Shown: positions 1-64,000 of the stretch, in pieces | How positions within the stretch are numbered: the stretch's first letter is position 1 | How the letters are laid out: each line of letters starts with the position of its first letter | Assembly: GCA_005223185.1 (NCBI GenBank) | Contig: NJBN01000001.1 | Span: 441,365-505,364 of the forward strand | Direction: 5' to 3' | Source of the DNA: a candidate division LCP-89 bacterium B3_LCP | GTDB lineage: Bacteria; Electryoneota; B3-LCP | DNA: 64,000 bases | Made by a program: the position numbers and the translations under genes | The notes under the pieces: generated by a model | What the model was told of the DNA's origin: nothing | Database searches by the model: none | Seen by the model: the letters and a program-made list of their open reading frames with translations, nothing else

Positions 1-1559
1 ATGAACAAATCCCCTGGTTAAATGTGAGTCCCGGATACGGCGGACCTGTACCTCCTACTTCAATTGAAACTGTTTCTGCGGATGTGTCTGGATTGGCTAT
101 AGGATCCTATGAAGATGAATTTTACATCATAACAGACTATATCCCAAGTGAACCTGATACTATTCACGTGATTTTGAATGTTACTGATTATGTTCCAATA
201 TCCGGTGCGCTTTGCGGTATTCTTGGAGGCGCAACAACATACGTTGTACGAAATGACATTTCCGTAGAACCCGAAGATTCTCTTTGGATAGAACCCGGAG
301 CATGTTTTATGTTCGATGGAAATTATAATTTCAATATCAATGGGTATTTGCAGGCAGTCGGAGTTGAAGAAGATAGCATTATATTTATGCCCTATGAGGA
401 AATAGAAGCTAATTTCTCTATAATATTTCACGACAGTTCAAATGATATTAGTTATTTAGAGTATTGTACCATTACCGGAAGTGATACTTGTGGACTGTCA
501 ATAAACAGTTCAAATCCGAATATTATGAACTGCACGATATCCGCTAATTCAAGTGGAGGTGTCAGATGCGTGCAAGCCTCACCAAATATCATCGAGTGTA
601 ACATCTTTGGGAATTGCCATGAAGGTGCTTTTGGGGATGGTGGAGGTATGTTAATTGAGGACGGGTCGAGCCCCTATATCAGTTATTGCAATATTGCAAG
701 TAACAGTGCTGAGGGCAAAGGTGGAGGACTGGCAATCAAGGATTTTTCAACTGCGCTGATTGAACATTGTACTGTAGTATATAACTTGTCAAACGCTCTT
801 GGTGGTGGGATATATCTTGAAGATAATTCCAACGCGATATTCAACAATTGTACTGTTAGCGATAACAACGCATTGATGAATGGTGGTGGGATATATATCT
901 GGGATTCTGATCCAACAGTAAAAAGTGCTATTATATCGAGAAATATAAATAAGGGAATCTATTTCAACAGCACCGCGAGTGGAACCCTTATGTATAACGA
1001 TTTTTTCGACAATGAAGGTGGAAATATAACAGGTAATGTTCCCCCCGATATAGGCATCCTCACCACCACAAACATCAACGGCGATTCCTGCGATATCTTC
1101 TACAACATCTTCGAAGATCCACTTTTCGTCGATCCTACAGGCGGGAATTTTAATCTTCAGCAAGGTTCACCCTGCATTGATGCCGGCGATCCGGATAGCC
1201 CACTTGATCCCGACAGCACTATTGCAGATATAGGCGCGTTCTACTTCGATCAATCTGGAACGGGAATTGCCAAGGTAGATGAGCAGATCTTACCAGAGAC
1301 TTTCTCCCTCTCACCCCCCTTCCCCAACCCCTTCAATCCTCAAACCACTATCCGCTTCGGGCTGCCGGTAGCATCGCAGGTTAATCTGACCATCTACAAT
1401 CTGGCAGGTAGAAAAGTAGCAACAATCGTTGATGGCTTCCGGGTTGCAGGCTACCACGAGGTCATTTTCAACGCCACACAACTGTCTTCCGGTCTCTACT
1501 TCTACCGCATCCAGGCTGGCAATTTCACCGATGTGAAGAAGATGATACTGGTGAAGTGA
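1..1559 (+). CDS. Secreted T9SS cargo protein with parallel beta-helix-like repeats; 5' end truncated by window edge
   Basis: Frame is open from position 3 with no in-frame stop before the GTG at 24, and there is no signal peptide, so the gene starts upstream of the window. Gly/Asn/Cys-rich repeated units (NCTISANSSGG, GGGLAIKDFS, GGGIYLEDNS, GGGIYIWDSD). C-terminal Por_Secre_tail-like domain (FPNPFNPQTTIRFGLP…YFYRIQAGNF…KMILVK). Confidence 0.6.
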   Translation, partial: EQIPWLNVSPGYGGPVPPTSIETVSADVSGLAIGSYEDEFYIITDYIPSEPDTIHVILNVTDYVPISGALCGILGGATTYVVRNDISVEPEDSLWIEPGACFMFDGNYNFNINGYLQAVGVEEDSIIFMPYEEIEANFSIIFHDSSNDISYLEYCTITGSDTCGLSINSSNPNIMNCTISANSSGGVRCVQASPNIIECNIFGNCHEGAFGDGGGMLIEDGSSPYISYCNIASNSAEGKGGGLAIKDFSTALIEHCTVVYNLSNALGGGIYLEDNSNAIFNNCTVSDNNALMNGGGIYIWDSDPTVKSAIISRNINKGIYFNSTASGTLMYNDFFDNEGGNITGNVPPDIGILTTTNINGDSCDIFYNIFEDPLFVDPTGGNFNLQQGSPCIDAGDPDSPLDPDSTIADIGAFYFDQSGTGIAKVDEQILPETFSLSPPFPNPFNPQTTIRFGLPVASQVNLTIYNLAGRKVATIVDGFRVAGYHEVIFNATQLSSGLYFYRIQAGNFTDVKKMILVK

Positions 1560-1568
1560 GTTACAAAT

Positions 1569-1619
1569 GTAAGGGCAGGTTTTCGCGTAGCGGCGGCTTT
1601 GCCGCAAACCTGCCCCTAC
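1569..1619. repeat. Palindromic element gtaagggcaggttt…aaacctgcccctac directly after the stop of the first cargo gene
   Basis: 14-nt inverted termini (13/14 complementary) around an inner gcggc…gccgc hairpin. Same terminal sequence family as the in-frame elements at 31587 and 53483. Confidence 0.7.
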
Positions 1620-1767
1620 ACTATCCCAGTAGGGCAGGGAGCCTGTCCTGCTCTGGCGGGACGCTTCCCCCGCCTTTTTACTATCCGGTCCCGCCCATGC
1701 GGGATCGTTTTTTTCAGCCTATCTAAAAAAGAGGAAACCTTGCATGCGAGCCCAAGAAGATATTCTC

Positions 1768-1796
1768 TTGACTTGAACTGTTTGAAGCATTATATT
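1768..1796 (+). promoter_or_regulatory. Sigma-70-like promoter TTGACT-N17-TATATT
   Basis: ttgact at 1768-1773, 17-nt spacer, tatatt at 1791-1796. The ORF-track start at 1795 lies inside the -10 box, so the signal-peptide ATG at 1927 is preferred. Confidence 0.5.
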
Positions 1797-1926
1797 GTGG
1801 TCGCGGATATTCAAATGGATATGTCTGCAGGAATTGAATTGGGGTGCAATCAAATTCATCTCATGGGGGGATGGAGCATGGCTGCGCCTTTTATTATCTC
1901 ACCGAAACCGCTTAAGCACAATCGAA

Positions 1927-4110
1927 ATGCCCTCAATACTTGCACGATTGGTTTTATTACTCATGATTGGCTTATTAGCCATCTTCAGTTGTATAGCCAG
2001 CGAATCCATCGCTCAGTCCAACCGAGAAGGTAAGGTATCTTCAGCTCCGCGTCAGATATATGCTGATGATAGCTGGCATTTCACCAGCGAAGGGAATCTG
2101 GGTTTAACTGTAACCAACTTCGGTGTGTTCGGCCGCACGTTTGATGAATCTTATTCTTTACTTAATCAACCTTCGTGCGTTTACAAGCTGAATTCGAGCC
2201 TGCCGAAAGAACAGGTTGAACATTTTTCTTACGGAGGTATATGGATTGGAGGAGTACGAGGCGGTATCACTCACGTGAGCACCGGGATCACCGATGGTTC
2301 CTTCTCAGCGGGCGAACCCGGGTTGGAATTTACTAATACAGCATCCGAAGCTGACAGCGTGCAGACCCGTTCAAGTATATTGACTTCCCCTCTGTTCGAT
2401 CCTTCAGCCATTTCTCACCAGGATCTTATTTGCGATTACAGCGATACCAACACCGTGCTCCCCGGGACTTTAATACCGATCCCCCAACATGTTCCCTTAG
2501 GGATTGGCGTGCATCAGGAGGTTTACTGCTGGAACTATTCCTACGCAGATGCTTTTGCCATATTGTCTTTTACCATCACTAATCTCACCAATGAACCGAT
2601 AGAGGATCTCCATGTGGCGATTTGGCTGGATGCTTCAGTCGGTAATATGAACTACACTAATTACGAACCCGGCGGGGGTCCTGGAGGTCGCTGGAATTGG
2701 TACGATAACCTGAATAATTTCGTACAGAATGACGAGCAGAAGATCGCTATCTCCTATGACGAAGACAGCGATGACGGCTGGGCTGAGAGCTATTTGGGTG
2801 TGACCGTACTTGGCGGTGAATCCAAGGCGGATTCGTTCGACGTCTATTTCCACCAATGGCCCTGGAATACCTCTTCATCTATGTCGTATCCTCTATGGAT
2901 CATGCCGATCGACGATGAAGAACGTTACACCAAAATGGCAACGCACGGGGAATACGATCAGATTCCAGGTTATGATAATCAGGGGAATCCCACCAATCCC
3001 GGAGAAGTCACCGAGAGTTGGATGCTTTTTCTGTCGTGTGGGCCCTTTGAAACCATCCAGCCGGGTGAATCTGTCGAGGCAATTTTCTCGATTGTGTGCG
3101 GCCGCTGGTCTGGCAATTACCCGGACGACGTTCCCGCCCGGCGCACTGATCTCCTGTTGAATGCCGAATGGGCGCAGACCATTTACAACGGTGAAGACGT
3201 CAACGGTAATGGAATCCTAGACCCGGATGAAGACTTAAACGGCAACGGAATTTTAGACCATTATCTCTTCCCCAAACCGCCACCATCTCCCAGGTTGGAA
3301 GTGGTTCCCGGCGATGGTCAAGTAACTTTATACTGGGATAACAGCGCTGAAGCCGCTGTCGATTCGCTTACAGGGAAGATGGATTTTGAGGGATATAGAG
3401 TATATTCATCACCTAAGACACTCGACTTGGGAGAAGAATATAGTTTACTGGCTCAGTTCGACATTGATTACGACTTAGACCCATTCGATGACGATAGCAC
3501 GTTGGTAGGATTCAATACCGGTTTTTCCGCCATTGAATTGGAAGACTCCGTGTTGATCAACGGCGATTATTACCACTATTCCTTCACCGACAACGGAGTC
3601 TTAAACGGCTGGCCCTCCGCGGCTGGAGGGCTATACTATGCGGTTACAGCTTACGATAGAGGCAATCCTCAGAACAACCTGCCCAGCCTGGAATCGTCAC
3701 CCCTGGAAAACCGCATCTACACCTATCCGGGCACGACGCCTACGGACGATTCAAGGGTGGGTGTCTATCCTAACCCCTACCGCGTTTCTGCCTCCTGGGA
3801 TGGACCCGGTCCTACCCAGAGGATGATATGGTTCCAGTACCTCCCGGCACGAGCGGAGATCCGCATCTTCACCTTGGCTGGCGACCTTGTGGATACCATC
3901 GATCACGATGCGGCGACTTACGATGGTGGAGACGTCGCGCGTATCGGCGGCAGCACTTATGGATCCCAGACCGCTTTTTCCGGCGGCGAACACGCCTGGG
4001 ATCTCTTAAATTCCAACAATCAGGAAATAGCTACGGGACTCTACCTGTACACCGTGGAAAATATGGATTCCGGCAGCATCAAAACCGGCACTTTCATGGT
4101 GATAAAATAA
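1927..4110 (+). CDS. Secreted T9SS cargo protein with Ca-binding-like DxNGNGILD repeats
   Basis: Start moved to ATG 1927 (signal peptide MPSILARLVLLLMIGLLAIFSCIASE). Tandem DVNGNGILDPDEDLNGNGILD motif. C-terminal T9SS-like tail (GVYPNPYRVSASWDG…GLYLYTVEN…GTFMVIK). Confidence 0.6.
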   Translation: MPSILARLVLLLMIGLLAIFSCIASESIAQSNREGKVSSAPRQIYADDSWHFTSEGNLGLTVTNFGVFGRTFDESYSLLNQPSCVYKLNSSLPKEQVEHFSYGGIWIGGVRGGITHVSTGITDGSFSAGEPGLEFTNTASEADSVQTRSSILTSPLFDPSAISHQDLICDYSDTNTVLPGTLIPIPQHVPLGIGVHQEVYCWNYSYADAFAILSFTITNLTNEPIEDLHVAIWLDASVGNMNYTNYEPGGGPGGRWNWYDNLNNFVQNDEQKIAISYDEDSDDGWAESYLGVTVLGGESKADSFDVYFHQWPWNTSSSMSYPLWIMPIDDEERYTKMATHGEYDQIPGYDNQGNPTNPGEVTESWMLFLSCGPFETIQPGESVEAIFSIVCGRWSGNYPDDVPARRTDLLLNAEWAQTIYNGEDVNGNGILDPDEDLNGNGILDHYLFPKPPPSPRLEVVPGDGQVTLYWDNSAEAAVDSLTGKMDFEGYRVYSSPKTLDLGEEYSLLAQFDIDYDLDPFDDDSTLVGFNTGFSAIELEDSVLINGDYYHYSFTDNGVLNGWPSAAGGLYYAVTAYDRGNPQNNLPSLESSPLENRIYTYPGTTPTDDSRVGVYPNPYRVSASWDGPGPTQRMIWFQYLPARAEIRIFTLAGDLVDTIDHDAATYDGGDVARIGGSTYGSQTAFSGGEHAWDLLNSNNQEIATGLYLYTVENMDSGSIKTGTFMVIK

Positions 4111-4152
4111 CTAAAAAAAGTGGCAGTTTTAATACAATCAGGAGGTAATAAA

Positions 4153-6723
4153 ATGAAGCGCATAAGTTTAATCCTGGGGTTCAGCCTGTTATTGGCATGG
4201 GCGGGTTTAGCGAGCGCTGAGACAATTTGGGATATACAGTACACCACCGATCCCGGTGGAGCTTCCCCCTTAATCGGGCAGGAAGTAACCATAACAGGAT
4301 TCGTAACCGCTGAAGGATACGCCTTCGGCGGCGCCTACTACTTCGTGCAGGATGACGATCCCCCCTGGGCTGGTATCAGGGTTGACGATTCCGACCGAGC
4401 TGTTGCTCAGAATGATGAAGTACAGGTGACAGGAACTGTCGCGGAAGTTGACGGCATGACCGTAATACAAAATGTCACCTCATTCGCGATCATAAGCATC
4501 GGCAACACCTTGTACGATCCCATGGTGATCAACACTGGATTAATCGCCGATGAGACTCTTGAAGGATGCCTCATGCAGGTGGAGAGCGTAACCGTTACCA
4601 TCCCCGGCGCGGGACTGGAGGATTTCCAGGTGGACGACGGATCTGGTGTATGCTGGATCGGCGATGAGGCTGAATGGTACCACTGGCCCGAGATGGGCGA
4701 AGCTTTCGATTCCATTGCCGGTGTAGTGAACTATGTTGACGCTGAATTCAAACTCGAACCCCGCCTTACACGGGATATTACACTACCGGGACGAGTTCGC
4801 ACACTACAGTGGGTACAGCAAGTGCGCTACAGCGATCTGATGATACTTGAAGACCAATCATATGCCTTGGATGATACAGTAGAAGTTGTAGGGCTAGTCA
4901 CTTGCCCAACTGGTTTGTGCTATGCAGGATCTGGTGTAAAATTCACCTACACAGATGTTCATGGAGGCCCCTGGTCGGGTATTATGTCTTATGATCAAGA
5001 TCCAACCACGTTCCCAACTCTTCTGATAGGAGATTCGGTTAGAGTCATTGGTCGCATCGCTGAATATTTATCACCACCCTCCTATATGACGGAGCTGTTC
5101 ATAACCGAACCCATTGAAATCCCGGCGATGGGCATCGATATCCCGGAAGAGCCATTATTGACTACCGGCGATCTCCGCTGGCCCACTACCGCAGAACAGT
5201 GGGGAACAGTGATGGTGAAAGTGCAGAATGCAGTGGTTATCAACAATACTTACCAATATGGTGAGTGGGGCATCGATGATGGATCAGGTGAAATTCGAGT
5301 TGACGATGATTCCGATTCATTGTCCAATCCCATATACAACTTCGTCAGACCACCTGTAGGTACTATGATATCAGAGGTACGTGGTTGGGTTTACAACCAT
5401 TACGGTAGTTATCTTCCGGATTCGAGTACATACAAAATTGAGCCCTTAGGTGAGAGTTATATCACCATAGGCTCAGGTCCGCCAGATATCCTCAATGTTA
5501 CCCGTGATCCAGCAGTTCCTCAACAGGCTGATCCGGTAAACCTTGTCTGCGAAATCACCGATAATTCCGTAGTTTTAAGTGCAGCGGTGCATTACAGCGT
5601 CAATGGTGGCGCTTACCAGACGGCAGATTTGGCGTTTTCCGGAGGATTCTACTGGGAAGGGGAAATACCCGAAGCGTTCACCGATGATTGGATCGATTTC
5701 TTCATCACCGCCGAAGATGATTCCGGCAATGTGGGGATGGAACCGGTTGACACAACCTTTGAAATGTTCTGCTACCCGGTCACTGCCGGTGACGTTCTCG
5801 CCATCGAGGACGTACAGTACACCCCCTGGCCCTCCGGTAATAGCCCCTTTAATAGCTATGAAGTAACCATTGAGGGCGTGGTCACCGGTGATACCGCTTT
5901 CAATAACAACTGGGAAGCTTACGCACTGCAGGATGCAGACGCCCCATGGTCGGGGATATGCGTATCCTGGATCACGGAGGAGCTCTATCGTGATCAGGGA
6001 GTGCAGATAACGGGAATCGTAACTGAAGCAGATCCGGACTATACATACAAGTGGGGCGGTTTAACCAAGTTGATAGATTGCAGCGATGTACAGGTTATCG
6101 GAAGTGGCGTTGCTACACCACTGGAAGTTACCACCTGGGATCTTTCTGAGGCTAACCCGGAGGTGGAGTCTTATGAAGGCGTTCTGGTCACGGTGAGGAA
6201 CGTTGAGGTAACTTCGGCTAACCCATACGATTGGTCCATCAATGACGGCAGCGGCGACTGCCTGATGGATGATGACGCTAGCAATTTGTATGAAGTTCTC
6301 TTCGGTTTCGTGCAGGCGGGATCCACCTTCGAACGAATTACCGGTGTGTTTGTATACAGCTTCGGTACGTACAAAATTGAACTTCGCGATGAAGGTGACT
6401 TTGAAGGATTCTTGGGCGTTGAGAAGGATAAGCCTGCTTCAGCTTTCGACTTCAGCCTGGAACCGAACTTCCCCAACCCGTTTAATGCTTCGACCACCAT
6501 CAGCTATACGCTGCCGCAGGTACAACCGGTGAAGCTGATAATCTACAACCTGATGGGGCAGCAGGTACGAACTCTGGTCAATGGTGTACAGACTGCTGGA
6601 AAGCATAACACCATATGGAACGGAAATGATAACTTCGGTCAGACAGTATCATCGGGTGTTTACATCTACCGGATAAAAACCGGAGATTTCCTGGAACATC
6701 ATAAAATGGTGCTCCTCAAGTAA
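4153..6723 (+). CDS. Secreted T9SS cargo protein with three or more OB-fold-like repeats of the kind found at the N-terminus of extracellular nucleases
   Basis: RBS aggagg 7 nt before ATG 4153; signal peptide MKRISLILGFSLLLAWAGLASA. Repeated IxDIQY…G..VT..G.VT…Y.QD….GI.V modules. C-terminal Por_Secre_tail (FPNPFNASTTISYTLP…YIYRIKTGDF…KMVLLK). Confidence 0.6.
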   Translation: MKRISLILGFSLLLAWAGLASAETIWDIQYTTDPGGASPLIGQEVTITGFVTAEGYAFGGAYYFVQDDDPPWAGIRVDDSDRAVAQNDEVQVTGTVAEVDGMTVIQNVTSFAIISIGNTLYDPMVINTGLIADETLEGCLMQVESVTVTIPGAGLEDFQVDDGSGVCWIGDEAEWYHWPEMGEAFDSIAGVVNYVDAEFKLEPRLTRDITLPGRVRTLQWVQQVRYSDLMILEDQSYALDDTVEVVGLVTCPTGLCYAGSGVKFTYTDVHGGPWSGIMSYDQDPTTFPTLLIGDSVRVIGRIAEYLSPPSYMTELFITEPIEIPAMGIDIPEEPLLTTGDLRWPTTAEQWGTVMVKVQNAVVINNTYQYGEWGIDDGSGEIRVDDDSDSLSNPIYNFVRPPVGTMISEVRGWVYNHYGSYLPDSSTYKIEPLGESYITIGSGPPDILNVTRDPAVPQQADPVNLVCEITDNSVVLSAAVHYSVNGGAYQTADLAFSGGFYWEGEIPEAFTDDWIDFFITAEDDSGNVGMEPVDTTFEMFCYPVTAGDVLAIEDVQYTPWPSGNSPFNSYEVTIEGVVTGDTAFNNNWEAYALQDADAPWSGICVSWITEELYRDQGVQITGIVTEADPDYTYKWGGLTKLIDCSDVQVIGSGVATPLEVTTWDLSEANPEVESYEGVLVTVRNVEVTSANPYDWSINDGSGDCLMDDDASNLYEVLFGFVQAGSTFERITGVFVYSFGTYKIELRDEGDFEGFLGVEKDKPASAFDFSLEPNFPNPFNASTTISYTLPQVQPVKLIIYNLMGQQVRTLVNGVQTAGKHNTIWNGNDNFGQTVSSGVYIYRIKTGDFLEHHKMVLLK

Positions 6724-6757
6724 AAAAAAGCAGGGGCTGTTCCTAAAATAAAATAAT

Positions 6758-6800
6758 GTCATTGCGAGGAATCCCGCCACTGCGGGATGACGAAGCAATC
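6758..6800. repeat. GTCATT-type palindromic repeat (gtcattgcgagg…gacgaagcaatc)
   Basis: Imperfect palindrome; related copies at 18637, 36581, 37828 (variant), 38125 and 38307. Confidence 0.6.
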
Positions 6801-6825
6801 TCTTAACACACAAAAGGTGACGAGA

Positions 6826-6872
6826 TCCCGTAGTCGAGGTCGCCTGCGCCCATGGTGTCCCTGACCCCGACA
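6826..6872. repeat. Palindromic repeat cccgtagtcgaggtcgcc…gtccctgaccccgacat
   Basis: Related copies at 36688-36718, 37931-37960, 38385-38414 and, reverse-complemented, near 55640. Confidence 0.6.
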
Positions 6873-6900
6873 TAAGAATAAAAATGTCATAACACATTTC

Positions 6901-8553
6901 ATGCGCAATCTCATCGTAACAATCTTACTGCTGCTGATCGTCTTCCTGTCCGGGTGCCAACAGGATCCCATCAATGCGGATGGAACTACTGGTGGCGGAG
7001 GGCAGGCGTCGGGTAACATCCCGCCGACTACCAATCTCTTCCTCTATCCTGATTCCACCGGATTAGATACCACTACTTCTGTATTGGAAGTGCACTGGTG
7101 GGGTCAGGATCCGGATGGCTGGGTGGTCGGATATTACGTACAGTGGGATTATTTCAGCACTAGTACCCTGGTGGATTCTGTCTGGATGACCTCGGAATAT
7201 GCCACCTTTTACTTACCCTTAGATTCAGCTTACGATGAGTTTGCGCTAAATGTGAACGCGGTGGATAACGCCGCTATATGGGACTGGCCCACAGACGGCA
7301 AAGTTGCCGAAGCCGAAGGCAGCGAAGGTGAAGTTACCGCAGGCATTCAGGATTATGTCGAGTACGAAGCGTTTATCGACAATGGATCGGATGCGGACGT
7401 TTACGATTCCGGCGATAGTCTGCTCTGGGCTGGTAACATTGAAGGGATTCAGACTCAGACTGGCACCGATCTGGAGCCGCTCTTCGGTGGTGATTTTTCA
7501 TTACATGGACTGCCACCCACGAACTCCGAGGGTGCCATCGATCCATTGGGAGATTCACTATTGTTTCGCATCAGGAATACCGCGCCGGTGGTGGAATTCC
7601 GCATTGAATCCAATCCCACGTTAACTCCCGGACAAGTTTATGGCACTTTCCCCACCCGCAGTTTCTTCTGGGAGGTAACCGATTTGGACGGCGAACAGAC
7701 CATAGATTCCTGTTTCTATATTCTCGATCCCGCTCCTGGCGATACCAATTGGGTGGGATTGCCAGGTACAGAGACGTCGGTAACACTGACTGATTTAGCC
7801 TACGATTACCATCGCTTCTTCCTGAAGGTGCAGGATATTGCCGGAGCTTACAGCCCGACCATCAGTTTCCCCGATTCCACGGACAGCTTCTGGGAAGTAC
7901 AGGAACCGATGGGTGATATTTTAATTGTGGATGATTATGCTCTTGATACACCTAATCAAGCTCTGAACCTCTATATCTCAATCTTTGATACTCTTTTTGG
8001 TCAGAATGAGTATTCAGTATGGGAAGTGGGGGAGAACCTACCATATTCAATGGGCGATGTTTTAGCAAACCTCAATTATTTCACCGAAGTGTTCTGGTAC
8101 TGTTTCCAGGGTTCTCCGCACTATGGGGAAGCTATGAGTGCCATTGCGAGTTTCCTTGAAAATGATGGTTCAATTCTTATCAGCGCTGCTCAGATCGATA
8201 CTTCTTCTAGTATTATTCCAATTGCAGATTTCGACAATGGCAATGCACGTATTTCATATCCAAATGGTTTATCGGCGATATCAGGAGATTGGCCTGACCT
8301 GATTGTTGAGCAGGGTAATATTTTTTCCTATGAAGTATCAGGATTTGAAGCTACAACCAATGGTGAGATGCTTTATGAATATGGTTCGGGTGTAATCTGG
8401 TTCAATGGTCCGCCACCTTCTTATATGGGGGTTGGTGTGCAGCGTATAGATGATCTGAATTTGGTTTTTATCGGCATGCCCTTGCACCTTCTCAACGGCA
8501 CCGGTACTTTGCCCGAGTTTTTCGACAAAGTATTCAACGAAGAATTTCAATAA
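6901..8553 (+). CDS. Lipoprotein of unknown function
   Basis: N-terminus MRNLIVTILLLLIVFLSGCQQDP has a lipobox (LSGC). No T9SS tail. Confidence 0.55.
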   Translation: MRNLIVTILLLLIVFLSGCQQDPINADGTTGGGGQASGNIPPTTNLFLYPDSTGLDTTTSVLEVHWWGQDPDGWVVGYYVQWDYFSTSTLVDSVWMTSEYATFYLPLDSAYDEFALNVNAVDNAAIWDWPTDGKVAEAEGSEGEVTAGIQDYVEYEAFIDNGSDADVYDSGDSLLWAGNIEGIQTQTGTDLEPLFGGDFSLHGLPPTNSEGAIDPLGDSLLFRIRNTAPVVEFRIESNPTLTPGQVYGTFPTRSFFWEVTDLDGEQTIDSCFYILDPAPGDTNWVGLPGTETSVTLTDLAYDYHRFFLKVQDIAGAYSPTISFPDSTDSFWEVQEPMGDILIVDDYALDTPNQALNLYISIFDTLFGQNEYSVWEVGENLPYSMGDVLANLNYFTEVFWYCFQGSPHYGEAMSAIASFLENDGSILISAAQIDTSSSIIPIADFDNGNARISYPNGLSAISGDWPDLIVEQGNIFSYEVSGFEATTNGEMLYEYGSGVIWFNGPPPSYMGVGVQRIDDLNLVFIGMPLHLLNGTGTLPEFFDKVFNEEFQ

Positions 8554-8586
8554 AAACGCAGGTATTTAAGGAAAACTACCAAAAAA

Positions 8587-11322
8587 ATGCAAAAAACCTG
8601 CAAAATAACGATATTTTTGTCCATTTTCGCGATTCTACTCCTTTCTGCAACTGCAGCTTGGGGCGGCGTTCTGCGCGGTGTGGTTACCAATGTGGATACC
8701 GGTGAACCTGTATCCGATGCCAATGTGACCATACCGGGAACGTACTTCGGAGCGGCTACCGATCTGAACGGAGCTTTCTACATCATGAACGTCCCGGCGG
8801 GAGCTTACGATGTACGCATAAGCTGCCTGGGCTACACCGAACAGATTATGGGTGGGATTGTTGTACCGCCCACCGGTGAAAAGCTGCTGAAGATAACGCT
8901 GAAGCCCACCCTGCTTTCCGCCGGACAGGAAGTGGTCGTGGTCGGGGAAAGACCATTGATAGATGTTGATGATACGGCATCGCGAACCCGGGTCGGTTCG
9001 GAAGAGATAGAGAACTTAGTGGTAGAAGACGTTGAGGATCTGCTGGCGAATCAACTGGGTGTGGTGAAGGAGAACAACGAAATCCACATTCGCGGCGGCA
9101 GGGCGGATGAACATCTCTACCGCATCGATGGTTTGGACATTAAGGATCCGATTTCCGGCGCAGGTTACGGCATCTATCTTTCCGCCGATGCGATTGAAGA
9201 GCTGGAAGTGATCACCGGCGGCTTCAATGCTGAGTACGGTCAGGCTATGTCCGGTGTCATCGATATAAAGACCAAGGAGGGCGGCGACCGGTATTCGGGT
9301 TCCATGAGCATTAAATCAGATAACTTCGGTTCGAACGTTCCCGTTGAAAACCAGAACATAAAGTCGCTGGAATTTTCGTTGGGGGGTCCCGATAAGCTTC
9401 TCACCAAAATGCTTCCCGGCGAAGGGAATATCTTCATCAACGGCTATGGGTTTGTGTCCGATACCTATCTTCCCCATGCGAACGATCTGGTTCCATACGA
9501 CAATGCCTATGATTTCTTAGCTCCTAACGAAGAGAATAACTGGTCTATATTGAGCAAGTACACCTGGTGGATGACTCCTGTGAGCAAACTGCAGTTTTCC
9601 TATGGACGGTCATTGCAAATAAACCAGGGATACTTTCAGCCTTTGATAGAGGATAAAATCTACTATCCGGAGAGTTACGGGAATATATTAGATAATTACA
9701 ACACCTTCACCTGGGAAGGAATTCAATCCAGCATCACCTATACTCAGACCCTTTCAGCCCGAGCGTTTTTTGAGATACAGTTAGGGCGGTTCTACAACCG
9801 CGTGCATTCCGCTCCTTACGGTTTCAATTACGATGATTCCACTTACGTCGTCGGTCAGCCTTTCGATTTAGGTCCCACCATCTACTTTTCCGATCCTTAC
9901 GGCAACATAATCACCAAAACCGGGGATGATCTGTACGACGTCGGGTACGGTTACTACTGGCATGACCATCATTCCGATACCTATTCAGTCAAGGGTGATT
10001 TCACCTTAAAAGCCGGTAAGAAACACACTATTAAAACCGGTATAGATCTGGAAACCACTGAACTGCAAATGCTTCATATCAATGACCCCTGGTTGGGTGT
10101 TGAACAGGGGCTTTTGGGCGGTGATTGGGATTCCTATAACGCCCATACAGCCGCCGCTGCATTGTACGTTCAGGACAAGATCGAATTTGAGGGGATGATC
10201 GCCAACGTGGGCTTGCGGTTTGATACCTGGTTCCCGGGCAAGTACATAGAAAACGCAGTAGCTGATCCCAACACTGTAGCCTTAACCGATGAAGCGCGAC
10301 AGTATTTCTACGACAACACTTTCGAGTTCCTGGGATACCGGGGTAAAGGCCATCTTTCGCCCCGGCTGGGGATCTCACATCCCATCACCGAAGGTGACGT
10401 TCTCTTTTTATCGTACGGACATTTTTCCCAACGTCCCAAGTACGCCTACGTTTATTCAAAACTGGGCAGTGGAACTCAGTCAACTTTCCAACTGTTCGGC
10501 AACCCCAATTTGGAACCCACCACAACTGTCGCCTACGAGATGGGCGTGCGGCATCGCTTCTCAGCGGACAGAACCATCGAGTTAGTGGCGTTCTACAAAG
10601 ATCTATTCAATTATGCGACTTCCTTCGAAATTCGCGACATAAACAGGGGTACGACTTACTACCAGTACTTCAATATAGATAACGCTCGTGTGCGGGGATT
10701 GGAAATGCGGTTGCGAGCCCGGTGGGAACGCATAACTGCCAGAATAGATGCCACTTACCAGATAGCTACGGGCAAATCGTCCAGCGCCACAGCCAATCTG
10801 CAGGCCGCCGCTGGTAACGTGCTTCTGCAGAATTCGACTCTGGGTGAATCCTATCTGAATTGGGATAGACCTATTCGGTTAGCTTTAGACCTGTATTACC
10901 GGGTCGGTCAGAACGATCACCCGAAACTCTTCGGGATCAGATTACCTTCCGATTGGGGAGCGTCCGTGCGCTGGGAGATTGAGTCAGGGAAACGGTACAC
11001 AACAGCCTTCCTGACGGAAACCGGCGACATTCAATACGATCCTGAGACCAACAATGCCTTGAGCGATCCCTGGAATACAGTCGATGCTAAAGTGTACAAA
11101 GATTTCCGTTTTGGAGGGGTGAGATACACCATCTTCGCGGAAGTGGAAAACCTCTTTAATTTCAAGCGTCCCAAGACTTTAAATTCCTTGACGGGTAGAG
11201 CGTTCGAACCAGGAGATCCATACCCTTTAACCTGGGAGAATAATTTAGGATATGTAACCTTAGATCCATCCAGATATGGTGAACCCAGAAAGATGATATG
11301 TGGGATGTCTGTTAAATTCTGA
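8587..11322 (+). CDS. TonB-dependent-receptor-like outer-membrane barrel with N-terminal carboxypeptidase-regulatory-like domain
   Basis: Signal peptide; CarbopepD_reg-like segment (GVVTNVDTGEPVSDANVTIPG…DLNGAFYIMNVPAGAYDVRISCLGY); plug-like motif (IHIRGGRADEHLYRIDGLDIKDP); long Tyr/Gly-rich C-terminal barrel ending in a terminal aromatic (…KF). Confidence 0.6.
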   Translation: MQKTCKITIFLSIFAILLLSATAAWGGVLRGVVTNVDTGEPVSDANVTIPGTYFGAATDLNGAFYIMNVPAGAYDVRISCLGYTEQIMGGIVVPPTGEKLLKITLKPTLLSAGQEVVVVGERPLIDVDDTASRTRVGSEEIENLVVEDVEDLLANQLGVVKENNEIHIRGGRADEHLYRIDGLDIKDPISGAGYGIYLSADAIEELEVITGGFNAEYGQAMSGVIDIKTKEGGDRYSGSMSIKSDNFGSNVPVENQNIKSLEFSLGGPDKLLTKMLPGEGNIFINGYGFVSDTYLPHANDLVPYDNAYDFLAPNEENNWSILSKYTWWMTPVSKLQFSYGRSLQINQGYFQPLIEDKIYYPESYGNILDNYNTFTWEGIQSSITYTQTLSARAFFEIQLGRFYNRVHSAPYGFNYDDSTYVVGQPFDLGPTIYFSDPYGNIITKTGDDLYDVGYGYYWHDHHSDTYSVKGDFTLKAGKKHTIKTGIDLETTELQMLHINDPWLGVEQGLLGGDWDSYNAHTAAAALYVQDKIEFEGMIANVGLRFDTWFPGKYIENAVADPNTVALTDEARQYFYDNTFEFLGYRGKGHLSPRLGISHPITEGDVLFLSYGHFSQRPKYAYVYSKLGSGTQSTFQLFGNPNLEPTTTVAYEMGVRHRFSADRTIELVAFYKDLFNYATSFEIRDINRGTTYYQYFNIDNARVRGLEMRLRARWERITARIDATYQIATGKSSSATANLQAAAGNVLLQNSTLGESYLNWDRPIRLALDLYYRVGQNDHPKLFGIRLPSDWGASVRWEIESGKRYTTAFLTETGDIQYDPETNNALSDPWNTVDAKVYKDFRFGGVRYTIFAEVENLFNFKRPKTLNSLTGRAFEPGDPYPLTWENNLGYVTLDPSRYGEPRKMICGMSVKF

Positions 11323-11392
11323 GATTGTGGGTGGCATGTTTCTGGCTCTGACGAAGTCAGGGACGAAGCATGTTTCCAATACAAATAATTTT

Positions 11393-12400
11393 ATGAATCT
11401 GAAGAACAATAAAAGCCTATTAGTACTGTTAACAGCCTTCTGGTTGATCCCTCATGCTGTCTTAGCATCAGGGCTTTTCCCTGTATTGGGAGCCGAGCGA
11501 GCTGGCACCACCTCCATGACCTTTCTGAAGATCGGCATCGGAGCTCGTGCGGAAGGATTAGGGGGAGGATTCGTGGCTATTGCGGATGATCCCTCTTGCC
11601 TCTTCTGGAATCCTGCTGGCGGAGTACGTATGCGGGGTAATTCTGGAGTGCTGTTCAATTACCTGCAATGGCCTGCCGATATACAATACAGTTACATAAG
11701 TTGGGTTCACAAGTTGAAGGAAACGTCCGCTATCGGTCTTTTTGCTGGTGCACTGACGCTTCCGAATTTTGAGGAAACGACGGTGACAAAACCTCACGGC
11801 ACGGGACGCTACGTTTCCTATGGCGATTTTCTGATCGGAGCGAGTTATTCACATTCGTTGACTCATCGGTTTTCCGTAGGCGTAACGCTGAAATATGCGC
11901 GTGAGAAGTTAGACGACCTTAATATGTCATCAATATTAGGAGATATCGGCACTCTCTATTTTACCGGTCTGCGCGATATACGTTTGGCAGCATCACTGCA
12001 GCATTTTGGGCCCAATATGCGCCCTGCTGGAAGCTATCAGGCTGATAACGGCAGCCAGCAGTACGAAGAATATCCACCTCCGACTCTGTTTCGTTTAGGA
12101 GTTGCCGGATCGGTGTACCAATCACAATTGCACCAGATTCTCCTGGCTCTGGCATTGGAACATCCCGTGGATAATGCTGAAAGCCTGTCCTTGGGTATGG
12201 AATATGTCGCCCATGATATAATTGTACTGCGCTGGGGACAAAAAATAAATAGGGGGGAAGAGAGCTGGGTAGCGGGCATTGGAGTTAGAATCCCTTATCA
12301 GGGGCTGCAGATTGAATTGGATTTTGCCTATACCAATTTTGGCAGGCTTGATTTGGCAAAGCGTTATTCCAGCCAAATATTTTATGGTGGTATGAACTAG
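11393..12400 (+). CDS. PorV/PorQ-family-like outer-membrane protein (putative T9SS component)
   Basis: Start moved to ATG 11393 (signal peptide MNLKNNKSLLVLLTAFWLIPHAVLA). N-terminal signature TTSMTFLKIGIGARAEGLGGGFVAIADDPSCLFWNPAG recalled as typical of PorV/PorQ-type barrels. Family assignment from memory only. Confidence 0.45.
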   Translation: MNLKNNKSLLVLLTAFWLIPHAVLASGLFPVLGAERAGTTSMTFLKIGIGARAEGLGGGFVAIADDPSCLFWNPAGGVRMRGNSGVLFNYLQWPADIQYSYISWVHKLKETSAIGLFAGALTLPNFEETTVTKPHGTGRYVSYGDFLIGASYSHSLTHRFSVGVTLKYAREKLDDLNMSSILGDIGTLYFTGLRDIRLAASLQHFGPNMRPAGSYQADNGSQQYEEYPPPTLFRLGVAGSVYQSQLHQILLALALEHPVDNAESLSLGMEYVAHDIIVLRWGQKINRGEESWVAGIGVRIPYQGLQIELDFAYTNFGRLDLAKRYSSQIFYGGMN

Positions 12401-12419
12401 GAACAATACAGGATAATAC

Positions 12420-13727
12420 GTGAGATCACCCGAACTAAATAACGAGAGTAATCAGAAAGTACTTGGCATAGTTGCGATTGTGTTTATTCTGGTGGTAATC
12501 AGCGCTTGCGGTACCAAGATGGAGCTACCGTCATCGCCTGCCAGTGTCTCTTTTGGATCTGGAGATACGACGTACATTCATCTGGCGCCTGATTGGACAA
12601 TTAACAACGGGATACCCTTAAATGAACCATGTGATATAGTTGTGGGCCCGGATGGTTATGTGTTCGTGGTAGATCGCGGAAATGAGAGAATCGCAGTTTT
12701 CGACCGCGTTGGCAATTCCATCGAAACCGGATGGACTGACGACCTGGCTGATCTAGATGGATTGGAAGGAATCGGTTCGGGAGATGTAATCGAAGCAATC
12801 GGACAGGATGAGAAGCTCAACCTGTTTATGGTGGCTGGAGGTCCTACGGTTTGGTACTGGAATCAATATATTAATGAAGTCGGCGTGGAATCAGTTCTCG
12901 ATTATTTTGTCGTTTTGGACACCCTTGAACTTGATACGACAAATGCGTCATTCACCGAGTTTGTAGAGTTGGAGACGCAGACGCCGGACAGGTACGTCAT
13001 AATAGACTTTATATTTTCCTACGATCCAGACAGAATCGATTCTGTTTATGCCCCTAAGGTCTTCTATCAGGATCCCAACGGTCTATCCAAGTATCGTGGC
13101 GTTGCCGGAGGGCCGGATGAAACGGTGTACATCACTGATCTAACAGACCGTGTCAGCCGTTTGACTTTGAATTATCACAATATGGTGATGCTGAACAACG
13201 GATTTGTTGCATATACCTATTACGGCGACTTCGAGAGAGATATAGCTGTTCACGGAACCGGCATGGGGACCACTATCGATCCGGCAGGCATTTACGTTCA
13301 GGTACAAGGTGGACAGCATTACATCTATTTCAGTCAAACCGAACCCAATTTCATGGTGCAGAAGATAAGGGAAGAAGGTGTAGGAAATTTCTTCTCAGCA
13401 TTTAGTGCCAACACCGACATTATGGAACTGGAGCGCTTCTCCCGACCTATGGACATCTGGGTTGCTGAACAGTATTTAGGCAGCAACTGGGTCTTCGTAG
13501 CAGATACCGATTCCAACCGAGTGCAGGTGTTCAATCCAGTGGGCGATTTTCTGATGTACGCTGGCGGGCGGAAAACAAGCATTGCCGATCCTGAAATATT
13601 CGATGAGCTTGTCCTACCGGAAGGTGTAGCGCATTTCGAAGGTACACTCTATGTAGCGGATACTGGTAATAACCGCATCGTGCGTTATGCGTTATCTACC
13701 GATGTTGAAAATATTCCCGGACTTTAA
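12420..13727 (+). CDS. NHL-repeat (beta-propeller) lipoprotein
   Basis: GTG start with agga 6 nt upstream; lipobox VISACG; NHL-like repeats (RIAVFDRVGN, RVQVFNPVGDF, TLYVADTGNNRIVRY). Confidence 0.5.
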   Translation: MRSPELNNESNQKVLGIVAIVFILVVISACGTKMELPSSPASVSFGSGDTTYIHLAPDWTINNGIPLNEPCDIVVGPDGYVFVVDRGNERIAVFDRVGNSIETGWTDDLADLDGLEGIGSGDVIEAIGQDEKLNLFMVAGGPTVWYWNQYINEVGVESVLDYFVVLDTLELDTTNASFTEFVELETQTPDRYVIIDFIFSYDPDRIDSVYAPKVFYQDPNGLSKYRGVAGGPDETVYITDLTDRVSRLTLNYHNMVMLNNGFVAYTYYGDFERDIAVHGTGMGTTIDPAGIYVQVQGGQHYIYFSQTEPNFMVQKIREEGVGNFFSAFSANTDIMELERFSRPMDIWVAEQYLGSNWVFVADTDSNRVQVFNPVGDFLMYAGGRKTSIADPEIFDELVLPEGVAHFEGTLYVADTGNNRIVRYALSTDVENIPGL

Positions 13728-13842
13728 TTTCTATAGGTAAGTCCCGATTTAACAATCTGATGGGAAGCACAATCCGCCATGGGTTATTTTTTTCCTGAGC
13801 TGTTATCAAGAATAAAATATCTTACTTATTGAAAAATAATGC

Positions 13843-13871
13843 TTGCATTGCCCCAAATAAATTTGCATATT
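13843..13871 (+). promoter_or_regulatory. Sigma-70-like promoter TTGCAT-N17-CATATT
   Basis: ttgcat 13843-13848, 17-nt spacer, catatt 13866-13871, about 45 nt upstream of ATG 13915. Confidence 0.45.
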
Positions 13872-13914
13872 ACTTATCTAATGTAATTTGAAGTTGCGAA
13901 TTTAGAATATAGCT

Positions 13915-15516
13915 ATGCGCCTGCAAAGAATAACGCTGATTGTAATCGTTCTTGTGCTTTCGATTCCATGTTGGGCTAACCAACTGCAGATAGTCCATTT
14001 CGATATCGGGCAGGGGGATGCCACCCTGATCTGGTCGCCTTCAGGACAGACCATGCTTGTGGATGCCGGATGGGCGTCCGAACCGGATGACATTCGCCTC
14101 TGGATGCAATCTCACGGTATCAACGACTTAACCTATACTCTGGCAACTCACTACCACGCCGATCACATCGGTGAATTCCTGGACCTCTATAATTCGGGTT
14201 ACCTGCCTGACATAGCTTATGACCGCGGCGATAACCCTGGATATACCACCCAGACCTATTATAACTACATCGCTGCCGCAGCGCCTGTAAGACAGACGAT
14301 CGCTCCGGGCGAGATTGTTGATTTGGGTGGGGGCGTTACCGCTACAGCGGTCTGTGTTCAGGGTAACCTGATGAATGGACAATCGATATCGATCCCAACA
14401 TCCAGTTCCTATGAAAATGAACGTAGCATCTGCCTTTTAGTTGAGTACCATAATTTCCGCTACGTTGTATCTGGTGATCTGAGGGGTTCAGGTTCTTATG
14501 AGTTAGAGTCACTCTGTTCGGGGATTATTGGTGATATCGACGTCTTTGAAGTGAATCATCATGGGTCTTATTCTTCGACCAGCAATACATGGTTGAATAA
14601 CCTGCAGGCGGAAGCTGCGGTAGTCTCTCTGTCTGATAACAATAGCTATGGTTACGTGCACACTGAGGTTATTAGTCGGGTTAACAGTAATTATTATCTG
14701 CAGACCTTCTATCACACCGAAGAGGGGCATAATCTGAGCACGAAATCGGTCGTGGTTAACGATCATGTAATTCTGGAAACAAACGGTCTGACTTCCTACA
14801 CGATTGATGGTGATCTGTACGACTTGGGTCCTGATATATTCGTGGATGTCTGGGTCGATCCCATGACTGCATTACCGATTCCGACTTCCGGTGGCACACT
14901 TTTCTGGAATTTGATGGTACAGAATCTGGAAACGAGCACCATACCGGTCAACATCAAATTCTGGCTGGAAGTACCCAATTATGGTCCCTATACGATGATA
15001 GACCTACCCGGTTTCGATCTTCCACCTCTACCCACTGGAGCTGAACGCGAAAGGCAGATTGACATACCATCTGGCGCTCCGGCGGGAATGTACGAGCTTA
15101 TAGGGGAGATAACGGATGAAGATGATCTGATTCTCTATGCCTGCGACCGCGACACCTTCTATAAAGAAGGAACGGATGGAGGCGATTGGTTCGGTTACTT
15201 AAACCCGTATGGTTCAAGTGATTTCCAGATGGATTCTGATGTATCCCAGAGGCGATCTGCCGCTATCATCTCTGCCTACCCGATGCCCTTCAACCCGGAA
15301 GTTACTATCGGGTTTTCACTGGCGGAAATGGGGATGGTTCAACTTGACGTCTTCGATTTGGGTGGACGAAAGGTCGCTACCCTGTATGAGGGTAACCTTT
15401 CCCAAGGTGTGTATTACTTCGACTGGAATGCACAATCACAACCGACCGGAGTGTATTTCGCAAGGTTAACGGGTGATGGTGTAAACAGCATCAAGAAACT
15501 CGTTTATCTTAAATAG
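13915..15516 (+). CDS. Secreted MBL-fold metallo-hydrolase (ComEC-type lactamase_B domain) with T9SS C-terminal domain
   Basis: Signal peptide; VHFDIGQGDATLIWSP…MLVDAGW…THYHADHIG motif set of ComEC-like MBL domains; C-terminal Por_Secre_tail (YPMPFNPEVTIGFSLA…YFARLTGDG…KKLVYLK). Confidence 0.6.
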   Translation: MRLQRITLIVIVLVLSIPCWANQLQIVHFDIGQGDATLIWSPSGQTMLVDAGWASEPDDIRLWMQSHGINDLTYTLATHYHADHIGEFLDLYNSGYLPDIAYDRGDNPGYTTQTYYNYIAAAAPVRQTIAPGEIVDLGGGVTATAVCVQGNLMNGQSISIPTSSSYENERSICLLVEYHNFRYVVSGDLRGSGSYELESLCSGIIGDIDVFEVNHHGSYSSTSNTWLNNLQAEAAVVSLSDNNSYGYVHTEVISRVNSNYYLQTFYHTEEGHNLSTKSVVVNDHVILETNGLTSYTIDGDLYDLGPDIFVDVWVDPMTALPIPTSGGTLFWNLMVQNLETSTIPVNIKFWLEVPNYGPYTMIDLPGFDLPPLPTGAERERQIDIPSGAPAGMYELIGEITDEDDLILYACDRDTFYKEGTDGGDWFGYLNPYGSSDFQMDSDVSQRRSAAIISAYPMPFNPEVTIGFSLAEMGMVQLDVFDLGGRKVATLYEGNLSQGVYYFDWNAQSQPTGVYFARLTGDGVNSIKKLVYLK

Positions 15517-15654
15517 AGTGAGTTTACAGGTAAACAATCCATCTTGTGATTTCTTAATGCGATTCTCATAATGGACTAACAAATCATCAGTAGCTTATCT
15601 TACGATGAAATAACTAAAAAGAAAAACTATGAACCAAACAGAACATGAAGGAGG

Positions 15655-18549
15655 ATGGTTATGAAAAATGGAAAACTACTTTGGTTGTCAATTCTAATGG
15701 TCGGCTTCATTGCTTTCACCGCTTCTGCGGATGTGGTCATCAACGAATTGTACTACGATCACGTTGGCGGCGATACTGATCATGAGTTCATTGAATTGTA
15801 CAATAATGGCGGCAGTGACGTAGATCTCACTGGCTGGCAGATCCAGTGGGGTGGTACCGATTATACCTACGGCACCTATGATTTCCCCTTTGGAACCACC
15901 ATTTACGCAGGCGACTACCTGCTGGTTGGCGGTGCTTTAACTGCCAGTGATTTCGGCGTAACACCCGACTTGATCAATGCGTTCAACTGCCAGAATGCTG
16001 GCAGCGCCACTGATGCAGTACGGCTTTTCAACCTGACGGATTATCATGACACCTGTCCGTATGATTGGCCCAACACGAATAATCTGGAAGGAGATCCCTA
16101 CGGATCTGGCGCAGCGGATTCACTGCAGTGCACCGTTGATGTCGCGTCAGGTTATAGTCTTTCTCGCGTGACTGTCGGTGTCGACAACAATCTGGCCACT
16201 GACTGGGAAGATCTGGATACACCCACACCAACTGCATCTTCATATACCTTGGTTGTCAGCGATATTGGCGACATTCGTGTGAATGATGCAAACGGTGAAC
16301 CCCTGTACGTGGATTCACTGGTTACCATCACTGGAATCATCACCTGTGCCGAAGAATTAGGCAGTAGCGGCCCGGCTTATATGTATGACAACACCGGCGC
16401 GATTGCTGTTTATGATGGAACCGTCACTACTTCCGGTGTGGCCATCGGCGATAGCGTCATTGTGACCGGTTGGGTAGGATTTTACGCCGGCTTGACTGAG
16501 ATCGTAGACGAACCGACGTCAGGCACACCGGATGTGGCTTTCCAGATCGTCTCTACTGGTAATGATGTGACGCCGATAGAAACAGTAATAACGGATATCG
16601 ATGAGGACATGGAAGCTTATCTTGTTCGCATCAACGGTTGTACATTTGTAGAGACAGGGCTTTTCACAGCCAGTACAGTGCACCACGCCTATGTTGGTAC
16701 TGATACCATAGCTATCTACATCGATTCCAGTACCGATATCCCCGGCGAACCTATCCCCATAGGCGAATGTGACATAGTCGGCCAGGTGGGTCAATATGAT
16801 AACACCAGCCCCTATTTTGATGGTTACCAGGTAATCCCACGAACGATTGCTGATATTATCACGGGCGGTGTTGCTGGTCCAACCATCGATGACACAGAAC
16901 CGATTCCATACCTGCCGGATGACATGGAATCCGTCGTTATCAATACCATGATATATGATGACATAGCGGTCAGTTCAGCCTATGTTTACTACGATGCTGG
17001 TGCGGATGATTGGGTTGCGTTGGAAATCTTCGATGACGGTCTGCACAACGACGGAGCCGCCGGCGACAGCATTTACGGCAACACTATCCCGGGTCAGACC
17101 GCAGGTACCGGTGTGAACTTCTACATCGAAGCAACCGATAACGAAGCGAACACTACCTACGATCCACCAGATGCCCCGACGAGCTACTACTTCTATGAGC
17201 ATCATGACTACTCGAACGTCACGGCTATCGCAACGGTACGCGAAGCTGATACCACCGGCTATCCCATCAATATAGACGGGCTTTATACAGTCGAAGGATA
17301 TGTCTCGGCTGCTGACGAGTTCGGTTACGCGGGTCCTGCTCATATCCAGAGTGACCCGGATGGCGGCGATGGTATCGCAGTATACGATAATGAAGTGGAA
17401 AATTACGGTTGGGCTATCGGCGACTACGTCAAGGTGACCGGCTGGGTGGCATTCTACAACGGATTGACACAGATAGTGGATGCCCCCTACAATTCGAGTT
17501 ACAACCCGATTGTAGAAATTAACGCCTCAGGATTCGATATCACTCCGACAGTCATTGGTGACCTCGATGATATCGGTGAAGACGATGAATCCCTGCTGGT
17601 TGAACTCAGAGGGGTGCGCTTTACTGAAACAGGAACATTCGCGGCTTCTACCAATTACTGGGTAACTGACGGCGCCGATTCTGCTCAGGTGCGGATCGAC
17701 TATGACACCAACATACCGGGTACAACTATTCCCGAAGATCCAGTGACCGTCATAGGTGCGATGGGGCAGTACGATTACAGTTCACCGTACTTCTCCGGAT
17801 ACCAGATTCTGCCGCGCTTCGATACCGACATCTACACCCCCCCCCTGTACATCACTGTGATCCCGACTGGACCACCTGTGGTGATCCCGGTGGGTGGTGG
17901 CAGCTTCGAATACAACGTCGATCTGTACAATAACACAGCTACAGCTCAGAATATCGATATCAACCTGATCGCTGAGCTACCCAATGGGAACTACTACTAC
18001 TTCACCCCAACACCGATCAACGTGACCCTTCCAGCCGGACTGCACGCCAACCGCTTGAAGGATCGCAATATCCCGGGTGGCGCCCCAGAAGGTATCTACT
18101 CATACCGCATTACCATGGAAGATCGGATCACAGGTGAAGTTCTCACTTCCGATGGAATGCCCTTCGAAAAGACTGCTACTGATGGCGGCGGTGAATACGT
18201 CGATAACTGGGATGGCCACTGGTTGACCGATTGGATGTGGGAAGAGATCAATCCGGAACTGGACGCCGGCATGGGAATGCTACCAGAGGAATACGCGTTG
18301 GATCAGAATTATCCCAACCCATTCAACCCGGCTACCAACATCAGTTACTCACTGCCTCAGTCGAGCTACACACAATTGCAGATCTACAACCTCCGTGGAC
18401 AGTTAGTTGCCACCGTGGTTGACGGATTCCGCAATGCCGGTTACCACGAAGTAACCTTCGATGCTTCCGGACTGGCTTCCGGGCTGTATATCTACCACCT
18501 GCAAGCTGGTGATTTCGTTGACAGCGGCAAGATGATGCTGATGAAGTAG
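15655..18549 (+). CDS. Secreted lamin-tail-domain (LTD) protein with duplicated OB-fold-like modules and T9SS C-terminal domain; ExeM/NucH-like architecture without a recognisable catalytic domain
   Basis: RBS ggagg; signal peptide; LTD signature VVINELYYDHVGGDTDHEFIELYNNGGSDVDLTGWQIQW; two internally duplicated modules (…GAIAVYDGTVTTSGVAIGDSVIVTGWVGFYAGLTEIVD… and …GIAVYDNEVENYGWAIGDYVKVTGWVAFYNGLTQIVD…); C-terminal Por_Secre_tail. Confidence 0.6.
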   Translation: MVMKNGKLLWLSILMVGFIAFTASADVVINELYYDHVGGDTDHEFIELYNNGGSDVDLTGWQIQWGGTDYTYGTYDFPFGTTIYAGDYLLVGGALTASDFGVTPDLINAFNCQNAGSATDAVRLFNLTDYHDTCPYDWPNTNNLEGDPYGSGAADSLQCTVDVASGYSLSRVTVGVDNNLATDWEDLDTPTPTASSYTLVVSDIGDIRVNDANGEPLYVDSLVTITGIITCAEELGSSGPAYMYDNTGAIAVYDGTVTTSGVAIGDSVIVTGWVGFYAGLTEIVDEPTSGTPDVAFQIVSTGNDVTPIETVITDIDEDMEAYLVRINGCTFVETGLFTASTVHHAYVGTDTIAIYIDSSTDIPGEPIPIGECDIVGQVGQYDNTSPYFDGYQVIPRTIADIITGGVAGPTIDDTEPIPYLPDDMESVVINTMIYDDIAVSSAYVYYDAGADDWVALEIFDDGLHNDGAAGDSIYGNTIPGQTAGTGVNFYIEATDNEANTTYDPPDAPTSYYFYEHHDYSNVTAIATVREADTTGYPINIDGLYTVEGYVSAADEFGYAGPAHIQSDPDGGDGIAVYDNEVENYGWAIGDYVKVTGWVAFYNGLTQIVDAPYNSSYNPIVEINASGFDITPTVIGDLDDIGEDDESLLVELRGVRFTETGTFAASTNYWVTDGADSAQVRIDYDTNIPGTTIPEDPVTVIGAMGQYDYSSPYFSGYQILPRFDTDIYTPPLYITVIPTGPPVVIPVGGGSFEYNVDLYNNTATAQNIDINLIAELPNGNYYYFTPTPINVTLPAGLHANRLKDRNIPGGAPEGIYSYRITMEDRITGEVLTSDGMPFEKTATDGGGEYVDNWDGHWLTDWMWEEINPELDAGMGMLPEEYALDQNYPNPFNPATNISYSLPQSSYTQLQIYNLRGQLVATVVDGFRNAGYHEVTFDASGLASGLYIYHLQAGDFVDSGKMMLMK

Positions 18550-18606
18550 AAAAGTCAATCTTTGCGCGAGTGCTTCGGTACTTTGCACTGTGTAAAGTGA
18601 TACATC

Positions 18607-18636
18607 AAAGGCGGCCGTCTGGCCGCCTTTTTTATT
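18607..18636. terminator. Rho-independent terminator between convergent genes
   Basis: aaaggcggcc-gtct-ggccgcc followed by tttttt: 7-bp GC stem, 4-nt loop, T6. Confidence 0.7.
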
Positions 18637-18660
18637 GTCATTCCTGCGTCCGCAGGAATC
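18637..18660. repeat. GTCATT-type palindromic repeat (gtcattcctgcg…cgcaggaatc)
   Basis: Near-perfect palindrome starting with GTCATT, same family as 6758 and 36581. Confidence 0.55.
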
Positions 18661-18821
18661 AAGAGGTGTAGGGTTTCTCACTAATTTCTACATAAGAAGG
18701 TATCATCCTATCCCGTAGCCAGGGTTCTCCTCGATCCTGACATTAGACTTTTCGCTGCGCCAGAGTGACAATTTAAGGGTAGCCCCTTTTAGTTTTCATA
18801 TTTAGGGTATGGGAAAGTAAT

Positions 18822-19616
18822 TTAAGGTAAGCTGATACGCTCTATACTCAGAGCTTTACCCGTTTCCTGGTTAATAGAAACGAGCACGGCGTTCATGCGG
18901 ATGTTATCGTGTGCCATCTGATAGCGTTGGGGAACACCGCCGATGAAGCGTTGCAGTGCAACTTTCTTATCCAGACCGATTACGGAATCGAACGGTCCCG
19001 TCATCCCCGCATCGGAGATGTATGCCGTTCCTTCGGGGAGAATTCGTTCATCTGCGGTTTGCACGTGCGTATGAGTCCCAATCACCGCTGAAACCATGCC
19101 GTCCAGATACCAGGCTAATGCCTGTTTTTCTGCTGTGGCTTCAGCGTGTATATCGACGATGATCAGAGGGGTCTTCTTTCTCAGTTGTTCAACTTCCTTT
19201 TTCCCCCTACGGAAGGGACAGTCGATGGGGTACATAAAGGTTCGCCCCTGCAGGTTAAGTACGGCGATTTCCCCACCTTTGGATAATGCGTAAACACCTG
19301 ATCCAGAGCCAGGGCTTCCGTCAGGGTAGTTCAGGGGGCGTAATAGTGTAGTCTCATCATCTAAGAGTCTACGTCCTTTGTGGTGATCCCAGATATGATT
19401 GCCGCTGGTGATCACATCGATACCCACCTGCCGAAACACGGAGAATTCCGAAGGAGTGATACTCTTACCTTCATGAGCATTTTCCCCGTTGGCGATGCAG
19501 AAATCCACGTTATATTGGCGCAGAAGAGAAGATAGAAAACGGGAGGTTATATCCAATCCCGGTTTGCCTACGATATCGGCTATGAACAGAACGTTGATCT
19601 TTGGTGATTTTGTCAT
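18822..19616 (-). CDS. ymdB: YmdB-family metallophosphoesterase (2',3'-cyclic-nucleotide phosphodiesterase-like)
   Basis: MTKSPKINVLFIADIVGKPG…IANGENAHEGKSIT…GIDVITSGNHIWDHH matches the YmdB/TIGR00282 pattern; lies directly downstream of rny as in Bacillus. Confidence 0.75.
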   Translation of the reverse strand: MTKSPKINVLFIADIVGKPGLDITSRFLSSLLRQYNVDFCIANGENAHEGKSITPSEFSVFRQVGIDVITSGNHIWDHHKGRRLLDDETTLLRPLNYPDGSPGSGSGVYALSKGGEIAVLNLQGRTFMYPIDCPFRRGKKEVEQLRKKTPLIIVDIHAEATAEKQALAWYLDGMVSAVIGTHTHVQTADERILPEGTAYISDAGMTGPFDSVIGLDKKVALQRFIGGVPQRYQMAHDNIRMNAVLVSINQETGKALSIERISLP

Positions 19617-19630
19617 ATTTGACTACTTCA

Positions 19631-21193
19631 TCATTTGGCGTAATCGACAGCTCTGAATTCACGAATAACCGTAACCTTGATCTGCCCGGGATATTCCATT
19701 TCATCCTGAATTTTCTGAGCTATTTCACTGGCTAACTGCCCGGAAGCGCCGTCGTCCACTTTCTCGGATTCAACCATAACCCGTACTTCACGTCCAGCCT
19801 GGATGGCGAAAGTTTTCGATACGCCGGAAAATGACGTCGCAACTTCTTCCAATCTTTCCAGGCGTTTGACGTAACCTTCCAGGGTTTCCCGTCGTGCTCC
19901 CGGTCGGGACCCGGATATTGCATCAGCAGCTTGCACCAGAACAGAGATCGGTGATATTACTTCCACGTCTTCATGATGCGATGCAATGGCGTTCTGGACG
20001 ATGTCATTCTCGCGATATTTCTTAGCTAAATCTACCCCAATAGTGGTGTGTGTACCTTCAGTATAGCGGTCGATGGCTTTGCCTACATCATGCAATAGAC
20101 CTGCACGTTTGGCAATCTTACCATCAAGCTCGAGTTCAGAAGCCATTAAACCCGACAGGTATGACACTTCTATTGAATGCTGCAATACATTCTGTCCATA
20201 AGAGGTCCTGTAATGAAGTTTGCCCATGAGTTTGATCAGTTCCGGGTGCAGTCCGTGAACGCCAGTGTCCAGACAAGCTTGTTCACCGATCTGAACGATC
20301 TGCTCGTTCATTTCCGTTTCGACCTTGGCAACGACTTCTTCTATGCGGCCTGGATGAATGCGGCCGTCGGTTACCAGTTTTTCCAGGGCGATGCGTGCTA
20401 CTTCCCTGCGGAAAGGATCGAACCCTGATAGTACAACCGTTTCGGGAGTATCGTCCACGATGATTTCGACGCCCGTGGCGTTTTCAAAGGAGCGAATGTT
20501 TCTTCCTTCACGACCGATAATTCTTCCCTTTAGGTCATCGTTGGGCAGATTGACCACTGATACAGTTGTCTCCACGCTGTGCTCCACGGCAGAACACTGT
20601 ATAGCTTGAGTGATGATCTCTTTTGCTTCGCGGTTAGCGGTCAGCTTTGCCTGATCGCGCATCTCCTTCACTGCTTCAGCAGTCTCCTGACGAGCGCGCT
20701 CAGTAAGGTTATGTTTGAGTTGCTCCAGCGCTTCTTCTGCGGTCATCCTGGCAATGCGTTCCAATTGCTGGTTAGCTTCCTGCAACTGTTCTTCCAGGTA
20801 TCCAGCTTTTTTGTCGTATTCTCGCTGTTGATTGGATAGACGATCTTGTTCTGATTTTAGATTGCGGGACGATCTGTCAAGCTCTTCCGTGCGGTGTTTC
20901 AGTGAATGCTCCCGGTCAGCAACTCTCCTTTCATGATCTTCCAGCTTCTTCCTGCGTGCTTCAGCCTGTGATTCGAATTTTGATCTTAACTCGATCTGTT
21001 GATCTTTTGCCTCCAGGATCTTCTCTTTCTTTAAAGTCTCAGCTTCTTTTTCCGCTTCCTGCAGAATACGTTCGGCTGTTCGATTGGCAGAATCGACACG
21101 CTTCTGATCGATTATGTACCGCACAGACCAACCGACTAAGATACCTATCAAAGCCGTTGATAAAGCGAAAACTATTGATGTTATTGAGAACAT
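19631..21193 (-). CDS. rny: Ribonuclease Y
   Basis: N-terminal TM helix, long coiled-coil (EAE/RR-rich), KH segment ([22 protein letters not shown]) and HD domain ([13 protein letters not shown]…LLHDVGK). Confidence 0.85.
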
Positions 21194-21567
21194 GGTATTT
21201 CCGTTAGTTATATAAATTAAATTCCCCCGTCAGCTATCTGCAGACTGGGGGAATGCTACCAAATAAGTTGCCCTGAAGTTGATTCGGTGCTTGTGCTACT
21301 TCAGTTCGGGCATCCATTGTTAAACTGATATATTAAATCCCCGCGAACAGCCTGCGATCATAAAGAGAACCATTTGGCCATAATGGGTGCCTCCCTAAAC
21401 GTTTCTTACGTCCTCCGCCCGGTTGGGTTCCGCTTGCGCGGAATGAGGCCTGTATTACGCGCCTGAGAGGTAGGCTCCCTCTATTTTAGTGTTGGTTCTT
21501 TTTGATCGAAACAGGCCGTCTCTACGGGGATTTTTATTGAATTTCATACTATTTATCTGATTTTTAA

Positions 21568-21876
21568 TTAGATTTGTGAACATAATTCCGCCAACTCTTT
21601 AGAACGGTCAGCGACCTTGCGATAGAAATTGGCAGTCTGATCCTCATAATTGGACAACTGCTTACGAGTCCTCAGTAATTCATCCGCTATATTCAAAGCC
21701 GTTAAGATGGCATTCTTCAATGGTGGTATGTCAGAACGCATCTGTAAAAGTAGCTTCATGCGTTTATCGACTATCTCGGCAACTTCCTTAAGGTATTCCT
21801 CATCATCGTAACCAGTTACCGTGTATTCGATATCAAGAATTTTAATCCGTACCGGTGTTTTCGGTTCAGTTGGCAA
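21568..21876 (-). CDS. zapA: Cell-division protein ZapA
   Basis: About 100-aa protein (VRIKILDIEYTVTGYDDEEYLKEVAEIVDKRM…LNIADELL) in the ZapA position downstream of pheT, as in Bacillus. Confidence 0.6.
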   Translation of the reverse strand: MPTEPKTPVRIKILDIEYTVTGYDDEEYLKEVAEIVDKRMKLLLQMRSDIPPLKNAILTALNIADELLRTRKQLSNYEDQTANFYRKVADRSKELAELCSQI

Positions 21877-21917
21877 TGGTATTCCAAGAAATATTATCGT
21901 CAGCTCGATTCTGAAAA

Positions 21918-22229
21918 CTAAAACTCTTCAAGCTTCTTTAAAATAGCTTGAAGTTTCTCCCTGATTTTCCTCTCCTTTTCGGGATCGAACTGGCTATTAA
22001 GTGTTTCCCCTAGCTGGATTGAATTTGATTTTATCTCTCGATTCGCTGTTTCCAGCTCAGCCTTTAAAACAGCTATCTCATTATTAAGCTTTTCGTTATC
22101 CTGCCGCGCTTCCGCCAGAGCGCTGATTACATTTACTACTTTGAGTTCCAGTTCGTCGAAAGCTGAAAGGTCGCCTAATAGGCTGATTTCGAACTGAATT
22201 TTCTCTTCTTGTTGATCTTCAATTGCCAT
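21918..22229 (-). CDS. Small coiled-coil protein (ZapB-like?)
   Basis: 103 aa, almost entirely heptad-like E/K/L-rich sequence, between pheT and zapA. Confidence 0.35.
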   Translation of the reverse strand: MAIEDQQEEKIQFEISLLGDLSAFDELELKVVNVISALAEARQDNEKLNNEIAVLKAELETANREIKSNSIQLGETLNSQFDPEKERKIREKLQAILKKLEEF

Positions 22230-22231
22230 AG

Positions 22232-24613
22232 TCAGGATCTAAGTTTTCCTCCGAATTTCCCTTCAACTTCGCTGACGATGGCACGGATCAGCTCATCTGC
22301 TTCTTCATCCGTCAGTGTGCGTACGGGAGATTGGAAGTACAAACGGAACGCAATGCTCTTCTTACCTTCCCCAACCTGGGGTCCGCGATAGACGTCAAAG
22401 AGTTCGCATACAGCCAATTGGTCTCCACCAATCGCTTTAATTCTTTCAGAAATATCCCCTGCAGGAATTTCTTCATTCAATGTGAATGCCAGATCCCGCT
22501 GCAGTGGAGGAAACTTCGGGTATGACCTGTATGCCGGTCGGTTCAGCGAAGCTTCCCGCAGAGCATCTATGCCGAACTCAAAGCAGAAGACAGGTTCATC
22601 TATATCAAAGGACTGAGCAACCGATGGGTGAATCTGTCCGAACGTTCCTGCAAGTGCATCTGCAACCTTCAAGCCAACAGCGTCGGCTGTATACGGAGAT
22701 ACCTCATTACTATTATAGTAAAAAAAATCGGCATTGTCAAGTGATATTTCTCGTAGCAGGTTCTGGACAGCACCTTTTAAATCGAGAAAATCGACCGCTT
22801 CTTTGTCCCGATCCCATTGTTGTGGTTCGTGAGAACCGATCATCAACCCCGCGACCACGTCCCATTCAGTTTGATCTGTCCCTTCCCGCGCGAATCCCCT
22901 GCCGATTTCAAAAAGGCGCAAATCCGGCTGACTTCTATTCAGATTGTGGGCTGCTACTTTGAGCAGACCGGGAAGCAATCCGTTACACATAAAAGCCATA
23001 TCATCACTGCCGGGATTTCTTAGTTTTACTGGTTGAGGATATCCGGGAATTTCAGACCTCTTATTAGGGAGAAAGGGAGAGGTTTTAACCTGGAAGAAAC
23101 CTAAGTTTAACAATGCATTCTGCAATCTTCCCTGAAATACCTCTTCAGGCGAATGAGTGATGTATAGAGAAATGCGCGCATCTTCAGCAGACGGAATCTG
23201 GTTGTATCCGTGCAAGCGCGCTACTTCTTCAATTAAGTCTATCTCGCGTTCCAGATCGGGACGAAAAACGGGGACGTTTACTTTTATTGGATCGTTGCCT
23301 TCAATACCACAGCCTAACCGGGACAGGTGAGTTTTAATTTCATCGGTCGGCACTTCGATGCCTAAGATAGCTGTAACTCGTTCCGGTCTCAGTTCGATGC
23401 TCTTGGGTTCGATTTTCCGAGGATATACGTCGGCAACGCCTTTCGCTGCTTCTCCGCCCGCTAAATCCAGGATCATCGCAGCAGCCATGTCCAGTGCTCT
23501 GACAGTCGCTTCGGGATCAGCGCCGCGCTCAAACCTACGAGATGAATCTGTTGATAAGCCCAGCAGTTTAGACGTTCGCCGGGTATTTACGGGGTCGAAA
23601 TAGGCGCTTTCCAGCAGCAAGTCTTTGGTGTCATCGGATATTTCACTATTTAATCCACCCATAACGCCTGCTAATGCCACGCCTTCCTTGCCATCACAAA
23701 TCAGCAGCATTTTGTTGTCAAGTCGGCGTTCTTCCTCATCGAGTGTGATAAATTTCTGCCCAGCTTCAGCACGCCGCACCACGATTCTCTTTTCAACTAA
23801 GCGATCCAGATCGAAGGCGTGCATGGGGTGTCCCATTTCAAGCATCACGTAATTGGTAACGTCAACTACGTTGTTGATGGGTCTGAGTCCCACAGCTTCC
23901 AAACGCCAGCGCAGCCAGTCAGGTGAATCTGTGATTTTAATATTGCGAATTATCCTGGCGCTGTAACGCGGGCAGAGTTCCGATTCTTCTATTGTGATTG
24001 AAGTGAGTTCTCCTATCGAAGGACCAGCCTCCTTTACCTTGAATTGGGGAACTTCAAATGGGATTCCCAGCGTTGCCGCGGCTTCTCTGGCAACGCCAAT
24101 ATGAGACAGGCAATCCGGTCGGTTGAGGGTTACTTCTATCTCCAAAGACCAGTCTCTGGGACCCAGAGCGTCTCTTAGGTGTGCACCAACTTGCACCGAA
24201 GAATCCAGGACCATGATGCCGTCGGCATCTTCGCTTAATCCCAGTTCGACGCCTGAACAGATCATTCCCTCCGAAAGCACGCCGCGGATCTCCCGAGATT
24301 CTAAGGTCAGGCCATTAGGCAGTGTTACCCCCAAACCAGCGAAAGCGATATGCTGATCTTGTGCTACGTTGGGAGCGCCACAGACTACCTCCTTCGTTGA
24401 ATCTCCCAAATCTACTTTGCACAACTTCAGGCGGTCGGCATTGGGGTGAGGTTTTACTTCTAAGACTTTGCCTATAAAGATACCATCAAGATCGGGGCCC
24501 ACCGGTTCCAGGCTCTCGACCTCCAGGCCTGCCATGGTGAGAACTTCGGCTAACTCTTGGGGGGCGAGGGAAAAATCGACAATATCTTTCAACCAAAGGT
24601 AGGAAATACGCAT
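22232..24613 (-). CDS. pheT: Phenylalanine--tRNA ligase beta subunit
   Basis: 793 aa; N-terminal tRNA-binding domain (MRISYLWLKDIVDF…GKVLEVKPHPNADRL), B3/4 and B5 regions; directly downstream of pheS. Confidence 0.9.
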   Translation of the reverse strand: MRISYLWLKDIVDFSLAPQELAEVLTMAGLEVESLEPVGPDLDGIFIGKVLEVKPHPNADRLKLCKVDLGDSTKEVVCGAPNVAQDQHIAFAGLGVTLPNGLTLESREIRGVLSEGMICSGVELGLSEDADGIMVLDSSVQVGAHLRDALGPRDWSLEIEVTLNRPDCLSHIGVAREAAATLGIPFEVPQFKVKEAGPSIGELTSITIEESELCPRYSARIIRNIKITDSPDWLRWRLEAVGLRPINNVVDVTNYVMLEMGHPMHAFDLDRLVEKRIVVRRAEAGQKFITLDEEERRLDNKMLLICDGKEGVALAGVMGGLNSEISDDTKDLLLESAYFDPVNTRRTSKLLGLSTDSSRRFERGADPEATVRALDMAAAMILDLAGGEAAKGVADVYPRKIEPKSIELRPERVTAILGIEVPTDEIKTHLSRLGCGIEGNDPIKVNVPVFRPDLEREIDLIEEVARLHGYNQIPSAEDARISLYITHSPEEVFQGRLQNALLNLGFFQVKTSPFLPNKRSEIPGYPQPVKLRNPGSDDMAFMCNGLLPGLLKVAAHNLNRSQPDLRLFEIGRGFAREGTDQTEWDVVAGLMIGSHEPQQWDRDKEAVDFLDLKGAVQNLLREISLDNADFFYYNSNEVSPYTADAVGLKVADALAGTFGQIHPSVAQSFDIDEPVFCFEFGIDALREASLNRPAYRSYPKFPPLQRDLAFTLNEEIPAGDISERIKAIGGDQLAVCELFDVYRGPQVGEGKKSIAFRLYFQSPVRTLTDEEADELIRAIVSEVEGKFGGKLRS

Positions 24614-24618
24614 GATAG

Positions 24619-25623
24619 TTAAAATTGACGTAAAAAGCGCAGGTCATTCTCATAAAATAGCCGGATATCATCGACGCCGTACCAGACCATGGCAGTTCGT
24701 TCGATGCCCAACCCGAAGGCATATCCGGTCCACACTTCAGGGTCAACGCCTACACCTTCCAGGACTTTAGGATCGACCATACCTGATCCGCCCATTTCGA
24801 TCCAGCCTGTGTGCTTGCAAACGCGGCAACCGTCTCCGCCGCATAGATAGCACGACGCATCCACTTCAGCCGATGGTTCGGTGAAGGGGAAATAATGCGG
24901 GCGGAACCTGATTTCCGTTTCCGGACCGAAAAAACGGCGGTAGAAAGCTAAAAGCGTTCCTTTCAGGTCAGCGAAGGTAACTCCTTTATCTACATATAGT
25001 CCTTCGACCTGGTGAAATACCGGGAAATGGGTAGGGTCCGGTTTATCGTTGCGGTAAACGCGGCCGGGAGCGATCATCCTTACCGGAAGTTTTCCCCGTT
25101 CCAGCACATGGATCTGTACTGGACTGGTTTCGGTTCGCAAGAGCTTTTCGTCATCGAAGTAAAACGTGTCAGCGTCATCGCGCGCCGGATGCCATTCAGG
25201 CGTATTGAGTGCAGTAAAATTGTAGTAAACTGTCTCGATTTCAGGACCGGTTTCCACCGTGAATCCCATGGATCGAAAGATGTCCTTAACGCGCTCTTCA
25301 ATCTGGACTAAAGGGTGTAATTTTCCCACTTGAGAGCGTCTTCCAGGCAGAGTCCTGTCCAACGTAGGCTGGGATAACTGCGCGTTTTGAAGCTGAATCT
25401 GCCGCCGGGAAATGCCTTCCTGCACTCGCTCTTTAAGCAAGTTCAGTTCAGCGCCGCGGGCTGGCCGTTCACGGGGAGACAATTTTCCCAATTGCTTGAA
25501 CTCCTGGGTTACCAGACCCTTCTTACCCAGGAAACGAACGCGCAGATCGTCTAAGGCTTGCGCGTCATTCACTTCCTTCAGTTCGTTTTCGAACTGTTGG
25601 ATTAGATCATTCTGATCGGGCAT
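24619..25623 (-). CDS. pheS: Phenylalanine--tRNA ligase alpha subunit
   Basis: 334 aa with class II aaRS motifs (…FRPHYFPFTEPSAEVD…GWIEMGGSGMVDP…). Confidence 0.9.
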   Translation of the reverse strand: MPDQNDLIQQFENELKEVNDAQALDDLRVRFLGKKGLVTQEFKQLGKLSPRERPARGAELNLLKERVQEGISRRQIQLQNAQLSQPTLDRTLPGRRSQVGKLHPLVQIEERVKDIFRSMGFTVETGPEIETVYYNFTALNTPEWHPARDDADTFYFDDEKLLRTETSPVQIHVLERGKLPVRMIAPGRVYRNDKPDPTHFPVFHQVEGLYVDKGVTFADLKGTLLAFYRRFFGPETEIRFRPHYFPFTEPSAEVDASCYLCGGDGCRVCKHTGWIEMGGSGMVDPKVLEGVGVDPEVWTGYAFGLGIERTAMVWYGVDDIRLFYENDLRFLRQF

Positions 25624-25647
25624 AATCTATATTAGGAAGTGCATTTT

Positions 25648-25995
25648 TTAAGATTTTACCAGTTCTACTATTTGGGCAAAGGATTCCGGGTCGCGAGCGG
25701 CGATATCCGCTAATATGCGGCGATCCAGATCGAATCCTTTCTCTTTAAGCCCATGCAGAAAAGTCGAATAACTCAATCCGTGTTCACGGCAGGCAGCGTT
25801 GATGCGTACTATCCATAGTCTGCGGAACTCGCGTTTACGCTGTCTGCGGTCGCGGTAAGCATACAGGTTAGCTTTATCTACAGCCTGGCGAGCGCTGGTA
25901 ATTAACCTCGATCTCGCGCCCCAATAACCCTTTGCCGACTTGATGATTTTTTTCCGTCGGCGTCGTGAGGCGACAATGTTTGAAGCTCTGGGCAC
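25648..25995 (-). CDS. rplT: 50S ribosomal protein L20
   Basis: 115 aa, [31 protein letters not shown]…. Confidence 0.9.
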
Positions 25996-26009
25996 AGATA
26001 CTCCTTATT

Positions 26010-26204
26010 TCATGTTATAATCATTTTGCGAACTCGGCGCAAATCGGCGTTGTCGATTAAACTGGCTTTACGCAGGTTACGCTTGCGCTTGCTGGTTTTT
26101 TTCGTCAGGATATGCGATGCATACGCCTTTTTACGCTTAATCTTGCCACTGGCGCTGAAACGAAAACGCTTGGCAGCACCCCGTTTTGTCTTCATCTTGG
26201 GCAT
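26010..26204 (-). CDS. rpmI: 50S ribosomal protein L35
   Basis: 64 aa, [26 protein letters not shown]…. Confidence 0.9.
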
Positions 26205-26354
26205 AGTAACCCCGATAGTTTTCTTTGTCTTTTGGTATTTAATAACGACCGATTTATCAATTTGAAATTGTCAGCCGTCTTCGATGAAATTCAATCTATA
26301 TCGATATATGTGAACTAAACAGAAGTCCCCGTTACTGAAATAGGATATGGCGAT

Positions 26355-26891
26355 TTATTTCTTCACCAATATGACAACCATGTTGCGATGACCTTCCATC
26401 TTGGGAGCAGATTCAAGTTTGGCAATATCTTCCAGCGTTTCAACAAATTTCTCAATGATCTTTACGCCAAATTCTTTATGCGTGATTAAACGTCCCCGGA
26501 AAAGAACGGTAACCTTTACTTTATTCCCCTGAACAAGAAATTTTCGAGCTGCTTCAGCTTTGAAATTAAAATCGTGATCGCTGATCTTGGGGCTCAAACG
26601 AATGCCTTTTATCTGACCGGCAGGCTGTTTCTTTGAGCTTTTCTCACGCTTGGCTATTTCATAACGATATTTACCAAAATCCATAACACGGCAGACCGGG
26701 GGTTTAGCTTGCGGTGCTATGAGTACCAGGTCAAGCTCGCTTGAGTCAGCAATACGTCTCGCCTCACCTATATCCACGATCCCGGCCTGCCCGCCATCAG
26801 CATCGATGAGACGGACTGGCGTTACCCTGATCTGATCGTTGATAAAAACCCGCTTTCTCCGTGAGGCTGGAGTGATAGTTTTTTTTCTAAT
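26355..26891 (-). CDS. infC: Translation initiation factor IF-3, probably initiating at AUU
   Basis: The ORF-track entry starts at GTG 26777 (140 aa), but the frame continues upstream as IRKKTITPASRRKRVFINDQIRVTPVRLIDADGGQAGIV, which matches the IF3 N-domain. The first in-frame candidate is ATT at 26889-26891, 2 nt after the thrS stop. AUU initiation of infC is established in E. coli. Confidence 0.75.
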   Translation of the reverse strand: MRKKTITPASRRKRVFINDQIRVTPVRLIDADGGQAGIVDIGEARRIADSSELDLVLIAPQAKPPVCRVMDFGKYRYEIAKREKSSKKQPAGQIKGIRLSPKISDHDFNFKAEAARKFLVQGNKVKVTVLFRGRLITHKEFGVKIIEKFVETLEDIAKLESAPKMEGHRNMVVILVKK

Positions 26892-26893
26892 CC

Positions 26894-28810
26894 CTAACCT
26901 CCTGTGGCTACAGCCTGTTTGTTCTTGATTTTTTCCCTCATGAATGAAACCACCTCTTCTACGGACTGACTCCCCTGATCTCCCTTCCCTTTCAGGCGAA
27001 GCGAAACTGTCGAATCTTCAACTTCCCTTTTCCCCACAATCAGCATAATGGGGATCTTCTGGATTTCCGCCTCACGTATCTTCCGTCCAATCTTCTCATT
27101 ACGAACGTCAATCTCCACCCTCAGGGCAGCGGCGGACATCTCATCATATATCTTCTGCGCGTATTCATTCTGGTCGTCAGTAATGGCTAAAATCCGAGCC
27201 TGTACCGGAGCCAGCCACAGAGGAAAATCACCCGCATATTGTTCAATGAGCAGACCGATGAAACGTTCCAGCGATCCGAAAACGGCGCGATGTATCATCA
27301 CCGGCTGATGTTTGTTACCATCTGAACCGACGTACTCCAACTCGAATCTCTCGGGCATGGAGAAATCGAGCTGAATTGTGCCGCACTGCCAGGATCGTCC
27401 CAGACAATCGCGAATGTGAAAATCAATCTTCGGTCCGTAAAAGGCGCCGTCGCCGGGATTTAAGTCGTACTGGATTTCCGCTTTTGCCAGGGCGTTACCC
27501 AAAGCTGCTTCAGCTTTTTCCCAGGATTCGGCAGATCCGATCGATTTTTCAGGTTTAGTAGATAATTCCACTCGGAATTCATCAAATCCGAAAGCGCGAT
27601 ACACGCCTAAAATCAGGTGTATAACGTCAACGACCTCATTCTCTATCTGTTCCGGCAGGCAGAAGATATGAGCGTCATCGATGGAAAATGCGCGAACGCG
27701 GATAAGTCCGTGCAGTTCACCTGATCTCTCGTAGCGATGAACCAGACCCAACTCCCCCATTTTAAGGGGAAGATCTTTGTAGGAGACCTGGTAGGTTTTA
27801 TATATCAGCAAGCCACCGGGACAGTTCATGGGTTTTATGGCATAATCGCGATCTTCAACACTGGTGAAGTACATGTTCTCCCGGTAATGGTCATAATGAC
27901 CGCTGAGGTGCCAGAGAGAATCGTGCAAAAGCGTCGGGGTTTGAATTAGCTGATACCCAGCCTCCTGATGAACTTCAGTCCAGTACTTGACCACTTCGTT
28001 ATAAAGAACCTGACCCTTGGGATGCCAGAAAGGAGTACCGGGGGCTTCCGGATGGAAACTGAAGAGTTCTAAAGCTTTACCCAGGCGGCGGTGATCGCGC
28101 TTCTTGGCTTCCTCATAGCGATCCAAATGATCCTGTAGCTCTTCCGGAGTGGGATAGCAGGTGCCATATATTCGCTGCAGCATAGCTTGAGATTCATCAC
28201 CGCGCCAGTAAGCTCCAGCTAAAGAAAGCAATTTGAAATTTTTAATCCAATTAATATTGGGAACGTGGGGACCGCGGCAGAGGTCGATAAAATCACCCTG
28301 CTGATAGATGGAAACTGCCTCTTCCATCTCATCTAAAAGCTCAACCTTTAGATTTTCTCCGCGTTTTTCAAAGAGCTTGATCGCCTCTTCACGGCTGATC
28401 TCCAGTCGTTCTATAGGAAGATTTCGTTTGACGATCTTCTGCATGCGTCTCTGAACTTGATCCAGGTCTTCAGGATTTAAAAATTCAGGAAGCAGAATAT
28501 CGTAATAAAACTGGTCTTCCAGAGCTGGTCCTATACCTAGTTGCGCTTCAGGATGAAGTTCCTTCACTGCCTGCGCCATAAGGTGGGCGCAACTATGCAG
28601 CAGCACTTCTCTACCGGTGGGATCATCGAACGATATAAATTCAACCGAAGCTCCCGCTGGTACTGACTGCGTTAAATCAACGGGAATGCCGTCAACTCGT
28701 GCAGCGAAGATACGTGACCGGTTATCCGGATTCTGCTTCTTCAGCAGATCCAGTAATTTGGTATCTTCGGATACGTCAATATCTGATCCATCTTTTACCC
28801 CGGTCTTCAT
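26894..28810 (-). CDS. thrS: Threonine--tRNA ligase
   Basis: 638 aa; TGS-like N-terminus, editing region (HSCAHLMAQAV), class II catalytic core, C-terminal anticodon-binding domain. Confidence 0.9.
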   Translation of the reverse strand: MKTGVKDGSDIDVSEDTKLLDLLKKQNPDNRSRIFAARVDGIPVDLTQSVPAGASVEFISFDDPTGREVLLHSCAHLMAQAVKELHPEAQLGIGPALEDQFYYDILLPEFLNPEDLDQVQRRMQKIVKRNLPIERLEISREEAIKLFEKRGENLKVELLDEMEEAVSIYQQGDFIDLCRGPHVPNINWIKNFKLLSLAGAYWRGDESQAMLQRIYGTCYPTPEELQDHLDRYEEAKKRDHRRLGKALELFSFHPEAPGTPFWHPKGQVLYNEVVKYWTEVHQEAGYQLIQTPTLLHDSLWHLSGHYDHYRENMYFTSVEDRDYAIKPMNCPGGLLIYKTYQVSYKDLPLKMGELGLVHRYERSGELHGLIRVRAFSIDDAHIFCLPEQIENEVVDVIHLILGVYRAFGFDEFRVELSTKPEKSIGSAESWEKAEAALGNALAKAEIQYDLNPGDGAFYGPKIDFHIRDCLGRSWQCGTIQLDFSMPERFELEYVGSDGNKHQPVMIHRAVFGSLERFIGLLIEQYAGDFPLWLAPVQARILAITDDQNEYAQKIYDEMSAAALRVEIDVRNEKIGRKIREAEIQKIPIMLIVGKREVEDSTVSLRLKGKGDQGSQSVEEVVSFMREKIKNKQAVATGG

Positions 28811-29569
28811 ACGCGCAGGGCTGAAATTTCAGGCATATTCGCAAGCATAAATTATATAGAACTTGAAAGATAACTCTTTTCTCCTGCCAGTACAAGTAAA
28901 AAAAGGAAAAAACTGGTTGATAAGATTACCTTTGCAGTCGTTGTAGTTGACATATACGAGGAAAGTTAACTCTCAAGTTCGCTTAAAGTCAACAAAATAG
29001 AGCACAATAAATTGTGATGAAATGGGAATTGGTTCGGGTGCATTAACTAATACATCCGAATAAATTCGGATGCCCAATTTTTAGGTGAAGTCGCTAAAGT
29101 GACTGGTTTGTTCTACGAAATTATTCGGTACAACACAATTAAATATGTTAACAACCAGAAGGATTACCACTCAGATCGAAGTTTTAATAACACGCCATTG
29201 GCTTTAGCCAATTGACCTAAAATTCGGGCATAGGATTTTCCCGAAGGGATTCCCATGGAACAATCCTATGTCAGTAGGGATCTACTTATAATCACTTCGG
29301 GATAAAACTATCGCTTGACTCAAGGGTATAGCACGGCAGCTTGTCTGCCGCCCATTCATAGCGGGGGAAGCACACCCGCTCTACGGATCGATATTTGGAC
29401 TAATTCACCCGTTTGAAATAACAGATAAACGATCACTTCAGTGATCTGAAGTTAAGTAGCCCGGGAAATCTGTTCCCGGGTGTTGGTTGGATAACAGATC
29501 CTTTAATCCTATGACAACAAGAGCCTAGGATATTGACCCAAGCTGAATTCTAAGGCTGAAACAACTTGT

Positions 29570-29594
29570 GCCGCAGAGTCCCTGTACTCTGCAG
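29570..29594. repeat. Palindromic repeat gccgcagagtccctgtactctgcag (copy 1)
   Basis: Stem gcagagt/actctgc with a 6-nt loop; second copy at 29787-29811. Confidence 0.5.
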
Positions 29595-29786
29595 TAATAA
29601 TAACAAATACCCACAGGCTGTCATTCTGGCAAGCGTAGCGCGTCCAGAATCTGACAGCCTTACAATGTTGGGTCTCCACAGTTCAACTGTGGGTTAATCC
29701 TTCCCAAAAGAGCCTCCTTCAGGGGGCTTTAAATATCCGTAGGCCAGTGCTTTAGCGCTGGACTACTTCCCGTCAACTTGACAAGT

Positions 29787-29811
29787 GCCGCAGAGTCCCT
29801 GCACTCTGCGG
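29787..29811. repeat. Palindromic repeat gccgcagagtccctgcactctgcgg (copy 2)
   Basis: 9-bp stem ccgcagagt/actctgcgg; paired with the copy at 29570. Confidence 0.5.
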
Positions 29812-29856
29812 TAGTAATTCCAATTCCCCAGAATCACTTGGGTACAAAACTATCCC

Positions 29857-29885
29857 TTGACTTACCTGTTTAAATTGTTTATATT
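29857..29885 (+). promoter_or_regulatory. Sigma-70-like promoter TTGACT-N17-TATATT
   Basis: ttgact 29857-29862, 17-nt spacer, tatatt 29880-29885. A partial copy of the upstream module (aatcacttSgg…aaaactatc.cttgact) is also present at 29291-29330. Confidence 0.5.
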
Positions 29886-29924
29886 TTGAGTAGAAAAATA
29901 TCGTGTAAAGTAGATGGAGTTGAA

Positions 29925-31754
29925 GTGACTGAATCCTCAAGAAATCGAATAAAACGTTTGTATAAATACATATACATCCTCATATCATTGCTGATATGCA
30001 TACTATTCCTATTCCAGAAAGATACCCAGGCAGAAGCAGCACGGATATACATGGACGGTAATTTCAGCGACTGGGAATCAGTAGAACCACTGCATGTTGA
30101 TCCTGTCGGTGATCAATTAGTTGACAGCCTGGATTTCGGTACTCTCTGGGTGGCTAATGATGAACGATACCTTTTCCTATGCCTGGAACTGGGAACTGAT
30201 ATACTTCTGCAGGAAGAACACGATTTCGATCTCTATCTGGATACGGACAACGACCCATCTACCGGGCAGCCAATCAACGGCATTGGAGCTGATTTCGACT
30301 GGAATTTCAATGATGGAGACGGTCACTTTCGCGTAGGTCCTATTCCCTATCCCGTTGACCATGAAGACTTAAGCTTTGTCACTGCACCCACTGTTTCATC
30401 CGATATCTACGAGATTGTAATCGATCGGTACGCAACTCCTGTGGGTCAGTATGAACTGTTCACCAGCGATACCATATCCATTCTCTTTCATGATAGCGGC
30501 GCCGGGCAGGATTATCTTCCCGATGCGGGAACGACATTACAGTATGTATTCGATGATTCTCCTTTGCCTCCATTTCCGGTATCATCGATTCAAAAGCAGG
30601 ATCCGTCGCATATCCGCGTTCTGTCCTACAACGTACATCTGGATGATTTCTTCGATCCTTACCTTGAAGATGAATACACGCGCATTCTTAATGCTATCGA
30701 ACCGGATGTAATCGCTTTCCAGGAAATCTACGATCACAATGTATTTGAAACAGTTGACCGGGTGACTGCGATGCTGGGTGGGGCATGGTACGGCACCAAG
30801 ATCAACCCGGACATAATCCTGGTCAGCCGATATACATTTGCAGAAACCATTAACATCTACGATGATGGCAACGGAGCTTTCCTCCTCAACCTGCAGCCGG
30901 ATTACGACTGTCAGATGCTGGTTATAAACGCTCACCTGCCCGCTGGACAAGCCAATACAAACAGGCAGAATGAAGTTGACGCCATTATGGCCTTCATCCG
31001 AGATGCCAAAGAACCCGGTGGAGAATTAGAATTGGAAGAGAACACCCCAATTCTCATTACCGGAGATATGAATTTCGTGGGTTACGCGCAACAACTGGTA
31101 ACCATGGTTACCGGGCAGATCTACTTCACGGGCCCGTTCGGCCCTCCCTTCGATCCCGATTGGGATGGAACCGATTTTACCGATCTGACCCCACGCCATA
31201 CAGATACGCCCTTCTATTTCACCTGGTATAACGATTGGAGCTACTATACCCCTGGCCGCTTCGATTTTATGATATACAGCGATTCGGTCCTGGAAGCCTG
31301 GAATAACTTCGTCCTGTTCACTCCGGGAATGTCACCCGATTCCTTAGCCGCCAATGGTCTGCAGGCTGATGACGTTTTAGATGCTTCAGATCACCTCCCC
31401 GTCGTCTGCGATTTCGTGCCTAATCCGGAAATGGGTGTATCTGGCAAGGATGACAGCCACAAACCAGCTGAATACGCTCTGTTACAGAACTTCCCCAACC
31501 CCTTCAACCCCACAACAGTTATCAGTTTTTCTATGCCAGTTTCGAGTTGGGTGAAACTGGATGTGTTCGATATAAACGGACGCAATGTAGGGGCGGGTTT
31601 GTCCCGCAGGGACGCCGAAGGCGAAACCCGCCCTTATACCCCCGGCACCCACCAAATCACCTTCGATGGATCTGGTCTTCCCTCTGGTATCTACTTCTAC
31701 CGTCTGACGGCGGATGATTTCACAGCGATAGGTAAGATGGTGCTGATCAAGTAA
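29925..31754 (+). CDS. Secreted endonuclease/exonuclease/phosphatase (EEP)-family protein with T9SS C-terminal domain
   Basis: Start moved to GTG 29925 (GGAG 5 nt upstream; the TTG at 29886 sits at the predicted transcription start). Signal peptide. EEP motif set: LSYNV, DVIAFQEI, INAHL, TGDMNF, YSD, SDHLPV. C-terminal Por_Secre_tail. Paralog of the C-terminal half of the 33227 gene. Confidence 0.7.
   Translation: MTESSRNRIKRLYKYIYILISLLICILFLFQKDTQAEAARIYMDGNFSDWESVEPLHVDPVGDQLVDSLDFGTLWVANDERYLFLCLELGTDILLQEEHDFDLYLDTDNDPSTGQPINGIGADFDWNFNDGDGHFRVGPIPYPVDHEDLSFVTAPTVSSDIYEIVIDRYATPVGQYELFTSDTISILFHDSGAGQDYLPDAGTTLQYVFDDSPLPPFPVSSIQKQDPSHIRVLSYNVHLDDFFDPYLEDEYTRILNAIEPDVIAFQEIYDHNVFETVDRVTAMLGGAWYGTKINPDIILVSRYTFAETINIYDDGNGAFLLNLQPDYDCQMLVINAHLPAGQANTNRQNEVDAIMAFIRDAKEPGGELELEENTPILITGDMNFVGYAQQLVTMVTGQIYFTGPFGPPFDPDWDGTDFTDLTPRHTDTPFYFTWYNDWSYYTPGRFDFMIYSDSVLEAWNNFVLFTPGMSPDSLAANGLQADDVLDASDHLPVVCDFVPNPEMGVSGKDDSHKPAEYALLQNFPNPFNPTTVISFSMPVSSWVKLDVFDINGRNVGAGLSRRDAEGETRPYTPGTHQITFDGSGLPSGIYFYRLTADDFTAIGKMVLIK
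31587..31638 (+). repeat. Palindromic element embedded in frame in the T9SS C-terminal domain coding sequence
   Basis: gtaggggcgggttt-gtcccgcagggacgccgaaggcg-aaacccgccc: inverted termini plus an inner gtccc…gggac hairpin. Encodes VGAGLSRRDAEGETRPY, which replaces the shorter canonical loop (ATxVDGFRNA). Confidence 0.7.
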
Positions 31755-31821
31755 TTAAATAATATGTGGACGTTAAACTTCCTATTGTATTCCCTGAAAA
31801 AGATTTCACCCTGATAATTAC

Positions 31822-31850
31822 TTGATAAATGAAGTGTGATTGAGTATATT
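31822..31850 (+). promoter_or_regulatory. Sigma-70-like promoter TTGATA-N17-TATATT
   Basis: ttgata 31822-31827, 17-nt spacer, tatatt 31845-31850. The ORF-track start at 31836 lies inside this promoter. Confidence 0.45.
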
Positions 31851-31889
31851 CTGGGAAAGAAAGTAGTACCTTCCTGTTTTGAGGTTCTT

Positions 31890-33049
31890 ATGAAAGCTAT
31901 CTTGCTTAGTCTTCTTCTTTTCACATTAACATTAGCCGCTCCCGCCCAACCACCTATCCTCTGGTTCCAAACCTTCGGTGGATCCAATTATGATTACGGT
32001 AAAAGTGTCCAACAGACAGGCGACGGTGGGTATATCATTGGAGGATATACCGAATCCTATGGTGCAGGTTCAAAAGACGTCTATTTAGTCAAAACCCACG
32101 CTTTTGGTATAGAGCAGTGGAGTCAAACCTACGGTGGAAGCTCCGATGATGGTGGCTGGAGTGTTCAGCAGACGAATGACGGAGGATATGTCATAGCGGG
32201 CGAGACCAATTCTTTTGGTGCTGGTGGTAGTGATGTATATTTAATCAAGACAGACGCTTCTGGGATAGAACAATGGAATCAGACCTACGGTGGAAGCGAT
32301 TATGAAGAGGGCTTCAGTGTACAGCAAACCTACGACGGCGGTTATATTGTTACTGGATATACCCTATCATACGGTGTTGATTATGAAGATGTATATTTAG
32401 TCAAGACCAACGCTTCAGGCATACAACAATGGAATCAGACCTACGGTACAACCATATCTGATTATGGTAGAAACGTACAGCAGACCTCCGACGGTGGTTA
32501 TATCATAGCGGGATGGACCTTATCTTATGATAGTGATGTCTATCTAATTAAAACATCTCCCTCTGGTAATTATCAATGGAGTAAGACTTTCGGTGGGGAA
32601 GCGCGTCGGATTGGGGAAACAGTGTTCAGCAGACTTCTGACGGCGGGTATATCGTTGCGGGGTCGACCACTTCCTACGGCGCTGGAGAAACTGACGTTTG
32701 CCTGATCCGCCTGGATGCTGAGGGGACACCTGTAAAAGATCCAGGCTTCATACAGGATATCCCCAACGATTTCGCTTTGTACGAAGCCCACCCCAACCCC
32801 TTCAACCCCACCACAACCATCAACTTCGAGTTACCAGTCGCCAGTTTAGTGGAACTGGATGTGTTCGACATCTCCGGTTCCCGCGTAGGGGTCGCCTGCC
32901 CCTTCGGGGGTCTTGCGCCGACCCGTATCTACACCCCCGGCACCCACCAGATCACCTTCGATGGATCTGGTCTTCCCTCTGGTATCTACATCTACCGCTT
33001 ACAAGCTGGCGAGTTTTCAGCGATAGGTAAGATGGTGCTACTCAAGTAA
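31890..33049 (+). pseudogene. T9SS cargo gene with tandem ~48-aa beta-propeller-like repeats, interrupted by a -1 frameshift near 32598
   Basis: Start ATG 31890 (gagg 5 nt upstream; signal peptide MKAILLSLLLFTLTLAAPAQ). Repeats of YGGSxxDxGxSVQQTxDGGYIIxGxTxSYGAGxxDVYLIKT. Frame 0 derails after TFGG at about 32598 and stops at 32705. Frame 2 continues the repeat (SASDWGNSVQQTSDGGYIVAGSTTSYGAGETDVCLIRL…) into the C-terminal domain ORF 32777-33049. The slip is in a gggg/aa run; a sequencing error is not excluded. Confidence 0.55.
32885..32926 (+). repeat. Palindromic element embedded in frame in the T9SS C-terminal domain coding sequence
   Basis: gtaggggtcgcctgcccc-ttcg-ggggtcttgcgccgaccc: outer gggtcg/cgaccc stem with an inner cccc-UUCG-gggg hairpin; encodes GVACPFGGLAPTR. 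A 60-nt stretch around it is identical to 36391-36450 in the next gene. Confidence 0.65.
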
Positions 33050-33074
33050 TGAACCAGCTTAAAAGTGATTGTAG

Positions 33075-33102
33075 GGGCGGACCTCTGTGTCCGCCCTTTT
33101 TT
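33075..33102 (+). terminator. Rho-independent terminator
   Basis: gggcggac-ctctgt-gtccgccc followed by tttttt. Confidence 0.65.
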
Positions 33103-33163
33103 CTTTCGGAGTCCCTTCTTATGATTACCCCACTGTTTCATTTCCCACAAAAATTTTCTTCGC

Positions 33164-33192
33164 TTGACTAAGCGATTTATTTTTTGTATATT
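33164..33192 (+). promoter_or_regulatory. Sigma-70-like promoter TTGACT-N17-TATATT
   Basis: ttgact 33164-33169, 17-nt spacer, tatatt 33187-33192. The ORF-track start at 33164 lies inside the -35 box. Confidence 0.5.
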
Positions 33193-33226
33193 ATGTCCAC
33201 ACACTTCCATAAGAAAGGATGAGAAA

Positions 33227-36200
33227 ATGAACCGTCTGATGTTATCTATTTACATACTACTGTTCGGGTTTATTTCTGCCGTTCGTGCAGACACCACATT
33301 TGTTGCTTCAGGTCCGGTATCCGGCGCCTGGACTTCAGCCGGCAACCCTTACTTCGTCTATGAAGGTGATATCGTGGTTCCGGACGGCAGAAGCCTGACC
33401 GTTCTGCCCGGTGTTGAGGTGCTGTTCACCGGCAACTACAAACTGACTGTAGAAGGATTGCTGAACGCCGAAGGCACTGAAGCAGATTCGATAACTTTCA
33501 CCAGGGCTTATTCAACCGAAGAATCCAAGTGGCGCGGTTTCCGCTTCGATGCTGCAGATGATGGCTGTACTCTAAAATACTGCCGCATAGAATACGCCAA
33601 AGGCACCGGCCCTTATCCCGATGTGCGCGGTGGAGGGGTGTGGATCGAAAACTGTTCGGTGCTGATAAGGAATTGTACCATAGCGCATAATTACACGCAT
33701 AACGAAAACTACAACGGTTCTGGTGGTGGTATCTTCTTAAATCAGAGTGATCAGAGTATCATCGAATACAACTATATAACCCAAAACCAGGCAGACAATG
33801 GCGGCGGTATATGTGTCGGGCAGAATTGCTACACCATAATCCGGCATAATACTTTCGATAACAACCAAACCTACTCATCCGGGGGAGGTATATACGTCTC
33901 AGCCAACGGAGAATCCGTCATCAATGATAATATATTCGTGGACAATCACTCCAGCGGCATTTACGGCGGAGGAGCTATAAACCTGTGGAGCGCTACCTGG
34001 ATATACGGAACGTTTTCCTATGTGTACAACAACCTGATAATGAACAATACCGCCTCTTCAGCCGGCGGAGGCATCTATCATCGCTACGAATCTTCGATAG
34101 TTTATAATAACACTCTGGTTGGCAATCAGGCCAATCAGGGAGGTGGAATTTACGTTTTGACTTTTTCCGATCTGCCGCCTACTATTTATAATTCCATAAT
34201 TTGGGGAAACAATGCCCCGGTGGGCAGCCAGATTTATCTCGATCCTCAATCGGGGAGCGTCGCCAATATCAGCTATTGCGACGTACATGCCGGATGGCCA
34301 GGTGTGGGAAATATCAATTCCGATCCGGAATTCGTGTCAGGGTCCGGTGGCGATTACTACTTGAGTCAGATCGCTGCAGGACAGCCTGTGCAGAGTCCCT
34401 GTGTGGATGCCAGCGATCCCATTTCAACCATGATAACCGGCACTACCAGAACGGACGGCGTCCAGGATGAGGGTATCGTGGATATGGGGTATCATTATGC
34501 CATCGAAACGGTTGTCAGTATGAACGTGGTTCTGACGCCTTTGAACCCGCCCATCCAGATTCCGGCTATAGGGGGAACTTTCGAATTTGACGTCTTAATC
34601 GAAAATCTGGAGTCATCGCCCGTTCTTTGCGATATCTGGACAGAAGCTATCTTACCCAGTGGACAACCATATCCGCTGATCTTACGGGAAGACGTGAATA
34701 TCCCTGCAGGGGGCAGTATTGAGAGGACGTTATCTCAGAACGTACCCGAGAGCGCCCCAGCAGGATCGTACAGCTACCATGCCTATGTCGGTGATCATCC
34801 GAACATGGTTTACGCAGAGGACAGCTTTACTTTCGAGAAGTTGACCGGTTTAGAAGCCACACGGATATACATGGACGGCGATTTCAGCGATTGGGAATCA
34901 GTTGAGCCACTGCACATCGACCCGGTTGGTGATCAATTGGCCGACAGCCTGGATTTTGGCACCCTCTGGGTGACTAACGATGAACGCTACCTGTTCCTCT
35001 GTCTGGAAGTGGGAGCGGAGATGATGATACAGGTGGAGCATGACTTCGATCTCTACCTGGATACGGATAACGACATCTCCACCGGGCTGTCCATCAACGG
35101 AATAGGTGCTGATCTGGATTATAATTTCAACGATGGAACCGGCAACTTTCTCGCGGGAGGAACTACCTATACTATCTACCATGAAGATCTGGGACTTGCC
35201 ACCGCACCCACCTACTCATCAAATATCTACGAGATCGTAATCGACAGGGAAGCCTATCCAGCGGGTCAATATGAACTGTTCACCAGCGATACCATATCCG
35301 TTCTCTTCCACGATAGCGGTCCCGGGCAGGATTACCTTCCCGATGAGGGGACTACTATCCAGTATGTGTTCGATGATTCCCCCTTACCAACACTACCGGT
35401 TTTATCGCTTCAGAAGCAAGATCCATCGCATATCCGCATCATGTCCTACAATGTCTGGACGGATAACCTCTTTGAACCCGACCTTGAAGATGAGTACACG
35501 CGCATTCTGAATGCCATCGAACCGGACATAATCGCTTTCCAGGAAATCTACAATCACAATGCTTCCCAGACAGTTGACCAGGTGACTTCAATGTTAGGAG
35601 GACAGTGGTACGGCTACAAGATCAATCCCGACATAGTCCTGGTCAGCCGATATGAAATAGCGGAGACATTCAACGTCAACAATGACGGCAACGGAGCATT
35701 CCTCCTCGATCTGCAGCCTGACTACGACTGCCAGATGCTGGTTATAAATGCCCATTTGCCAGCAGGACAATCCAATACTGGCAGGCAGCATGAAGTTGAC
35801 GCCATAATGGAATTCATCCGGGAAGCCAGAGAACCCGGCGGTGAACTGGAGCTGGAAGTGAACACCCCTATCCTGATCACAGGTGATATGAATTTCGTGG
35901 GTTATTATCAGCAGTTGTTTACCATGGTTACAGGTCAGATCTACTACACAGGTACGTATGGACCGCCGTTTGAACCTGACTGGGACGGCACCAATCTTAC
36001 CGATCTGATTCCACGTCATACTGATACTCCCTTCTATTTCACCTGGTATAATGAATCGAGTTACTACTGCCCCGGCCGCCTGGATTTCATGATATACAGC
36101 GATTCCGTGCTGGAAGCCTGGAACAATTTTGTCCTCTTCACGCCGGGAATGTCACCCGATTCCTTAGCTGCCAACGGCCTGCAATGGGATGACGTTGTAA

Positions 36201-36571
36201 ATGCTTCTGACCATTTACCCGTAGTAGGTGATTTTGTACCCAATCCGGGCACAGTCTTGGCGGGAAATTATAACAGCCAGCAACCAGCCCGGTTCGCACT
36301 ATTACAGAACTATCCCAATCCGTTTAATGCATCAACAACAATCAGTTTCCAGTTGCCAGTTTCGAGTCTGGTAGAACTGGATGTCTTTGACATCTCCGGT
36401 TCCCGCGTAGGGGTCGCCTGCCCCTTCGGGGGTCTTGCGCCGACCCGTCAATATTCACCCGGCACCCATCAAATCACTTTCGATGCATCGGGATTAGCAT
36501 CTGGTATATACCTTTACCGACTGCAGGCTGGCGAGTTTTCCGCGATAGGGAAGATGGTGCTGGTGAAGTAA
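33227..36571 (+). CDS. Secreted multidomain protein: parallel beta-helix region + EEP (endonuclease/exonuclease/phosphatase) domain + T9SS C-terminal domain
   Basis: Start ATG 33227 (aagga RBS; signal peptide MNRLMLSIYILLFGFISAVRA). Beta-helix-like repeats (GGGVWIENCSVL, GGGIFLNQSD, GGGICVGQNC, GGGIYVSANG). C-terminal half is paralogous to the 29925 gene with the full EEP motif set (MSYNV, DIIAFQEI, INAHL, TGDMNF, SDHLPV). C-terminal Por_Secre_tail. Confidence 0.7.
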   Translation: MNRLMLSIYILLFGFISAVRADTTFVASGPVSGAWTSAGNPYFVYEGDIVVPDGRSLTVLPGVEVLFTGNYKLTVEGLLNAEGTEADSITFTRAYSTEESKWRGFRFDAADDGCTLKYCRIEYAKGTGPYPDVRGGGVWIENCSVLIRNCTIAHNYTHNENYNGSGGGIFLNQSDQSIIEYNYITQNQADNGGGICVGQNCYTIIRHNTFDNNQTYSSGGGIYVSANGESVINDNIFVDNHSSGIYGGGAINLWSATWIYGTFSYVYNNLIMNNTASSAGGGIYHRYESSIVYNNTLVGNQANQGGGIYVLTFSDLPPTIYNSIIWGNNAPVGSQIYLDPQSGSVANISYCDVHAGWPGVGNINSDPEFVSGSGGDYYLSQIAAGQPVQSPCVDASDPISTMITGTTRTDGVQDEGIVDMGYHYAIETVVSMNVVLTPLNPPIQIPAIGGTFEFDVLIENLESSPVLCDIWTEAILPSGQPYPLILREDVNIPAGGSIERTLSQNVPESAPAGSYSYHAYVGDHPNMVYAEDSFTFEKLTGLEATRIYMDGDFSDWESVEPLHIDPVGDQLADSLDFGTLWVTNDERYLFLCLEVGAEMMIQVEHDFDLYLDTDNDISTGLSINGIGADLDYNFNDGTGNFLAGGTTYTIYHEDLGLATAPTYSSNIYEIVIDREAYPAGQYELFTSDTISVLFHDSGPGQDYLPDEGTTIQYVFDDSPLPTLPVLSLQKQDPSHIRIMSYNVWTDNLFEPDLEDEYTRILNAIEPDIIAFQEIYNHNASQTVDQVTSMLGGQWYGYKINPDIVLVSRYEIAETFNVNNDGNGAFLLDLQPDYDCQMLVINAHLPAGQSNTGRQHEVDAIMEFIREAREPGGELELEVNTPILITGDMNFVGYYQQLFTMVTGQIYYTGTYGPPFEPDWDGTNLTDLIPRHTDTPFYFTWYNESSYYCPGRLDFMIYSDSVLEAWNNFVLFTPGMSPDSLAANGLQWDDVVNASDHLPVVGDFVPNPGTVLAGNYNSQQPARFALLQNYPNPFNASTTISFQLPVSSLVELDVFDISGSRVGVACPFGGLAPTRQYSPGTHQITFDASGLASGIYLYRLQAGEFSAIGKMVLVK
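36407..36446 (+). repeat. Palindromic element embedded in frame in the T9SS C-terminal domain coding sequence
   Basis: Same element as 32885-32926 (gtaggggtcgcctgccccttcgggggtcttgcgccgaccc); encodes GVACPFGGLAPTR. Confidence 0.65.
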
Positions 36572-36580
36572 AAACAAACC

Positions 36581-36618
36581 GTCATTGCGAGGACGGCGCA
36601 GCCGGACGAAGCAATCCC
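36581..36618. repeat. GTCATT-type palindromic repeat (gtcattgcgaggacggcgcagccggacgaagcaatccc)
   Basis: Same family as 6758-6800. Confidence 0.55.
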
Positions 36619-36839
36619 ATAATAATTAATACTATAGGGTGGGGGTGCTTGTCTGCCTCGGGCAGGCTTCTCCCGCCTTTTCTAATTCCGTAGTCGGGGT
36701 CGTCCCTGACCCCGACATGAGGTAGCGCGGGAGCTATATGGGCAGGCCAATCCCTGCGCGAGATATTCACAGGATTTTCCCTTATCAGGGACAATGAGCG
36801 GTTTGGATGCTGCGAAAATTTGCCTTTTTTTTAAAATCC

Positions 36840-36868
36840 TTGACAATATGCTATATTATTTGTATATT
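36840..36868 (+). promoter_or_regulatory. Sigma-70-like promoter TTGACA-N17-TATATT
   Basis: ttgaca 36840-36845, 17-nt spacer, tatatt 36863-36868. Confidence 0.5.
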
Positions 36869-36915
36869 GCACTGTGATCGCAGCAGATTTAAATTCAATT
36901 AATCATGGAGGAGTT

Positions 36916-37734
36916 ATGAGAAATGCTATGCTATTTATAACCGTCCTGATTACTGCAGGTGTAGTGATTTGCTCCGCTGGTACGCAGGGCGTTATAAATC
37001 CCATTCCAACGGTAGTTGACGGCACTACCCAGGGAGATTTCATGGACTGGAATTGTTGGGAGGGTTTCCGACCCATTGATGATCCGACCGACGTGATTGA
37101 TACCTTGTGGTGGACAGGCAATATCGAATACCACATCTTCGGCACTCAGTCCATAAGCTGGGATCCTGATTTACCGGAGATCGGTGGGGTGGTAATGGAG
37201 ATCAAGTACGGTCTATGGAATTCGCCGCAGGTGGGATTGGCAGTTTCGGTTAATGGTAATCCAGTGGGAGTTTGCATGGCCAATTATGGCTATATATCGC
37301 CAGGGCCAAAATACGGGCGAGCACACATTTCCGACTACATCGTAGCGGGGCCTGACCTGATCGAGATCGTAGCTTCCTATGGTGGTGAGGCTGTAATCGG
37401 TTATGTAGCAACCGCAGTTTGGGTTGATGGAGATAATCTTGCTGGTGAGGTTGAAGACACTTTCAAGCCGATGGATTTTGAATTAATAGGTCCTGCTCCT
37501 AACCCCTTCAATCCGACCACGGTGATTGGTTTCCAACTGCCAAATGCCGGGAAAGTCAACCTGGCCATTTACGATATTTCGGGCAGACAGGTCGCCGAAT
37601 TGGTCAACGGCTGGCGCGATGCAGGTATGCATGAAGTAACCTTCGATGCATCTGATTTAGCTTCAGGCATCTACCTTTACCGCTTACAGGCAGGAGAGTT
37701 TTCAGGGGTAGGAAAGATGGTGTTAGTGAAGTGA
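36916..37734 (+). CDS. Small secreted protein of unknown function with T9SS C-terminal domain
   Basis: Start ATG 36916 (ggaggag RBS; signal peptide MRNAMLFITVLITAGVVICSAG). C-terminal Por_Secre_tail (APNPFNPTTVIGFQLP…YLYRLQAGEFS…KMVLVK). Confidence 0.55.
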   Translation: MRNAMLFITVLITAGVVICSAGTQGVINPIPTVVDGTTQGDFMDWNCWEGFRPIDDPTDVIDTLWWTGNIEYHIFGTQSISWDPDLPEIGGVVMEIKYGLWNSPQVGLAVSVNGNPVGVCMANYGYISPGPKYGRAHISDYIVAGPDLIEIVASYGGEAVIGYVATAVWVDGDNLAGEVEDTFKPMDFELIGPAPNPFNPTTVIGFQLPNAGKVNLAIYDISGRQVAELVNGWRDAGMHEVTFDASDLASGIYLYRLQAGEFSGVGKMVLVK

Positions 37735-37784
37735 CGCACTGTGTGCGTCATCCTGAACGTAGTGAAGGATCTCATTTCAATTGT

Positions 37785-37814
37785 AGGGGCAGACCTCTGT
37801 GTCTGCCCTTTTTG
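37785..37814 (+). terminator. Rho-independent terminator
   Basis: gggcagac-ctctgt-gtctgccc followed by ttttt. Confidence 0.6.
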
Positions 37815-37894
37815 TTTGCTCCCTACCGTCATCGCGAGGAATCCGTCAGCCGACGGATGACGAAGCGATCCCAAAGCTCTTCAGATAAATCTCA

Positions 37895-38002
37895 TTTTCA
37901 CTGCTGTCGGGTCTCCGTACCCGACAGATCCCGTAGTCGGGGTCGCCCCTGACCCCGATACCATGCCGTAGGGCGGGGGTGTCCGTAAGGACTCCAATGG
38001 AG
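37895..38002. repeat. 108-bp direct repeat, copy 1 (composite of palindromic modules)
   Basis: ttttcactgctgtcgggtctccgtacccgacagatcccgtagtcggggtcg.ccctgaccccgataccatgccgtagggcgggggtgtccgtaaggactccaatggag; near-identical to 38349-38456. Confidence 0.8.
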
Positions 38003-38348
38003 TAGGCGGGGTGGCATGCTTCTGGATCGCCTAAGGCGAATCGAAGCATGTTTAAATCGTCCAGATATTGACCCCACAGCAGATCTGTGGGGCACCTAAC
38101 AGACGAATTCAAGTTTGTCATTCCGCACTTGATGCGGAATCCAGAATACCCGGAAATATCCGAACGGCTCCTATGGAGAATTCCTGAGCTAACCAATTTC
38201 TGTCCCGTGAAGCGGGACGTAAAGGTTTAAGCATCCCGCTTGAGCGGGATAGCATAAAATTAGCCCGGAAATTCATTTCCGGGTGGTGTAAGGTAATTAA
38301 TCAAAATGTCATTCTGAGCAAGCCGAAGGCGCAGCGAAGAATCTCCTG

Positions 38349-38456
38349 TTTTCACTGCTGTCGGGTCTCCGTACCCGACAGATCCCGTAGTCGGGGTCGT
38401 CCCTGACCCCGATACCATGCCGTAGGGCGGGGGTGTCCGTAAGGACTCCAATGGAG
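38349..38456. repeat. 108-bp direct repeat, copy 2
   Basis: Near-identical to 37895-38002. Confidence 0.8.
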
Positions 38457-38750
38457 CTTCCCCCGCCCTTTATTTATCGTTCCACTGGTACAAATTTGTC
38501 CGCCAATTTGTATTGTCCGCTAATTCTGTCATCGGTATTAAGATTACGGTAGATCGCCTGGATGACTAAAATGTCGTAGTCAGGGGTGGATGGGATAGTT
38601 TTCATGTGCATTATATAGTTGGATTATGAGGGGAGATTGTTGTATTTGAACAAACAATTGAGGTGAGTACTTATATATAATATACAACAATTCATCAGAA
38701 AATGCAAGGAGTTTTGGCAGAAATATGGAGTGGGTGGTGGTTCTTTAAAG

Positions 38751-38915
38751 GTTTCAAATCCCCCTTGGTCCCCCTTTGGAAAAGGGGGAAACTGCGTAAT
38801 TCCCTGCATACCCACTAACACCCCCCTTTCCCAAAGGGGGGAGTCCCAACTTGTTGGGACGGGGGGATTTCGGGACGGGGGGATTTCGGGACGGGGGGAT
38901 TTGGGCGGGGGGATT
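38751..38915. repeat. G/C-tract-rich ~165-bp direct repeat flanking the 3' side of the DUF559 gene
   Basis: ggtttcaaatcccccttggtccccc…ccctgcatacccactaa…cccccctttcccaaaggggggag…, then 3 tandem units of gggacggggggatttc. About 85-90% identical to 39275-39425. Confidence 0.8.
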
Positions 38916-39261
38916 ACAGATGATTCCAAATCACCTGCAGCACCCCCTCAATATTATTCATAACCTCCAGGTTGCTGAATCGCAACACTTGAAATCCTAA
39001 TTCATTCAGATATGAATCTCGTTTACGGTCTTTGATCTTACCCTGAGGGGTAAAATGTTGTTCACCATCTAATTCAATAATTATTTTCGCTTTAGGACAA
39101 TAAAAATCAACAATGTAATTTCCAATTACTCTTTGACGATAAAATTGGGTACGTTTTAGTTGTTTGCGTCGTATTCTGTTCCAGAGCCGTTTCTCTGCTT
39201 CAGTGGCATTATTTCTTAACTCTCTGGCAAGAAGTTTCAATTTGGGATTATAATAGATCAT
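38914..39261 (-). CDS. DUF559-family endonuclease-domain protein (Vsr-like PD-(D/E)xK fold)
   Basis: 115 aa; strong match to the remembered DUF559 pattern (YIVDFYCPKAKIIIELDGEQH…FQVLRFSNLEVMNNIEGVLQVI). Confidence 0.8.
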   Translation of the reverse strand: MIYYNPKLKLLARELRNNATEAEKRLWNRIRRKQLKRTQFYRQRVIGNYIVDFYCPKAKIIIELDGEQHFTPQGKIKDRKRDSYLNELGFQVLRFSNLEVMNNIEGVLQVIWNHL

Positions 39262-39274
39262 GCTTCATTGTTGA

Positions 39275-39425
39275 GGTTTCAAATCCCCCTTGATCCCCCT
39301 TTTCCAAAGGGGGAAACTGCATCTTTCCCTGCATACCCACTAATTCCCCCCTTTCCCAAAGGGGGGAGCCCCGACTTGTCGGGGCGGGGGGATTGGACGG
39401 GGGGATTTTAGACAGGGGGATTAAA
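39275..39425. repeat. G/C-tract-rich ~150-bp direct repeat flanking the 5' side of the DUF559 gene
   Basis: ggtttcaaatcccccttgatccccc…ccctgcatacccactaa…cccccctttcccaaaggggggag…gggcggggggatt…; same orientation as 38751-38915. Confidence 0.8.
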
Positions 39426-39509
39426 ACAGCAACCTAACCCACCCCAGAGGGGTGGGGCACCGGTGCGAGGGCACTCCTTCAGAGCTTCCACCTTCGGCGA
39501 AGGCTTTCG

Positions 39510-40412
39510 TCATTGAGTTGATGTTGGTACATCGGTTCTTTCGAGATCGTCCACATCTGCTTCAATTGTTCTTAACCGGTCATCACGCTGAATTCTCCAC
39601 ATAGCGATGACTAATTCTGAAATCAATATCGTCATGAACATCAATACATAAGCTACCAGACTCCAGTTATCAGATCCGCTCTTACTGGATATACATGCAA
39701 AAACAAATGCAGTAGATGAGAAAAAAAGGATTATTACATGACGCAGCTTATGGGACCGCTTGAGAAAGTAATATTCTAGCTCATCTATGGCACTATTATA
39801 CAGCAGAAGGCGTCGATCGTTTTGGTGTAATAGTAATTCATCATATAGCTGCTGTCTACTCTTCTCTATGGCTGCTAGAATTTCCTTATTAAGATATTGG
39901 TTTGTTAGCAGGCTGACAACGCCATAAATGGAAAAGAATATAGAGTAGAAAAACACATCCCTTGAAGCGAAGAATAGGACACTCAGGAGGACACCCAGCG
40001 AAAGTATCATTGCGGTTTCTCGCAAATCGGATGGCGGCTTGTATCTCCTAGGATCAAGCCACCGCCATAAGATAATTAATTCATGCCTTGTTGCCCACAC
40101 CCATAACCAAACAAGGACTCCTGTTAAGGCAAATAGTGCTACATAACATATAACTAGAATATCCGGCCAGGATTCCTTGATACGGTCGATCTCAGATAGC
40201 AACATTCCTGCTCCGAGCAGAGATGTGATAATACCTATGCCCCAACGCCGCGCAACGATCAGCCCTTCACTCTTTTCCTTAAGATTTGGTTTGTAGTTCA
40301 CGATGGTTCTCAGTTTATATTGATTTATATTCTTTCCTGTCAGGTTTTGATCGCCGAAGGCGGGTGTGACCTGATGGCTTTTATCATGCTGTAACGTCTG
40401 GTCGCGGTTCAA
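39510..40412 (-). CDS. Polytopic membrane protein of unknown function (third gene of the three-gene operon)
   Basis: 300 aa with about 6 hydrophobic helices (e.g. ILVICYVALFALTGVLVWLWVWA, LVAYVLMFMTILISELVIAMW); no recognisable motif. Confidence 0.5.
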   Translation of the reverse strand: MNRDQTLQHDKSHQVTPAFGDQNLTGKNINQYKLRTIVNYKPNLKEKSEGLIVARRWGIGIITSLLGAGMLLSEIDRIKESWPDILVICYVALFALTGVLVWLWVWATRHELIILWRWLDPRRYKPPSDLRETAMILSLGVLLSVLFFASRDVFFYSIFFSIYGVVSLLTNQYLNKEILAAIEKSRQQLYDELLLHQNDRRLLLYNSAIDELEYYFLKRSHKLRHVIILFFSSTAFVFACISSKSGSDNWSLVAYVLMFMTILISELVIAMWRIQRDDRLRTIEADVDDLERTDVPTSTQ

Positions 40413-40462
40413 GCAATACAGAGCCTTGAACTTACGAATAAAAAAATGTAAATATCAGGATT

Positions 40463-41050
40463 TTACTCTTCTGCATTCTTTTTATTGGTACACCGCCCAG
40501 CGTAACATTCCCATCCCCTTTCATTCATCGCTCTTTGGTCACTAATTCTCCTCTCAATAAATTCATTTAAACGACTATGGACATACCAGCTATCTAAATA
40601 GATCTGTGCAAAACAATCTGGATCCTCGGATGGATCACGCCCTTTGTATTTGATACTGCCGGTTTTTTTATGAGCAAATTCATTTCTGAGATTGTTTATG
40701 ACTGGAATATATTCATCTAATTCGGTTGCAACAAATGATTTAAAGCAAGGACGTAGAAGTTTATGCACTTGACTAAATGACATTCGTTTGACAATTCTAT
40801 CTAGTTCCTTTAGGCAACTTTCATGAAGTTCGTCATACCCTTCCATCCATAAAATTAGATCGGAAAGGTGCTCATATAGAATTTCTTTCATCATTGATTC
40901 AATTGATGCGTGAATGTCAAGTACAATAGAACGAACAATGTGATTCATATCTGTTCTATCAGAAGTCCAGGATTTCACTAATGCAAGTACTTCTTCTTTC
41001 GTTGAACAGCCTAATATGTTGATATATTTTCTATGATCGGTCTTAGTCAT
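40463..41050 (-). CDS. Hypothetical protein with a HEPN-like Rx4H motif (second gene of the three-gene operon)
   Basis: 195 aa, helical-looking; motif INNLRNEFAHKK fits the HEPN Rx4-6H signature. Motif-level inference only. Confidence 0.45.
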   Translation of the reverse strand: MTKTDHRKYINILGCSTKEEVLALVKSWTSDRTDMNHIVRSIVLDIHASIESMMKEILYEHLSDLILWMEGYDELHESCLKELDRIVKRMSFSQVHKLLRPCFKSFVATELDEYIPVINNLRNEFAHKKTGSIKYKGRDPSEDPDCFAQIYLDSWYVHSRLNEFIERRISDQRAMNERGWECYAGRCTNKKNAEE

Positions 41051-41149
41051 AGTTTATTAGACTCCCTCCGATACAACATCCATTTCTTCGTCGAGTTTGT
41101 ATGACATAGTTTTAGGTGCTTAACGAACGCTGGTATAAAACGGGTACTT

Positions 41150-41893
41150 TTAAGGACTTGTGGTGCCCGTAGAGGTAACCGTTGTTGTTATACCGTTGGG
41201 ATCGGTCGGATAAGGATAAGTTTGTGGATCATTACCAAGTATTTTTTCAATTTCTTCTTTGAAATGATTTCGTATATTCGCAGTGCTAGAGGGTGGATCA
41301 CAATCCAATATGCTGAACATACTGTGTGACCGTGCGTGTAATGGTTTTCCTGAATGTAGTGTATCTAGTCTTTTGAGAGCTGCATCAATAGAATTCACAG
41401 CTATTAGTTTTGAGTACCAATTGCCTAGTTTAACAGCGTTGTCACTGTTTTCTCTAAAGTAGATTTCTATTGCAGCAGCAATCTCGGATACAAAGTCAGG
41501 CAGATTTAAAAAAACACGATGTCCAGCACCATTTACTTGTTTTCTCAAATGCATAGGTGATTGATCGTGGTGTAAGATAAAACGAAGCTTTACTTGTTGT
41601 GTCGCATTCGACTGTCCATACGTATGAATCAATGAATTTCGTATTCGCCATAGATCATCATCCAGACTACCATACTTTGCATTTAGTTTCTTCATATATT
41701 CAGAAATAAATTTCTTAAAATCATTTCCTGTGTTTCTGTCTTTTGTAGGGTCCAGCCCTAATCCCATATAGTCTATACAGCAAAATGAAAGAATATATGC
41801 GCCCATTAGAGATCTTCCTTCAATTGCCCTTATGATATCAGCCACTGCCGTATCAAAGAAATTAAATTTTAATATGTTATAATCATATGCCAT
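41150..41893 (-). CDS. Hypothetical protein with a HEPN-like Rx4H motif (first gene of the three-gene operon)
   Basis: 247 aa; agggag RBS; motif DLWRIRNSLIHTYG fits Rx4H; C-terminal low-complexity Thr/Pro tail. Motif-level inference only. Confidence 0.45.
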   Translation of the reverse strand: MAYDYNILKFNFFDTAVADIIRAIEGRSLMGAYILSFCCIDYMGLGLDPTKDRNTGNDFKKFISEYMKKLNAKYGSLDDDLWRIRNSLIHTYGQSNATQQVKLRFILHHDQSPMHLRKQVNGAGHRVFLNLPDFVSEIAAAIEIYFRENSDNAVKLGNWYSKLIAVNSIDAALKRLDTLHSGKPLHARSHSMFSILDCDPPSSTANIRNHFKEEIEKILGNDPQTYPYPTDPNGITTTVTSTGTTSP

Positions 41894-41960
41894 TGGAATT
41901 ACTCCCTGATTTAATTTTGGTTTATGCCTGCTTTACGTGATTCTCAATCACTATCCCTAA

Positions 41961-41989
41961 AATATACCCCAATTCATAACACAAGTCAA
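41961..41989 (-). promoter_or_regulatory. Sigma-70-like promoter TTGACT-N17-TATATT for the three-gene operon
   Basis: Minus-strand reading cttgact-tgtgttatgaattgggg-tatatt; about 60 nt upstream of ATG 41893. Confidence 0.5.
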
Positions 41990-42019
41990 GAAGAATATTT
42001 ACCAGATGTGTTTCATTCA

Positions 42020-42048
42020 ATAAAAAAGGCACCCCAGCGGGGCGCCTT
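42020..42048 (-). terminator. Rho-independent terminator (minus strand)
   Basis: Minus-strand hairpin ggcgccccgctggggtgcc followed by ttttttatt; about 450 nt downstream of the P5C dehydrogenase stop and just upstream of the operon promoter. Confidence 0.6.
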
Positions 42049-42156
42049 CTGTCCTCTGTTCTCAATTCCCCCACTTTACCCTTGCATTCCAGGCAATTTT
42101 GTTGTATATTATATATATACTCCAATTATCAAATTTCCATCCTCAATCCTCTCACC

Positions 42157-42191
42157 AACTGCTAACTGCTAACTGCTAACTGCTAACTGCC
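42157..42191. repeat. Tandem heptamer (aactgct/ctaactg) x5
   Basis: Five perfect contiguous 7-bp units in the non-coding region downstream of the P5C dehydrogenase gene. Confidence 0.9.
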
Positions 42192-42487
42192 AAAAACCAT
42201 CTTCTTGACAACGACACATCTGTCACAGGCGACAAATATGACCGACAACCTAAGACGCATGAAAAACAATCACATAACCCCCAAAAACGACAGATATGGC
42301 GCAATTTCAGATTTTGTGCGTGGGAGTCAAAATTTCTGTCGCTTTTGTGCTGAAAGGCAAAGTCACCTTCGTCAAATCTGTCGCCAATCTGAAATGTAAA
42401 ATAATCGGCTTCGCGCCCATAAAATAATCCCTCTGACTCCAGGAGCCGGGGGATTATTCTGTCTTCTGTCTTCTTTATTCTTTTTCC

Positions 42488-44035
42488 CTAAAACTGCTCA
42501 CACACCGCCTTACCCTGAGTGAAGAGCGCTAAATAATCTCTGCCGCCAGCTTTGGAATCGGTGCCGGACATGTTGAAACCACCGAAGGGTTGAACGCCCA
42601 CCAGAGCGCCCGTACACTTGCGGTTCAGGTAGAGGTTGCCTGCATGCAGTTCCCTGCGCCCGACTTCCAAATTGCCGCGGTTACCGCTGTATAAAGCGCC
42701 GGTCAATCCGAATTCAGTGCCGTTTGCGATGGCTATGATATGCTCGAAATCCTTCGCTTTGATGAAAGCCAGAACCGGCCCGAAGATCTCCTCCTGAGCG
42801 ATGCGCGCTTCCTCATCTACGTCCTTGATGATGGTTGGCTGAATGAAATACCCGCCGTCGGGACCCTTGCCTCCACCCAGAACCAGTTCGCCTTCCTTCT
42901 TACCGATTTCGATGTATTCCAAAATCTTGTTGTAGGCAGCTTCATCCACCACGCCGCCCATGAAGTTGTCCTGATCCTTCACTTCACCGATGGTGATGGG
43001 CTTAGCCTTTTCAACCACTTTCGCCACCACTTCATCATAAACCGATTCGTGAACGATGGCACGGGAACAGGCGGAACACTTCTGCCCCTGAAATCCAAAA
43101 GCAGCAGCGACGATCCCCTGTGCCGCCGCATCCAGATCGGCAGATTCATCGACCGCGATGAAGTCCTTACCGCCCATCTCCAGAACGGTGCGCTTGATCC
43201 AGATCTGACCTTCGGATTTCTTGGCAGCACGTTCATGGATGCGCAAACCTACTTCCATAGAGCCGGTAAAGGCGATGAAACGGGTGCGGGGATGATCGAC
43301 TATGGTATCACCGATTTTACTGCCGGGTCCGGGGAGGAAATTCAGCACGCCGTCAGGCAGACCGGCTTCCTTCATGATCAGATAAAACTGGTATCCGATC
43401 GCCGGAGCGGTTGACGCCGGTTTCAGGATTACGGTGTTGCCTGCAACTATGGCAGCCGAAGTCATCCCGCAGAGGATAGCTAAGGGGAAGTTCCAGGGAG
43501 GGATTACGGCGCCCACACCTAAAGGTATGTAATACAGTTCGTTCTCTTCGCCGGGGTAGGGGATAACCGGCTGAGGCTGACCGTAGCGCATCATCTCTCT
43601 GCCGTAGAATTCCAGAAAGTCGATAGCTTCGGCTACGTCGGCGTCCGCTTCTAACCAGTTTTTGCCGACTTCATATATCATCCAGGCGGCTAATTCGCGG
43701 CGGCGGCGCTTCATTATGGCTGCGGCTTTGATCAAATAGCGGGCGCGATCATCGGGAGCAACGCGGCTCCAGAGCTTGAAAGTCTCATCCGCAGTAGCTA
43801 TGGCTTTTTCAGCTTGTTCCTTGCTTCCTTTGGAACAGTTGGCTACGACTTCATCGTACTTGGAGCAGTTCAAAGATACGATCTTATCATCGGTGACGAT
43901 CTCCTTTCCGCCGATGACTAAAGGTATGGTAATTCCTAACTGCTTCTGGACTTTATCCAGCGCAGCTATCATTTCCTGCCGGTTTTCGCTTTTGGAAAAA
44001 TCGGTAAAGGGGGTTGGTACAAATTCGGGGAGCAT
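42488..44035 (-). CDS. L-glutamate gamma-semialdehyde (1-pyrroline-5-carboxylate) dehydrogenase
   Basis: 515 aa aldehyde dehydrogenase with catalytic-Cys region GFQGQKCSACSRAIV and Glu motif LEMGGKD; size and sequence match RocA/PruA-type P5CDH. Confidence 0.85.
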   Translation of the reverse strand: MLPEFVPTPFTDFSKSENRQEMIAALDKVQKQLGITIPLVIGGKEIVTDDKIVSLNCSKYDEVVANCSKGSKEQAEKAIATADETFKLWSRVAPDDRARYLIKAAAIMKRRRRELAAWMIYEVGKNWLEADADVAEAIDFLEFYGREMMRYGQPQPVIPYPGEENELYYIPLGVGAVIPPWNFPLAILCGMTSAAIVAGNTVILKPASTAPAIGYQFYLIMKEAGLPDGVLNFLPGPGSKIGDTIVDHPRTRFIAFTGSMEVGLRIHERAAKKSEGQIWIKRTVLEMGGKDFIAVDESADLDAAAQGIVAAAFGFQGQKCSACSRAIVHESVYDEVVAKVVEKAKPITIGEVKDQDNFMGGVVDEAAYNKILEYIEIGKKEGELVLGGGKGPDGGYFIQPTIIKDVDEEARIAQEEIFGPVLAFIKAKDFEHIIAIANGTEFGLTGALYSGNRGNLEVGRRELHAGNLYLNRKCTGALVGVQPFGGFNMSGTDSKAGGRDYLALFTQGKAVCEQF

Positions 44036-44073
44036 TGTGCCTCCGTTAGGTTATTTTAGTTATATTTATAAGT

Positions 44074-44125
44074 CTGAAAATATAAGCAAAAACCCTTGAA
44101 AATTCAAGGGATTTTAGGGAAAAAG
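44074..44125. repeat. ~50-bp direct repeat, copy 1, with central inverted repeat cccttgaa-aa-ttcaaggg
   Basis: tctgaaaatataagcaaaaacccttgaaaattcaagggattttagggaaaaag; about 85% identical to 45516-45568. The pair brackets the DUF3800-like gene. Confidence 0.75.
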
Positions 44126-44343
44126 AATGTAAAATGTAGAATGGTGAATTTTAAATTAGGAATTTGTAATGGGAGGGAGAATCAGGGACATCTCCAAAGG
44201 TGCAGGCAAGCCGCTGAGGGAGCTTACGCCCTGTCCCGAGCACACACGTTTTTGTTGTAAGCAATATGATTTTGGGATAGATTAAATATTTATTTCATCA
44301 ATAAATCTTCTCAAATAGTCATATTTCTGATTACTAAGAATAT

Positions 44344-45447
44344 CTAGTTGGCGCTTACTCGCAATAGAATGTCTTCGCGAGCCTTCTTCAACCTACTAAG
44401 CATCGGGCCAATCTGACCACTCATTTGCCCCACAAAATCATATAAATCTTGCTCGGAGTCCGGTATTTTATAACCTTTTGGACTACTTGCTATAATCACT
44501 CCTTTATCTCTAAGCTTTGCAATTACCTTTGAGCGCAAGTAATGAGTAGTTACTTTATTCGGGCTAACCTGATTTAGAATTCTCTTTAGCTGTTCAGTAA
44601 ATATGTACCTTTTTGAATTTACATATCTAAAGTGGTAAAGTAAATATTTCAACGCTTCTAGCTGATCTGTTATAACTTCATCTTTAGTGTCCATATTTTC
44701 TTCAATAAAATTTGATGCTTTATAAAGTGCTAGCTCACAGATAAGATTATCAAAATCGTTTCCTTTAGTAATCCATGACTTATTTGTAGAAGGGTGACTT
44801 ATTGGTGGCCATGTGTCAATTAGCAAAGTCCGATTTAATAAAATATTCATAAAATCTTTTGAAACGGTTGTGGATTTTTTGGGATCAAAATGTCTTGCGA
44901 GTGTTCCAGATATAAAGTCAGCAAGTTGAACTATTGGTTGTTCATGACTCGCAACAAATCCGAATTCTGCTCGGATGAATAGATCAGGTACATGATTCTC
45001 GTTTACATATTTTTGAAAGCCTTCCATAAAAGATCTTCCCCCGTATTCATCGGATATTATAAACATTTCGGGGAAGGTACGATATAACTTTCTGTAAAGC
45101 AATCCATGCGTAAACTTAATAAATGGCTCTCTGTAAATTAATCCACTGCTTTCCCATACCTCACGTTTATCAATTATAATAGAATAAAATTTAAAATCTA
45201 ATCCAGCAATATCCTTTAATATCTTTCTCCTTCTTTCATCATTTGAACCAACATTCTTGGACTTCATCTCCCCAGTGCGAAAATGGATTTTTCGTATTTC
45301 ATCTGCATCCCGTTCCAATTCTACTAAATGATCGTGTTCTACTATAATAGCAGTAATAATAAAGCATGTTGACACTCCTCCTTTTGAAACATCCAAGTTA
45401 GGGTCTCCATACGCGTCAACGAATGCATACTGAGGTTCTAAGTTCAT
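44344..45447 (-). CDS. DUF3800-like protein with C-terminal extension
   Basis: 367 aa; N-terminal YAFVDAYGDP and later SHEQPIVQLADFISGTLARHF resemble remembered DUF3800 signatures (DESG-like start, Q.AD..AG…R). Family call from memory only. Confidence 0.5.
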   Translation of the reverse strand: MNLEPQYAFVDAYGDPNLDVSKGGVSTCFIITAIIVEHDHLVELERDADEIRKIHFRTGEMKSKNVGSNDERRRKILKDIAGLDFKFYSIIIDKREVWESSGLIYREPFIKFTHGLLYRKLYRTFPEMFIISDEYGGRSFMEGFQKYVNENHVPDLFIRAEFGFVASHEQPIVQLADFISGTLARHFDPKKSTTVSKDFMNILLNRTLLIDTWPPISHPSTNKSWITKGNDFDNLICELALYKASNFIEENMDTKDEVITDQLEALKYLLYHFRYVNSKRYIFTEQLKRILNQVSPNKVTTHYLRSKVIAKLRDKGVIIASSPKGYKIPDSEQDLYDFVGQMSGQIGPMLSRLKKAREDILLRVSAN

Positions 45448-45515
45448 TTCTTCTTTAAATCCTATTCTTTGTATGGCACAACAATTCGGATCATATTTTA
45501 TATATCTCTAGACGT

Positions 45516-45568
45516 TTTAAAATATAAGCAAAAACCCCTGCAATTTCAAGGGGTTTTGGGGGTAAAGC
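45516..45568. repeat. ~50-bp direct repeat, copy 2
   Basis: ttttaaaatataagcaaaaacccctgcaatttcaaggggttttgggggtaaag; same orientation as 44074-44125. Confidence 0.75.
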
Positions 45569-45645
45569 GTGTTTATAAAGATTATTATACAATCGATCTT
45601 TAGCATTTCATGTTCCCAAAAAGGGAAAATAGTTCTTGACTTCTA

Positions 45646-45674
45646 TTTGGGAACTTCTTATCTTATATATAGTA
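45646..45674 (+). promoter_or_regulatory. Sigma-70-like promoter TTGACT-N17-TATCTT upstream of higB
   Basis: ttgact 45646-45651, 17-nt spacer, tatctt 45669-45674, about 40 nt upstream of ATG 45714. Confidence 0.4.
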
Positions 45675-45713
45675 TATAAGGTAGAATATTTATGAATCCA
45701 GCTATAGCGCACA

Positions 45714-45998
45714 ATGGAAATAATTAATCTACAAGCGTTAGAAAGATATATCAAGAAGCACAGGACTGCGGAAGAAGTAATAAAGAACTGGGTGGTGTTT
45801 GTCGAAAATGCAGATTGGGATCGTCCTTACGATGTCAAACAGGATTACGATGCAAGATTTATTAGTTCTAAGCGTGTGATCTTCAAATTAGGTAACTCTT
45901 GGCGTATTGATACACGAATTGCTTATAACAGTAGAAAGATTTACGTTATCCGTATTGGAACTCACGAAGAGTACAATAAATGGAAATATAAAGATTAA
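45714..45998 (+). CDS. higB: Type II toxin HigB (E. coli YgjN-like RelE-fold mRNA interferase)
   Basis: 94 aa; C-terminal KRVIFKLGNSWRIDTRIAYNSRKIYVIRIGTHEEYNK aligns with E. coli HigB (HYVFNVGGNELRVVAMVFFESQKCYIREVMTHKEYD). Confidence 0.8.
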   Translation: MEIINLQALERYIKKHRTAEEVIKNWVVFVENADWDRPYDVKQDYDARFISSKRVIFKLGNSWRIDTRIAYNSRKIYVIRIGTHEEYNKWKYKD

Positions 45999-46012
45999 CT
46001 AGAGAGTCAGAT

Positions 46013-47542
46013 ATGAGCCTAAAAGTTATAAAGACTCAAAATGATTACGATGAGGCTCTTCGGGAAATTGAAGAGTTCATCATACTCGATCCCGTTCCTG
46101 GGACAGAAGAAGCCAATCGCCTGGAAGTCCTGTCGGTGCTGATAAAGGCGTATGAGGATGAGCATTTCCATTTTGACCTCCCCGATCCGATTTCAGCAAT
46201 CAAATTTGTTATGGAGCAACGTGGCCTTAAGCGGTCTGATTTGGTGCCCTTTATTGGTTCCCCTTCAAAAGTGTCAGAAATACTATCTGGGAAAAGGCAA
46301 CTCAGTCTCTCAATGATGAGACGACTCAATGAAGGATTGAATATACCCGCAGAAGTTTTGATGAAAGAACGTCAAAAGGAAATACCTGAAGAAACTGATA
46401 TTCAGTGGAGTAAGTTTCCGTTAACCGAGCTGAGTAAAAGAAACTGGTTCCCCGAGTTCTCTGGGACGCTACCTAAACTTAAGGAATACGCTGAGGATTT
46501 AATGCGACCGAAAATAGAGTTACTTTTAAAAAATTGTACGATGATTCCTCTTCAAAGGACTTCAAGTATAAATCTGCGAAGTGACAAAGTGATAGATCTT
46601 TATTCGTTAGTTGCATGGCAAACCAGAGTTGTTGAAAAAGCTAAAGGAATCAGCCTTGAAGTGCCTTATTCTGGGAAAATTGCCAAAGCACTTCTCAAGC
46701 AAATTGCAAGTCTGACAGTTCTGGATGAAGGACCTCTAGCAGCACGAGAGATATTATATAAAAACGGTATTCATCTTGTTGTTGAACCGCATCTAAAGAG
46801 TACATACTTAGATGGTGCAGTAATGCTTCTCAATGATGGCACACCAATAATCGCTTTGACACTTAGATACAACCGACTTGATAATTTCTGGTTTAGCCTT
46901 ATTCATGAATTAGTACACTTGCATAAACATCTAGATGAGGAAAACTCATACTTTTTTGATGATTTTGAAGGAACAGAGAATCTACTAGAAATTGAGGTTG
47001 AAGCAGACAAACATGCGGGTGAGATTTTAATACCAAAGAGTAGTTGGAGTATAGAAAGATCCATTTATTATTCTACAAGAGGAACTTTTGATGAGATTAA
47101 ACAATTGGCCAGAAAACTAAATGTACATCCCGCAGTCTTAGTAGGCCGAATTCATCATGATTCTGGGGATTTTAGGAGATATCATAGGCTTCTGGGGAAA
47201 GGTATCCCCCAAGAGCTATTTTCAGATTCGTCTGTTAACTATTTGATTAGACAGCCAAATATAATAAATAACAGAAAGGGTACAAAAATGGGAAGAATGC
47301 GTAAAACAATTCGTTATAAGCTTTACGATGGTAGAAAAGACGTTTACCATGGTATCACAAAAAACCTTGAGCGAAGAGAACAAGAACACGAACGGGATGG
47401 CAAAAAGTTTTCACGGGTAGAGAGGGTGGGACCTGCCGTAACAGTTGAAACTGCAAAACAATGGGAAGAACAATCTCTGAAGAGTTACCGGAAGAATCAC
47501 GGGGGTAAGAATCCAAAGTATAATGAGGATAAAACTGGATAA
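46013..47542 (+). CDS. Fusion protein: HigA-like HTH antitoxin + ImmA/IrrE (DUF955, COG2856) HEXXH metallopeptidase + C-terminal GIY-YIG-like module
   Basis: Residues 1-120 match HigA (IGSPSKVSEILSGKRQLSLSMMRRLNEGLNIPAEVL vs E. coli IGSKSMVSRVLSGKRKLTLEHAKKLATRFGISPALF). Central region carries LIHELVHLHKH and EADKHAGEILIP, typical of ImmA/IrrE Zn-peptidases. C-terminal ~90 aa carries IRYKLYDGRKDVYHGITKNLERREQEH, resembling the GIY…YIG…R…E/H core. One uninterrupted 509-codon ORF starting 15 nt after higB. Confidence 0.7.
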   Translation: MSLKVIKTQNDYDEALREIEEFIILDPVPGTEEANRLEVLSVLIKAYEDEHFHFDLPDPISAIKFVMEQRGLKRSDLVPFIGSPSKVSEILSGKRQLSLSMMRRLNEGLNIPAEVLMKERQKEIPEETDIQWSKFPLTELSKRNWFPEFSGTLPKLKEYAEDLMRPKIELLLKNCTMIPLQRTSSINLRSDKVIDLYSLVAWQTRVVEKAKGISLEVPYSGKIAKALLKQIASLTVLDEGPLAAREILYKNGIHLVVEPHLKSTYLDGAVMLLNDGTPIIALTLRYNRLDNFWFSLIHELVHLHKHLDEENSYFFDDFEGTENLLEIEVEADKHAGEILIPKSSWSIERSIYYSTRGTFDEIKQLARKLNVHPAVLVGRIHHDSGDFRRYHRLLGKGIPQELFSDSSVNYLIRQPNIINNRKGTKMGRMRKTIRYKLYDGRKDVYHGITKNLERREQEHERDGKKFSRVERVGPAVTVETAKQWEEQSLKSYRKNHGGKNPKYNEDKTG

Positions 47543-47601
47543 CAGGTGTTAAATGCAGATTGTCCCCCATATTTTCAGCTGTAGATTAGACTGAGTTCCC
47601 C

Positions 47602-48375
47602 TCACACCTCAAACATCTCCGTGGCGCAGTGCTGCTGGGCGACGATGACGTCTATGTGGTTGTGTCCTGCCTTTTTCAGGTGGGATTTTACGCTTTTTAG
47701 GGCCACTTTGGCGTCGTTGTTCTGCTGGCTCAGGTGAGCTAAGACCACCCTCTTCAGGCGGGGTGAGGCGATCTGTGCCAGCGCTTCACCAGCCTGTTCG
47801 TTGGAAAGATGCCCGTGCTGGCCCTTTATGCGCTGTTTCAGATCCCAGGGATAGGGTCCGTCTAAAAGCATGGAGACGTCGTGGTTGGCTTCCAGCACGA
47901 TGGCATCACAATCACGCATCCAGTTCAAAGTAGCCAGATCGACGATACCCAGGTCGGTGGCGATAACCAGCCTTTTATCTCCTTCCACAATCAGAAAACC
48001 CATCGTTTCAGAAGCGTCGTGGTTGACTGAAAATGATTCCACCTGAAGATTACCAAATTCGAGTGTTTCGCTGTTTAAGCTGAAGAACCGGGTGAAATTA
48101 TTGATATGCCGCTTGACAGTGGCGATTGTACCTTCACTGGCGTAAATGGGCAGATCCTGGCGGCGGGCGATAACGGCAGCTCCGCGCAAGTGATCGGAAT
48201 GTTCATGACTGATCAACATCGCCTGGATGCAGTTGTAATCGCGGTCGAATTCCTTAAGACGTTCACCAATCCTGCGCATGGAAAGACCAACGTCAATTAA
48301 GACGCCGGCGCCGTTATCATCTTCGACAAAGGCGCAATTCCCTTCCGAACCGGATGCCAGTATGCTAAATTTCAT
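47602..48375 (-). CDS. MBL-fold metallo-hydrolase
   Basis: 257 aa with HxHxDH motif (LISHEHSDHLRG) and later His/Asp ligands. Confidence 0.75.
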   Translation of the reverse strand: MKFSILASGSEGNCAFVEDDNGAGVLIDVGLSMRRIGERLKEFDRDYNCIQAMLISHEHSDHLRGAAVIARRQDLPIYASEGTIATVKRHINNFTRFFSLNSETLEFGNLQVESFSVNHDASETMGFLIVEGDKRLVIATDLGIVDLATLNWMRDCDAIVLEANHDVSMLLDGPYPWDLKQRIKGQHGHLSNEQAGEALAQIASPRLKRVVLAHLSQQNNDAKVALKSVKSHLKKAGHNHIDVIVAQQHCATEMFEV

Positions 48376-48780
48376 AGTGTAGTTTCCACTGCCCTGTTGC
48401 TGTTATTACCCGTATGTGGTATGCTGGGGGGGGGTATCTATAATGGACATTGATTAGTTATTTTTGACAGGTAGAGCGGGGGCTTGCCCCCGCTGGCGGT
48501 AGCAAGCTACCGCGCTACTTCTAAGTGTGCCGTCAGGTGCCCTCACCTGACGGAATAACAATGACTAATGTGTCCGCGGGGGCGCATGACACCACTATAA
48601 TATGAAGAATTTGAGCTTGCTTCGTCATCCGTCGGCCGACAATGGGACACAGGATTGCTCCAAGGGAGTCCCTATGGGAAAATCCTATGCCCAATTTTTA
48701 TCTCAAAGTGGATAAATCCACTAACCTGATTACTCAGGACAGTCTGGGATAATAAGTATCAATCTTATAGCTTATGAACT

Positions 48781-49374
48781 TCATTTGCCCTTAATTCCTT
48801 TACTGCCGGGTGCTATAAGAGCAACGTTATCGCGGCAGAGGGGGCAATCTGCTGGATCATACGTGGCGATGTTCATCTCCAGCAAAGCTATCGCTTCCGT
48901 TCCTAATTCCAGAGGCTTGCCGGAACGGTTGACCAGTACGGCTGCACCGATGGGGTCGGCTCCCGCTTCCCGCACCGCTTCCACCACCTGCCGCGCGGAA
49001 CCACCAGTAGTAACGATATCTTCCACCACCAGGACTCTTTCACCCGGTTGAAAGGCGAAACCCCTGCGGAATTCCAGTTTGTCGCCAACTCTTTCAGCGA
49101 AGGCACAGGGGACATTCAGTGATCTGGCGACTTCGTACGCTATTACTACTCCACCAAGAGCGGGTCCCGCTACCCGCTCTACATTGCGGTCCCGGAATGC
49201 GTCAGCCATGGCGCTGCAGAGTTCTCCGGCGATTTCCGGGCGTTCCAGCAAACGGAATTTCTCCACGTACTGCCCGCTGTGTTTCCCCGAACGGAGTTCG
49301 AAATGTCCTTCCAAGTAGGCGCCGCATTTCTTCAGTAGTTCTTGCACTCGTTGGGGTGAAATAGGTTCGATCAT
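48781..49374 (-). CDS. pyrE: Orotate phosphoribosyltransferase
   Basis: 197 aa; PRPP-binding motif VLVVEDIVTTGGS. Confidence 0.85.
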   Translation of the reverse strand: MIEPISPQRVQELLKKCGAYLEGHFELRSGKHSGQYVEKFRLLERPEIAGELCSAMADAFRDRNVERVAGPALGGVVIAYEVARSLNVPCAFAERVGDKLEFRRGFAFQPGERVLVVEDIVTTGGSARQVVEAVREAGADPIGAAVLVNRSGKPLELGTEAIALLEMNIATYDPADCPLCRDNVALIAPGSKGIKGK

Positions 49375-49395
49375 ATGGTAATATCCGTTTGACGG

Positions 49396-50202
49396 TTATC
49401 CATTTATCTTAAGCTGCTTTTTATAGTCTAAGCAGGCACTTTCGATGCTTTCTTGAAAATCAAGGTCATTATCCGGATAGAGAATCCCCCGTGAAACGTT
49501 GACCAGAAGCGGTTCACCTTGTACATCCTCAGCAATTTGCGCCACTGTTTCTGCATCTCCACCTTGAGCTCCGATTCCGGGAATGAGTAAGGGGACTGAA
49601 GGGTAAGCACGACGGATCTTCACCAGTTCATCTGGATGGGTAGCGCCCACAACTGCTCCCAGATTTCCCTGTGGAGCCCAGTGTGAAATCATGTCAAGCA
49701 CTCTCTCGTACAGATTGAACTTGCCATCGGAAAAACGCTGCAGATCCTTCGATCCCGGGTTGGTGGTTAGAGCCAGCACAAAAGCTCCCTTGTGAGGATT
49801 TCTGAGAAATGGCTGCAGGGTATCTCCACCCATGTATGGATTAAGGGTGATGGCATCGAAGGGTATCCGTTCCAGGAACGCATGTGCATACCGCTTGGCT
49901 GTATTGCCGATATCACCCCGCTTAGCGTCCGCTATCCGCAACGAAGATTCGGGGAGATCATGTGCGATTTTTTCCAACAGAGCCCACCCTTCAGCGCCCC
50001 AGGCTTCATAAAAGGCGGTGTTGACTTTATATGCCGCTGCATGGGGAGTGCTGATTGAGATTACTTCAGTTAGAAAGGAGGAAATCCCTTGCAAATCAGG
50101 GGAATATCCTTCAGGCAAGCGGGCGGGATCAGGATCGAGACCGATGCACAAGCCTACCGCACCAGAACCGGTAACAAGGTGAAGTTTTTCGCGGAAAGTC
50201 AT
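49396..50202 (-). CDS. pyrF: Orotidine 5'-phosphate decarboxylase (long type-2 form)
   Basis: 268 aa; IGLDPDPARLP and ADAKRGDIGNT motifs; adjacent to pyrE. Confidence 0.8.
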   Translation of the reverse strand: MTFREKLHLVTGSGAVGLCIGLDPDPARLPEGYSPDLQGISSFLTEVISISTPHAAAYKVNTAFYEAWGAEGWALLEKIAHDLPESSLRIADAKRGDIGNTAKRYAHAFLERIPFDAITLNPYMGGDTLQPFLRNPHKGAFVLALTTNPGSKDLQRFSDGKFNLYERVLDMISHWAPQGNLGAVVGATHPDELVKIRRAYPSVPLLIPGIGAQGGDAETVAQIAEDVQGEPLLVNVSRGILYPDNDLDFQESIESACLDYKKQLKING

Positions 50203-50273
50203 GTTGGAAGTAATCGATACGATCTCTTTAGATTATTTTCATTTTATTGTCTGTAGGCACAATTACATGTGAA

Positions 50274-50714
50274 TCAACCACCCAAGTCGTCCTTTTCCTG
50301 GCATTTGCTGCAGACGCCGTAAATCTGCTGTGTATGAGACAGCATCTTGAAATCAAATTCTGAGCAGACTTTTTGCTGTAGATCTTCTATGGCGGAATTG
50401 CGAAATTCTAAAATACTTCCGCACCTTACGCATACCAGGTGATCGTGATGAGGATGTCCCAGTACGTGTTCGAACGTACTGCGACCTTCACCTAAGTCCA
50501 TTTTACGGACTAAATCGCTCTCTACCAATAAAGCCAGGGTACGGTAAACCGTCGCTCGTGAAACTCCCGCACGACGATTCTTAAGGCGCAAATAGAGATC
50601 GTCCGCATCAAAATGATGATGACAGCGGAAGACCTCTTGCAGCACTTCCCGCCGGGCTTGGGTATTTTTTAGCCCGGTTCGACGCAGATAATTTACGAAT
50701 TTCTTCTCTTCCAA
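50274..50714 (-). CDS. fur: Fur-family metal-responsive transcriptional regulator
   Basis: 146 aa; winged-helix N-terminus, HPHHDHLVCVRCG metal-site motif and C-terminal CSKC. Confidence 0.8.
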   Translation of the reverse strand: MEEKKFVNYLRRTGLKNTQARREVLQEVFRCHHHFDADDLYLRLKNRRAGVSRATVYRTLALLVESDLVRKMDLGEGRSTFEHVLGHPHHDHLVCVRCGSILEFRNSAIEDLQQKVCSEFDFKMLSHTQQIYGVCSKCQEKDDLGG

Positions 50715-50957
50715 GGTTGATCCTACGAATCATCGACTGGGAAAACAATTTAGGGAATATTCATTTTATTTGCAAGTGATTTTTTTAAACAAGTCCTTTT
50801 GAAGTAATAATCGCATAAATTCACTTGACAGAAAGGTTGGTCGTGCCGTAAATTTATGCAAATATGCTCTGGATCACTAACGTATTTCTTTTTAGAGCTT
50901 ATAATTACTCTGATAGATGGGACAGACCAATCAACTTTAGAAAGAAATTGAGGAGGC

Positions 50958-53151
50958 ATGATGAGGGTAATAGGACGGTTAACACTACTTTGGGCGGCTT
51001 TGATCGTTGCGGTTTCCGTGAATGCGGGCACGCTTCATCCTGATCTTAGAGCCAAGATGAATTCAAGTTCTGATGGAGAATTCATCAGAATTTTAATAAC
51101 ACTGGAAGAACAAGCCGACTTTAACACGCTGATGGCTGCTACCACAGGTCTGTCAAAACAGGAAGCCCGGACTTTGGTAGTCGGACACTTGAAAGAATTG
51201 GCTAATTCAACACAACGGGAAATAAGGGAGTATTTGGAAGCACAGAAAAACCTGGGTCGAGTCAAGGAACTCAGATCTGTGTGGATAGCTAATATAATGT
51301 ACGGTCTGGCAACTCCTGAGGTCATTCGGACTCTGGATGAATTCCCCGGAATAGCCAATGTTTCCTGGGATCCACAACGCTACCTACTCTTTCATGAACG
51401 ACCAAACGAAGTTCATCCTCCTAACAATCCCCCTACGGATGAGATTGCCTGGGGCATTGCGGATATCAATGCCGATGACGTATGGGGTATGGGCTACACC
51501 GGAGCTGGCATAATTGTAGGTATGATCGATACAGGTGTAAATTACAATCATGTGGATCTGGCTGACCATATGTGGAACGGAGGTCCCCAATACCCCAATC
51601 ACGGTTGGGATTTTCACAATAACGATAACGACCCCATGGATGACGGAAGCGCCTTCATGGGTGGTCATGGCACTCATACTGCCGGATCAGTGGCGTCCGA
51701 TGGAACGGGCAGGTTCGCGGTGCGGCGTTGCTCCTGATGCCAATATCATGGCTATCAAGGTGCTTTCCGGAAATGGGTACGGCAGCGAAGGACCCGTAAT
51801 CGCCGGAATCGGTTTTGCGGTTGATCAGGGAGCCGAAATTTTCAGTATGTCCCTGGGATTTGTCAGTACTTCTCAGCATTACCAGTTTAGAACTGCTTGT
51901 AATAATGCTTTGGCAGCCGGTGTAATTGGTGCTATTGCGGCGGGTAATGAAGGTAACCAGCAGTGGTCGTATCCCATCCCCGGAAATGTACGGACGCCTG
52001 GGAACGTTCCGCCGCCGTGGCTTCATCCCGATCAAGTGCTTACTGGTGGTTTAAGCTGTGTGGTGACTTGTGGGGCAACCAATATGTACCAATCTTTAGC
52101 GGGATTTTCCAGCCGCGGGCCGGTTACCTGGGAAGGAATTAACCCCTGGTATGATTATCCATATGCAGGCGGATCTCAGATGGGATTGATAGATCCGGAC
52201 GTCAGTGCACCCGGTGAAGACGTAAAATCGTGCTGGTTCATGGATAACTGGGGATATGCGGACGGCTGGGATGGTACTTCCATGGCGACTCCGCATGTGG
52301 CGGGCACATTCGCGTTGATGCTGCATAAAGATCCCAGTTTGACTCCGGCTGACCTTGACATGTACCTGGAAACAACGGCAATTGACTGGGGTTCGCCCGG
52401 AAAAGATAACGATCATGGAGCGGGCAAGATCGATGCTTTGGTTGCGGTTTCTGCAGTTCCCGGCGGTACTCTGCCTGATGTTATCATAACGACTACACCT
52501 ACAGGATCTACGTCATTACCATCTTCCGGTGGTACATTATATCATGACGTTAATCTGGTGAATAACGAAACATACGGTGTGCCCATGGCTGCCTGGCTGG
52601 ATTTGGAATACCCCAATGGCAGTTGGTCTGGCGCACTGATTTTGCGTAATCTCACCCTCATGGTGGGAGTGAACGTAACCCGTTCACTGACAACTACCAT
52701 TGCAGGTAGTGAGCCAGATGGCAATTATAACCTCTGGGTTCACATGGGGTCGTCTTACGGGGGGACTATATACTCAGAAGACAGCTTCCCCTTTACCAAG
52801 GGTCTGCCTGACAGTGATCCGGGTGAATGGGTATCCGAAACGGCTGTTTACGGCTGGGAAGAGGAACTTGTTTCCATGCAGACGCCGGAATCGTACAGTT
52901 TGGGAAGCGCTTATCCCAATCCCTTCAACCCGTCCACGACTATACCTTTCAGTCTGGCTGATAACGGTTATGTTTCGCTGAAAATTTTCGATCTACAGGG
53001 ACGTGAAGTTGCTACCATAGCTGAAGGTGAGATGTCTGCGGGACAGTATAAAGTTACTTTCGATGGGACGAACTTCGGTTCGGGAATTTACCTGTACCAG
53101 TTGAAGACAGCGGATTTCTCTCAGACCATGAAGATGACGCTGATAAAGTAG
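50958..53151 (+). pseudogene. Subtilisin-like S8 serine peptidase with T9SS C-terminal domain, interrupted by a +1 frameshift near 51723
   Basis: RBS aggagg; signal peptide. Frame 0 carries the Asp and His catalytic regions (GMIDTGV, GGHGTHTAGSVA) and stops at 51737. Frame +1 continues with GVAPDANIMAIKVL and the Ser region (GTSMATPHVAG), ending in a Por_Secre_tail. Removing 1 nt around gtgCggc gives the natural …GRFAVGVAPDAN…. May be a true pseudogene or a sequence error. Confidence 0.65.
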
Positions 53152-53171
53152 CGAGAATGATCTGCATACAA

Positions 53172-53201
53172 ACGCCCAACCGGTTGGTTGGGCGTTTTTT
53201 T
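53172..53201. terminator. Rho-independent terminator
   Basis: acgcccaacc-ggtt-ggttgggcgt followed by ttttttt: 10-bp stem, 4-nt loop, T7. Confidence 0.75.
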
Positions 53202-53349
53202 GTCAAGAAAGTTGGTGGACTGCGCTCGTCCGTCAAGGGACGTACTTAGTCCACCCTACATCTGAACGCTCATCTGTCATTCTCTCTTGGTCGGAAATTG
53301 GACGGATGAGCAATGTCAGACTCCGGACAAGCCGGAGTGACATTGCTCT

Positions 53350-55248
53350 TTATTTCAGCAGCACCATCTTCCCTGATGCCGTATATTCCTCAGCCGTCAG
53401 GCGATAGATGTAGATGCCGGAAGACAGGTTCGATCCATCGAAGGTGATTTGGTGGGTGCCGGGAGGATGCCATGCGCCCTGTGTAGGGGCGGGTTTACCC
53501 TTATAAAGGGTGCCTTCGGCAAAACCCGCCCCTACATTGCGCCCGTTGATGTCGAACACATCAAGTTTCACTAAACTCGCAACTGGCAGGGAGAAGCTGA
53601 TGGTTGTGGTGGGGTTGAAGGGGTTGGGGTAGGCGCCGTTCAGGGTAAACTCATTTATGGTAAAATCTGTAAATTTATTGAGATACTCATCAGGTAGTTT
53701 ATCCCACCCCGTCAATATCCAGTTCGATACTGTGTGAGAATCTGATGAACCTGGCAGTTTCTCAAAGGGAAAATGATCCTCAGCTAAGAGCTCGATGGTA
53801 TTATGGTCATAGATGTAAGCATTGTAAACATAGTCTCCAGCAAGCGCATAGCCGGGGACGTTCTGGGCAATACTATCCCGCTGGATGACAGACCCTGGGA
53901 CTAAATTAATCCCCTGGCGATTGAAAACCTGATAGATAGCACCGCTCGGCAAAGTAATATCGTTCCGAATATCAACAATGTAGGTAATACTATCATTATT
54001 GGCAATTTCAATATCGTAGGTAAACGAACCGCCCGCTGCAGGAATCTGAATCGGAGGATTATGGGGATTAAGTACAACTGATATGTACTGTTGTTCAGGT
54101 TCAAGGCATATCATCAGGAAGTCTGCTATTCCAGCGCCAAGCGTATTTGTCCATCCAGCAATAAAATAACCTTCGTTATTCGTTTGATCAACCGCATATC
54201 CGACACTACTGTATCCACATGCAAACATTTTATGCCATTCTTCACTGCCGGAGGCATCTGTCTTTAATAAATAGACTCCTGGAGGCGAATAAGAAAGCGA
54301 ATACCCCGTCACTATGAATCCGTTATCGGACGTAAGATCAACGCTATGACCTTCTTCAGCTGAAGTTCCCCCGTACGTTTGTGTCCATGTTGGGTTCCCA
54401 TCAGCATCGGTCCTCAGCAAACACACATCGTACATGCCTGCCCCGGATGAATTGGTCGCGCCGGTGATAATATAACCTCCATCAGGCGTTTGCATAACGT
54501 CATGTCCAACGTCTGACCCACTGCCGCCATAAGTCCTCGACCATTGTTCAATACCAAAAGCATCGGTTTTTATCAAATACATATCATAAAACGAGGAAGA
54601 CATTGAAAAGGAATTGGTGCAGCCGGCGATAACGAAACCATCGTCTGAGGTTTGTCTAATACTGAATCCCTCATCACAATTGGAACCACCGAAAGTCCTC
54701 TCCCACTGTGTAATACCGTTGCTGTCAGTTCTAATGATAAAAATACTCTCTTCGCCGGGACCATATGACCAGGTTTCAGCAACAAGAATATATCCGTTAT
54801 CACTGGTTTGTATTACGTCATTACCAGCGTCTCTGCCTGTACCACCGTATGCTTCAGACCATTCTTCGTTTCCGTTTTCATCAGTTTTTATCAAATAAAT
54901 ATCGCAATCTCCCGGTCCGAATGAGAAGGTGTCACCAATGATGATATATCCACCATCTGTGGTCTGTATTATACCAGTTCCGCTTTCATATGAAAACCCA
55001 CCGAAAGTTTTTGTCCAGACGGTGTCACCATTGGCATCAACTTTCACAAGATATACATCAGCAGAACCATTACCGAAAGACGCTGTTTGTCCCACAGTAA
55101 TAAAACCACCGTCCGTTGTCTGCTGCCCATCGAAGCAGAAGTCACTTTCAATCCCTCCACAGGTTTGAATCCATTGGGTATTTGGCTGAGCATTAATTGA
55201 GAAAGCGAGAATAAAAATCGCTAACAAAGAAGTATGAAATCTATGCAT
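53350..55248 (-). CDS. Secreted protein with tandem ~48-aa beta-propeller-like repeats and T9SS C-terminal domain
   Basis: Start moved to ATG 55248 (aggaggtg RBS; signal peptide MHRFHTSLLAIFILAFSINAQ). Repeats of TFGGxxxExGxxIIQTxDGGYIIxGxTxSFGxGxxDIYLIKTD, paralogous to the 31890 gene. C-terminal Por_Secre_tail containing the in-frame palindrome. Confidence 0.6.
   Translation of the reverse strand: MHRFHTSLLAIFILAFSINAQPNTQWIQTCGGIESDFCFDGQQTTDGGFITVGQTASFGNGSADVYLVKVDANGDTVWTKTFGGFSYESGTGIIQTTDGGYIIIGDTFSFGPGDCDIYLIKTDENGNEEWSEAYGGTGRDAGNDVIQTSDNGYILVAETWSYGPGEESIFIIRTDSNGITQWERTFGGSNCDEGFSIRQTSDDGFVIAGCTNSFSMSSSFYDMYLIKTDAFGIEQWSRTYGGSGSDVGHDVMQTPDGGYIITGATNSSGAGMYDVCLLRTDADGNPTWTQTYGGTSAEEGHSVDLTSDNGFIVTGYSLSYSPPGVYLLKTDASGSEEWHKMFACGYSSVGYAVDQTNNEGYFIAGWTNTLGAGIADFLMICLEPEQQYISVVLNPHNPPIQIPAAGGSFTYDIEIANNDSITYIVDIRNDITLPSGAIYQVFNRQGINLVPGSVIQRDSIAQNVPGYALAGDYVYNAYIYDHNTIELLAEDHFPFEKLPGSSDSHTVSNWILTGWDKLPDEYLNKFTDFTINEFTLNGAYPNPFNPTTTISFSLPVASLVKLDVFDINGRNVGAGFAEGTLYKGKPAPTQGAWHPPGTHQITFDGSNLSSGIYIYRLTAEEYTASGKMVLLK
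53483..53535. repeat. Perfect 53-bp palindromic element embedded in frame in the T9SS C-terminal domain coding sequence
   Basis: gtaggggcgggttt (53483-53496) and aaacccgcccctac (53522-53535) are exact reverse complements, enclosing two small hairpins (ccctt-ata-aaggg and gcc-ttc-ggc). Encodes the extra loop VGAGFAEGTLYKGKPAPTQGAWH. Confidence 0.8.
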
Positions 55249-55741
55249 GATAGCACCTCCTAAACTTATTAATTGCATAACGAATGTCACTAAGTTGTTG
55301 ACTCGTGTGCTGTAGGATATATTATCTCAAATTCTGTGCCGTATAATTTAATCGACACAACTTTCCTGGTGTAATTATTTCCGCCTATAGTCAGGGATAA
55401 GAGAATTATCCCACTGAGTAGGTTTCCTGTTGTGTCAGGCTTTGCCTTCGAAGTCTTGACCTGCTCCAGCGGGATGAAGCCTGCCCTCAACCGAATTACC
55501 TCTAATATACACAATATTTTCGGTTTTGTCAAGTGGTTTGTTTTTTTGGGGGGATTTTCTCGAAAAAAGCGTCAGGTCTCCGTTGCACTAAGGACCTAAC
55601 GCAACATGTAAAGCGGGGGCAAGCCCCCGCGCTACCTTTTGTCGGGGTCAGGGACGGCCCATGCCGAAGGACAGGCAAGCCCGAATACGGGATAAGGAAA
55701 GGGCGGACACAGAGGTCTGCTCGGGGGAAGCCTTGTGAATT

Positions 55742-55772
55742 AAAAAAAGGGCAGACACATAGGTCCGCCCCT
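55742..55772 (-). terminator. Rho-independent terminator (minus strand) downstream of acyl-CoA dehydrogenase
   Basis: Minus-strand gggcggac-ctatgt-gtctgccc followed by ttttttt; same hairpin family as 33075 and 37785. Confidence 0.6.
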
Positions 55773-55797
55773 ACAGTATTTCAGAGTCAGTGTGGGA

Positions 55798-56958
55798 TTA
55801 TCTGGCTCTCTGCTGTGCTTCTTTGATCAGGCTCTTGCCTATAACCACTCGCTGGATCTGGTTGGTGCCTTCGTAGATCTGGGTGATCTTGGCGTCGCGC
55901 ATGTATTTCTCTATGGGATAGTCCTTCATGTAACCATAACCACCGAACAACTGCACTGCGTCAGTGGTTACTTTCATGGCTACATCTGAACACTTCAGCT
56001 TGGACATGGCGGAGAGCTTGGCAACGTTCTTTTCACCAGCATCAATAGCGCGGGAAGCTTTATATAGAAGCGCTCGAGCGGATTCTATTTCCGTAGCCAT
56101 GTCAGCCAACATCCACTGAATACCCTGGAAATCGGCGATCGCCTGCCCGAACTGTTCCCGCTGACGGACGTAATCAATAGCCAGATCAAAAGCACCCTGA
56201 GCGATCCCCAACGCTTGTGCGGCTACTCCGGGGCGCGAACGATCCAGAGTCTGCATAGCAGTGATAAAGCCCCGCCCGGTTTTGCCCAGCAGGTTTTCCT
56301 TGGGAACCTTGCAATCCTGAAAGATCAGCTCGCGGGTTGCGGAGGCGCGGATTCCTAATTTGTCCTCTTCCTTGCCGTAAGAAAACCCTTCCATGCCATC
56401 TTCAACGATGAAAGCGGAAGTGCCCATAACGCCCTTACTCTGATCCGTAGAAGCAATCACCGTATAGACTTTAGCCACTCCGGCGTTGGTGATGAAATGC
56501 TTCAAACCGTTCAGAATATAGTAATCACCCTCTTCACGAGCGGTGGTTTGCATATTAGATGCATCTGATCCGGCAGCAGGTTCAGTCAATCCAAATCCAG
56601 CCAGGATTTCACCACTGGCTAATTTGGGCAGAAAGCGTCTCTTCTGTTCCTCTGTACCTGATATGATGATCGGAAAAGTACCCAGGGCAGTAGCAGCTAC
56701 AGCAAGAGCGATACCGCCGCATGCTCGGGACAGTTCTTCGATGATCAGCACCAAATCGAGGACTCCGCCAACACTGCCACCGTATTCTTCATCGATATAG
56801 CAGCCGTAGAAACCAGCCTGGGCAAAAACTTTGACCAAGTCCCAGGGGAATTCACCGGTACGGTCACATTCGGCAGCTCTAGGGCGCACTTTTTCTTCAG
56901 CGATGCGTCGCGCTAACCGACGCAGCTCCTGTTGATCTTCAGTAAGGAGGTCGGACAT
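55798..56958 (-). CDS. Acyl-CoA dehydrogenase (short/medium-chain type)
   Basis: 386 aa; typical ACAD fold sequence (…GFGLTEPAAGSDASNMQTTA…YEGTNQIQRVVIGK…). Confidence 0.85.
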   Translation of the reverse strand: MSDLLTEDQQELRRLARRIAEEKVRPRAAECDRTGEFPWDLVKVFAQAGFYGCYIDEEYGGSVGGVLDLVLIIEELSRACGGIALAVAATALGTFPIIISGTEEQKRRFLPKLASGEILAGFGLTEPAAGSDASNMQTTAREEGDYYILNGLKHFITNAGVAKVYTVIASTDQSKGVMGTSAFIVEDGMEGFSYGKEEDKLGIRASATRELIFQDCKVPKENLLGKTGRGFITAMQTLDRSRPGVAAQALGIAQGAFDLAIDYVRQREQFGQAIADFQGIQWMLADMATEIESARALLYKASRAIDAGEKNVAKLSAMSKLKCSDVAMKVTTDAVQLFGGYGYMKDYPIEKYMRDAKITQIYEGTNQIQRVVIGKSLIKEAQQRAR

Positions 56959-57335
56959 CTTATGAACTCCAAGAATCTTAGGTTATTTTTACTTTCTATG
57001 AACAACATGATTAGGATGAGCATCTGGAATGGTTGTTCATGTCGATTGATGACTAATTATTTGATATTAACTCGTTAACTGCCGTGAAAGTCTCACTGGC
57101 GATAAAGGCATGCCCTGCCTTATTTGGATGATACCCGTCGTCAACGAATAGATGTGAGTTACGGCCGTGCCCGAAGACGATTTCCAACTACCAAAATTAA
57201 TCTGTGTATGATACGCATCTTTCGTTCAATGTAAAGCTGACTTGGGTATCACTAACTGGATTTCTGTGTGGAGGGTGTCCATGTGAAACTCCTAAGAATT
57301 GTTAAAAACTAAGCCATATAAGGCTTGCTGGCATC

Positions 57336-58088
57336 TTATGCACCTTCAGTTTTTAACGATTTTGAGAACTTTACACCTTTTCTTGCAGCTTGTTGTTCTG
57401 CTTCTTTCTTAGTCCTCCCGGAACCAGTCCCTACTAAAGTATCATCGAGGTAAACTTCGATCAAATAGCGTTTATCGTGATCCGGTCCTGATTCATCAAT
57501 GACTTTGTATATCGGAGGATTGCCGCCGCGTGCTTGAGAATATTCCTGCAATACGCTTTTGTAGTTTCGATGCGACTTTTTGTTCAGAATGTGGCTCGCA
57601 TCAGTAAGCAGGAAACGGTGGATGAAGGCAGCGGCAAGTTCTAAGCCGCGATCTAAAAAGATGGCACCGACTAAAGCTTCAAAGGCATCCTCTAATATGG
57701 AATCCCGGTCGCGTCCACCAGATTTAGCTTCATTTTCGCTTAGGAAGATATACTTCCCCAGTTCTATTTTGCGTGCCTGTTCCGCCAATACCGTACCACT
57801 GACGATAGTGGATTTCCAGGTAGTCATGACTCCTTCAGCATCACCGGAACCTGATCGGAAGAAATGATCCGAAACGACCAGGTTAATAACTGCATCTCCC
57901 AAGAATTCAAGCCGTTCGTTGGAATGAATACGCCTTTCACCGGTAGTGTCCAGATAGGAACGGTGCTTTAGCGCGTTCAATAACAGTGCCGGATCGCGAA
58001 AGTGATAGTCAATACGTTTTTCGAGACTCCGGAGCTGCGGGCGAAATTGCGATGAAACTCTGGAATATTTCCACCAGTGCCAGAACAA
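57336..58088 (-). CDS. rnc: Ribonuclease III
   Basis: 250 aa; RNase III signature NERLEFLGDAV and C-terminal dsRBD with a Lys/Gly-rich end. Confidence 0.85.
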   Translation of the reverse strand: MFWHWWKYSRVSSQFRPQLRSLEKRIDYHFRDPALLLNALKHRSYLDTTGERRIHSNERLEFLGDAVINLVVSDHFFRSGSGDAEGVMTTWKSTIVSGTVLAEQARKIELGKYIFLSENEAKSGGRDRDSILEDAFEALVGAIFLDRGLELAAAFIHRFLLTDASHILNKKSHRNYKSVLQEYSQARGGNPPIYKVIDESGPDHDKRYLIEVYLDDTLVGTGSGRTKKEAEQQAARKGVKFSKSLKTEGA

Positions 58089-58103
58089 TCCAGATACCCC
58101 GCT

Positions 58104-59345
58104 CTACTCGTCAAAAGAAGTGAAGATCAAGCACGCATTGTGACCGCCGAAACCGAAGGCGTTGTTCAAAGCAGCTCCAATTTTTCGACTCTTAGGTTCA
58201 TTTGGCGTCACATCCAGATCGCATTCGGGATCGGGTGTAGTGTAATTGATAGTGGGTGGAACCGTTTCGTTTTGAATCGCTAACGCACACACTATCGATT
58301 CTGCAGCACCGGCAGCGCCTAAAAGGTGCCCTGTCATTGATTTGGTTGAGCTTATACTCAACTTGCGGGCATGCTCGCCGAAGACAGTCTTAAGCGCTTC
58401 AGTTTCGGTCTTGTCATTGAACGGAGTAGAAGTGCCGTGAGCATTCACGTAATCGATATCTTCCGTATTTAATCCGGCAGTTTTCAGGGCAGCTCGCATA
58501 GCTCGCACCGCGCCTTCGCCACCCGGCGCCGGAGCGGTAATATGATGTGCATCAGCGGAAATTCCCAGACCACTCAGTTCGCAGATGATTTCAGCGCCAC
58601 GATTTCGAGCATGTTCCAAGGTTTCCAATACCAGCATTCCTGAGCCTTCCCCCATGACGAATCCATCACGATCCAGGTCAAAGGGACGGCTGGCGCGTTC
58701 TGGTTCATCATTGCGTGTGGAAAGAGCCCTCATAGCATTGAAGCCTCCCAATCCAATCTCGGTGATGGCACCTTCGGACCCTCCAGCCAGCATTACGTCA
58801 GCGTCACCAAACTGCAGATGACGCATTGCCGCGCCGATAGCGTGACTGCCGGTGGCACAGGCAGACGTAGTGGCGTAATTGGGCCCTCGCAGTTGATGTT
58901 TCATGGATATCTGACCAGCGGCGATGTCCGAAATCATAGTAGGGATGAAGAAGGGACTGATGCGGCGCGGACCATGTTCAAACACTTCATAGCACTGTGC
59001 CGCGAAAATGTGAATCCCACCGATACCAGATCCCACAATTACGCCGACGCGATCTTTATCGCAGCTATCTTCATTGACATTGGCTTGTTCAAGCGCTTGT
59101 GCCGCTGCCGCCATAGCGTACTGACAGAACGGATCCATGCGTTTTGCTTCGCGTGGATGCAGATATTCCTTAATGTCAAAGTCTCTTATCTCGCAGGCGA
59201 AATGCGTGGCATGATTGGAAGTATCGAAGCCAGTAATCGATGCGGCCCCGCTTTTCCCAGCCATCAGATTTTTCCAGAAATCAGGCACACTATTGCCGAT
59301 AGGAGTTATTACCCCCATCCCAGTAACAACGACCCGGTTATTCAT
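58104..59345 (-). CDS. fabF: 3-oxoacyl-ACP synthase II
   Basis: 413 aa; active-site Cys region ([13 protein letters not shown]) and His/His region ([21 protein letters not shown]). Confidence 0.9.
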
Positions 59346-59374
59346 ATCAATCTCAGGTAAAATTTGAATTACAG

Positions 59375-59620
59375 TTAACCGATGCGTTCTTTTAGATAAT
59401 TAATTGCATCCCCGACGCTGGTCATCTTTTCAGCATCCTCTTCGGGAATTTCAATTCCGAATTCTTTCTCGAAGGCGAGAACTAATTCGACCGTGCCCAG
59501 AGAATCTGCGCCCAGATCATTGATAAAGGATGCTTCGGGTACCACTTCCGTAACGTCCACACCGAGTTCATTAACGATAATTTCCTTAACTTTGTCCTCA
59601 AGTGCCATGTTTGCCTCCAT
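59375..59620 (-). CDS. acpP: Acyl carrier protein
   Basis: 81 aa; phosphopantetheine-attachment motif [11 protein letters not shown]. Confidence 0.9.
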
Positions 59621-59645
59621 GATTTGTTGAACTTGTATCTAATTT

Positions 59646-60578
59646 CTAATTAATTACTTGGTTAACTCCATCAAATGACTCAACAGTTCCAACTGCGATT
59701 CCAGTTAGACCGCGATCAATTCGTTTCAACAGACCGGTAAGTACCTGTCCGGGTCCGATTTCCATAAATGTTGCAGCGCCATCGTTAATCATCGCCTGGA
59801 TGGACTGCAGCCACAATACTGGCGATAGAAGCTGCTCTTTTAAAGCGTGCCGGATCTCATCTGGTTCGATCAGTGGAGAAGCATTCGCATTTGCGTAAAC
59901 CGGACAACGCGGTGGATTTATTTCTACATTATCCAAAGCCTCGAACAACGATTCCCGGGCAGGTTCCATTAAGGGTGAGTGAAATGCTCCAGAAACGACC
60001 AATTGCTTTGCCAACTTAGCGCCGCTGTCTTTGGCAATCTCCATCGCCTTTATTACGCCTTCGATACTCCCTGATATAGCCACCTGACCGGGAGAATTGA
60101 AGTTTGCGGGCTGCACGATGCCGTATTCTTTAGCTTGATCGCAGACAGCGCGAACCTGCGTTTCCTCTAACCCGATAATTGCTGCCATCGTTCCCGGATT
60201 GGTTTCACCTGCACTTTGCATTCCCAGTCCGCGGACTTTAACGACTTTCAGCGCTGCTTCAAAATCCAAGGCGCCAGCGGCATACAGGGCTGAATATTCT
60301 CCAAGGCTGTGGCCGGCGGACATATCGGGACTTATCTCCCTTTCCGCCAGAAGGTCTGCTACAATAGCGCTATGAACAAACAGAGCGGGTTGCGTGTATT
60401 TAGTCTGTTTTAAAGTCTCTTCTGGACCTTCAAAACAGATCTTTGAAAGCGGTTCACCTAATAGTTCATCCGCTTGTTGGAACCTTCGTTGTGCTAAAGT
60501 AAAATTATCAACTAAGTCCTTTCCCATACCTACGACTTGTGAAGCCTGACCGGGGCACAGGTAAGCTAGTTTTGGCAT
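59646..60578 (-). CDS. fabD: Malonyl-CoA-ACP transacylase
   Basis: 310 aa; GHSLGEYSA active-site motif. Confidence 0.9.
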   Translation of the reverse strand: MPKLAYLCPGQASQVVGMGKDLVDNFTLAQRRFQQADELLGEPLSKICFEGPEETLKQTKYTQPALFVHSAIVADLLAEREISPDMSAGHSLGEYSALYAAGALDFEAALKVVKVRGLGMQSAGETNPGTMAAIIGLEETQVRAVCDQAKEYGIVQPANFNSPGQVAISGSIEGVIKAMEIAKDSGAKLAKQLVVSGAFHSPLMEPARESLFEALDNVEINPPRCPVYANANASPLIEPDEIRHALKEQLLSPVLWLQSIQAMINDGAATFMEIGPGQVLTGLLKRIDRGLTGIAVGTVESFDGVNQVIN

Positions 60579-60591
60579 AAATTAATGCTCC

Positions 60592-61575
60592 TTAGAACTT
60601 GACAATGGCAGAAGCCCAGGTGAATCCGCCGCCGAAGACCACCATGAGGCAGGTCATCCCGGGTAGAAGGCGACCTGTCCGGCGTGCTTCATTCAAGGCG
60701 ATGGGAATGGAAGCGGCTGAAGTATTACCATAGCGGTCAATATTAATGACTACCTTCTCACGGGGAATGCCGATGCGCTTTGCCGTGGCGTCCATTATGC
60801 GGACATTCGCCTGATGTGGGATCAATAGATCAATGTCGTTTCCTGTCAATCCGGCTTCATCAAGCGCTCGCTGGGCGGAATCTCCCATAGCTTTAACAGC
60901 ATGGAGAAACACATCTCGCCCCGCCATTTTCAGATAATGATCCCTGTTATCGACAGACTCATAGGAGGCGGGCGAAACTGTTCCCCCACCTGAACTGTAC
61001 AGCAAGTGAGCCAGTCTGCCGTCAGACCCCATGTACGAGGCGATGATTCCTTTTTCGCTATCCGATTTTGTCACCACCGCCGCGCCTGCGCCATCGCCGA
61101 ACAGAACACAGGTGTTGCGATCACTCCAGTCTGTAACATGCGTCATACACTCCGAGCCAATGACGAGGATCTTGGTATATTTCCCAGTTGCTATCATATT
61201 ATCAGCGATGCTTAAGGCGTAAAGAAACCCCGAACAGGCAGCGCCAATATCAAATACAACTGCGTTGTGAGCACCCAACCGAGCTTGCACAAAAATTGAA
61301 GTGGAAGGAAAACGCATATCGCCTGTGACAGTTGCCAGTATGATCATATCAAGTTCGGATGCGCCCAGCCCTGCTTCTTCAAGTGCCTGCCGGGAAGCTT
61401 CTACACAGAAATCAGAGTTATTCTGTTCTGGTTCTTTGATATGTCTTTCATGGATGCCGGTGCGTTCAATGATCCATTGATCGGTAGTATCGACCATCTT
61501 TTCTAAGTCAAAATTGGTCAGTATTCTTTCAGGAACGCTATGGCCAGTTCCTATTATCTTTGTACGAGGTGTCAC
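60592..61575 (-). CDS. fabH: 3-oxoacyl-ACP synthase III
   Basis: 327 aa; AACSGFLYAL active-site Cys region and terminal GGGFTWAS; start overlaps the plsX stop by 4 nt. Confidence 0.9.
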   Translation of the reverse strand: MTPRTKIIGTGHSVPERILTNFDLEKMVDTTDQWIIERTGIHERHIKEPEQNNSDFCVEASRQALEEAGLGASELDMIILATVTGDMRFPSTSIFVQARLGAHNAVVFDIGAACSGFLYALSIADNMIATGKYTKILVIGSECMTHVTDWSDRNTCVLFGDGAGAAVVTKSDSEKGIIASYMGSDGRLAHLLYSSGGGTVSPASYESVDNRDHYLKMAGRDVFLHAVKAMGDSAQRALDEAGLTGNDIDLLIPHQANVRIMDATAKRIGIPREKVVINIDRYGNTSAASIPIALNEARRTGRLLPGMTCLMVVFGGGFTWASAIVKF

Positions 61576-62621
61576 TGTTTATCTCCTGAAGGCCGCCACC
61601 GGAAGCGCCCCAATAGGGCTTTGGTCTTAATGATGGCTGACCACTGACCCATTTCAGTTAGCTGTTCACGAATTTTTTCATTGACGCGCAGATTAACCAT
61701 CTTTATGGCTTCACCTATTGCATTGGTAATCGCTTTCGGCGTAGAATGACCATGGCTGATGATCGATACGCCGTTCACCCCTAAGAGAGGCACTCCACCA
61801 AATTCCTGATAATCGAAAGAGGGAATCAAATCGTTTATAAGTGGGTCATAGTCTTTATCACCCGATTTATGACTTTTATAGCTATGAGTAAGCATTTCAG
61901 GAATGGATTCGGCGAATTTTAGCAGGACATTTCCCATAAACCCATCGCAAACGATGACATCCGCCTTATCACTATAAATATCGTGTCCCTCGATGTTGCC
62001 GATGAAATTCAATTCCGGGACGATCTCCAATAACTCGTAAGCATCTCTGGTAATATTGCTCCCTTTGCGGCTCTCTTCTCCGTTTGACAGCAAAGCTACC
62101 TTAGGCTTTTCGATCCCATCCAGATGCTGCCTGAAGATTGTACCCATAGCAGCAAACTGCAGGAGATGTATGGGACGACTTGAAGTGTTGGCTCCGACGT
62201 CCAAAATGAAAGTATTGCCACCAGGCGTGGGGAAATAGCTTCCGATTGCCGGCCGTAAAACGGATTCAAGCAGCCCTAATTCCTGAATAGAAGCAACGAT
62301 CTGCGCACCAGTACTCCCGGCTGATACGACTGCATCGACTTCACCCCGTCGGCAGGAACCCAAGGCTACCAAGATCGAGGCATCAGGCTTAGATATCAGA
62401 GCTTCAACAGGGCTCTCGGTATCTGAGATCAGACTGGGTCCATCCTGAAAAGAAAATCTCTTCGGATCACCCTCATATCTGTGCAATAGAGACTTAAGAG
62501 TGCCGGGATCACCAACCAGCTTGAGAGATAAATCTTCCCAGCGCCTGGAAGCTTCTATCGCTCCCTGAATGATGGCATCAGGTGCATTTTCCCCCCCTAA
62601 TGTGTCAAGGGCAATTCGCAT
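61572..62621 (-). CDS. plsX: Phosphate acyltransferase PlsX
   Basis: 349 aa; MRIALDTLGGENAP N-terminus typical of PlsX. Confidence 0.9.
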   Translation of the reverse strand: MRIALDTLGGENAPDAIIQGAIEASRRWEDLSLKLVGDPGTLKSLLHRYEGDPKRFSFQDGPSLISDTESPVEALISKPDASILVALGSCRRGEVDAVVSAGSTGAQIVASIQELGLLESVLRPAIGSYFPTPGGNTFILDVGANTSSRPIHLLQFAAMGTIFRQHLDGIEKPKVALLSNGEESRKGSNITRDAYELLEIVPELNFIGNIEGHDIYSDKADVIVCDGFMGNVLLKFAESIPEMLTHSYKSHKSGDKDYDPLINDLIPSFDYQEFGGVPLLGVNGVSIISHGHSTPKAITNAIGEAIKMVNLRVNEKIREQLTEMGQWSAIIKTKALLGRFRWRPSGDKQ

Positions 62622-62709
62622 GTTGCGGGTTGCTGAAGCAGCGTTCCACCTTCTTATAAAGATACGACTCAGGTGGACGGATTTTCTCTTTACTTCCTGG
62701 GTATAGGTA

Positions 62710-62892
62710 TTAAGCTTCTTCGGGGATAATTACCTTGCGATCCCGATAGAATCCACAATTGGGGCAAACGTGGTGGGGCAGCTTGGGTTCACCACAACTC
62801 GGGCAAGTCGATAAATTCGGCGCTTCGAGTTTGAAGTGAGTTCTCCGCTTGTCACGTCTTGATTTAGATAATCTTCTTTTCGGTACAGCCAC
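62710..62892 (-). CDS. rpmF: 50S ribosomal protein L32
   Basis: 60 aa; MAVPKRRLSKSRRDKRR… with CPSCG…CPNCG zinc ribbon. Confidence 0.85.
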   Translation of the reverse strand: MAVPKRRLSKSRRDKRRTHFKLEAPNLSTCPSCGEPKLPHHVCPNCGFYRDRKVIIPEEA

Positions 62893-62940
62893 TATTTACT
62901 CCATATTTCATGACAGGTACAGTATCTGTCATTGCCATTC

Positions 62941-63444
62941 TCATTTTTTCTTCTTTTTAAGCTCTTTTAACGCTTCCCAGCGCGGTTCAACATTATCATG
63001 CTGGCATTTGCACTCTTTTTTGTTCAGATCAACGCCGCATTTGGGACAGATTCCGCGGCAATCCTCGGTGCAGAAATGCTGATAGGGAAGTGTCAAGATA
63101 ATCGTATCCCTAATTTCCTGGCTGATATCTAATTCCAGTGCACCTCGAGGAATGATCCCCGATTCGTGATCTTCCAAAGAGTGATCATCTTCTTCAAACA
63201 TGAAGAAGAATTCTTCACGACAATGATATTGATTTTTTAAGGGAGCGCCGCATCTATCACAGTTGAAACAGCCGGTCAATTCAGCATCGATGAGGAGGCG
63301 AAGTGAATTACCTTCTCTATTTACCGTTGCTCTGATGCTGAGGTCGTCCGGAAATGTTTCTATATCATCGAAGTAAATCACCGCAGAACATTTCCTGTTG
63401 AATGTATGCGGTTCTTCGTGCAATCCCGAGAGTTGGATTCGCAT
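62941..63444 (-). CDS. YceD/DUF177-family protein
   Basis: 167 aa acidic protein with Cys pairs, directly upstream of rpmF as in the conserved yceD-rpmF-plsX arrangement. Confidence 0.7.
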   Translation of the reverse strand: MRIQLSGLHEEPHTFNRKCSAVIYFDDIETFPDDLSIRATVNREGNSLRLLIDAELTGCFNCDRCGAPLKNQYHCREEFFFMFEEDDHSLEDHESGIIPRGALELDISQEIRDTIILTLPYQHFCTEDCRGICPKCGVDLNKKECKCQHDNVEPRWEALKELKKKKK

Positions 63445-63553
63445 TAAACCAAAATATAGCCAAAGTCCTATTCTAAGTCAAGGCTTTTTTAGGTCAAACC
63501 CGCTTTCAACAGTTGAAATGCAGTAAGCGTGGAGAATCCCTGACTAGAAGGGA

Positions 63554-64000
63554 CTATTTCTTCTCTTTTACTTCTTCCTTTTCTTCCTCTTTCTCTTCAA
63601 CTGGCTCAGGGATGCCCATCATATAACGGTGCATGGCGGCGGCGGCAATTTTTCCCGCGCCCATGGCTAAGATCACAGTTGCGGCACCGATGACAATATC
63701 CCCACCCGCATAAACGCCAGGTATGGAAGTGACAGCCGTCTTGGCATCTGCTAAGATATTACCCCATTTATTAGTATCCAGACCGGGGGTGGTTTGAGGA
63801 ATAAGAGGATTAGCTCCATTTCCGATGGAGACCACAACCGTATCCACTTCAATGATATATTCCGATCCTTCAATCGGTATGGGACGACGCCTTCCTGACG
63901 AATCAGGTGCACCTAATTCCATACGGATGCATCTCATGCCTGTGACCCAGCCCTCTTCGTCGCCCAATAGTTCAGTCGGGTTTGTGAGCAACTGGAAGTT
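63554..64000 (-). CDS. Glutamate synthase small-subunit-like (GltD-family) pyridine-nucleotide oxidoreductase, C-terminal part; gene continues beyond window end
   Basis: Frame open to 64000; RMELGAPDSSGRRRPIPIEGSE…PGVYAGGDIVIGAATVILAMGAGKIAAAAM resembles the GltD C-terminus; unusual Glu/Lys-rich tail. Confidence 0.6.
   Translation of the reverse strand, partial: NFQLLTNPTELLGDEEGWVTGMRCIRMELGAPDSSGRRRPIPIEGSEYIIEVDTVVVSIGNGANPLIPQTTPGLDTNKWGNILADAKTAVTSIPGVYAGGDIVIGAATVILAMGAGKIAAAAMHRYMMGIPEPVEEKEEEKEEVKEKK

Follow-up and report, generated by a model that had tools for sequence, protein, structure and literature searches.

The 64,000-nt stretch of DNA analyzed here (the window) comes from candidate division LCP-89 bacterium B3_LCP, a member of the FCB group, and contains a block of three genes in a low-GC island. 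Gene A (CEE37_01915; 41150-41893) encodes a 247-aa stand-alone protein of apparent HEPN fold, gene B (CEE37_01910; 40463-41050) a 195-aa stand-alone protein that appears to be a divergent HEPN protein, and gene C (CEE37_01905; 39510-40301) a 263-aa six-transmembrane (six-TM) protein of the inner membrane. All three genes lie on the minus strand. An earlier note on this DNA described them as co-directional ORFs at 41150-41893, 40463-41050, and 39510-40412, and these ORFs are present. However, the TTG at 40412 is the wrong start for gene C. The homology of its four nearest relatives begins at a GTG at 40301, and the NCBI annotation also gives a protein of 263 aa. Because gene C starts at this GTG, the B-C spacer is 161 nt long; the A-B spacer is 99 nt. 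Spacers of these lengths are loose for an operon. GC3 is 0.27 in gene A, 0.30 in gene B, and 0.41 in gene C, compared with 0.61 in an adjoining aldehyde dehydrogenase gene. In other words, A and B are nearly equal in GC3 and gene C stands apart from them.

The surroundings of the block are of the defense type. Profile searches confirmed the neighboring DUF559, DUF3800, and HigB-like genes that the earlier note had reported, and the HigB-like gene together with the next gene (509 aa) matches PD-Lambda-2 A and B. A perfect 19-nt inverted repeat flanks the DUF559-C-B-A block, and a block bracketed in this way may have arrived or moved in one piece. The window has no Rfam match over its whole length, and no tRNA was found in it.

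Are the three genes transcribed together? A sigma-70-like promoter candidate, TTGACT-N17-TATATT, is present on the minus strand at 41961-41989, 68 nt upstream of the ATG of gene A. It is the best sigma-70-like match of the region at 10 of 12 positions, a score against a consensus that may not necessarily apply to promoters of an FCB-group host. Promoter-like sites are no more numerous here than chance would give (8 found, 10.4 +/- 3.3 expected), and the role of this candidate as a promoter is putative. Directly upstream of it, at 42022-42050 on the minus strand, is a strong intrinsic-terminator hairpin, AGAAGGCGCCCC-GCU-GGGGUGCCUUUU, followed by a U-run. When 41894-42130 is folded by minimum free energy, this hairpin forms a stem of 12 bp, and it is predicted to shield gene A from transcription coming from upstream. 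The terminator scanner found no terminator in either the A-B or the B-C spacer. A weak terminator-like hairpin, CCCCACCC-CTCT-GGGGTGGG, lies 3' of gene C (39423-39457, minus strand) with a T-rich stretch 9 nt further on; it was called by eye only, the scanner was silent there, and the minimum-free-energy fold gives no such structure. Since the genes are co-oriented, the sole good promoter candidate precedes A, a terminator lies upstream, and the scanner detects none between the genes, co-transcription of A, B, and C in this locus is possible but unproven. A self-contained operon is not something that sequence can demonstrate. A separate promoter for gene C (CTGACA-N18-TATAAA, 40343-40314, found by eye) was set aside, as it would leave nearly no leader before the GTG.

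Gene A is best explained as a HEPN-superfamily protein with an intact Rx4H motif. HEPN domains are four-helix up-down bundles in which the motif ends helix 3, an insert lies between helices 2 and 3, and helix 2 carries an acidic residue (PMC3710099). The AlphaFold model of gene A (pLDDT 87.6) agrees with this layout. It has helices at residues 5-25, 29-47, 73-91, and 131-148, with an insert helix at 56-65, and the motif R85-N-S-L-I-H90 sits at the C-terminal end of helix 73-91. After the motif comes a beta-hairpin insert, and the C-terminal 25 residues are disordered. The peptide that carries the motif, WRIRNSLIHTYG, is present as the earlier note had it, and so is its gene B counterpart, LRNEFAHKK. 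Further evidence comes from the alignment of 23 family A sequences. R85, S87, L88, and H90 do not vary, the residue at position 86 is either N or C, and the acidic D41 of helix 2 is almost always kept. HEPN motifs are of the form Rx4-6H, usually with a polar residue (N, D, or H) after the R and conserved within a family, and that of gene A is of this kind.

The family of gene A is not readily placed among known HEPN families. A Foldseek search of the model against the PDB gave no significant match. The best structural match was AbiV, a HEPN RNase of Lactococcus (PDB 9bj5, 9bj6, and 9bj7), with a sequence identity of only 13%, and gene A has no match to the Pfam AbiV model. The profiles of A and B found only chance matches (E>1) among PDB sequences. 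In AbiV, the canonical H is typically missing and another takes its place (PMC3710099), whereas family A has a canonical, invariant RNxxxH. Gene A also differs from AbiV by its beta-hairpin insert and by an additional helical region at the C-terminus. In UniRef, two family A proteins from Leptospira are labeled pEK499_p136-like HEPN and DUF4145, the names of two stand-alone HEPN families that occur in a variety of defense operons. However, neither Pfam model matches gene A or any of 22 relatives even at E<=1, and an hhalign comparison between family A and a true DUF4145 neighbor gave E=0.046 with a probability of ~1%. Gene A founds a small family that has no Pfam model.

[quoted passage not shown] AbiV itself requires an upstream antitoxin RNA (bioRxiv 10.1101/2024.05.05.592566). 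The region in question holds a (GCAGTTA)x5 array at 42157-42190, and the terminator at 42050-42022, directly before the promoter candidate of gene A, is otherwise an orphan. These features would fit an antitoxin transcript, but the DNA ahead of the gene in A relatives shows no relationship between loci, its length varies from 10 to 335 nt, and nothing comparable to the AbiV antitoxin is conserved with family A. The repeats also differ in kind, as antitoxin repeats of the ToxI type are ~36 nt long and those of the array are 7 nt. Together with the lack of an Rfam match, this makes a type III system very unlikely.

The relatives of gene A behave instead as mobile single genes. Two metagenome contigs (L024 and L025) are 100% identical over the A gene and 142 nt of adjoining DNA and then split at a junction between ...CAAAC and GTTA. 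Beyond it, an NmeDI-type restriction enzyme gene adjoins A in L024, and a gene for a 274-aa protein with an RNAFAH motif adjoins the identical A in L025. The L025 junction (697-847) folds as an attC-type hairpin with z = -6.8. The features sought in attC sites were inverted R''/R' cores around AAC...GTT, L''/L' stems, a bulged hairpin, and boundaries at GTT. Sites of this kind were also found beside A relatives on L026/L027 and in Leptospira kobayashii (L003, AP025028.1). The neighbors of other A relatives vary and include SIR2 and HNH genes, toxin-antitoxin pairs, a Type ISP restriction-modification enzyme, and an IS200-type transposase. Single-gene HEPN cassettes, AbiV and HEPN-only "Esos" among them, are reported to work as anti-phage units within chromosomal integrons (bioRxiv 10.1101/2024.07.02.601686). 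The A relatives resemble the cassettes of such sedentary chromosomal integrons in their attC-type hairpins and in the swapped neighbor gene of the otherwise identical contigs. It appears from these arrangements that A-family genes are autonomous single-gene cassettes. The copy in the window differs in having apparently its own promoter and no attC-like site. A structure-based scan of the window found none (shuffled sequences average 0.15), and the idea that the block is an integron array was rejected.

Gene B is likewise best explained as a HEPN-superfamily protein with an intact Rx4H motif, in this case from sub-threshold profile matches combined with motifs. Its best Pfam match is HEPN_RiboL-PSP (PF18735), with E=1.4e-5 and 136 of 191 profile positions aligned; the 25.5 bits fall short of the gathering threshold of 28.4 bits. 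Weaker matches are to HEPN_Apea (E=0.012) and Abi_2 (E=0.045) in Pfam and to the HP0729 family in NCBIfam (E=8e-4). The sub-threshold profiles align over the same region, and the RNxxxH and Ex3K motifs are in register with PF18735. Gene B carries R122-N-E-F-A-H127, which has the Rx4-6H form and a polar residue next to the R, and upstream of it E51-S-M-M-K55, an Ex3[KR] motif. RiboL-PSP-HEPN proteins bear Rx4-6H and are distant kin of AbiD/AbiF (Abi_2) (PMC3710099). UniRef names the protein "RiboL-PSP-". By these matches, gene B is nearest to the RiboL-PSP-HEPN and AbiD-AbiF group and is probably a distant RiboL-PSP-HEPN relative, not a certified member. Unlike RiboL-PSP-HEPN proteins, it lacks a fusion to an L-PSP endoribonuclease and an operon with ParB, and it has a cysteine-rich C-terminal tail and a single known homolog. 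That homolog (P0025, 62% identity) keeps both motifs, and the gene B alignment accordingly consists of two sequences only. B loci also number two, and only one of them (L005) has flanking sequence and is informative.

The presence of two HEPN genes side by side suggests a further explanation, in which A and B form a paired-HEPN module, either as a heterodimeric RNase or with one protein restraining the other, and gene C is a bystander. Such a module would be part of a wider habit of pairing among HEPN proteins. A second HEPN-type gene adjoins an A or B relative at three other loci, which is more than might be expected by chance. In L001, a DUF4145 gene lies next to an A relative. In L005, a TM protein gene and a gene for a DUF4145-like Rx4H protein accompany the B relative. 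In L025, the 274-aa RNAFAH protein beside the A relative has marginal similarity to gene B (BLASTP E=0.008, a single comparison). The nearly identical GC3 of A and B in the window is also in line with a pair. However, the partner belongs to a different family each time. The gene B HMM scored the L025 neighbor at 2.8 bits, a score reached by 1 of 200 shuffles, and hhalign was not significant for B against the L005 and L025 neighbors or for A against the DUF4145-type neighbors. It also found no relationship between A and B, which are thus unrelated families. The two L025 genes are separate cassettes split by the attC-type site, and the identical A gene in L024 sits beside a restriction enzyme instead. 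Furthermore, the catalytic motifs of A and B are both intact, and known HEPN enzymes are homodimers or have internal tandem domains (PMC3710099). Since HEPN genes are common in defense islands, some adjacency is expected by chance. A paired-HEPN module is improbable on this evidence.

Gene C differs from its neighbors in kind. Hydropathy analysis shows six hydrophobic segments and the AlphaFold model shows corresponding helices, in agreement with the six-TM protein proposed earlier. The predicted topology is N-in/C-in, with a charged helical hairpin of ~50 residues between TM4 and TM5. Conserved motifs are WxWxT, WLDPxxYxPP, SRDP, KSRxRL, RPHxxR, and SE...WRxxRDxxLR. The family is widespread (~330 clusters at 50% identity) and has no annotation in Pfam, NCBIfam, PADLOC, or PHROGs. 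Pfam searches with 71 members and with fused forms of 500 aa gave noise only, the single match to SLATT_6 among the 71 having E=0.014, and gene C itself matches neither SLATT nor any other TM effector family in Pfam or PADLOC. It has neither a HEPN-like nor any other recognizable soluble domain. To find its loci, the closest 20 sequences served as the query set, the 71-sequence alignment being too diverse. In these loci, homology begins precisely with the start codon, and the DNA upstream is unrelated between loci. C-family genes are normally solitary, with ~200 nt of upstream DNA of their own. Some neighbors are of the defense or mobile type (IS elements, an OLD-family nuclease, TIR and AbiTii genes) and others are not (rhomboid, M23 peptidase, PAP2, glycosyltransferases, FtsI). 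Three loci (L019, L022, and L023) place the gene amid envelope and housekeeping genes. There is no evidence that family C belongs to a defense system.

Do the three families form one system? The earlier note had put the trio forward as a candidate undescribed defense or toxin module. A lineage-specific system of this kind would have one or both HEPN RNases sense or execute, and the six-TM protein serve as membrane effector or anchor, much as Cas13b activates the Csx28 pore. The coupling of a HEPN RNase to a membrane pore has precedent (bioRxiv 10.1101/2021.11.02.466367). The layout of the block is compatible with such a system in its co-orientation, its single promoter candidate before A with a terminator upstream and none detected by the scanner between the genes, its bracketing by the inverted repeat, and its position in a low-GC island adjoining PD-Lambda-2, DUF3800, and DUF559 genes. 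In one other locus (L004), an A relative is followed after a 17-nt gap by a gene for a 2-TM protein. Against a system, A, B, and C match no family in PADLOC-DB v2 at E<=1.

In none of the other genomes examined do the three genes recur together, an outcome that the note itself had named as refuting the proposal. Relatives of any two of the families were never found in one locus by tblastn among 11 A, 12 C, and 1 informative B loci. The nearest relatives are included in this result. The closest A relative (61% identity, also from LCP-89) has no B start within the 173 nt before the contig end. The gene upstream of the sole B relative (62%) is a different one, and the 408 nt downstream of this relative contain no C. 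Likewise, no B is present in the 1221 nt upstream of the closest C relative (70%). The sample comprises about 12 loci each for A and C, several of them on short contigs, and B is thinly sampled. Searches by tblastn found nothing on plasmids for A, B, or C and nothing in phages for A or B, and pattern scans of viral contigs gave no matches for any of the three. The solitary occurrence of C-family genes, often in housekeeping surroundings, the single-gene cassettes of family A, and the spacers of 99 and 161 nt also argue against one system. The likeness to Cas13b-Csx28 or Csx27 is on the surface only, in that HEPN RNases lie beside a multi-TM protein. Csx28 co-occurs consistently with Cas13b and has a divergent HEPN domain, whereas gene C has no such domain and was never found with A or B relatives in the ~24 other loci. 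A three-gene system is unlikely in light of these findings. A broader idea, that different HEPN families recurrently pair as heteromeric or mutually regulating RNases and that the pair in this lineage recruited a six-TM membrane effector, as a non-CRISPR analog of Cas13b-Csx28, is very unlikely. For genome scans, a caution follows that small co-oriented genes sharing a motif in a defense island do not constitute a system unless they co-occur elsewhere.

The best explanation of the findings, which is rather likely, is another: the block is a patch of a variable defense or accessory island in which three independently inherited genes came to lie head-to-tail by chance, with no dedicated system. 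It fits the sizes and the independence of the three families and the cassette behavior of the A relatives, all of which were observed directly. Could the genes have no role in defense at all? A and B would then act in housekeeping or regulatory RNA processing and gene C in the envelope, within an AT-rich region. The C-family genes amid envelope and housekeeping genes (L019, L022, and L023) are in line with this. However, families A and B are rare and very patchy in distribution, A relatives lie amid restriction-modification, toxin-antitoxin, SIR2, and HNH genes and cassette arrays, and the GC3 of 0.27-0.30 against 0.61 in the housekeeping neighbor indicates a foreign composition. A block wholly without a defense role is thus quite improbable.

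If the block is a chance assembly of independent genes, A and B would be two unrelated stand-alone HEPN proteins, each acting as a homodimer whose paired Rx4H motifs form a metal-independent RNase site. By analogy with known HEPN enzymes, the H would activate the 2'-OH, the R and the following N would stabilize the transition state, and cleavage would leave 2',3'-cyclic phosphate ends. Each protein alone may be a single-gene RNase of the abortive-infection or toxin type that arrests translation upon phage infection. The RNase activity, dimerization, defense role, and trigger supposed here for A and B would build on the gene structures, the conservation of the motifs, the HEPN-like fold of the A model, and the sub-threshold HEPN matches of B, which are direct observations. 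In that case, a class that is already very large would gain a further two divergent single-gene candidates of the HEPN (Abi-like) kind. Family A would then be worth considering as a compact anti-phage RNase that works on its own, given that it has no Pfam model and has the mobility of integron-type cassettes.

Gene C is a member of a separate six-TM family that is not tied to the HEPN proteins. Well conserved and unannotated, this family merits a definition of its own. It includes fused tandem duplicates (12-TM forms), and because such forms exist, gene C probably functions as a dimer.

Genes A (CEE37_01915, 41150-41893, 247 aa), B (CEE37_01910, 40463-41050, 195 aa) and C (CEE37_01905) lie on a 636-kb contig of the candidate division LCP-89 bacterium B3_LCP, a member of the FCB group, and all three minus-strand ORFs described in the earlier note are present. 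They lie in a low-GC patch (~0.38-0.41 vs ~0.48 in the rest of the window). GC3 is 0.27 in A, 0.30 in B and 0.41 in C, compared with 0.29-0.35 in the DUF559, DUF3800 and HigB-like genes and 0.61 in the adjacent aldehyde dehydrogenase gene. The description of the surroundings as a defence-type island is borne out by Pfam, which identified DUF559, DUF3800 and HigB_toxin. In PADLOC, the HigB-like gene (94 aa) matched PD-Lambda-2 A (E=1e-21) and the 509-aa HTH_3 and Peptidase_M78 gene that follows it matched PD-Lambda-2 B (E=9.5e-136). The pair spans 45714-47542, and no third component was identified. The B-like protein exceeds its model by ~100 aa. The DUF3800 gene (44344-45447, 367 aa), a weak match to the PADLOC candidate PDC-M04A (E=4.8e-7), lies between the housekeeping aldehyde dehydrogenase gene and the PD-Lambda-2-like pair; thus, a housekeeping gene of high GC divides the island into two parts.

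The start of C, previously placed at TTG 40412, lies at GTG 40301, giving 263 aa (39510-40301). This is the length in the NCBI annotation, the equivalent M/V-N-Y begins all close C homologues, and nucleotide similarity among C loci sets in exactly at the equivalent codon. With this start, 99 nt separate A from B and 161 nt separate B from C, and no terminator was detected in either spacer. Of the sigma-70-like matches in the region, the proposed TTGACT-N17-TATATT promoter scores highest (10/12), but such sites are no commoner there than in shuffled sequence (8 observed vs 10.4 expected). A strong terminator hairpin (42050-42022) lies directly upstream of it. Co-transcription of the three genes is possible. 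A perfect 19-nt inverted repeat, TATATATAATATACAACAA (38672-38690 and 42099-42117), encloses all of the low-GC block DUF559-C-B-A (3.4 kb); chance alone would give 0 matches. In each copy, AATGCAAGG follows 8-10 nt further inward, and an imperfect likeness runs a few bases outward. The repeat may mark the edge of a cassette, serve as an inversion site or represent a regulatory element that has been duplicated.

Do A, B and C form a single undescribed defence or toxin-like system, as the earlier note had proposed? The genes share one orientation, with one good promoter candidate in front of them, and an inverted repeat surrounds the block; these points leave some room for readings in which the genes act together. 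When every fetched locus (11 besides the window for A, 12 for C and one informative locus for B) was searched by tblastn with A, B and C, no family turned up outside its own loci, and the trio did not hold up as a unit. A three-gene system is quite unlikely and the proposal is not supported; the best-supported reading is that A, B and C are three independent genes.

The gene neighbourhoods vary widely. In another LCP-89 genome, the A relative has a DUF4145 gene upstream, and no B start follows in the 173 nt to the contig end. The A relative of Leptospira kobayashii sits in an island with TIR, Fic, RelE/HTH, SIR2 and HNH genes, and that of L. yanagawae in a compact cluster of four genes, after which comes a Type ISP R-M enzyme. 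This cluster (L004 5172-8427) encodes a 272-aa protein, A, a 337-aa two-TM protein and a 230-aa protein, with gaps of 10, 17 and 24 nt and no Pfam family for any of the four; it is the only locus in which A looks operonic. In the four loci from Bacteroidota MAGs (L011-L014) the setting changes once more, with SIR2 and HNH in one and a beta-lactamase-family gene in another. One A locus has cytochrome-c-like and transporter genes nearby, and others carry an NmeDI-type restriction enzyme, or DUF6602, an IS200-type transposase, DUF5677 and PIN. At the locus of the B relative, a 192-aa protein encoded 370 nt upstream (L005 202-780) has an N-terminal TM helix, an MRMLRNKVTH motif and a DUF4145 match (E=8e-4), and no C is present within 408 nt downstream. 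C is solitary in all 12 loci, preceded by ~190-205 nt of unrelated DNA where the upstream gene is readable (>300 nt in L007). Some C loci adjoin IS3 or IS30 transposases, an OLD-family nuclease, DUF6765 and TIR, or AbiTii; others adjoin rhomboid, M23 peptidase, PAP2, glycosyltransferase, PPK/PPX or FtsI genes. All three families are absent from PLSDB plasmids and IMG/VR viral contigs, and A and B are absent from GenBank phage records.

In three other loci, an A or B relative has a second HEPN-type gene beside it, which would also suit a paired-HEPN module. This adjacency recurs with a different partner family each time. In locus L025, the gene after the A relative encodes a 274-aa protein (864-1688) with a QIRNAFAH motif and marginal likeness to B (BLASTP E=0.008). 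However, these two L025 genes are demonstrably separate cassettes. A paired module is improbable. Loci L024 and L025 encode the same A protein, and their DNA is 100% identical over the gene plus a further 142 nt, then diverges completely at ...GCTGCCAAAC|GTTA..., with different genes following. The 3' flank in L025 (697-847) folds as a long bulged hairpin (z = -6.8) with a 9-bp R''/R' stem (GCAGCTAAC paired with GTTAGCTGC) and a 12-bp L''/L' stem (GGCAGCGCAACG paired with CGTTGCGCTGCC). An integron attC site has this same anatomy, and the exchange point falls within the GTT core. A structure-based scan found attC-like sites also in L026/L027, in the co-directional array that contains the A relative (L026 2601-2667 = L027 1125-1191) and immediately upstream of that of L. 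kobayashii (L003 5803-5972), which suggests a putative integron-like cassette array in the latter genome. The same scan found none in the window (shuffles average 0.15). Single-gene HEPN cassettes are reported to be functional anti-phage units of chromosomal integrons; AbiV is one of them, and so is 'Esos', a cassette whose sole domain is HEPN-like (bioRxiv 10.1101/2024.07.02.601686). On this comparison of loci, A appears to be an autonomous cassette.

A matched no Pfam, NCBIfam or PADLOC model. Its 22 relatives (32-61% identity) share invariant R85, S87, L88, H90, Y92 and G93 in the motif R-[N/C]-S-L-[I/V]-H-x-Y-G, and D41 is nearly invariant. A confident AlphaFold2 model (pLDDT 87.6, pTM 0.85) has helices at 5-25, 29-47, 56-65 (an insert helix) and 73-91, then a beta-hairpin insert and a helix at 131-148; the Rx4H motif lies at the C-terminal end of helix 73-91. 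In HEPN domains, the motif ends helix 3, a polar residue follows R, helix 2 carries an acidic residue, and inserts between helices 2 and 3 occur (PMC3710099). The modelled layout of A agrees with this description. B matched HEPN_RiboL-PSP (E=1.4e-5, 136/191 profile positions) with 25.5 bits, just under the 28.4 threshold, and HEPN_Apea, Abi_2 and NCBIfam HP0729 more weakly; its UniRef name begins RiboL-PSP. Its motifs, R122-N-E-F-A-H127 and upstream E51-x3-K55, are both kept in P0025, its single known homologue (62%). Profile comparison found no relationship between A and B. A and B add two new and divergent members to a class that is already very well known. They would act as separate, stand-alone HEPN proteins, most likely homodimeric, metal-independent RNases of abortive-infection or toxin type, judging by their family (PMC3710099; AbiV work).

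C would be an unrelated membrane protein. It shows the six hydrophobic segments of the six-helix protein described earlier, with a predicted N-in/C-in topology (positive-inside rule); a charged helical hairpin, ~50 residues long, separates TM4 from TM5. A word-indexed search retrieved only three relatives. The full HMMER profile search retrieved 330 representatives with E<=1e-3; 149 had E<=1e-10 and 55 had E<=1e-30. Stand-alone proteins of ~260 aa make up nearly all of them, no Pfam family covers the 71 sampled members, and no source names them. Seven proteins of ~500 aa (P0095, P0103, P0104, P0106, P0112, P0131 and P0142) are head-to-tail duplicates of the whole six-TM module, with 12 TM, which suggests that the 260-aa form works as a dimer. 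The family is uncharacterised and deserves a definition; nothing ties it to defence.

The apparently non-coding ~470 nt between the aldehyde dehydrogenase gene and A (42021-42487) contain a (GCAGTTA)x5 array (42157-42190) and the otherwise orphan terminator, and had no Rfam match. From its sequence, this stretch may encode a small RNA, an idea of some interest because AbiV, the best structural match of A (13% identity; Foldseek against PDB not significant), is controlled by an upstream RNA. On both sides of the DUF559 gene lies a 121-nt direct repeat (38749-38869 and 39274-39394, 89% identity) containing the palindrome TCCCCCTTTGGAAAAGGGGGA, and next to it a G-rich 16-nt unit, GGGACGGGGGGATTTC, is repeated in tandem (3.9 copies, 38856-38915). 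The apparently non-coding stretch 36580-38460 holds a 108-nt direct repeat (37895-38002 and 38349-38456, 99% identity) as well as a 31-nt element, ATCCCGTAGTCGGGGTCGNCCCTGACCCCGA, that occurs three times (36685, 37928 and 38382); together they look like a dispersed repeat family. A 103-nt repeat (36467-36569 and 37630-37732, 79% identity) arises because two secreted proteins (33164-36571 and 36874-37734) have similar C-terminal ends. In the second, Pfam identifies the type IX secretion sorting domain Por_Secre_tail, which fits an FCB-group host.

Follow-up and report, generated by a model that had tools for sequence, protein, structure and literature searches.

A DUF3800 gene acquired upstream of a P5C dehydrogenase gene in candidate division LCP-89 lies between what are probably two copies of the host gene's predicted promoter/terminator module

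The region between an MBL-fold hydrolase gene and a P5C dehydrogenase gene of an LCP-89 bacterium holds two inserts and a pair of direct repeats. In the 64-kb stretch of DNA analyzed here (the window), the locus is organized as MBL-HigA-HigB-copy2-DUF3800-copy1-ALDH, where copy 1 and copy 2 denote the two repeats. The GC content of positions 44040-47590 is 0.33-0.40 compared with 0.50-0.56 in ALDH and MBL. All genes relevant to the repeats lie on the minus strand and the repeats are therefore read on that strand. The DUF3800 and ALDH proteins match proteins of candidate division LCP-89 bacterium B3_LCP (FCB group), an uncultured organism represented by a MAG, at 100% identity. The locus comprises the following features:

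42488-44035, minus strand: L-glutamate gamma-semialdehyde (P5C) dehydrogenase gene (ALDH; NCBIfam, 806 bits), a proline-catabolism gene and the one that the predicted promoter would natively serve
44052-44130, minus strand: repeat copy 1, a predicted promoter/terminator module directly upstream of ALDH, at -17 to -95 from its ATG (44035)
44131-44281, minus strand: spacer at the 3' side of the insert, ~100 nt of which (44150-44250) are GC-richer, with no homologue, Rfam match or significant fold
44282-44365, minus strand: displaced 3' end of the DUF3800 gene, the other frame of which reads IASKRQLDILSNQKYDYLRRFIDEINI* (stop 44284-44282)
44344-45447, minus strand: DUF3800 open reading frame, 367 aa, with an N-terminal RNase HII/HIII-like domain and a C-terminal winged-helix region
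45494-45572, minus strand: repeat copy 2, the same module as copy 1, upstream of DUF3800 at -47 to -125 from its ATG (45447)
45612-45654, no strand assigned: palindrome GTTCCCAAA...TTTGGGAAC in front of higB, the probable HigBA operator
45714-47542, plus strand: HigB-like toxin gene (45714-45998) and HTH/M78-peptidase gene (46013-47542), a second insert in the same variable spot
47602-48375, minus strand: MBL-fold hydrolase gene (MBL), located directly upstream of the element in relatives with an empty site

Relatives of the LCP-89 bacterium carry the same site in different states of occupation. We compared ten relatives with ALDH identities of 67-83%; a set of 5.8 billion proteins contains none closer than ~83% and hence offers no strain-level empty site. 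Three of the relatives (L001, L106 and L107) show the arrangement FUR-OMPdecase-PRT-MBL-[146-330 bp]-ALDH with neither HigBA nor DUF3800 and thus represent the empty state. Relative L002 is organized as MBL-HigA-HigB-[~400 bp]-ALDH and possesses one clean element, no DUF3800 gene and no remnant of it. In L105 the upstream region differs, encoding NACHT and sulfatase proteins, and a remnant of the DUF3800 C-terminus immediately precedes the ALDH element, in the same orientation. A neighbor-joining tree of ALDH, calculated without support values, groups the window with L105 and L002, apart from L107, L001 and L106, with the topology (window,(L105,L002)). The comparison with relatives proposed in the preliminary description thus yielded the same site without DUF3800, which identifies DUF3800 as an inserted single gene.

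The second insert, formed by the HigB-like toxin and HTH-peptidase genes, matches PD-Lambda-2, a system of three components, namely A (HigB-like), B (HTH-peptidase) and C (P4-antitoxin-like) (PMC9519451). Components A and B are matched with E-values of 1e-21 and 9.5e-136, respectively, the B match leaving an extra 104 aa at the end of the protein without a PADLOC match, and the C component was not found. Together with DUF3800 and the NACHT gene of L105, this PD-Lambda-2-like pair makes the MBL-ALDH spot a gathering place of defence-like genes. The probable HigBA operator and its flank (45612-45668) are 88% identical to L002, and the distance from the operator to copy 2 is about the same as that from the operator to the element in L002. 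The ancestral position with respect to HigB is consequently that of copy 2, and the one with respect to ALDH is that of copy 1.

The DUF3800 gene is an old, decaying, low-GC insert that was acquired horizontally at this variable spot upstream of ALDH. Its identity, first proposed from the translation, is borne out by Pfam (PF12686; residues 7-186, E 8e-11, 43.3 bits against a cut-off of 21) and by a fold search that assigns the protein an RNase H-type fold, and the C-terminal domain is a winged-helix region. A sequence-profile search of solved structures with the DUF3800 protein returned nothing useful. The GC content of the gene is ~0.34 compared with 0.52-0.55 in host genes. Members of the family are characterized by an N-terminal DE motif and a C-terminal QxxD motif (PMC7736814). 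In the window protein, the QxxD residues Q174 and D177 are present and D11 of the DE motif is kept, while position 12 is an alanine instead of the glutamate found in 49 of 50 homologues. The open reading frame now ends early, in ..AREDILLRVSAN, and the next frame continues with IASKRQLDILSNQKYDYLRRFIDEINI. The joined frames give a sequence whose alignment with homologue P0009 (60% identity over 68 aa) extends to the C-terminal end of the latter. The remnant in L105 (L105:4931-5062) encodes VHPQLSRIQKARDKIQLASEGQIDILSNPKFEYLRRFFDDTITS*, matches DUF3800 homologue P0004 with an E-value of 1e-8 (tblastn) and is identical to the window DNA at 53 of 70 positions (blastn, E 9e-9). Because the other frame matches both the C-termini of homologues and the L105 remnant, we conclude that a 1-nt deletion near 44362-44365 truncates a protein of ~386 aa; an assembly error is a possible source of this frameshift. 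The simplest history is that DUF3800 entered before the split of the window and L105 lineages, after which most of it was deleted in L105; L002 either lost the gene or never had it.

A DUF3800-associated non-coding RNA, formed by the 150-nt spacer and the hairpin of copy 1, was considered and rejected, with no Rfam match, fold, homologue or tRNA found. Searches with Rfam, including the RNA motifs DUF3800-I to XI described by Weinberg et al. (2017; PMC5737381), gave no match with E<=1 over positions 40000-49000 and none with E<=10 over 44030-44350, and no family reached its gathering score at 8 homologous DUF3800 loci. The fold signal of the spacer is not significant (z of -1.6, -0.5 and -0.5), homologues of it are absent from the window, relatives and phages, and it contains no tRNA. 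The DUF3800 homologues themselves are packed closely among other genes, leaving no space for an RNA.

The DUF3800 gene is bracketed by a pair of direct repeats longer than first noted. The preliminary description had reported direct repeats enclosing this gene alone and a perfect inverted repeat in copy 1, and we find all three observations to be sound. The repeat measures 79 nt (44052-44130 and 45494-45572), the copies being identical at 62 of 79 positions (78%) with a start-to-start spacing of 1442 nt. This is far above chance, as mononucleotide shuffles of both intergenic regions give at most 40 matches in 79, with a mean of 37. By ungapped count the best 50-nt stretch has 42 identities (84%; 44077-44126) and the best 60-nt stretch 48 (80%; 44071-44130), whereas BLAST aligns 39 nt at 90% identity (E 2.5e-7). 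An example sequence of the repeat element is TTGAAWNNNNNNGGGTTTTTGCTTATATT. Differences between the copies amount to 4 of 33 positions in the core and 13 of 46 in the flanks, a trend that is not significant (Fisher p = 0.10). The 367-aa DUF3800 gene (44344-45447, minus strand) is the only open reading frame of annotated size between the copies, and its displaced 3' end reaches 44282. The perfect 8-2-8 palindrome cccttgaa-aa-ttcaaggg of copy 1 is located at 44093-44110. Its counterpart in copy 2 (45535-45552) is imperfect, with half-sites agreeing at 5 of 8 positions.

Searches for extra copies of the repeat, likewise proposed in the preliminary description, found none in the window, which is part of the source genome, or in JGI metagenomes. 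The 19-mer AAAATATAAGCAAAAACCC common to both copies occurs at exactly 2 sites in the 64-kb window with 3 mismatches allowed (0.02 expected). Its 20 exact matches in the JGI metagenomes lack extended similarity and are all due to chance or represent generic terminators. Flanking direct repeats were found at none of 8 homologous DUF3800 loci, and we rejected the idea that such repeats are a general trait of this DUF3800 subfamily.

Both repeat copies carry the anatomy of a promoter overlapping a terminator-like hairpin. Each precedes a minus-strand gene at a distance suited to a promoter and contains the following elements:

44079-44084, minus strand: -10 hexamer TATATT of copy 1, separated from the -35 hexamer by a 17-nt spacer
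44088-44110, minus strand: terminator-like hairpin of copy 1, CCCTTGA-ATTT-TCAAGGG followed by TTTTT, coinciding with the 8-2-8 palindrome
44102-44107, minus strand: -35 hexamer TTGAAT of copy 1, located in the hairpin loop and stem and conserved in relatives
45521-45526, minus strand: -10 hexamer TATATT of copy 2, likewise with a 17-nt spacer
45530-45552, minus strand: terminator-like hairpin of copy 2, CCCTTG-AAATTG-CAGGGG followed by TTTTT
45544-45549, minus strand: -35 hexamer TTGAAA of copy 2

The combinations TTGAAT-17-TATATT (copy 1) and TTGAAA-17-TATATT (copy 2) score 9 and 10 of 12 against the sigma-70 hexamers, respectively, and both copies possess the near-consensus -35 and -10 boxes at 16-18 nt spacing that define a sigma-70-type promoter. 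Transcription from copy 1 would start near 44072, giving a 5' UTR of ~37 nt, and that from copy 2 near 45514; transcripts ending at the hairpins would have their 3' ends near 44088 and 45530, respectively. Both copies also possess the GC-rich stem of at least 5 bp, the loop of 3-8 nt and the T-run at most 2 nt from the stem that define an intrinsic terminator. The hairpin and T-run strings are CCCTTGAATTTTCAAGGG-TTTTTG for copy 1 and CCCTTGAAATTGCAGGGG-TTTTTG for copy 2, with 7 and 6 pairs and predicted energies of -12.1 kcal/mol (z -4.0) and -11.6 kcal/mol (z -1.8), respectively. In both copies the -35 box lies inside the hairpin. The hairpin of copy 1 follows the restored stop codon of the co-directional DUF3800 gene by ~170 nt. 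Upstream of copy 2 lies the divergent higB, and the hairpin of this copy has no obvious job since no co-directional gene is directly upstream. It might be a vestige or serve to block read-through from MBL.

The same element is found upstream of ALDH in relatives. The pattern TTGNNN-N17/18-TANNWT, chosen post hoc, matches once, and only once, within the 420 nt preceding ALDH in 10 of 10 relatives. The elements of the relatives are in register, sharing the -35 box (CTTGAa/c), the 17-nt spacing, a T-rich stretch and the -10 box (TATATT), with the spacer and the remaining sequence variable. Both window copies align to this single ALDH-upstream element and are homologous to it as well as to each other. 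The element is single-copy in relatives that never show DUF3800, and its presence in genomes lacking that gene indicates that it predates DUF3800. In L107, L001 and L106, it starts 30-45 nt after the MBL stop codon and folds into a strong stem-loop ahead of a stretch of Ts (-15.8 kcal/mol, z -5.3, and -16.5 kcal/mol, z -2.3). Where MBL is directly upstream, the hairpin of the element would thus also end the MBL gene. The hairpin is absent from L006, L009 and L002, in the last of which HigBA lies between MBL and the element and the predicted energy is 0 kcal/mol. The hairpin arms differ in sequence and register, with CCGCTTG/CAGGCGG in L107, CCCTTG/CAGGGG in the window and CCCCCG/CGGGGG for the outer arms in L001. 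MITE-like elements are also present in the same leader of relatives. On sequence grounds, the element is a predicted native promoter of ALDH that overlaps a terminator-like hairpin with predicted terminator activity.

Taken together, the repeats are probably two copies of this native ALDH promoter/terminator module that now flank the foreign DUF3800 gene. In the proposed scheme, the ancestral arrangement would have been MBL-module-ALDH, with the hairpin and T-run ending the MBL transcript and the -35 box, located in the hairpin, and the -10 box starting the ALDH transcript. A foreign low-GC DUF3800 gene would then have lodged at this spot, leaving the module on both sides of it. Copy 2 (45494-45572) would supply the promoter of DUF3800, and copy 1 (44052-44130) would act twice, ending the DUF3800 transcript and starting a new one for ALDH. 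The ancestral order of gene, terminator/promoter and ALDH would in this way be recreated around the insert. With the module on both sides of the insert, ALDH would have kept a promoter and the newcomer would have received one from the host. We infer from the hexamers, their spacing and the hairpins that both copies act as promoters and terminators.

The insertion itself may have produced the duplication, by Campbell-type integration or with a long staggered cut; alternatively, the module may have been copied afterwards or the copies homogenized by gene conversion. The window copies are each other's nearest relatives, with 67% identity over 94 columns, whereas their identity to orthologues does not exceed 52%. 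Derived states common to both include GCT in place of the xTG found before the -10 box in L107, L001, L002 and L006. These shared states, such as the lost TG, argue for a lineage-specific duplication or homogenization. In combination with the older DUF3800 remnant in L105, they favor later copying, gene conversion or concerted evolution. A duplication made at an insertion preceding the split from L105 predicts that copy 1 is nearer to the L105 element than to copy 2; this is not observed, so gene conversion or a later duplication is needed.

An alternative account of how the repeats originated, which we regard as unlikely, is that they are attL/attR-like scars of a single-gene cassette, left by Campbell integration, at the terminator hairpin, of a circular DNA bearing DUF3800 together with a homologous or att-like segment, or by a staggered cut long enough to duplicate 79 bp, and that they can later mediate precise excision, with L002 representing the excised state. 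This account draws on the fact that the repeats bracket exactly one foreign gene, on the identical 19-nt core as a potential crossover zone and on the one clean element retained by L002 without a remnant; the tree (window,(L105,L002)) and the L105 remnant make a loss of DUF3800 in L002 plausible. It is opposed by the identity of the repeat, which is a conserved host promoter and not an element-borne site, and by the 8 homologous DUF3800 loci, none of which has flanking repeats. No recombinase domain is present in the open reading frames scanned between ~31.8 and 57 kb, placing no integrase, transposase or other recombinase within ~10 kb, and a GTTRRRY-type integron core is absent from both copies on either strand. 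With the copies 22% diverged, nothing recent is visible. The lack of a nearby recombinase, of further copies and of repeats at the homologous loci also leaves the earlier suggestion that the palindrome is a recombination site unsupported. The cassette account concerns the origin of the repeats and does not contradict their being promoter copies. Slightly less probable again is the specific version in which the insertion itself made the 79-bp duplication and DUF3800 is a recombinase-independent cassette able to pop out precisely, with L002 as the excised form. If true, it would mean that solo defence-like genes enter terminator/promoter hairpins and leave both genes with a promoter.

The palindrome could also be read as the operator of a dimeric regulator, for example a proline-catabolism regulator or the winged helix of DUF3800 itself, that co-regulates DUF3800 and ALDH. 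The perfect inverted repeat of copy 1 had led to such a proposal, to which we assign a smaller chance than to either form of the cassette account. The palindrome sequence is not conserved, given half-sites in copy 2 that agree at 5 of 8 positions, different hairpin arms and registers in L107 and L001 and the lack of a hairpin in L002, L006 and L009. The element is older than DUF3800 and occurs in relatives without that gene, and each hairpin resembles an intrinsic terminator in having a T-run behind it. Arms that vary in sequence and register among relatives and are lost in L002 fit an RNA hairpin better than a protein site, and a conserved site for a dimeric protein is not supported. That the copies belong to a dispersed, REP- or MITE-like repeat family is very improbable: they are hairpin-bearing, AT-rich and intergenic, and MITE-like elements do occur in the same leader of relatives, but there are only 2 copies in 64 kb, all 20 exact JGI matches to the 19-mer lack extended similarity and the orthologous promoter occurs in relatives as one copy whose place upstream of ALDH does not change. 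The preliminary suggestion of a single-gene cassette or a shared operator is hence retained in part, in that a single gene was inserted and one regulatory element lies on both of its flanks, and is unsupported with respect to a recombination site or a conserved binding site for a dimer.

Read as two copies of the native ALDH module, the locus offers a natural example of a horizontally acquired gene wired into its host. As the newcomer has the promoter/terminator module of a housekeeping gene at either end, neither gene would lose its transcription signals. The MBL-ALDH intergenic region of LCP-89, a little-known phylum, and of its relatives forms a small variable island, which can be seen empty, half-filled and decayed among the relatives. 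What is unusual is only that the acquired gene lies between the copies and that these include a terminator-like hairpin. We consider the case to be one of promoter reuse and neither a new kind of mobile cassette nor a new mechanism.

The closest known concept is promoter propagation, in which, as proposed here, a gene gained by horizontal transfer comes to lie behind a host promoter. Putative mobile promoters have been defined as sequences no shorter than 50 nt that are at least 80% identical and lie upstream of non-homologous coding sequences (Matus-Garcia, Nijveen & van Passel 2012; PMC3488235). By ungapped count the window pair reaches this length and identity, whereas the BLAST alignment covered 39 nt at 90%. 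Both copies are located within ~125 nt upstream of a coding sequence (limit ~150 nt), and the coding sequences are non-homologous downstream (Aldedh and DUF3800) as well as upstream (DUF3800 and HigB). Unlike the putative mobile promoters described, the window pair is a family of two at one locus, 1.4 kb apart, flanking an acquired gene and carrying a terminator-like hairpin.

With known overlaps of intrinsic (Rho-independent) terminators and sigma-70 promoters, the window copies share the GC stem, the short loop, the T-run and hexamers spaced by 17 nt. They also possess A-tracts 5' of the hairpin that give it a bidirectional look, as in intrinsic terminators. They differ from the typical overlap in having the -35 box within the hairpin, and the sigma-70 consensus was applied here to a phylum whose promoters are uncharacterized. 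The resemblance to attL/attR and integron attC sites consists of direct repeats with an imperfect palindrome around a single, promoterless-looking foreign gene; in contrast to those sites, there is no integrase or attC core, the repeat is a host promoter and homologues elsewhere lack repeats. DUF3800 genes are sporadic and tied to defence-like contexts, for example retrons and Cas12a2 (Weinberg et al. 2017, PMC5737381; Mestre et al. 2020, PMC7736814; Altae-Tran et al. 2023, PMC10910872). The window protein belongs to this family (PF12686) by Pfam and fold. Unlike RNA-linked DUF3800 genes, it has no DUF3800 RNA motif in the window, and none is found beside its 8 homologues. Its subfamily consists of solo genes with a C-terminal winged-helix region, the window copy being distinguished by the missing glutamate of the DE motif and by its frameshift.

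A second low-GC island is located directly downstream of ALDH, the P5C dehydrogenase gene (window 40400-42400, GC 0.34-0.39). It contains a candidate HEPN gene and a 247-aa ORF for which no match was found in Pfam or PADLOC. Accessory, defence-like DNA is therefore present on both sides of ALDH.

Features of the window and of two relatives' loci, L002 and L105, fetched via ALDH
Window 40463-41050: RiboL-PSP-type HEPN gene (E 1.4e-5, under Pfam's cut-off)
Window 42157-42190: some 4 to 5 tandem copies of the heptanucleotide CTAACTG, downstream of ALDH
Window 42477-42493 (+) and 44112-44128 (-): exact 17-nt inverted repeat, ATTCTTTTTCCCTAAAA, either side of ALDH
Window 45612-45668 and L002 8176-8232: palindromic region before higB, GTTCCCAAA...TTTGGGAAC
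L105 5122-5127: -35 element of ALDH, TTGACC
L105 5364-5369: -10 element of ALDH, TATATT

Arrays comparable to the heptamer repeat adjoin ALDH in relatives, upstream of the gene in L013 and downstream of it in L002, L105 and L107. The ALDH leaders of L002, L005, L006 and L105 possess MITE-like palindromic elements, GTCATTGC...GCAATCTC. In L105, the ALDH promoter itself is split (L105 5122-5369), its -35 and -10 elements being separated by an insert of ~219 nt that is accompanied by an apparent 7-nt duplication, CCTATTT. The inverted repeat bracketing ALDH in the window is not conserved in relatives. It can be extended to 30 nt at 80% identity, and 0.26 matches at ≤3 mismatches are expected by chance. 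The 42477-42493 arm overlaps the ALDH stop codon. Repeat copy 1 has the 44112-44128 arm as its upstream flank, and it is there that this copy departs from the more ancestral-looking copy 2. The inverted repeat could be a template-switch patch, reflect long-range pairing within a read-through RNA or have arisen by chance.

The DUF3800 gene between the two repeat copies contains a 1-nt frameshift removing the last ~24 residues (44282-44365) and an E12A substitution (codon 12, about 45412-45414) in an otherwise near-invariant DE motif. These changes may indicate a decaying gene or an error in MAG assembly. Between the restored stop codon and copy 1, a stretch of ~100 nt (44150-44250) exceeds its surroundings in GC. 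Searches of the window, of relatives and of phages turned up no homologue of this stretch, which also lacks an Rfam match and any significant fold. Full-length relatives of the DUF3800-wHTH protein (34-39% identity) are encoded on five IMG/VR viral contigs (L108-L112), mostly a few kb or less from a contig end.

On the other side of copy 2, the palindromic region preceding higB in the window is 88% identical to its L002 counterpart across 57 nt, with the HigB proteins sharing only 33% and the HigA-like proteins 56% identity. The putative higB operator is conserved far above the toxin. The stop codons of the HigA-like gene and of MBL, an MBL-fold hydrolase gene, are convergent and 59 nt apart (47543-47601), a gap in which no obvious terminator hairpin is found. 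MBL transcripts may read through HigBA in antisense up to the copy 2 hairpin.

The window HTH/M78-peptidase protein (509 aa) is extended at its C-terminus by ~104 residues that its orthologue in L002 lacks (405 aa matched); there is a GIY-YIG-like match, but it is weak and below threshold (E 0.015). No C component of PD-Lambda-2 was found with the pair (45714-47542 (+)). PADLOC matches its HigB-like gene to PD-Lambda-2_A (E 1e-21) and its HTH/M78-peptidase gene to PD-Lambda-2_B (E 9.5e-136).

Follow-up and report, generated by a model that had tools for sequence, protein, structure and literature searches.

Downstream of a HigB-like gene of the candidate division LCP-89 bacterium B3_LCP lies an open reading frame of 509 codons, in which a HigA-like helix-turn-helix (HTH) part, an ImmA/IrrE-type peptidase and a GIY-YIG-like module follow each other in one frame (Table 1; "the window" denotes the entire 64,000-nt stretch of DNA analyzed). 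The initial annotation had described the arrangement as a higB toxin paired with a three-domain, possibly self-cleaving antitoxin that carries a nuclease effector of its own. The locus raises the question of whether such a three-domain protein is an architecture in its own right, or whether genes which are normally separate have come to be read as one.

The HigB-like gene and its HTH-peptidase partner

The 94-aa product of the upstream gene matches the Pfam family HigB_toxin (PF09907, E 6e-15) and, over residues 1–91 of 94, the PADLOC profile PD-Lambda-2_A (E 1e-21), which bears out its identification as an E. coli-type HigB; judging from the coordinates, 14 nt separate it from the 509-codon ORF. 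The first 405 residues of the latter ("B") correspond to the PADLOC profile PD-Lambda-2_B (E 9.5e-136, profile positions 1–398 of 402), and comprise a HigA-like helical N-terminus with an HTH (about residues 1–120), a helical middle part, and an M78 peptidase. The likeness to HigA postulated for the first ~120 aa was confirmed by alignment of residues 6–110 to E. coli/Shigella HigA (5ifg, 5ycl; E about 1e-6), and a Foldseek search with the AF2 model, whose pLDDT is mostly >90 across residues 1–405, also retrieved E. coli HigA. HTH_3 scored 22.9 bits at residues 63–115 (Pfam cutoff 23). The predicted HEXXH peptidase region likewise held: Peptidase_M78 (PF06114) matches residues 276–380 with 23.4 bits (cutoff 22), the motif HELVH occupies residues 298–302 (nt 46904–46918), and H298, E299, H302 and E328, the downstream Glu ligand, are invariant in 43 homologues. 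CapP was found both by Foldseek (7t5t, prob 1.0) and by the PADLOC capP profile (E 7e-8). HExxH motif, Glu ligand, M78 profile and fold together identify the region as an ImmA/IrrE-type peptidase (M78, COG2856).

Table 1. Features of the higB-B-GIY-YIG locus (positions in the window)
Feature	Position	Strand	Evidence
Divergent DUF3800 gene, 367 aa	44344..45447	-	PF12686 E 8e-11; PADLOC candidate PDC-M04A E 5e-7
G+C-rich hairpin AAAACCCCT / AGGGGTTTT, interval between DUF3800 gene and promoter	45531..45557	.	inverted repeat I5
Candidate operator, inverted repeat GTTCCCAAAAAG / CTATTTGGGAAC around -35 box	45612..45654	+	inverted repeat I2
Sigma-70-like promoter TTGACT-17-TATCTT	45636..45664	+	consensus scan, 9/12 matches
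HigB-like gene, PD-lambda-2 component A, 94 aa	45714..45998	+	Pfam PF09907, PADLOC, TKJ42466.1
B::GIY-YIG ORF, 509 codons	46013..47542	+	NCBI TKJ42467.1
PD-lambda-2 component B part, residues 1-405 of the 509-aa ORF	46013..47227	+	PADLOC, Pfam, PDB matches, AF2
Imperfect direct repeat, upstream copy (TCCCCCA..TATTTTCAG..GATTAGAC), 3' end of B part	47205..47252	+	direct repeats D2, D3
20-codon spacer SSVNYLIRQPNIINNRKGTK	47228..47287	+	without homologue
Mini GIY-YIG module, residues 426-509, opens at ATG	47288..47542	+	free-standing homologues, Pfam, PDB profile, fold
Imperfect direct repeat, downstream copy, after the GIY stop	47562..47591	+	direct repeats D2, D3

Homologues of B are known from >596 genome loci and >1700 proteins, of which 80 loci and, among the matches listed, 119 proteins were examined; these 119 measure 319–422 aa and all cover about 79% of the query. 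B is directly preceded by a HigB gene at 74 of the 80 genome loci; among viral loci, this holds for 10 of 18.

PD-lambda-2 is an experimentally validated anti-phage system of E. coli, in which the Xre-peptidase B is toxic alone, the HigB-like A neutralizes B, and component C, the P4 Beta protein, is needed for defense (Vassallo et al. 2022, PMC9519451). Its two core proteins recur at the present locus in unchanged order, B again having ~400 aa, and both match the PADLOC profiles over their full length. Judged by sequence, the A-B pair is the already described, widespread PD-lambda-2 core and not new. Unlike PD-lambda-2, the window lacks a Beta protein and has a mini GIY-YIG in its place, in frame with B: a six-frame profile search of the whole window for the P4 Beta protein (PF14350) gave no match at E ≤ 1, and neither neighboring gene matches PD-Lambda-2_C in PADLOC. 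Since the Beta protein is absent from the window, the locus is not a complete PD-lambda-2 system by the published definition. By analogy with the E. coli system, the pair may have an anti-phage role, with B being toxic and A neutralizing it. In the closest characterized relative, B is the poison and A the protector (PMC9519451), and for this relative the notion of a higB toxin with a self-cleaving antitoxin has the polarity reversed.

Comparison with other systems places the pair further. With HigB-HigA (YgjN-YgjM) of E. coli K-12 it has in common that A belongs to PF09907, that the toxin-like gene comes first, and that B is HigA-like over its first 110–120 residues, in sequence as well as in fold; it differs in that B has at least 405 aa and a peptidase, whereas HigA has 138 aa, and in that B, not A, is the toxic partner in the nearest relative tested. 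A type II HigBA module, in which a small HTH antitoxin (about 100–140 aa) neutralizes a HigB RNase toxin, was also considered, and rejected on account of the size of the partner, its peptidase, the restriction of the HigA match to residues 6–110, and the reversed polarity of toxicity in the nearest relative tested. Fusions of Xre and COG2856 beside RelE or PIN toxins were predicted to be three-component toxin-antitoxin systems (Makarova et al. 2009, PMC2701414). The locus resembles this class in the fusion of a COG2856 Zn-peptidase to an Xre HTH and in the operon with a RelE-superfamily gene, but a nuclease module on or beside the fusion is not mentioned there (PMC2701414). Assignment to the HTH-COG2856 toxin-antitoxin systems was therefore correct as to the class of architecture, while that class had only been predicted, whereas PD-lambda-2 has been validated (PMC9519451). 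With ImmR-ImmA of ICEBs1, DdrO-IrrE of Deinococcus and CapH-CapP of CBASS, the locus shares the combination of a HExxH M78 fold and an Xre HTH, and its promoter likewise has a likely operator; in the window, in contrast, HTH and peptidase form one polypeptide which is paired with a HigB-like protein.

Upstream of higB, the segment from 45646 described by the initial annotation starts within the promoter region, outside any ORF. The arms of the inverted repeat around the -35 box (12 nt, 92% complementary, 19 nt apart) are kept at L083 and L115, two syntenic loci, and we infer that the HTH of B binds this candidate operator. As promoter and terminator scans gave results at chance level overall, and sigma-70-like sites in the region are not above chance, the promoter was retained for its position and conservation, together with the conserved operator upstream of higB. 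The G+C-rich hairpin, which is terminator-like on the minus strand, is also present upstream of higB in L083 and L115.

The G+C content is 33–44% over 44.0–47.5 kb, as compared to ~52% in the flanks, and the A-B pair shares this low-GC stretch with the divergent DUF3800 gene. The identity of this neighbor was correctly recognized, whereas a role as recurrent partner was not supported: sequence searches found DUF3800 near none of 80 genome loci of B and near none of 28 metagenome loci of mini GIY-YIG genes, and DUF3800 Pfam families were absent from the called genes of 11 close-relative loci, the comparison at L115 being blurred by a scaffold gap. DUF3800 was rejected as a component of the system on the basis of the 0/80 and 0/28 counts.

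The mini GIY-YIG tail and its family

The C-terminal part carries the complete residue set of GIY-YIG domains, i.e., Y435, Y445, G447, R455, H459, E485 and N504, all of which fall in columns that are invariant or ≥90% conserved in an alignment of 63 family members. PF01541 matches the 509-aa protein at E 0.064 and the 84-aa module alone at E 0.0099 (16.6 bits, cutoff 22.6); among the 63 relatives of the tail, however, 58 match PF01541 at E ≤ 0.1, with 1.5e-8 as the best value. The family profile retrieved the GIY-YIG structures 1ywl (E 8e-4) and 1zg2 (E 1e-3) from the PDB; matches to I-TevI, T4 EndoII and SLX1 were weak (E 0.15–1.6). In the AF2 model of the module (pLDDT 89), the tail is predicted to form a complete beta-beta-alpha-beta-alpha GIY-YIG fold, and the top seven PDB matches in Foldseek were UvrC GIY-YIG domains (prob 0.96–1.0, TM 0.55–0.63). 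The GIY-YIG-like core suspected at the C-terminus is thus substantiated; the tail family is GIY-YIG, an assignment that is weak on the single sequence and solid at the family level, and fold and residues make the tail a putative nuclease.

Its homologues are free-standing proteins of 80–110 aa, the Met1 of which aligns with M426; those of 81–85 aa are 54–64% identical. Whether or not a Shine-Dalgarno sequence precedes M426 says nothing about internal initiation in this organism, since higB itself lacks one. A search of 1.8 billion representatives with the tail profile yielded a family of 623, which has a C-terminal YRKNHGGKNPKYN tail of its own. The module shares the beta-beta-alpha-beta-alpha fold and the Tyr, Tyr-x-Gly, Arg, His, Glu, Asn set with UPF0213/YhbQ (1ywl, 1zg2) and the GIY-YIG domain of UvrC, but is below the Pfam gathering threshold on its own sequence, and the mini GIY-YIG proteins are a family separate from both. 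Members are frequent in defense operons, recurring at the head of CBASS, restriction-modification (R-M) and CRISPR operons. In 28 metagenome loci with relatives of the window tail, collected in a scan seeded by a 4-sequence alignment, none of the mini GIY-YIG genes lies next to A-B.

Origin of the fusion

The fused protein was found once, in one contig of the MAG B3_LCP (TKJ42467.1). No second B::GIY fusion turned up among the 119 listed B homologues (full-length query), in the 80 genome loci and 11 close-relative loci, in viral loci (18 loci; 79 in the viral search), among 150 listed of the 623 mini GIY-YIG representatives, in the 28 metagenome mini GIY-YIG loci, among 120 listed proteins of the 65-aa subfamily GIY65 (243 clusters), or in a search with the tail alone. 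Within this set, the HigA-HTH/M78/GIY-YIG fusion is a singleton; the present case is the one in which this three-domain architecture adjoins higB, and the idea of an architecture with a distribution of its own has to be given up.

Three syntenic loci (L083, L115, L116) have A-B followed by a terminator hairpin and no GIY-YIG gene, and share with the window the 3' end of an MBL-fold gene downstream of B; L083 additionally keeps the OPRT/OMP-decarboxylase/Fur synteny, and L115 the start of a P5C-dehydrogenase gene upstream of higB. Between L083 and the window, A and B are 62–65% and the flanking genes 69–79% identical, i.e., divergence is about equal. The terminator hairpin of these orthologues is missing at the window locus. 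Elsewhere, the third gene behind A-B varies, coding for a Beta protein, an Mrr, an HsdR-like or a GIY-YIG protein; the Beta protein directly follows B in only 5–6 of 80 other A-B loci. Small GIY-YIG genes begin 3–29 nt downstream of B in three loci (L086, L117, L118) and 88 nt downstream in a fourth (L066); they belong to two further types, and occur in B lineages other than that of the window. In view of this recurrence, the tail probably represents another version of the third component, placed where the P4 Beta protein is found elsewhere and read through by accident; the recurrence also makes a functional link between small GIY-YIG proteins and the peptidase gene plausible, although the presence of mini GIY-YIG relatives in many other contexts, with 0/28 next to A-B, means that the link could reflect a preference for insertion sites.

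The ORF does run on through all 509 codons without interruption in the assembled contig, as the initial annotation stated, and the listed B homologues all stop at about residue 405. The spacer between B and the module resembles DNA that once flanked B on its 3' side or lay between genes, and is now in frame. Stops in the other frames, TAA 47236 (+2), TGA 47244 (+1) and TAG 47248 (+2), sit at the position of the orthologous stop, and a T4 run occupies 47219–47222. Loss of the stop by a single-base deletion was considered and is not decisively supported, as 1-nt-shifted and ungapped alignments to orthologues score alike. The AF2 model has pLDDT <50 over residues 407–443, where the alignment used had no coverage past residue 405; without alignment support at 406–509, the full-length model is uninformative on docking of the tail to B. 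The two copies of the imperfect direct repeat flank the module, and their local alignment was equaled by 10 of 5000 shuffles (p about 0.002, one segment), which is modest evidence. Joining both TATTTTCAG copies results in a B protein of 407 aa that ends in ELFSAVD*, which is typical of the family (relatives end in LFGVDKSS*, LFVVDISN*, LFGLD* or LFGV*). With the fusion a singleton and the tail otherwise free-standing, starting at the equivalent of M426, the best explanation of the continuity is that the stop codon between two adjacent genes was lost, or that the assembly is in error; the tail is probably a normally separate gene of 84 residues whose preceding stop codon was lost in one genome. 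An unbroken ORF with intact GIY-YIG residues would also be expected of a selected fusion.

A proposed switch with an exchangeable third component

We consider it most probable, with a probability of roughly 0.6, that the locus is a PD-lambda-2-type module into which a GIY-YIG gene was inserted as an interchangeable third component, the fusion being accidental. A and B would be expressed from one promoter with an inverted-repeat operator, and LCP-89-like bacteria would have inherited the module at this place in the chromosome. The 3' end of B would then have received, in this genome, a small GIY-YIG gene of the kind that usually stands alone, where other loci have their variable third gene (P4 Beta protein, nucleases of the Mrr or HsdR type, other GIY-YIG proteins); as the insertion would have left no in-frame stop, B would be read via the 20-codon spacer into GIY-YIG, an accident rather than a designed three-domain protein, and the ATG at 47288 may still allow separate synthesis of the GIY-YIG module. 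On the model of PD-lambda-2, ImmA/ImmR, IrrE/DdrO and CapP/CapH, the HTH of B would repress the operon, and A and B would be kept inactive by one another. When infection or DNA damage turns on the peptidase, the cell may be poisoned (abortive infection), and the GIY-YIG nuclease may serve as accessory or effector, a role that PD-lambda-2C has elsewhere.

Selection may instead have favored a three-domain protein in which a repressor or antitoxin and a self-processing peptidase hold a tethered GIY-YIG nuclease that is freed or activated when the peptidase fires. M78 peptidases of the ImmA/IrrE/CapP kind cleave partners such as ImmR, DdrO and CapH, the ORF is unbroken with all GIY-YIG residues intact, and small GIY-YIG genes adjoin B elsewhere, a fusion of neighboring genes being a classical sign of physical interaction. 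The protein is, however, a singleton in all searches, the ATG of the free-standing gene is kept, the spacer lacks homologues, and syntenic relatives lack the tail, so that we regard such selection as quite improbable. If the contiguity is an error in the assembly or sequencing of the MAG, the true genome would have a B of about 407–410 aa, with the GIY-YIG protein of 84 aa encoded by a gene of its own. An error would agree with the single record from one contig, with the T4 run, and with the out-of-frame stops exactly where orthologues stop, owing to which a one-base change would restore a B of normal length. It is distinctly unlikely nonetheless, because the ungapped orthologue alignment fits about as well as the 1-nt-shifted one, the region is too complex for Illumina indels to be expected, and the repeat on either side of the module could have led to the same outcome biologically.

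The accidental insertion can also be pictured without any functional tie to A-B, the mini GIY-YIG being a selfish or hitch-hiking gene of intergenic spots in defense islands. GIY-YIG is a classic fold of homing endonucleases, the syntenic orthologues lack the tail, which has a direct repeat on both sides, and its relatives adjoin unrelated systems (CBASS, type I and type II R-M, CRISPR I-E, EVE/NYN genes). We deem a mere passenger unlikely, since the 84-aa protein, unlike known homing enzymes, has no DNA-recognition domain, distinct lineages of B have acquired three different small GIY-YIG types beside it, the relatives are packed closely and in the same orientation with neighboring defense genes, some of which they overlap, and tblastn retrieved no copies from phage or plasmid records. 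As a tentative possibility, mini GIY-YIG proteins (65–110 aa) might be an undescribed accessory or effector common to several defense systems, namely PD-lambda-2-like A-B, CBASS with Cap15, type I and IIG/L R-M, and type I-E CRISPR, working with their transcriptional or peptidase switches; B::GIY-YIG would then be a "Rosetta-stone" fusion, in which the nuclease contacts the M78 peptidase-repressor.

Should the fusion be an assembly error, TKJ42467.1 ("plasmid stabilization protein", 509 aa) is mis-modeled; if it is real, it provides a ready natural construct for asking whether switch and effector form one complex. The mini GIY-YIG family with its 623 representatives is a cheap, testable lead to a new defense-associated component. 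The third position behind A-B is interchangeable, and a tiny GIY-YIG occupies it in at least three lineages, which points to the A-B pair as a sensor or switch to which different DNA-directed effectors can be coupled.

Identity and distribution of the A–B pair

The 94-aa protein (A) matches Pfam HigB_toxin (E 6e-15). In the 509-aa protein behind it, Pfam places HTH_3 at residues 63–115 and Peptidase_M78 at residues 276–380, both right at the curated cutoff, with an HELVH motif at residues 298–302. Structures of E. coli and Shigella HigA align to residues 6–110 (E ~1e-6). Modelled by AF2 from 43 homologues, residues 1–405 (the B part) come out with high confidence. The top PDB hits of this model are E. 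coli HigA and CapP (7t5t), a CBASS peptidase, each with a probability of 1.0; H298, E299, H302 and E328 are invariant throughout these homologues. The domain checks thus bear out the initial annotation in its ORF pair, HigB, HigA-type HTH, ImmA/IrrE peptidase and DUF3800 neighbour. Its interpretation is supported in part: the core belongs to a known pair and the three-part fusion appears to be a singleton read-through.

Among the PADLOC profiles, PD-Lambda-2_A is hit by the whole length of the 94-aa protein (E 1e-21), and residues 1–405 of the long protein match positions 1–398 of the 402 in the PD-Lambda-2_B profile (E 9.5e-136). Judged by these profiles, the A–B core was known before as a defence pair. 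PD-lambda-2 was found in a functional selection for E. coli anti-phage genes; it consists of a HigB-like A, a B with a HigA-like Xre domain and a peptidase, and a C related to a P4 protein. It was unexpected that B proved toxic alone and was rescued by A; C was needed for defence (PMC9519451). This class of architecture had been noted in 2009, when Xre-COG2856 fusions that share operons with RelE or PIN genes were proposed to be three-component TA systems (PMC2701414). In contrast to the E. coli system, no Beta protein (C) is encoded anywhere in the window.

The system is common. Among 8000 candidates scored, 1746 homologues reached E 1e-3, and 177 plasmid records contained a match. No fewer than 596 genome stretches contain a relative; in 74 of the 80 analysed, a HigB-like ORF lies directly upstream of B, and contig ends interrupt three of the remaining six. 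Of 18 viral-contig loci with a B homologue, 10 have HigB upstream.

The G+C content is 33–44% across 44.0–47.5 kb versus ~52% in the flanking genes for P5C-dehydrogenase, MBL-fold protein, OPRT, OMP-decarboxylase and Fur. Both plus-strand proteins occur once in public data (TKJ42466.1 and TKJ42467.1, the latter named "plasmid stabilization protein"), encoded on a single contig (636 kb) from the MAG "candidate division LCP-89 bacterium B3_LCP". The DUF3800 gene lies within the same low-GC stretch; its product has a possible C-terminal winged-helix region and weakly matches PDC-M04A, a candidate system in PADLOC (E 5e-7). Its exact sequence is absent from the protein collection, and a sequence search of the 80 genome loci found no DUF3800 beside A–B. 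Across the P5C-dehydrogenase gene from this stretch, a second islet of low G+C (34–39%) encodes a DUF559 endonuclease-like protein (E 5e-38) and a multi-pass membrane protein of 300 aa. It also encodes a 195-aa product that matches HEPN_RiboL-PSP weakly and a 247-aa product that matches nothing; the islet could be a further cluster of defence or mobile genes.

Features in the window and small GIY-YIG genes in compared loci (L-numbers)
Feature	Position	Strand	Remarks
Low-GC islet	38914–41893	-	
DUF3800 ORF, 367 codons	44344–45447	-	divergent, upstream of pair; E 8e-11
G+C-rich hairpin AAAACCCCT...AGGGGTTTT	45531–45557		just upstream of higB promoter; kept in L083 (about 15–45) and L115 (about 495–520)
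Inverted repeat GTTCCCAAAAAG / CTATTTGGGAAC	45612–45654		brackets promoter-like site; conserved in syntenic loci
Promoter-like site TTGACT-17-TATCTT	45636–45664		conserved in syntenic loci
HigB-like ORF, 94 codons	45714–45998	+	
Long ORF, 509 codons	46013–47542	+	uninterrupted in assembly; 14-nt gap after 94-codon ORF
Imperfect direct repeat TCCCCCA..TATTTTCAG..GATTAGAC	47205–47252 and 47562–47591		around GIY segment
MBL-fold gene	47602–48375	-	converges on operon; counterpart L083 1793–2566
65-aa-type GIY-YIG gene, L117	1896–2093		
65-aa-type GIY-YIG gene, L118	1584–1781		
65-aa-type GIY-YIG gene, L086	4862–5074		
Mini GIY-YIG locus L096	1196–3080		
Mini GIY-YIG locus L099	3944–4850		
Mini GIY-YIG locus L090	89–1635		
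Mini GIY-YIG locus L097	2098–4444		
Mini GIY-YIG locus L101	2856–7179		
Mini GIY-YIG locus L094	3250–4255		
Mini GIY-YIG locus L088	3502–5279		
Mini GIY-YIG locus L104	2676–4611		
Mini GIY-YIG locus L001	4059–7867		
Mini GIY-YIG locus L089			

Nature and origin of the GIY-YIG tail

The other 119 listed B homologues end at about residue 405, since they are 319–422 aa long and cover ~79% of the 509-aa query. Searched alone, the tail retrieved free-standing 81–85-aa proteins with 54–64% identity over the full alignment, whose first Met falls on M426 (nt 47288) in the alignment; the 20-codon stretch that separates M426 from residue 405 has no homologue. When 1.8 billion representatives were searched with a profile, 623 members of this mini GIY-YIG family emerged, nearly all of the 150 listed being 54–160 aa long. 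The conserved residues Tyr10, Tyr20, Gly22, Arg30, His34, Glu60 and Asn79 are all intact in the 509-aa protein (Y435, Y445, G447, R455, H459, E485, N504). Pfam GIY-YIG is matched by 58 of 63 family members (best 1.5e-8); the window's own module scores a sub-threshold 16.6 bits. The family profile significantly matches the UPF0213 GIY-YIG structures 1ywl (E 8e-4) and 1zg2 (E 1e-3), and weakly I-TevI, T4 EndoII and SLX1 (E 0.15–1.6). The AF2 model of the tail (pLDDT 89, beta-beta-alpha-beta-alpha) best matches the UvrC GIY-YIG domain (probability 0.96–1.0, TM 0.63). The proposed GIY-YIG assignment of the tail holds.

Three B relatives with 61–62% identity (L083, L115, L116) occupy the same chromosomal site, with the 3' end of an MBL-fold gene just downstream of B; in L083 synteny runs on through OPRT, OMP-decarboxylase and Fur, and in L115 the start of the P5C-dehydrogenase gene lies upstream of higB. 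All three encode A and a 409–410-aa B followed by a terminator hairpin, with no GIY-YIG after B. As A and B (62–65%) are about as diverged from L083 as the flanking housekeeping genes (69–79%), the pair, on this comparison, belongs to the site, and the tail is an addition. The L083 MBL-fold gene has a weak precomputed match to the Anti-Pycsar_Apyc1 family; the window's MBL-fold protein gave only generic Lactamase_B families in a Pfam scan.

At the exact position of the orthologues' stop, both other frames contain stops (TAA 47236, TGA 47244, TAG 47248). Joining the copies of the direct repeat, whose score was reached in 10 of 5000 shuffles, yields a 407-aa B ending in ELFSAVD*, close to the relatives' ends LFGVD.., LFVVD.. 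and LFGLD*. An accidental read-through is unremarkable, because the spacer stayed open in ~14% of trials after shuffling and the correct frame is one of three. As assembled, the three-part fusion appears to be a one-off read-through of a neighbouring gene.

Genes behind the pair and competing readings

The surroundings of B do not look random. In L086, L117 and L118, whose B is 54–55% identical to the window's, a free-standing 65–70-aa GIY-YIG gene (hmmsearch E ~1e-21) starts 3–29 nt past the B stop. This 65-aa type, in which His replaces the second catalytic Tyr and the C-terminal Asn region is missing, forms a tightly conserved family of 243 clusters; the 120 listed are 63–98 aa long and 71–94% identical. 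In one genome locus out of the 80, L066, a canonical GIY-YIG gene of 96 aa (PF01541, E 6e-14) lies 88 nt beyond B. Neighbour-joining of B puts the proteins linked to the 65-aa type in a clade of their own and the window with its syntenic relatives, which have no GIY; by this tree, three different types of small GIY-YIG gene have therefore been placed behind B independently. Among the 80 loci, the pair is followed by Beta protein/PD-Lambda-2_C in 5–6, an HsdR-like protein of ~1000 aa in about 5 and an Mrr-type nuclease in 2, and otherwise by many singletons or nothing. The HsdR-like type I restriction subunit lies directly behind the pair in L029, L047, L074 and L078 and further downstream in L049 and L059; the Mrr-type nuclease (PADLOC PDC-S02) is found in L009 and L017. 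Since the pair directly precedes HsdR-like or Mrr-type genes, this suggests that it is a front-end for different DNA-directed effectors.

Most likely, A and B would form an autoregulated switch restraining the toxic activity and the peptidase of B, with the inverted repeat as candidate operator of its HTH; the upstream hairpin may shield the operon from the adjacent gene. Infection or damage would release the restraint, as in PD-lambda-2, ImmA/ImmR, IrrE/DdrO and CapP/CapH, and the small GIY-YIG protein, a predicted nuclease, would act as accessory or effector, the role of the Beta protein in E. coli. Its covalent link to B would be an accident of gene insertion, and translation starting at the module's own ATG may still occur.

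Three other readings remain. The 509-aa protein could be a selected, self-processing three-domain protein, as its uninterrupted ORF and intact GIY-YIG residues would allow; when checked for recurrence, the architecture proved a singleton, present in none of the 119 listed homologues, and the module ends no ~500-aa protein among the 150 listed matches (of 623). The missing stop could be an assembly error in a sequence represented by a single contig, a reading that would leave the pair and the added gene in place. Finally, the mini GIY-YIG could be a hitch-hiking small gene without functional tie to A–B; the independent placement of different small GIY-YIG types behind B speaks against this.

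The mini GIY-YIG family in defence operons

Free-standing relatives of the module lie at the head of, or within, defence operons. Gene orders include GIY, Cap15, CD-NTase (CBASS); GIY, HsdS; two tandem GIY, HsdM; DUF4145, GIY, Eco57I/MmeI-like enzyme; EVE, GIY, NYN; WYL/WCX regulator, GIY; and GIY, Cas3 (type I-E) with a divergent WHD_DUF6293 gene. A literature search found no published description of mini GIY-YIG in defence operons. What is new is modest. The system is a PD-lambda-2 variant whose third position is taken by a mini GIY-YIG gene, and the mini GIY-YIG family offers a lead through its association with defence operons.

Follow-up and report, generated by a model that had tools for sequence, protein, structure and literature searches.

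A GTAG-tagged REP-type palindrome in the type IX secretion sorting domain of a candidate division LCP-89 bacterium, and palindromes at the same codon in other uncultured bacteria

The codon directly after the conserved Val of the motif "...D-I-x-G-R-x-V" in T9SS type A sorting domains is occupied by palindromes in many such domains, both in the candidate division LCP-89 bacterium B3_LCP and in other uncultured bacteria, where the stem sequences differ and complementarity is kept. The palindrome in B3_LCP from which this analysis started is a GTAG-tagged "double-foot" repeat of the REP/REPIN type, a class that is already known; what is new is the domain that hosts it and the hot spot within that domain. 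A literature search for T9SS or its C-terminal domain together with palindromes, REPs or hairpins found no earlier description, and searches with the arm sequences returned unrelated primers only.

The element and its host gene

The window, that is the whole 64-kb stretch of B3_LCP DNA that was analysed, contains the following features at the host gene:

53350-55248, minus strand: host gene (identical to CEE37_01970), a beta-propeller-repeat protein that ends in a T9SS type A sorting domain
53362-53631, minus strand: Por_Secre_tail domain, residues 554-643 of the 646-aa ORF; the element interrupts beta-strand 3
53482-53536, minus strand: double-foot GTAG REP-like element, in frame; the sense strand reads GTAGGGGCGGGTTT-[TGCC GAA GGCA][CCCTT TAT AAGGG]T-AAACCCGCCCCTAC
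53483-53496, plus-strand letters: left arm, GTAG foot and GGGCGGGTTT
53522-53535, plus-strand letters: right arm, AAACCCGCCC and CTAC foot
53497-53520, no strand assigned: loop mini-hairpins, ACCCTTATAAAGGGT and GCCTTCGGC

The full ORF runs from 53350 to 55290 on the minus strand, and with the start taken at 55248 it is the B3_LCP protein CEE37_01970 (P0001). Its N-terminus, MHRFHTSLLAIFILAFSINAQ, looks like a signal peptide when the sequence is read by eye, and its C-terminus matches PF18962 with 40.3 bits (cut-off 27) and TIGR04183 with 36.7 bits (cut-off 23), the latter match breaking off at the insert. The domain resembles other type A domains in its C-terminal position, its PNPFNP motif and its G..Y and K..L.K end, and it is likewise modelled as a six-strand beta-sandwich; it differs in that the third strand is interrupted, in domains of this kind, by 5-17 palindrome-encoded residues. 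Export of the host protein through T9SS would fit the PorV-family gene that a profile scan places at 11300-12400 in the window, as well as the purifying selection on the domain described below, both of which support it indirectly.

The first-pass annotation had described a perfect 53-bp palindrome with exact 14-nt arms around two small hairpins. The arms are indeed exact, and even 15 nt long, TGTAGGGGCGGGTTT (53482-53496) and AAACCCGCCCCTACA (53522-53536) being 100% complementary across a 25-nt spacer; the symmetry is confined to these arms and does not extend over the whole 53 bp. The interior consists of two mini-hairpins, ACCCTT-ATA-AAGGGT and GCC-TTC-GGC. The sense-strand RNA folds with -41.9 kcal/mol (z = -5.9), a stability reached by none of 200 shuffled sequences, and the 14-mer arm occurs 17 times in the window with up to three mismatches, as against 4.1 occurrences expected and a count that 0 of 100 shuffles reached.

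The element encodes the peptide VGAGFAEGTLYKGKPAPT, and the reading frame is intact from there to the stop codon, which the sorting domain reaches. When the sorting domains are aligned, the segment from the Gly of "GR" to the Gly of "AG.H" is 29 aa long in the host protein and 15 aa in 107 of 128 domains, so that the insert adds 14 aa, as had been proposed from the sequence alone. Full-length relatives of the host protein have the canonical 15-aa segment and no palindrome. The annotation had also placed the insertion in a loop, a position that AlphaFold models do not bear out: they put it inside beta-strand 3, between V and A of R-x-V-A-x-L-V-N-G-W. The strand spans residues 35-44 in the model of a canonical domain and is cut to 3 residues in the insert-bearing model, where the insert is a low-confidence stretch and the translation of the mini-hairpins (53497-53520) is the part with pLDDT below 50. 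A fold search of the PDB with the insert-bearing model gave generic Ig-like matches only (E of at least 0.013); the T9SS C-terminal domain 8qb1 came at rank 20, which says no more than "beta-sandwich". With the strand disrupted in the model, the function of insert-bearing domains as sorting signals is putative.

Further copies and GTAG hairpins in the window

Related palindromes are found elsewhere in the window, in line with the expectation that the element should recur in the genome:

1569-1619, plus strand: intergenic member of the element's arm family, 10 nt past the stop of the cargo gene 24-1559
31587-31637, plus strand: another copy, in gene 29886-31754, at the domain codon used by the element; left arm identical, right arm AAACCCGCCCTTAT
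32885-32926, plus strand: palindromic insert in a degraded state, again at this codon, in sorting domain 32785-33050; GTAGGGGTCG..CCCC-TTCG-GGGG..CGACCCGT
36407-36448, plus strand: the same 42-nt insert in gene 33164-36571, 100% identical to 32885-32926
33071-33096, plus strand: single GTAG REP with a T-run after it (GTAGGGGCGGACCTCTGTGTCCGCCC TTTTTT), 3' of sorting domain 32785-33050
37783-37808, plus strand: single GTAG REP with a T-run after it, 3' of gene 36874-37734
55749-55774, minus strand: single GTAG REP with a T-run after it, 3' of gene 55798-56958 (acyl-CoA dehydrogenase-like, named from sequence)

The copy at 1569-1619 folds into a long stem with inner hairpins, and the similarity of its termini to those of the element, also noted in the first pass, holds: its arms are GTAAGGGCAGGTTT and AAACCTGCCCCTAC, with a compensatory change from G:C to A:T. 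The copy at 31587-31637 has different mini-hairpins, encodes VGAGLSRRDAEGETRPY, and its right arm forms G-U pairs on the sense RNA. The inserts at 32885 and 36407 fold no better than shuffled sequences (z = +0.4 and -1.1). In all, three copies of the element's arm family lie in the window, along with at least 8 further hairpins tagged GTAG, and 8 of its 23 GC-rich hairpins have a GTAG head where about 2% would be expected. Unlike the element, the single REPs at 33071, 37783 and 55774 (minus strand) run into T-runs. A GTAG-headed 9-bp hairpin also lies in a conserved motif of a pyrE-like gene, where it adds no residues.

Palindromic inserts at the codon used by the element are thus present in three more sorting domains of the window (at least four genes in all), and two further B3_LCP proteins have extra residues at the same domain position. 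The six inserts seen in B3_LCP all keep the frame, adding 14, 8, 7, 7, 7 and 5 aa. Most sorting domains, six of them in the window, have no insert.

One codon in many sorting domains

A junction scan of metagenomes yielded 42 sorting-domain matches with an insert at this site, 32 of which have a perfect stem of at least 7 starting from the Val codon, as against 0 of 29 control matches outside the domain. The query demanded GTAGGGG directly after VFDIxGxxV and was able to find inserts at this site only, so the exclusivity of the site rests on smaller, unbiased samples. In a survey of 64 sorting domains every GC-rich hairpin with a stem of at least 9 bp fell at residues 31-47, and the few hairpins elsewhere had stems of 7-8 bp. 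Length variation of four residues or more is likewise largely confined to the insert segment, the next segment showing four small expansions (+2 to +5 aa).

Across 13 palindromes from the site, 96% of the cells of the alignment pair and five pairs have changed on both sides, which was reached by 0 of 500 shuffles; in this alignment (A4) one loop base was added to three 27-nt palindromes to hold the register, the two window arms were joined by one base, and the stem columns alone were counted. A basic hairpin occupies the site at locus L193 and a decayed form of it is found in L192. The same structures recur in independent assemblies (ENA, Logan and JGI), and hairpins of the same families are also found outside long ORFs on the same contigs. 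Among the loci compared there was no pair of otherwise identical alleles with an empty and a filled site.

Affinity to known repeat families

Double-foot long REPs are defined by a 5' GT[AG]G, three G-C pairs at the base of the stem and a 3' C[TC]AC; they are cognate to subclass 2.4 of the RAYTs (TnpAREP) and are also found inserted in tnpAREP genes with the frame kept (Quentin et al. 2018, PMC6006769). Di Nocera et al. (2013, PMC3733652) describe families of GTAG REPs, as well as REPs that lie in frame within genes, some of them in DNA-repair genes; their list of taxa with GTAG REPs comprises Proteobacteria, Cyanobacteria, Chloroflexi and the PVC group, and not LCP-89 or its relatives. The element has GTAG at 53483-53486 and, on the opposite strand, at 53532-53535, and it reads GTAG-GGG...CCC-CTAC. 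The copy at 53482-53536 lies within an ORF and not in the extragenic position of the class, which its sister copy at 1569-1619 does occupy. Further likenesses are the long GC-rich stem with variable loops able to hold inner complementary stretches, the copies directly downstream of ORFs, and the in-frame genic copies documented for the class.

The same 14-nt arms are furthermore found in frame in RAYT-2.4-like ORFs of cyanobacteria, Acidobacteriota and one deltaproteobacterial genome. Genome blocks (of up to 8 kb) that contain the pattern GTAGGGGCRGGTTT...AAACCYGCCCCTAC number at least 120 and come from several phyla, and in five of them there is an ORF resembling RAYT subclass 2.4 (Bertels group 4), with NH[LFV]H and an N-terminal R-L-x-G-Y-D-Y. 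Three of the five also have YIxNNP, and four carry the element in frame; an NCBIfam scan of four gave three matches to NF047646, all below the cut-off. The case described here differs from other double-foot REPs in its host phylum, in the use of a secretion-signal domain at one fixed codon across paralogues and lineages, and in the cognate RAYT, no gene for which was seen for B3_LCP in the 64-kb window (motif scans, and Pfam scans of selected ORFs).

REPINs, which are extragenic REP doublets that form hairpins of about 100 nt with a spacer (Bertels and Rainey 2011, PMC3116915), share with the palindromes two inverted GTAG feet that bracket a hairpin, a population of copies within the genome and variants that keep pairing; the unit here is however only 28-55 nt, is coding, and is inherited along with a protein domain. 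The first-pass annotation had drawn a comparison with the palindromic elements of Rickettsia, reportedly described by Ogata et al. in 2000. This stands as an analogy, in that those repeats too are palindromic and are translated in frame inside genes without destroying the host protein, but not as family membership. RPE-1 is longer, at about 100-150 bp, and is not known outside Rickettsia. RPE insertions are spread over many unrelated genes, whereas the palindromes here occupy one position in one domain family. The short intragenic RPE-4 and RPE-6 are tagged with CGTC (PMC3733652). It is by its GTAG tag and its LCP-89 host that the element is set apart from the rickettsial families.

Other identities can be set aside. 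At 53-55 nt the element is too short for a MITE, which would have terminal inverted repeats, a target-site duplication and a length of 70-300 bp, and its flanks (CCCTG/T and A/TTGCG, the slash marking the boundary) contain no direct repeat and hence no target-site duplication. It is not an intrinsic terminator, as no T-run follows it on either strand and a terminator scan was empty at the element. Rfam gave no matches for the whole window at gathering scores, and for the element alone only chance matches to miRNA hairpins (E = 0.3-0.7).

Translation, ancestry and gene conversion

Downstream of the insert dN/dS is 0.05-0.19, and since the sequence there is under purifying selection the inserts are translated, which bears out the in-frame translation proposed for the element. 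When the insert is masked, the nearest neighbours of insert-bearing domains are insert-bearing too; these domains form a subfamily whose members are most closely related to one another.

Local gene conversion is also evident, in short tracts that have the palindrome at their centre. The inserts at 32885 and 36407 share a 60-nt identical block although pS in the flanks is about 0.6, and as their folds are no better than those of shuffles, local gene conversion is a better reading of this identity than selection on structure. Loci L170 and L189 share 99.63% identity over 3,784 bp and differ at 14 positions, yet four of these differences make up one symmetric swap of the arms within the palindrome. 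A cluster of differences at 3188-3218 of L170 was considered as a second REP and is ordinary coding variation.

Arrival and persistence of the palindromes

We consider the palindromes to be most readily explained as selfish REP/REPIN repeats that are tolerated at one permissive site and have spread by duplication of the domain, by conversion and by re-invasion, and give this explanation a probability of roughly two in three. A REP would have colonised an ancestral sorting domain, by transposition or by conversion, with GTAGCNNNNCTAC-like sites as a possible target, and a cognate transposase may have mobilised it in B3_LCP. The insert would have survived because its two feet, read in this frame, provide through GTA and CTA the Val and the Leu required by strand 3; in another frame the 5' foot, read as xxG-TAG, would give a stop and be lethal. 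The occupied domain may then have spread through the cargo genes by duplication and gene conversion, with the hairpin repeatedly replaced or homogenised from the genomic pool of REPs. The two mini-hairpins of the element are probably secondary additions to the basic hairpin, GTAGGGGCRGGTTT-N-AAACCYGCCC, as in L193. A benefit to the host is not needed to account for the data, and none has been demonstrated.

It seems unlikely that the hairpin is instead a useful nucleic-acid element held by selection, either as a folded mRNA segment that makes ribosomes pause or shields the transcript, or as a recombination or landing site in the DNA by which the 3' half of the sorting domain is swapped between cargo genes. 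In its favour, many lineages have perfect stems at one site, with compensatory changes, and selection on structure could likewise account for palindromes that stay perfect in diverged hosts; the G-T pairs are placed so as to read G-U on the sense strand, and three B3_LCP copies share a long stem with two mini-hairpins while differing in sequence. The conversion tracts centred on the palindrome speak for it too, as does the 3' half of the sorting domain often being bracketed by two REPs, because GTAG REPs also lie directly downstream of several cargo genes. The same hairpin families are nevertheless found outside genes, the class is known as a selfish or domesticated repeat, the copies at 32885, 36407 and L192 have decayed within the domain without loss of the ORF, and most sorting domains, including those six in the window, do without the insert.

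It is very unlikely that the palindromes were born in place, from the V-x-x-L codons of strand 3 (GTA...CTA), through template switching in replication, with one arm serving as the template for the other and quasi-palindrome correction keeping the two perfect. The net gain of often just 5 residues, the feet that fall on the codons for Val and Leu in the canonical strand, and the hairpin of the pyrE-like gene with its lack of added residues would all suit such an origin, as would the symmetric two-arm swap between near-identical alleles, but this swap is equally explained by conversion from the neighbouring paralogue, in which the other variant is present. The stems are moreover common to hairpins outside long ORFs, on the same contigs and across organisms, and the arms match in-frame elements of RAYT genes in other phyla, both of which speak against an origin in place. 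Lastly, that the genes with inserts are defunct or the product of misassembly, and are read in frame by accident, is scarcely credible given the frame-keeping of all six B3_LCP inserts, the low dN/dS behind the insert and the recurrence in independent assemblies, even though the sorting domain at 32785-33050 is out of frame with the upstream ORF 31836-32705 and the model loses a beta-strand.

Implications

Whilst tolerated selfish repeats are the preferred explanation, there is a small chance that the REPs of strand 3 are a maintained module, serving as a landing pad and conversion hot spot that is possibly RAYT-dependent, or as an mRNA hairpin that tunes translation of the cargo. Either would be the first example of REPs put to use within a secretion signal in more than one phylum. 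In the landing-pad version, bacteria of the FCB group (Fibrobacterota-Chlorobiota-Bacteroidota and relatives) would use the site to reshuffle the 3' half of the sorting signal, or to make it uniform, across dozens of cargo genes.

The type A subfamily tolerates 5-17 extra residues in beta-strand 3, which argues that this strand is not read by the secretion machinery. As domain profiles break at the insert, inventories of cargo proteins in uncultured FCB-group bacteria may be undercounted; the Por_Secre_tail match of P0118, a related protein, is graded only as "faint" in its precomputed Pfam record. Little is understood so far of how REPs and REPINs insert and at which sites, and a codon that different GTAG hairpins repeatedly occupy is a natural target for tests of cleavage and joining by RAYT subclass 2.4; the same codon also offers a system in which the turnover of hairpins and conversion between paralogues can be tracked.

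The insert and its host domain

The minus-strand ORF 53350-55290, which with a start at 55248 is 100% identical to CEE37_01970 of candidate division LCP-89 bacterium B3_LCP, has a C-terminus that matches the sorting-domain families Por_Secre_tail PF18962 (40.3 bits, cut-off 27) and TIGR04183 (36.7 bits, cut-off 23). Within this domain, at 53482-53536, the 15-nt arms TGTAGGGGCGGGTTT and AAACCCGCCCCTACA are perfectly complementary with 25 nt between them. The first-pass annotation had described a perfect 53-bp palindrome, which holds for the arms but not for the whole element, its interior being non-palindromic with two small hairpins, ACCCTT-ATA-AAGGGT and GCC-TTC-GGC. A fold of the sense strand, a long stem bearing two mini-hairpins, has a free energy of -41.9 kcal/mol (z = -5.9 relative to dinucleotide shuffles).

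The in-frame insertion proposed in that annotation stands, as the reading frame stays open across the element with the translation VGAGFAEGTLYKGKPAPT. The inter-glycine segment has 29 residues as opposed to 15 in 107 of 128 aligned sorting domains, and the insert therefore adds 14 residues. In the four insert-bearing domains compared from the window, dN/dS past the insert is 0.05-0.19 (pS 0.33-0.67), therefore that region is read in the frame of the insert, and by this coding signature in-frame translation of the insert is well established. AlphaFold models of two sorting domains were built from a 128-row alignment.

AlphaFold models of the sorting domains
Canonical domain, gene 36874-37734: mean pLDDT 92; strands 11-18, 22-29, 35-44, 47-54, 61-69, 72-80
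Insert-bearing domain, gene 53350-55248: mean pLDDT 81; strands 11-18, 22-29, 56-58, 61-68, 75-83, 86-94

Only three residues of the third strand remain in the model with the insert, where the translated mini-hairpins (residues 41-49) have pLDDT <50. By the models, the insertion splits the V-A pair of R-x-V-A-x-L-V-N-G-W, within strand 3. Where the insert has its common 28-nt form, the GTA and CTA of the feet are the codons of the strand 3 Val and Leu, and a 5' foot read as xxG-TAG gives a stop codon; these constraints may be what selects the register of the insert.

A PorV-family gene (T9SS shuttle protein) at 11300-12400(+) adjoins a TonB-dependent receptor-like gene (8587-11322) amid cargo genes with sorting domains. 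A subtilase (Peptidase_S8) is divided between overlapping ORFs 50958-51737(+) and 51550-53151(+), suggesting that this T9SS cargo gene is frameshifted.

Other inserts in the genome

Four of the ten sorting domains in the window carry a palindromic insert directly after the Val of D-I-x-G-R-x-V, and the intergenic copy noted previously has compensated arms.

Inserts and intergenic copy in the window
53483-53535: the element under study
31587-31637: second copy, gene 29886-31754, left arm identical to that of 53483-53535
32885-32926 and 36407-36448: degraded insert GTAGGGGTCG..CCCC-TTCG-GGGG..CGACCCGT, in two genes
1569-1619: intergenic copy with compensated arms GTAAGGGCAGGTTT...AAACCTGCCCCTAC, 10 nt past the stop of another cargo gene

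The right arm of the second copy, AAACCCGCCCTTAT, uses G-U pairing on the sense RNA; its mini-hairpins are unlike those of 53483-53535, yet the same GCCGAAGGC is present, in the other of the two positions. All three copies with GGGC[GA]GGTTT arms fold as a long stem with two mini-hairpins (z = -5.9, -2.8 and -3.9), and, allowing up to three mismatches, the window has 17 occurrences of the 14-nt arm where 4.1 are expected. Two further proteins of this genome have additional residues at the insert site, P0103 (GRAV-LVGTRYASS-LINGW) and P0128 (GRNV-GSAQDRP-LRDGW), and all six inserts seen in the genome keep the frame.

The beta-propeller-repeat ORF 31836-32705(+) and the sorting domain expected to end it, 32785-33050(+), lie in different frames, with the latter annotated by NCBI as a 132-aa protein of its own (P0124, CEE37_01885); a frameshift, pseudogene or assembly error is likely.

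Recurrence at one site in other bacteria

Palindromes recur at this one site of the sorting domain. Metagenomes were scanned for a junction of VFDIxGxxV with GTAGGGG after it, and 71 matches were obtained.

Junction matches by context
In sorting domains: 42, with a perfect stem of at least 7 at the Val codon in 32
Outside sorting domains, mostly one nitrilase-family gene: 29, with such a stem in 0

The remaining 10 matches in sorting domains are mostly imperfect or offset palindromes. Stems vary by host (GTAGGGGCACGGCATGCCGTGCCCCTAC, ...GCGAGGTTACCTCGC..., ...GCGCTTCGCGAAGCGC... and pairs of unlike hairpins placed head to head), and pairing is preserved throughout despite these differences: among 13 distinct site palindromes 96% of stem cells are paired, both sides are changed in five pairs, and 0 of 500 shuffles score as high. 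In 64 distinct sorting domains from the fetched loci, aligned with a purpose-made profile, all GC-rich hairpins with a stem of at least 9 bp lie at residues 31-47, including neighbours unselected by the scan pattern (e.g. GTCGGGGTC...GACCCCGAC in locus L148); hairpins elsewhere in these domains are few, with 7-8-bp stems. Length variation of at least 4 residues in the protein-level sample is largely confined to the insert segment, the next segment having just four small expansions (+2 to +5 aa). GTAG hairpins are present at the same Val in distant Bacteroidota-like sorting domains (YPNPT...VFDIYGRNV), and the site hairpin families are also found outside long ORFs on the same contigs.

In many sorting domains a conserved FDGSDLPSG coding stretch (residues 51-67; e.g. 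loci L148, L183 and L187) has its own 7-8-bp inverted repeat, CGACGGCTCCGATCTGCCGTCG, with the GTAG head absent.

A GTAG double-foot REP

The element at 53482-53536 is of the GTAG double-foot REP/REPIN type. The published signature of GTAG-tagged REPs is that of the window hairpins (Di Nocera et al. 2013, PMC3733652), and the element fits exactly the definition of the "double-foot" long REP, 5' GT[AG]G, three G-C pairs at the stem base and 3' C[TC]AC (Quentin et al. 2018, PMC6006769). [quoted passage not shown] In the window 8 of 23 GC-rich short hairpins have a GTAG head (~2% expected), and several GTAG hairpins lie directly 3' of genes and are followed by a T-run (33071, 37783 and 55774(-)).

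Inside the phosphoribosyltransferase (pyrE-like) ORF 48781-49374 there is a GTAG-headed perfect 9-bp hairpin, 49157-49184(-), with the same preceding context, CGCAATGTAG, as the sorting-domain copies; it codes for a conserved VERVAGPAL motif with zero extra residues. The intergenic block 37780-39500 is rich in hairpins, including GTAG-TCGGGGTC REPs, and its direct repeats (37904-37958 with 38358-38412; 38759-38860 with 39284-39385) surround a DUF559 endonuclease-like ORF, 38914-39261(-). The adjoining 39500-47600, with GC of 0.35-0.38 in places, looks like a mobile or defence island, encoding a HEPN RiboL-PSP-like product (25.5 bits, under the 28.4 cut-off), DUF3800, HTH + M78 peptidase and ORFs without a family match, with an aldehyde dehydrogenase gene of normal GC in its middle.

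Scanning one genome per species for GTAGGGGCRGGTTT...AAACCYGCCCCTAC gave at least 120 genome blocks, each of at most 8 kb. Among the matches listed most arm-bearing blocks are cyanobacterial, the others coming from Acidobacteriota, Chloroflexota, Fibrobacterales, Raymondbacteria, Gallionella, Lamprocystis and a deltaproteobacterial genome. Subclass 2.4 motifs (NH[LFV]H and N-terminal R-L-x-G-Y-D-Y) are present in ORFs of five of the 120 blocks listed, three of them also with YIxNNP, against a chance expectation of ~0.2 blocks for a single-copy gene. The element lies in frame after the HUH motif in four of the five.

RAYT subclass 2.4-like ORFs with GTAGGGGCRGGTTT arms in frame after the HUH motif
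L005, Rhizonema: 256-855
L115, Scytonema: from 236
L087, a deltaproteobacterial genome: from 3263
L030, an Acidobacteriota genome: from 4620

Four of the five ORFs (L049 left out) were scanned against NCBIfam, where three match NF047646 (REP-associated tyrosine transposase), all under the cut-off, and that of L030 has no match. Within the 64-kb window there is no RAYT gene with subclass 2.4 motifs. In L030 a VGAGFPRPDSNPGETD unit is present five times in tandem. Among the matches listed (L001-L120), the same 14-nt arms in cyanobacteria flank 62-68-nt units with non-palindromic cores, and in other phyla there is a simple 29-nt palindrome, GTAGGGGCGGGTTT[C/G]AAACCCGCCCCTAC, often in partial tandem copies.

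Descent, turnover and origin

With the insert masked, the nearest neighbours of insert-bearing domains are also insert-bearing (71-84% identity), which makes these domains a subfamily and not a scatter of recent hits, in a sample that was drawn by query similarity and hence is biased. The inserts at 32885 and 36407 lie inside a 60-nt block of 100% identity, flanked by synonymous sites near saturation (pS ~0.6). As this insert folds no better than shuffles, the identity of the block is better explained by local gene conversion than by structural selection. Conversion-like tracts are also seen in metagenomic contigs L170 and L189 from two samples, which are 99.63% identical over 3,784 bp; 4 of their 14 differences are one symmetric two-arm swap in a sorting-domain palindrome (GA...TC against AC...GT; L170 2211-2238, L189 6313-6340 on the reverse strand) that leaves the palindrome perfect, and the other variant is present in a neighbouring paralogue. 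The basic form of the hairpin, GTAGGGGCAGGTTT-C-AAACCTGCCC, occupies this site in locus L193, where the flank is the same, and a decayed form is seen in L192; from this comparison, the two mini-hairpins in the loop of 53482-53536 seem to have been added later.

The evidence best supports a selfish or neutral REP/REPIN in a permissive position of a sorting-domain subfamily. Such a repeat would have colonised that position, with domain duplication and conversion carrying the insert along and renewal from the genomic REP pool; mobilisation in LCP-89 B3_LCP would have been RAYT-mediated. It is possible that the hairpin is a selected RNA or DNA structure, although the decayed copies and the extragenic family members speak against its necessity. 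Formation of the palindromes in place by template switching is argued against by stems common to extragenic copies, and insert-bearing genes that are pseudogenes or artefacts by the conserved frame, the dN/dS values and independent assemblies.

GTAG REPs, double-foot REPs and in-frame intragenic REPs have all been published (PMC3733652, PMC6006769). In the literature searched we found no report of GTAG or double-foot REPs in LCP-89 or related candidate phyla, nor of a REP hot spot within T9SS sorting domains. For a known kind of repeat, it is the site-specific recurrence in sorting domains that is notable.
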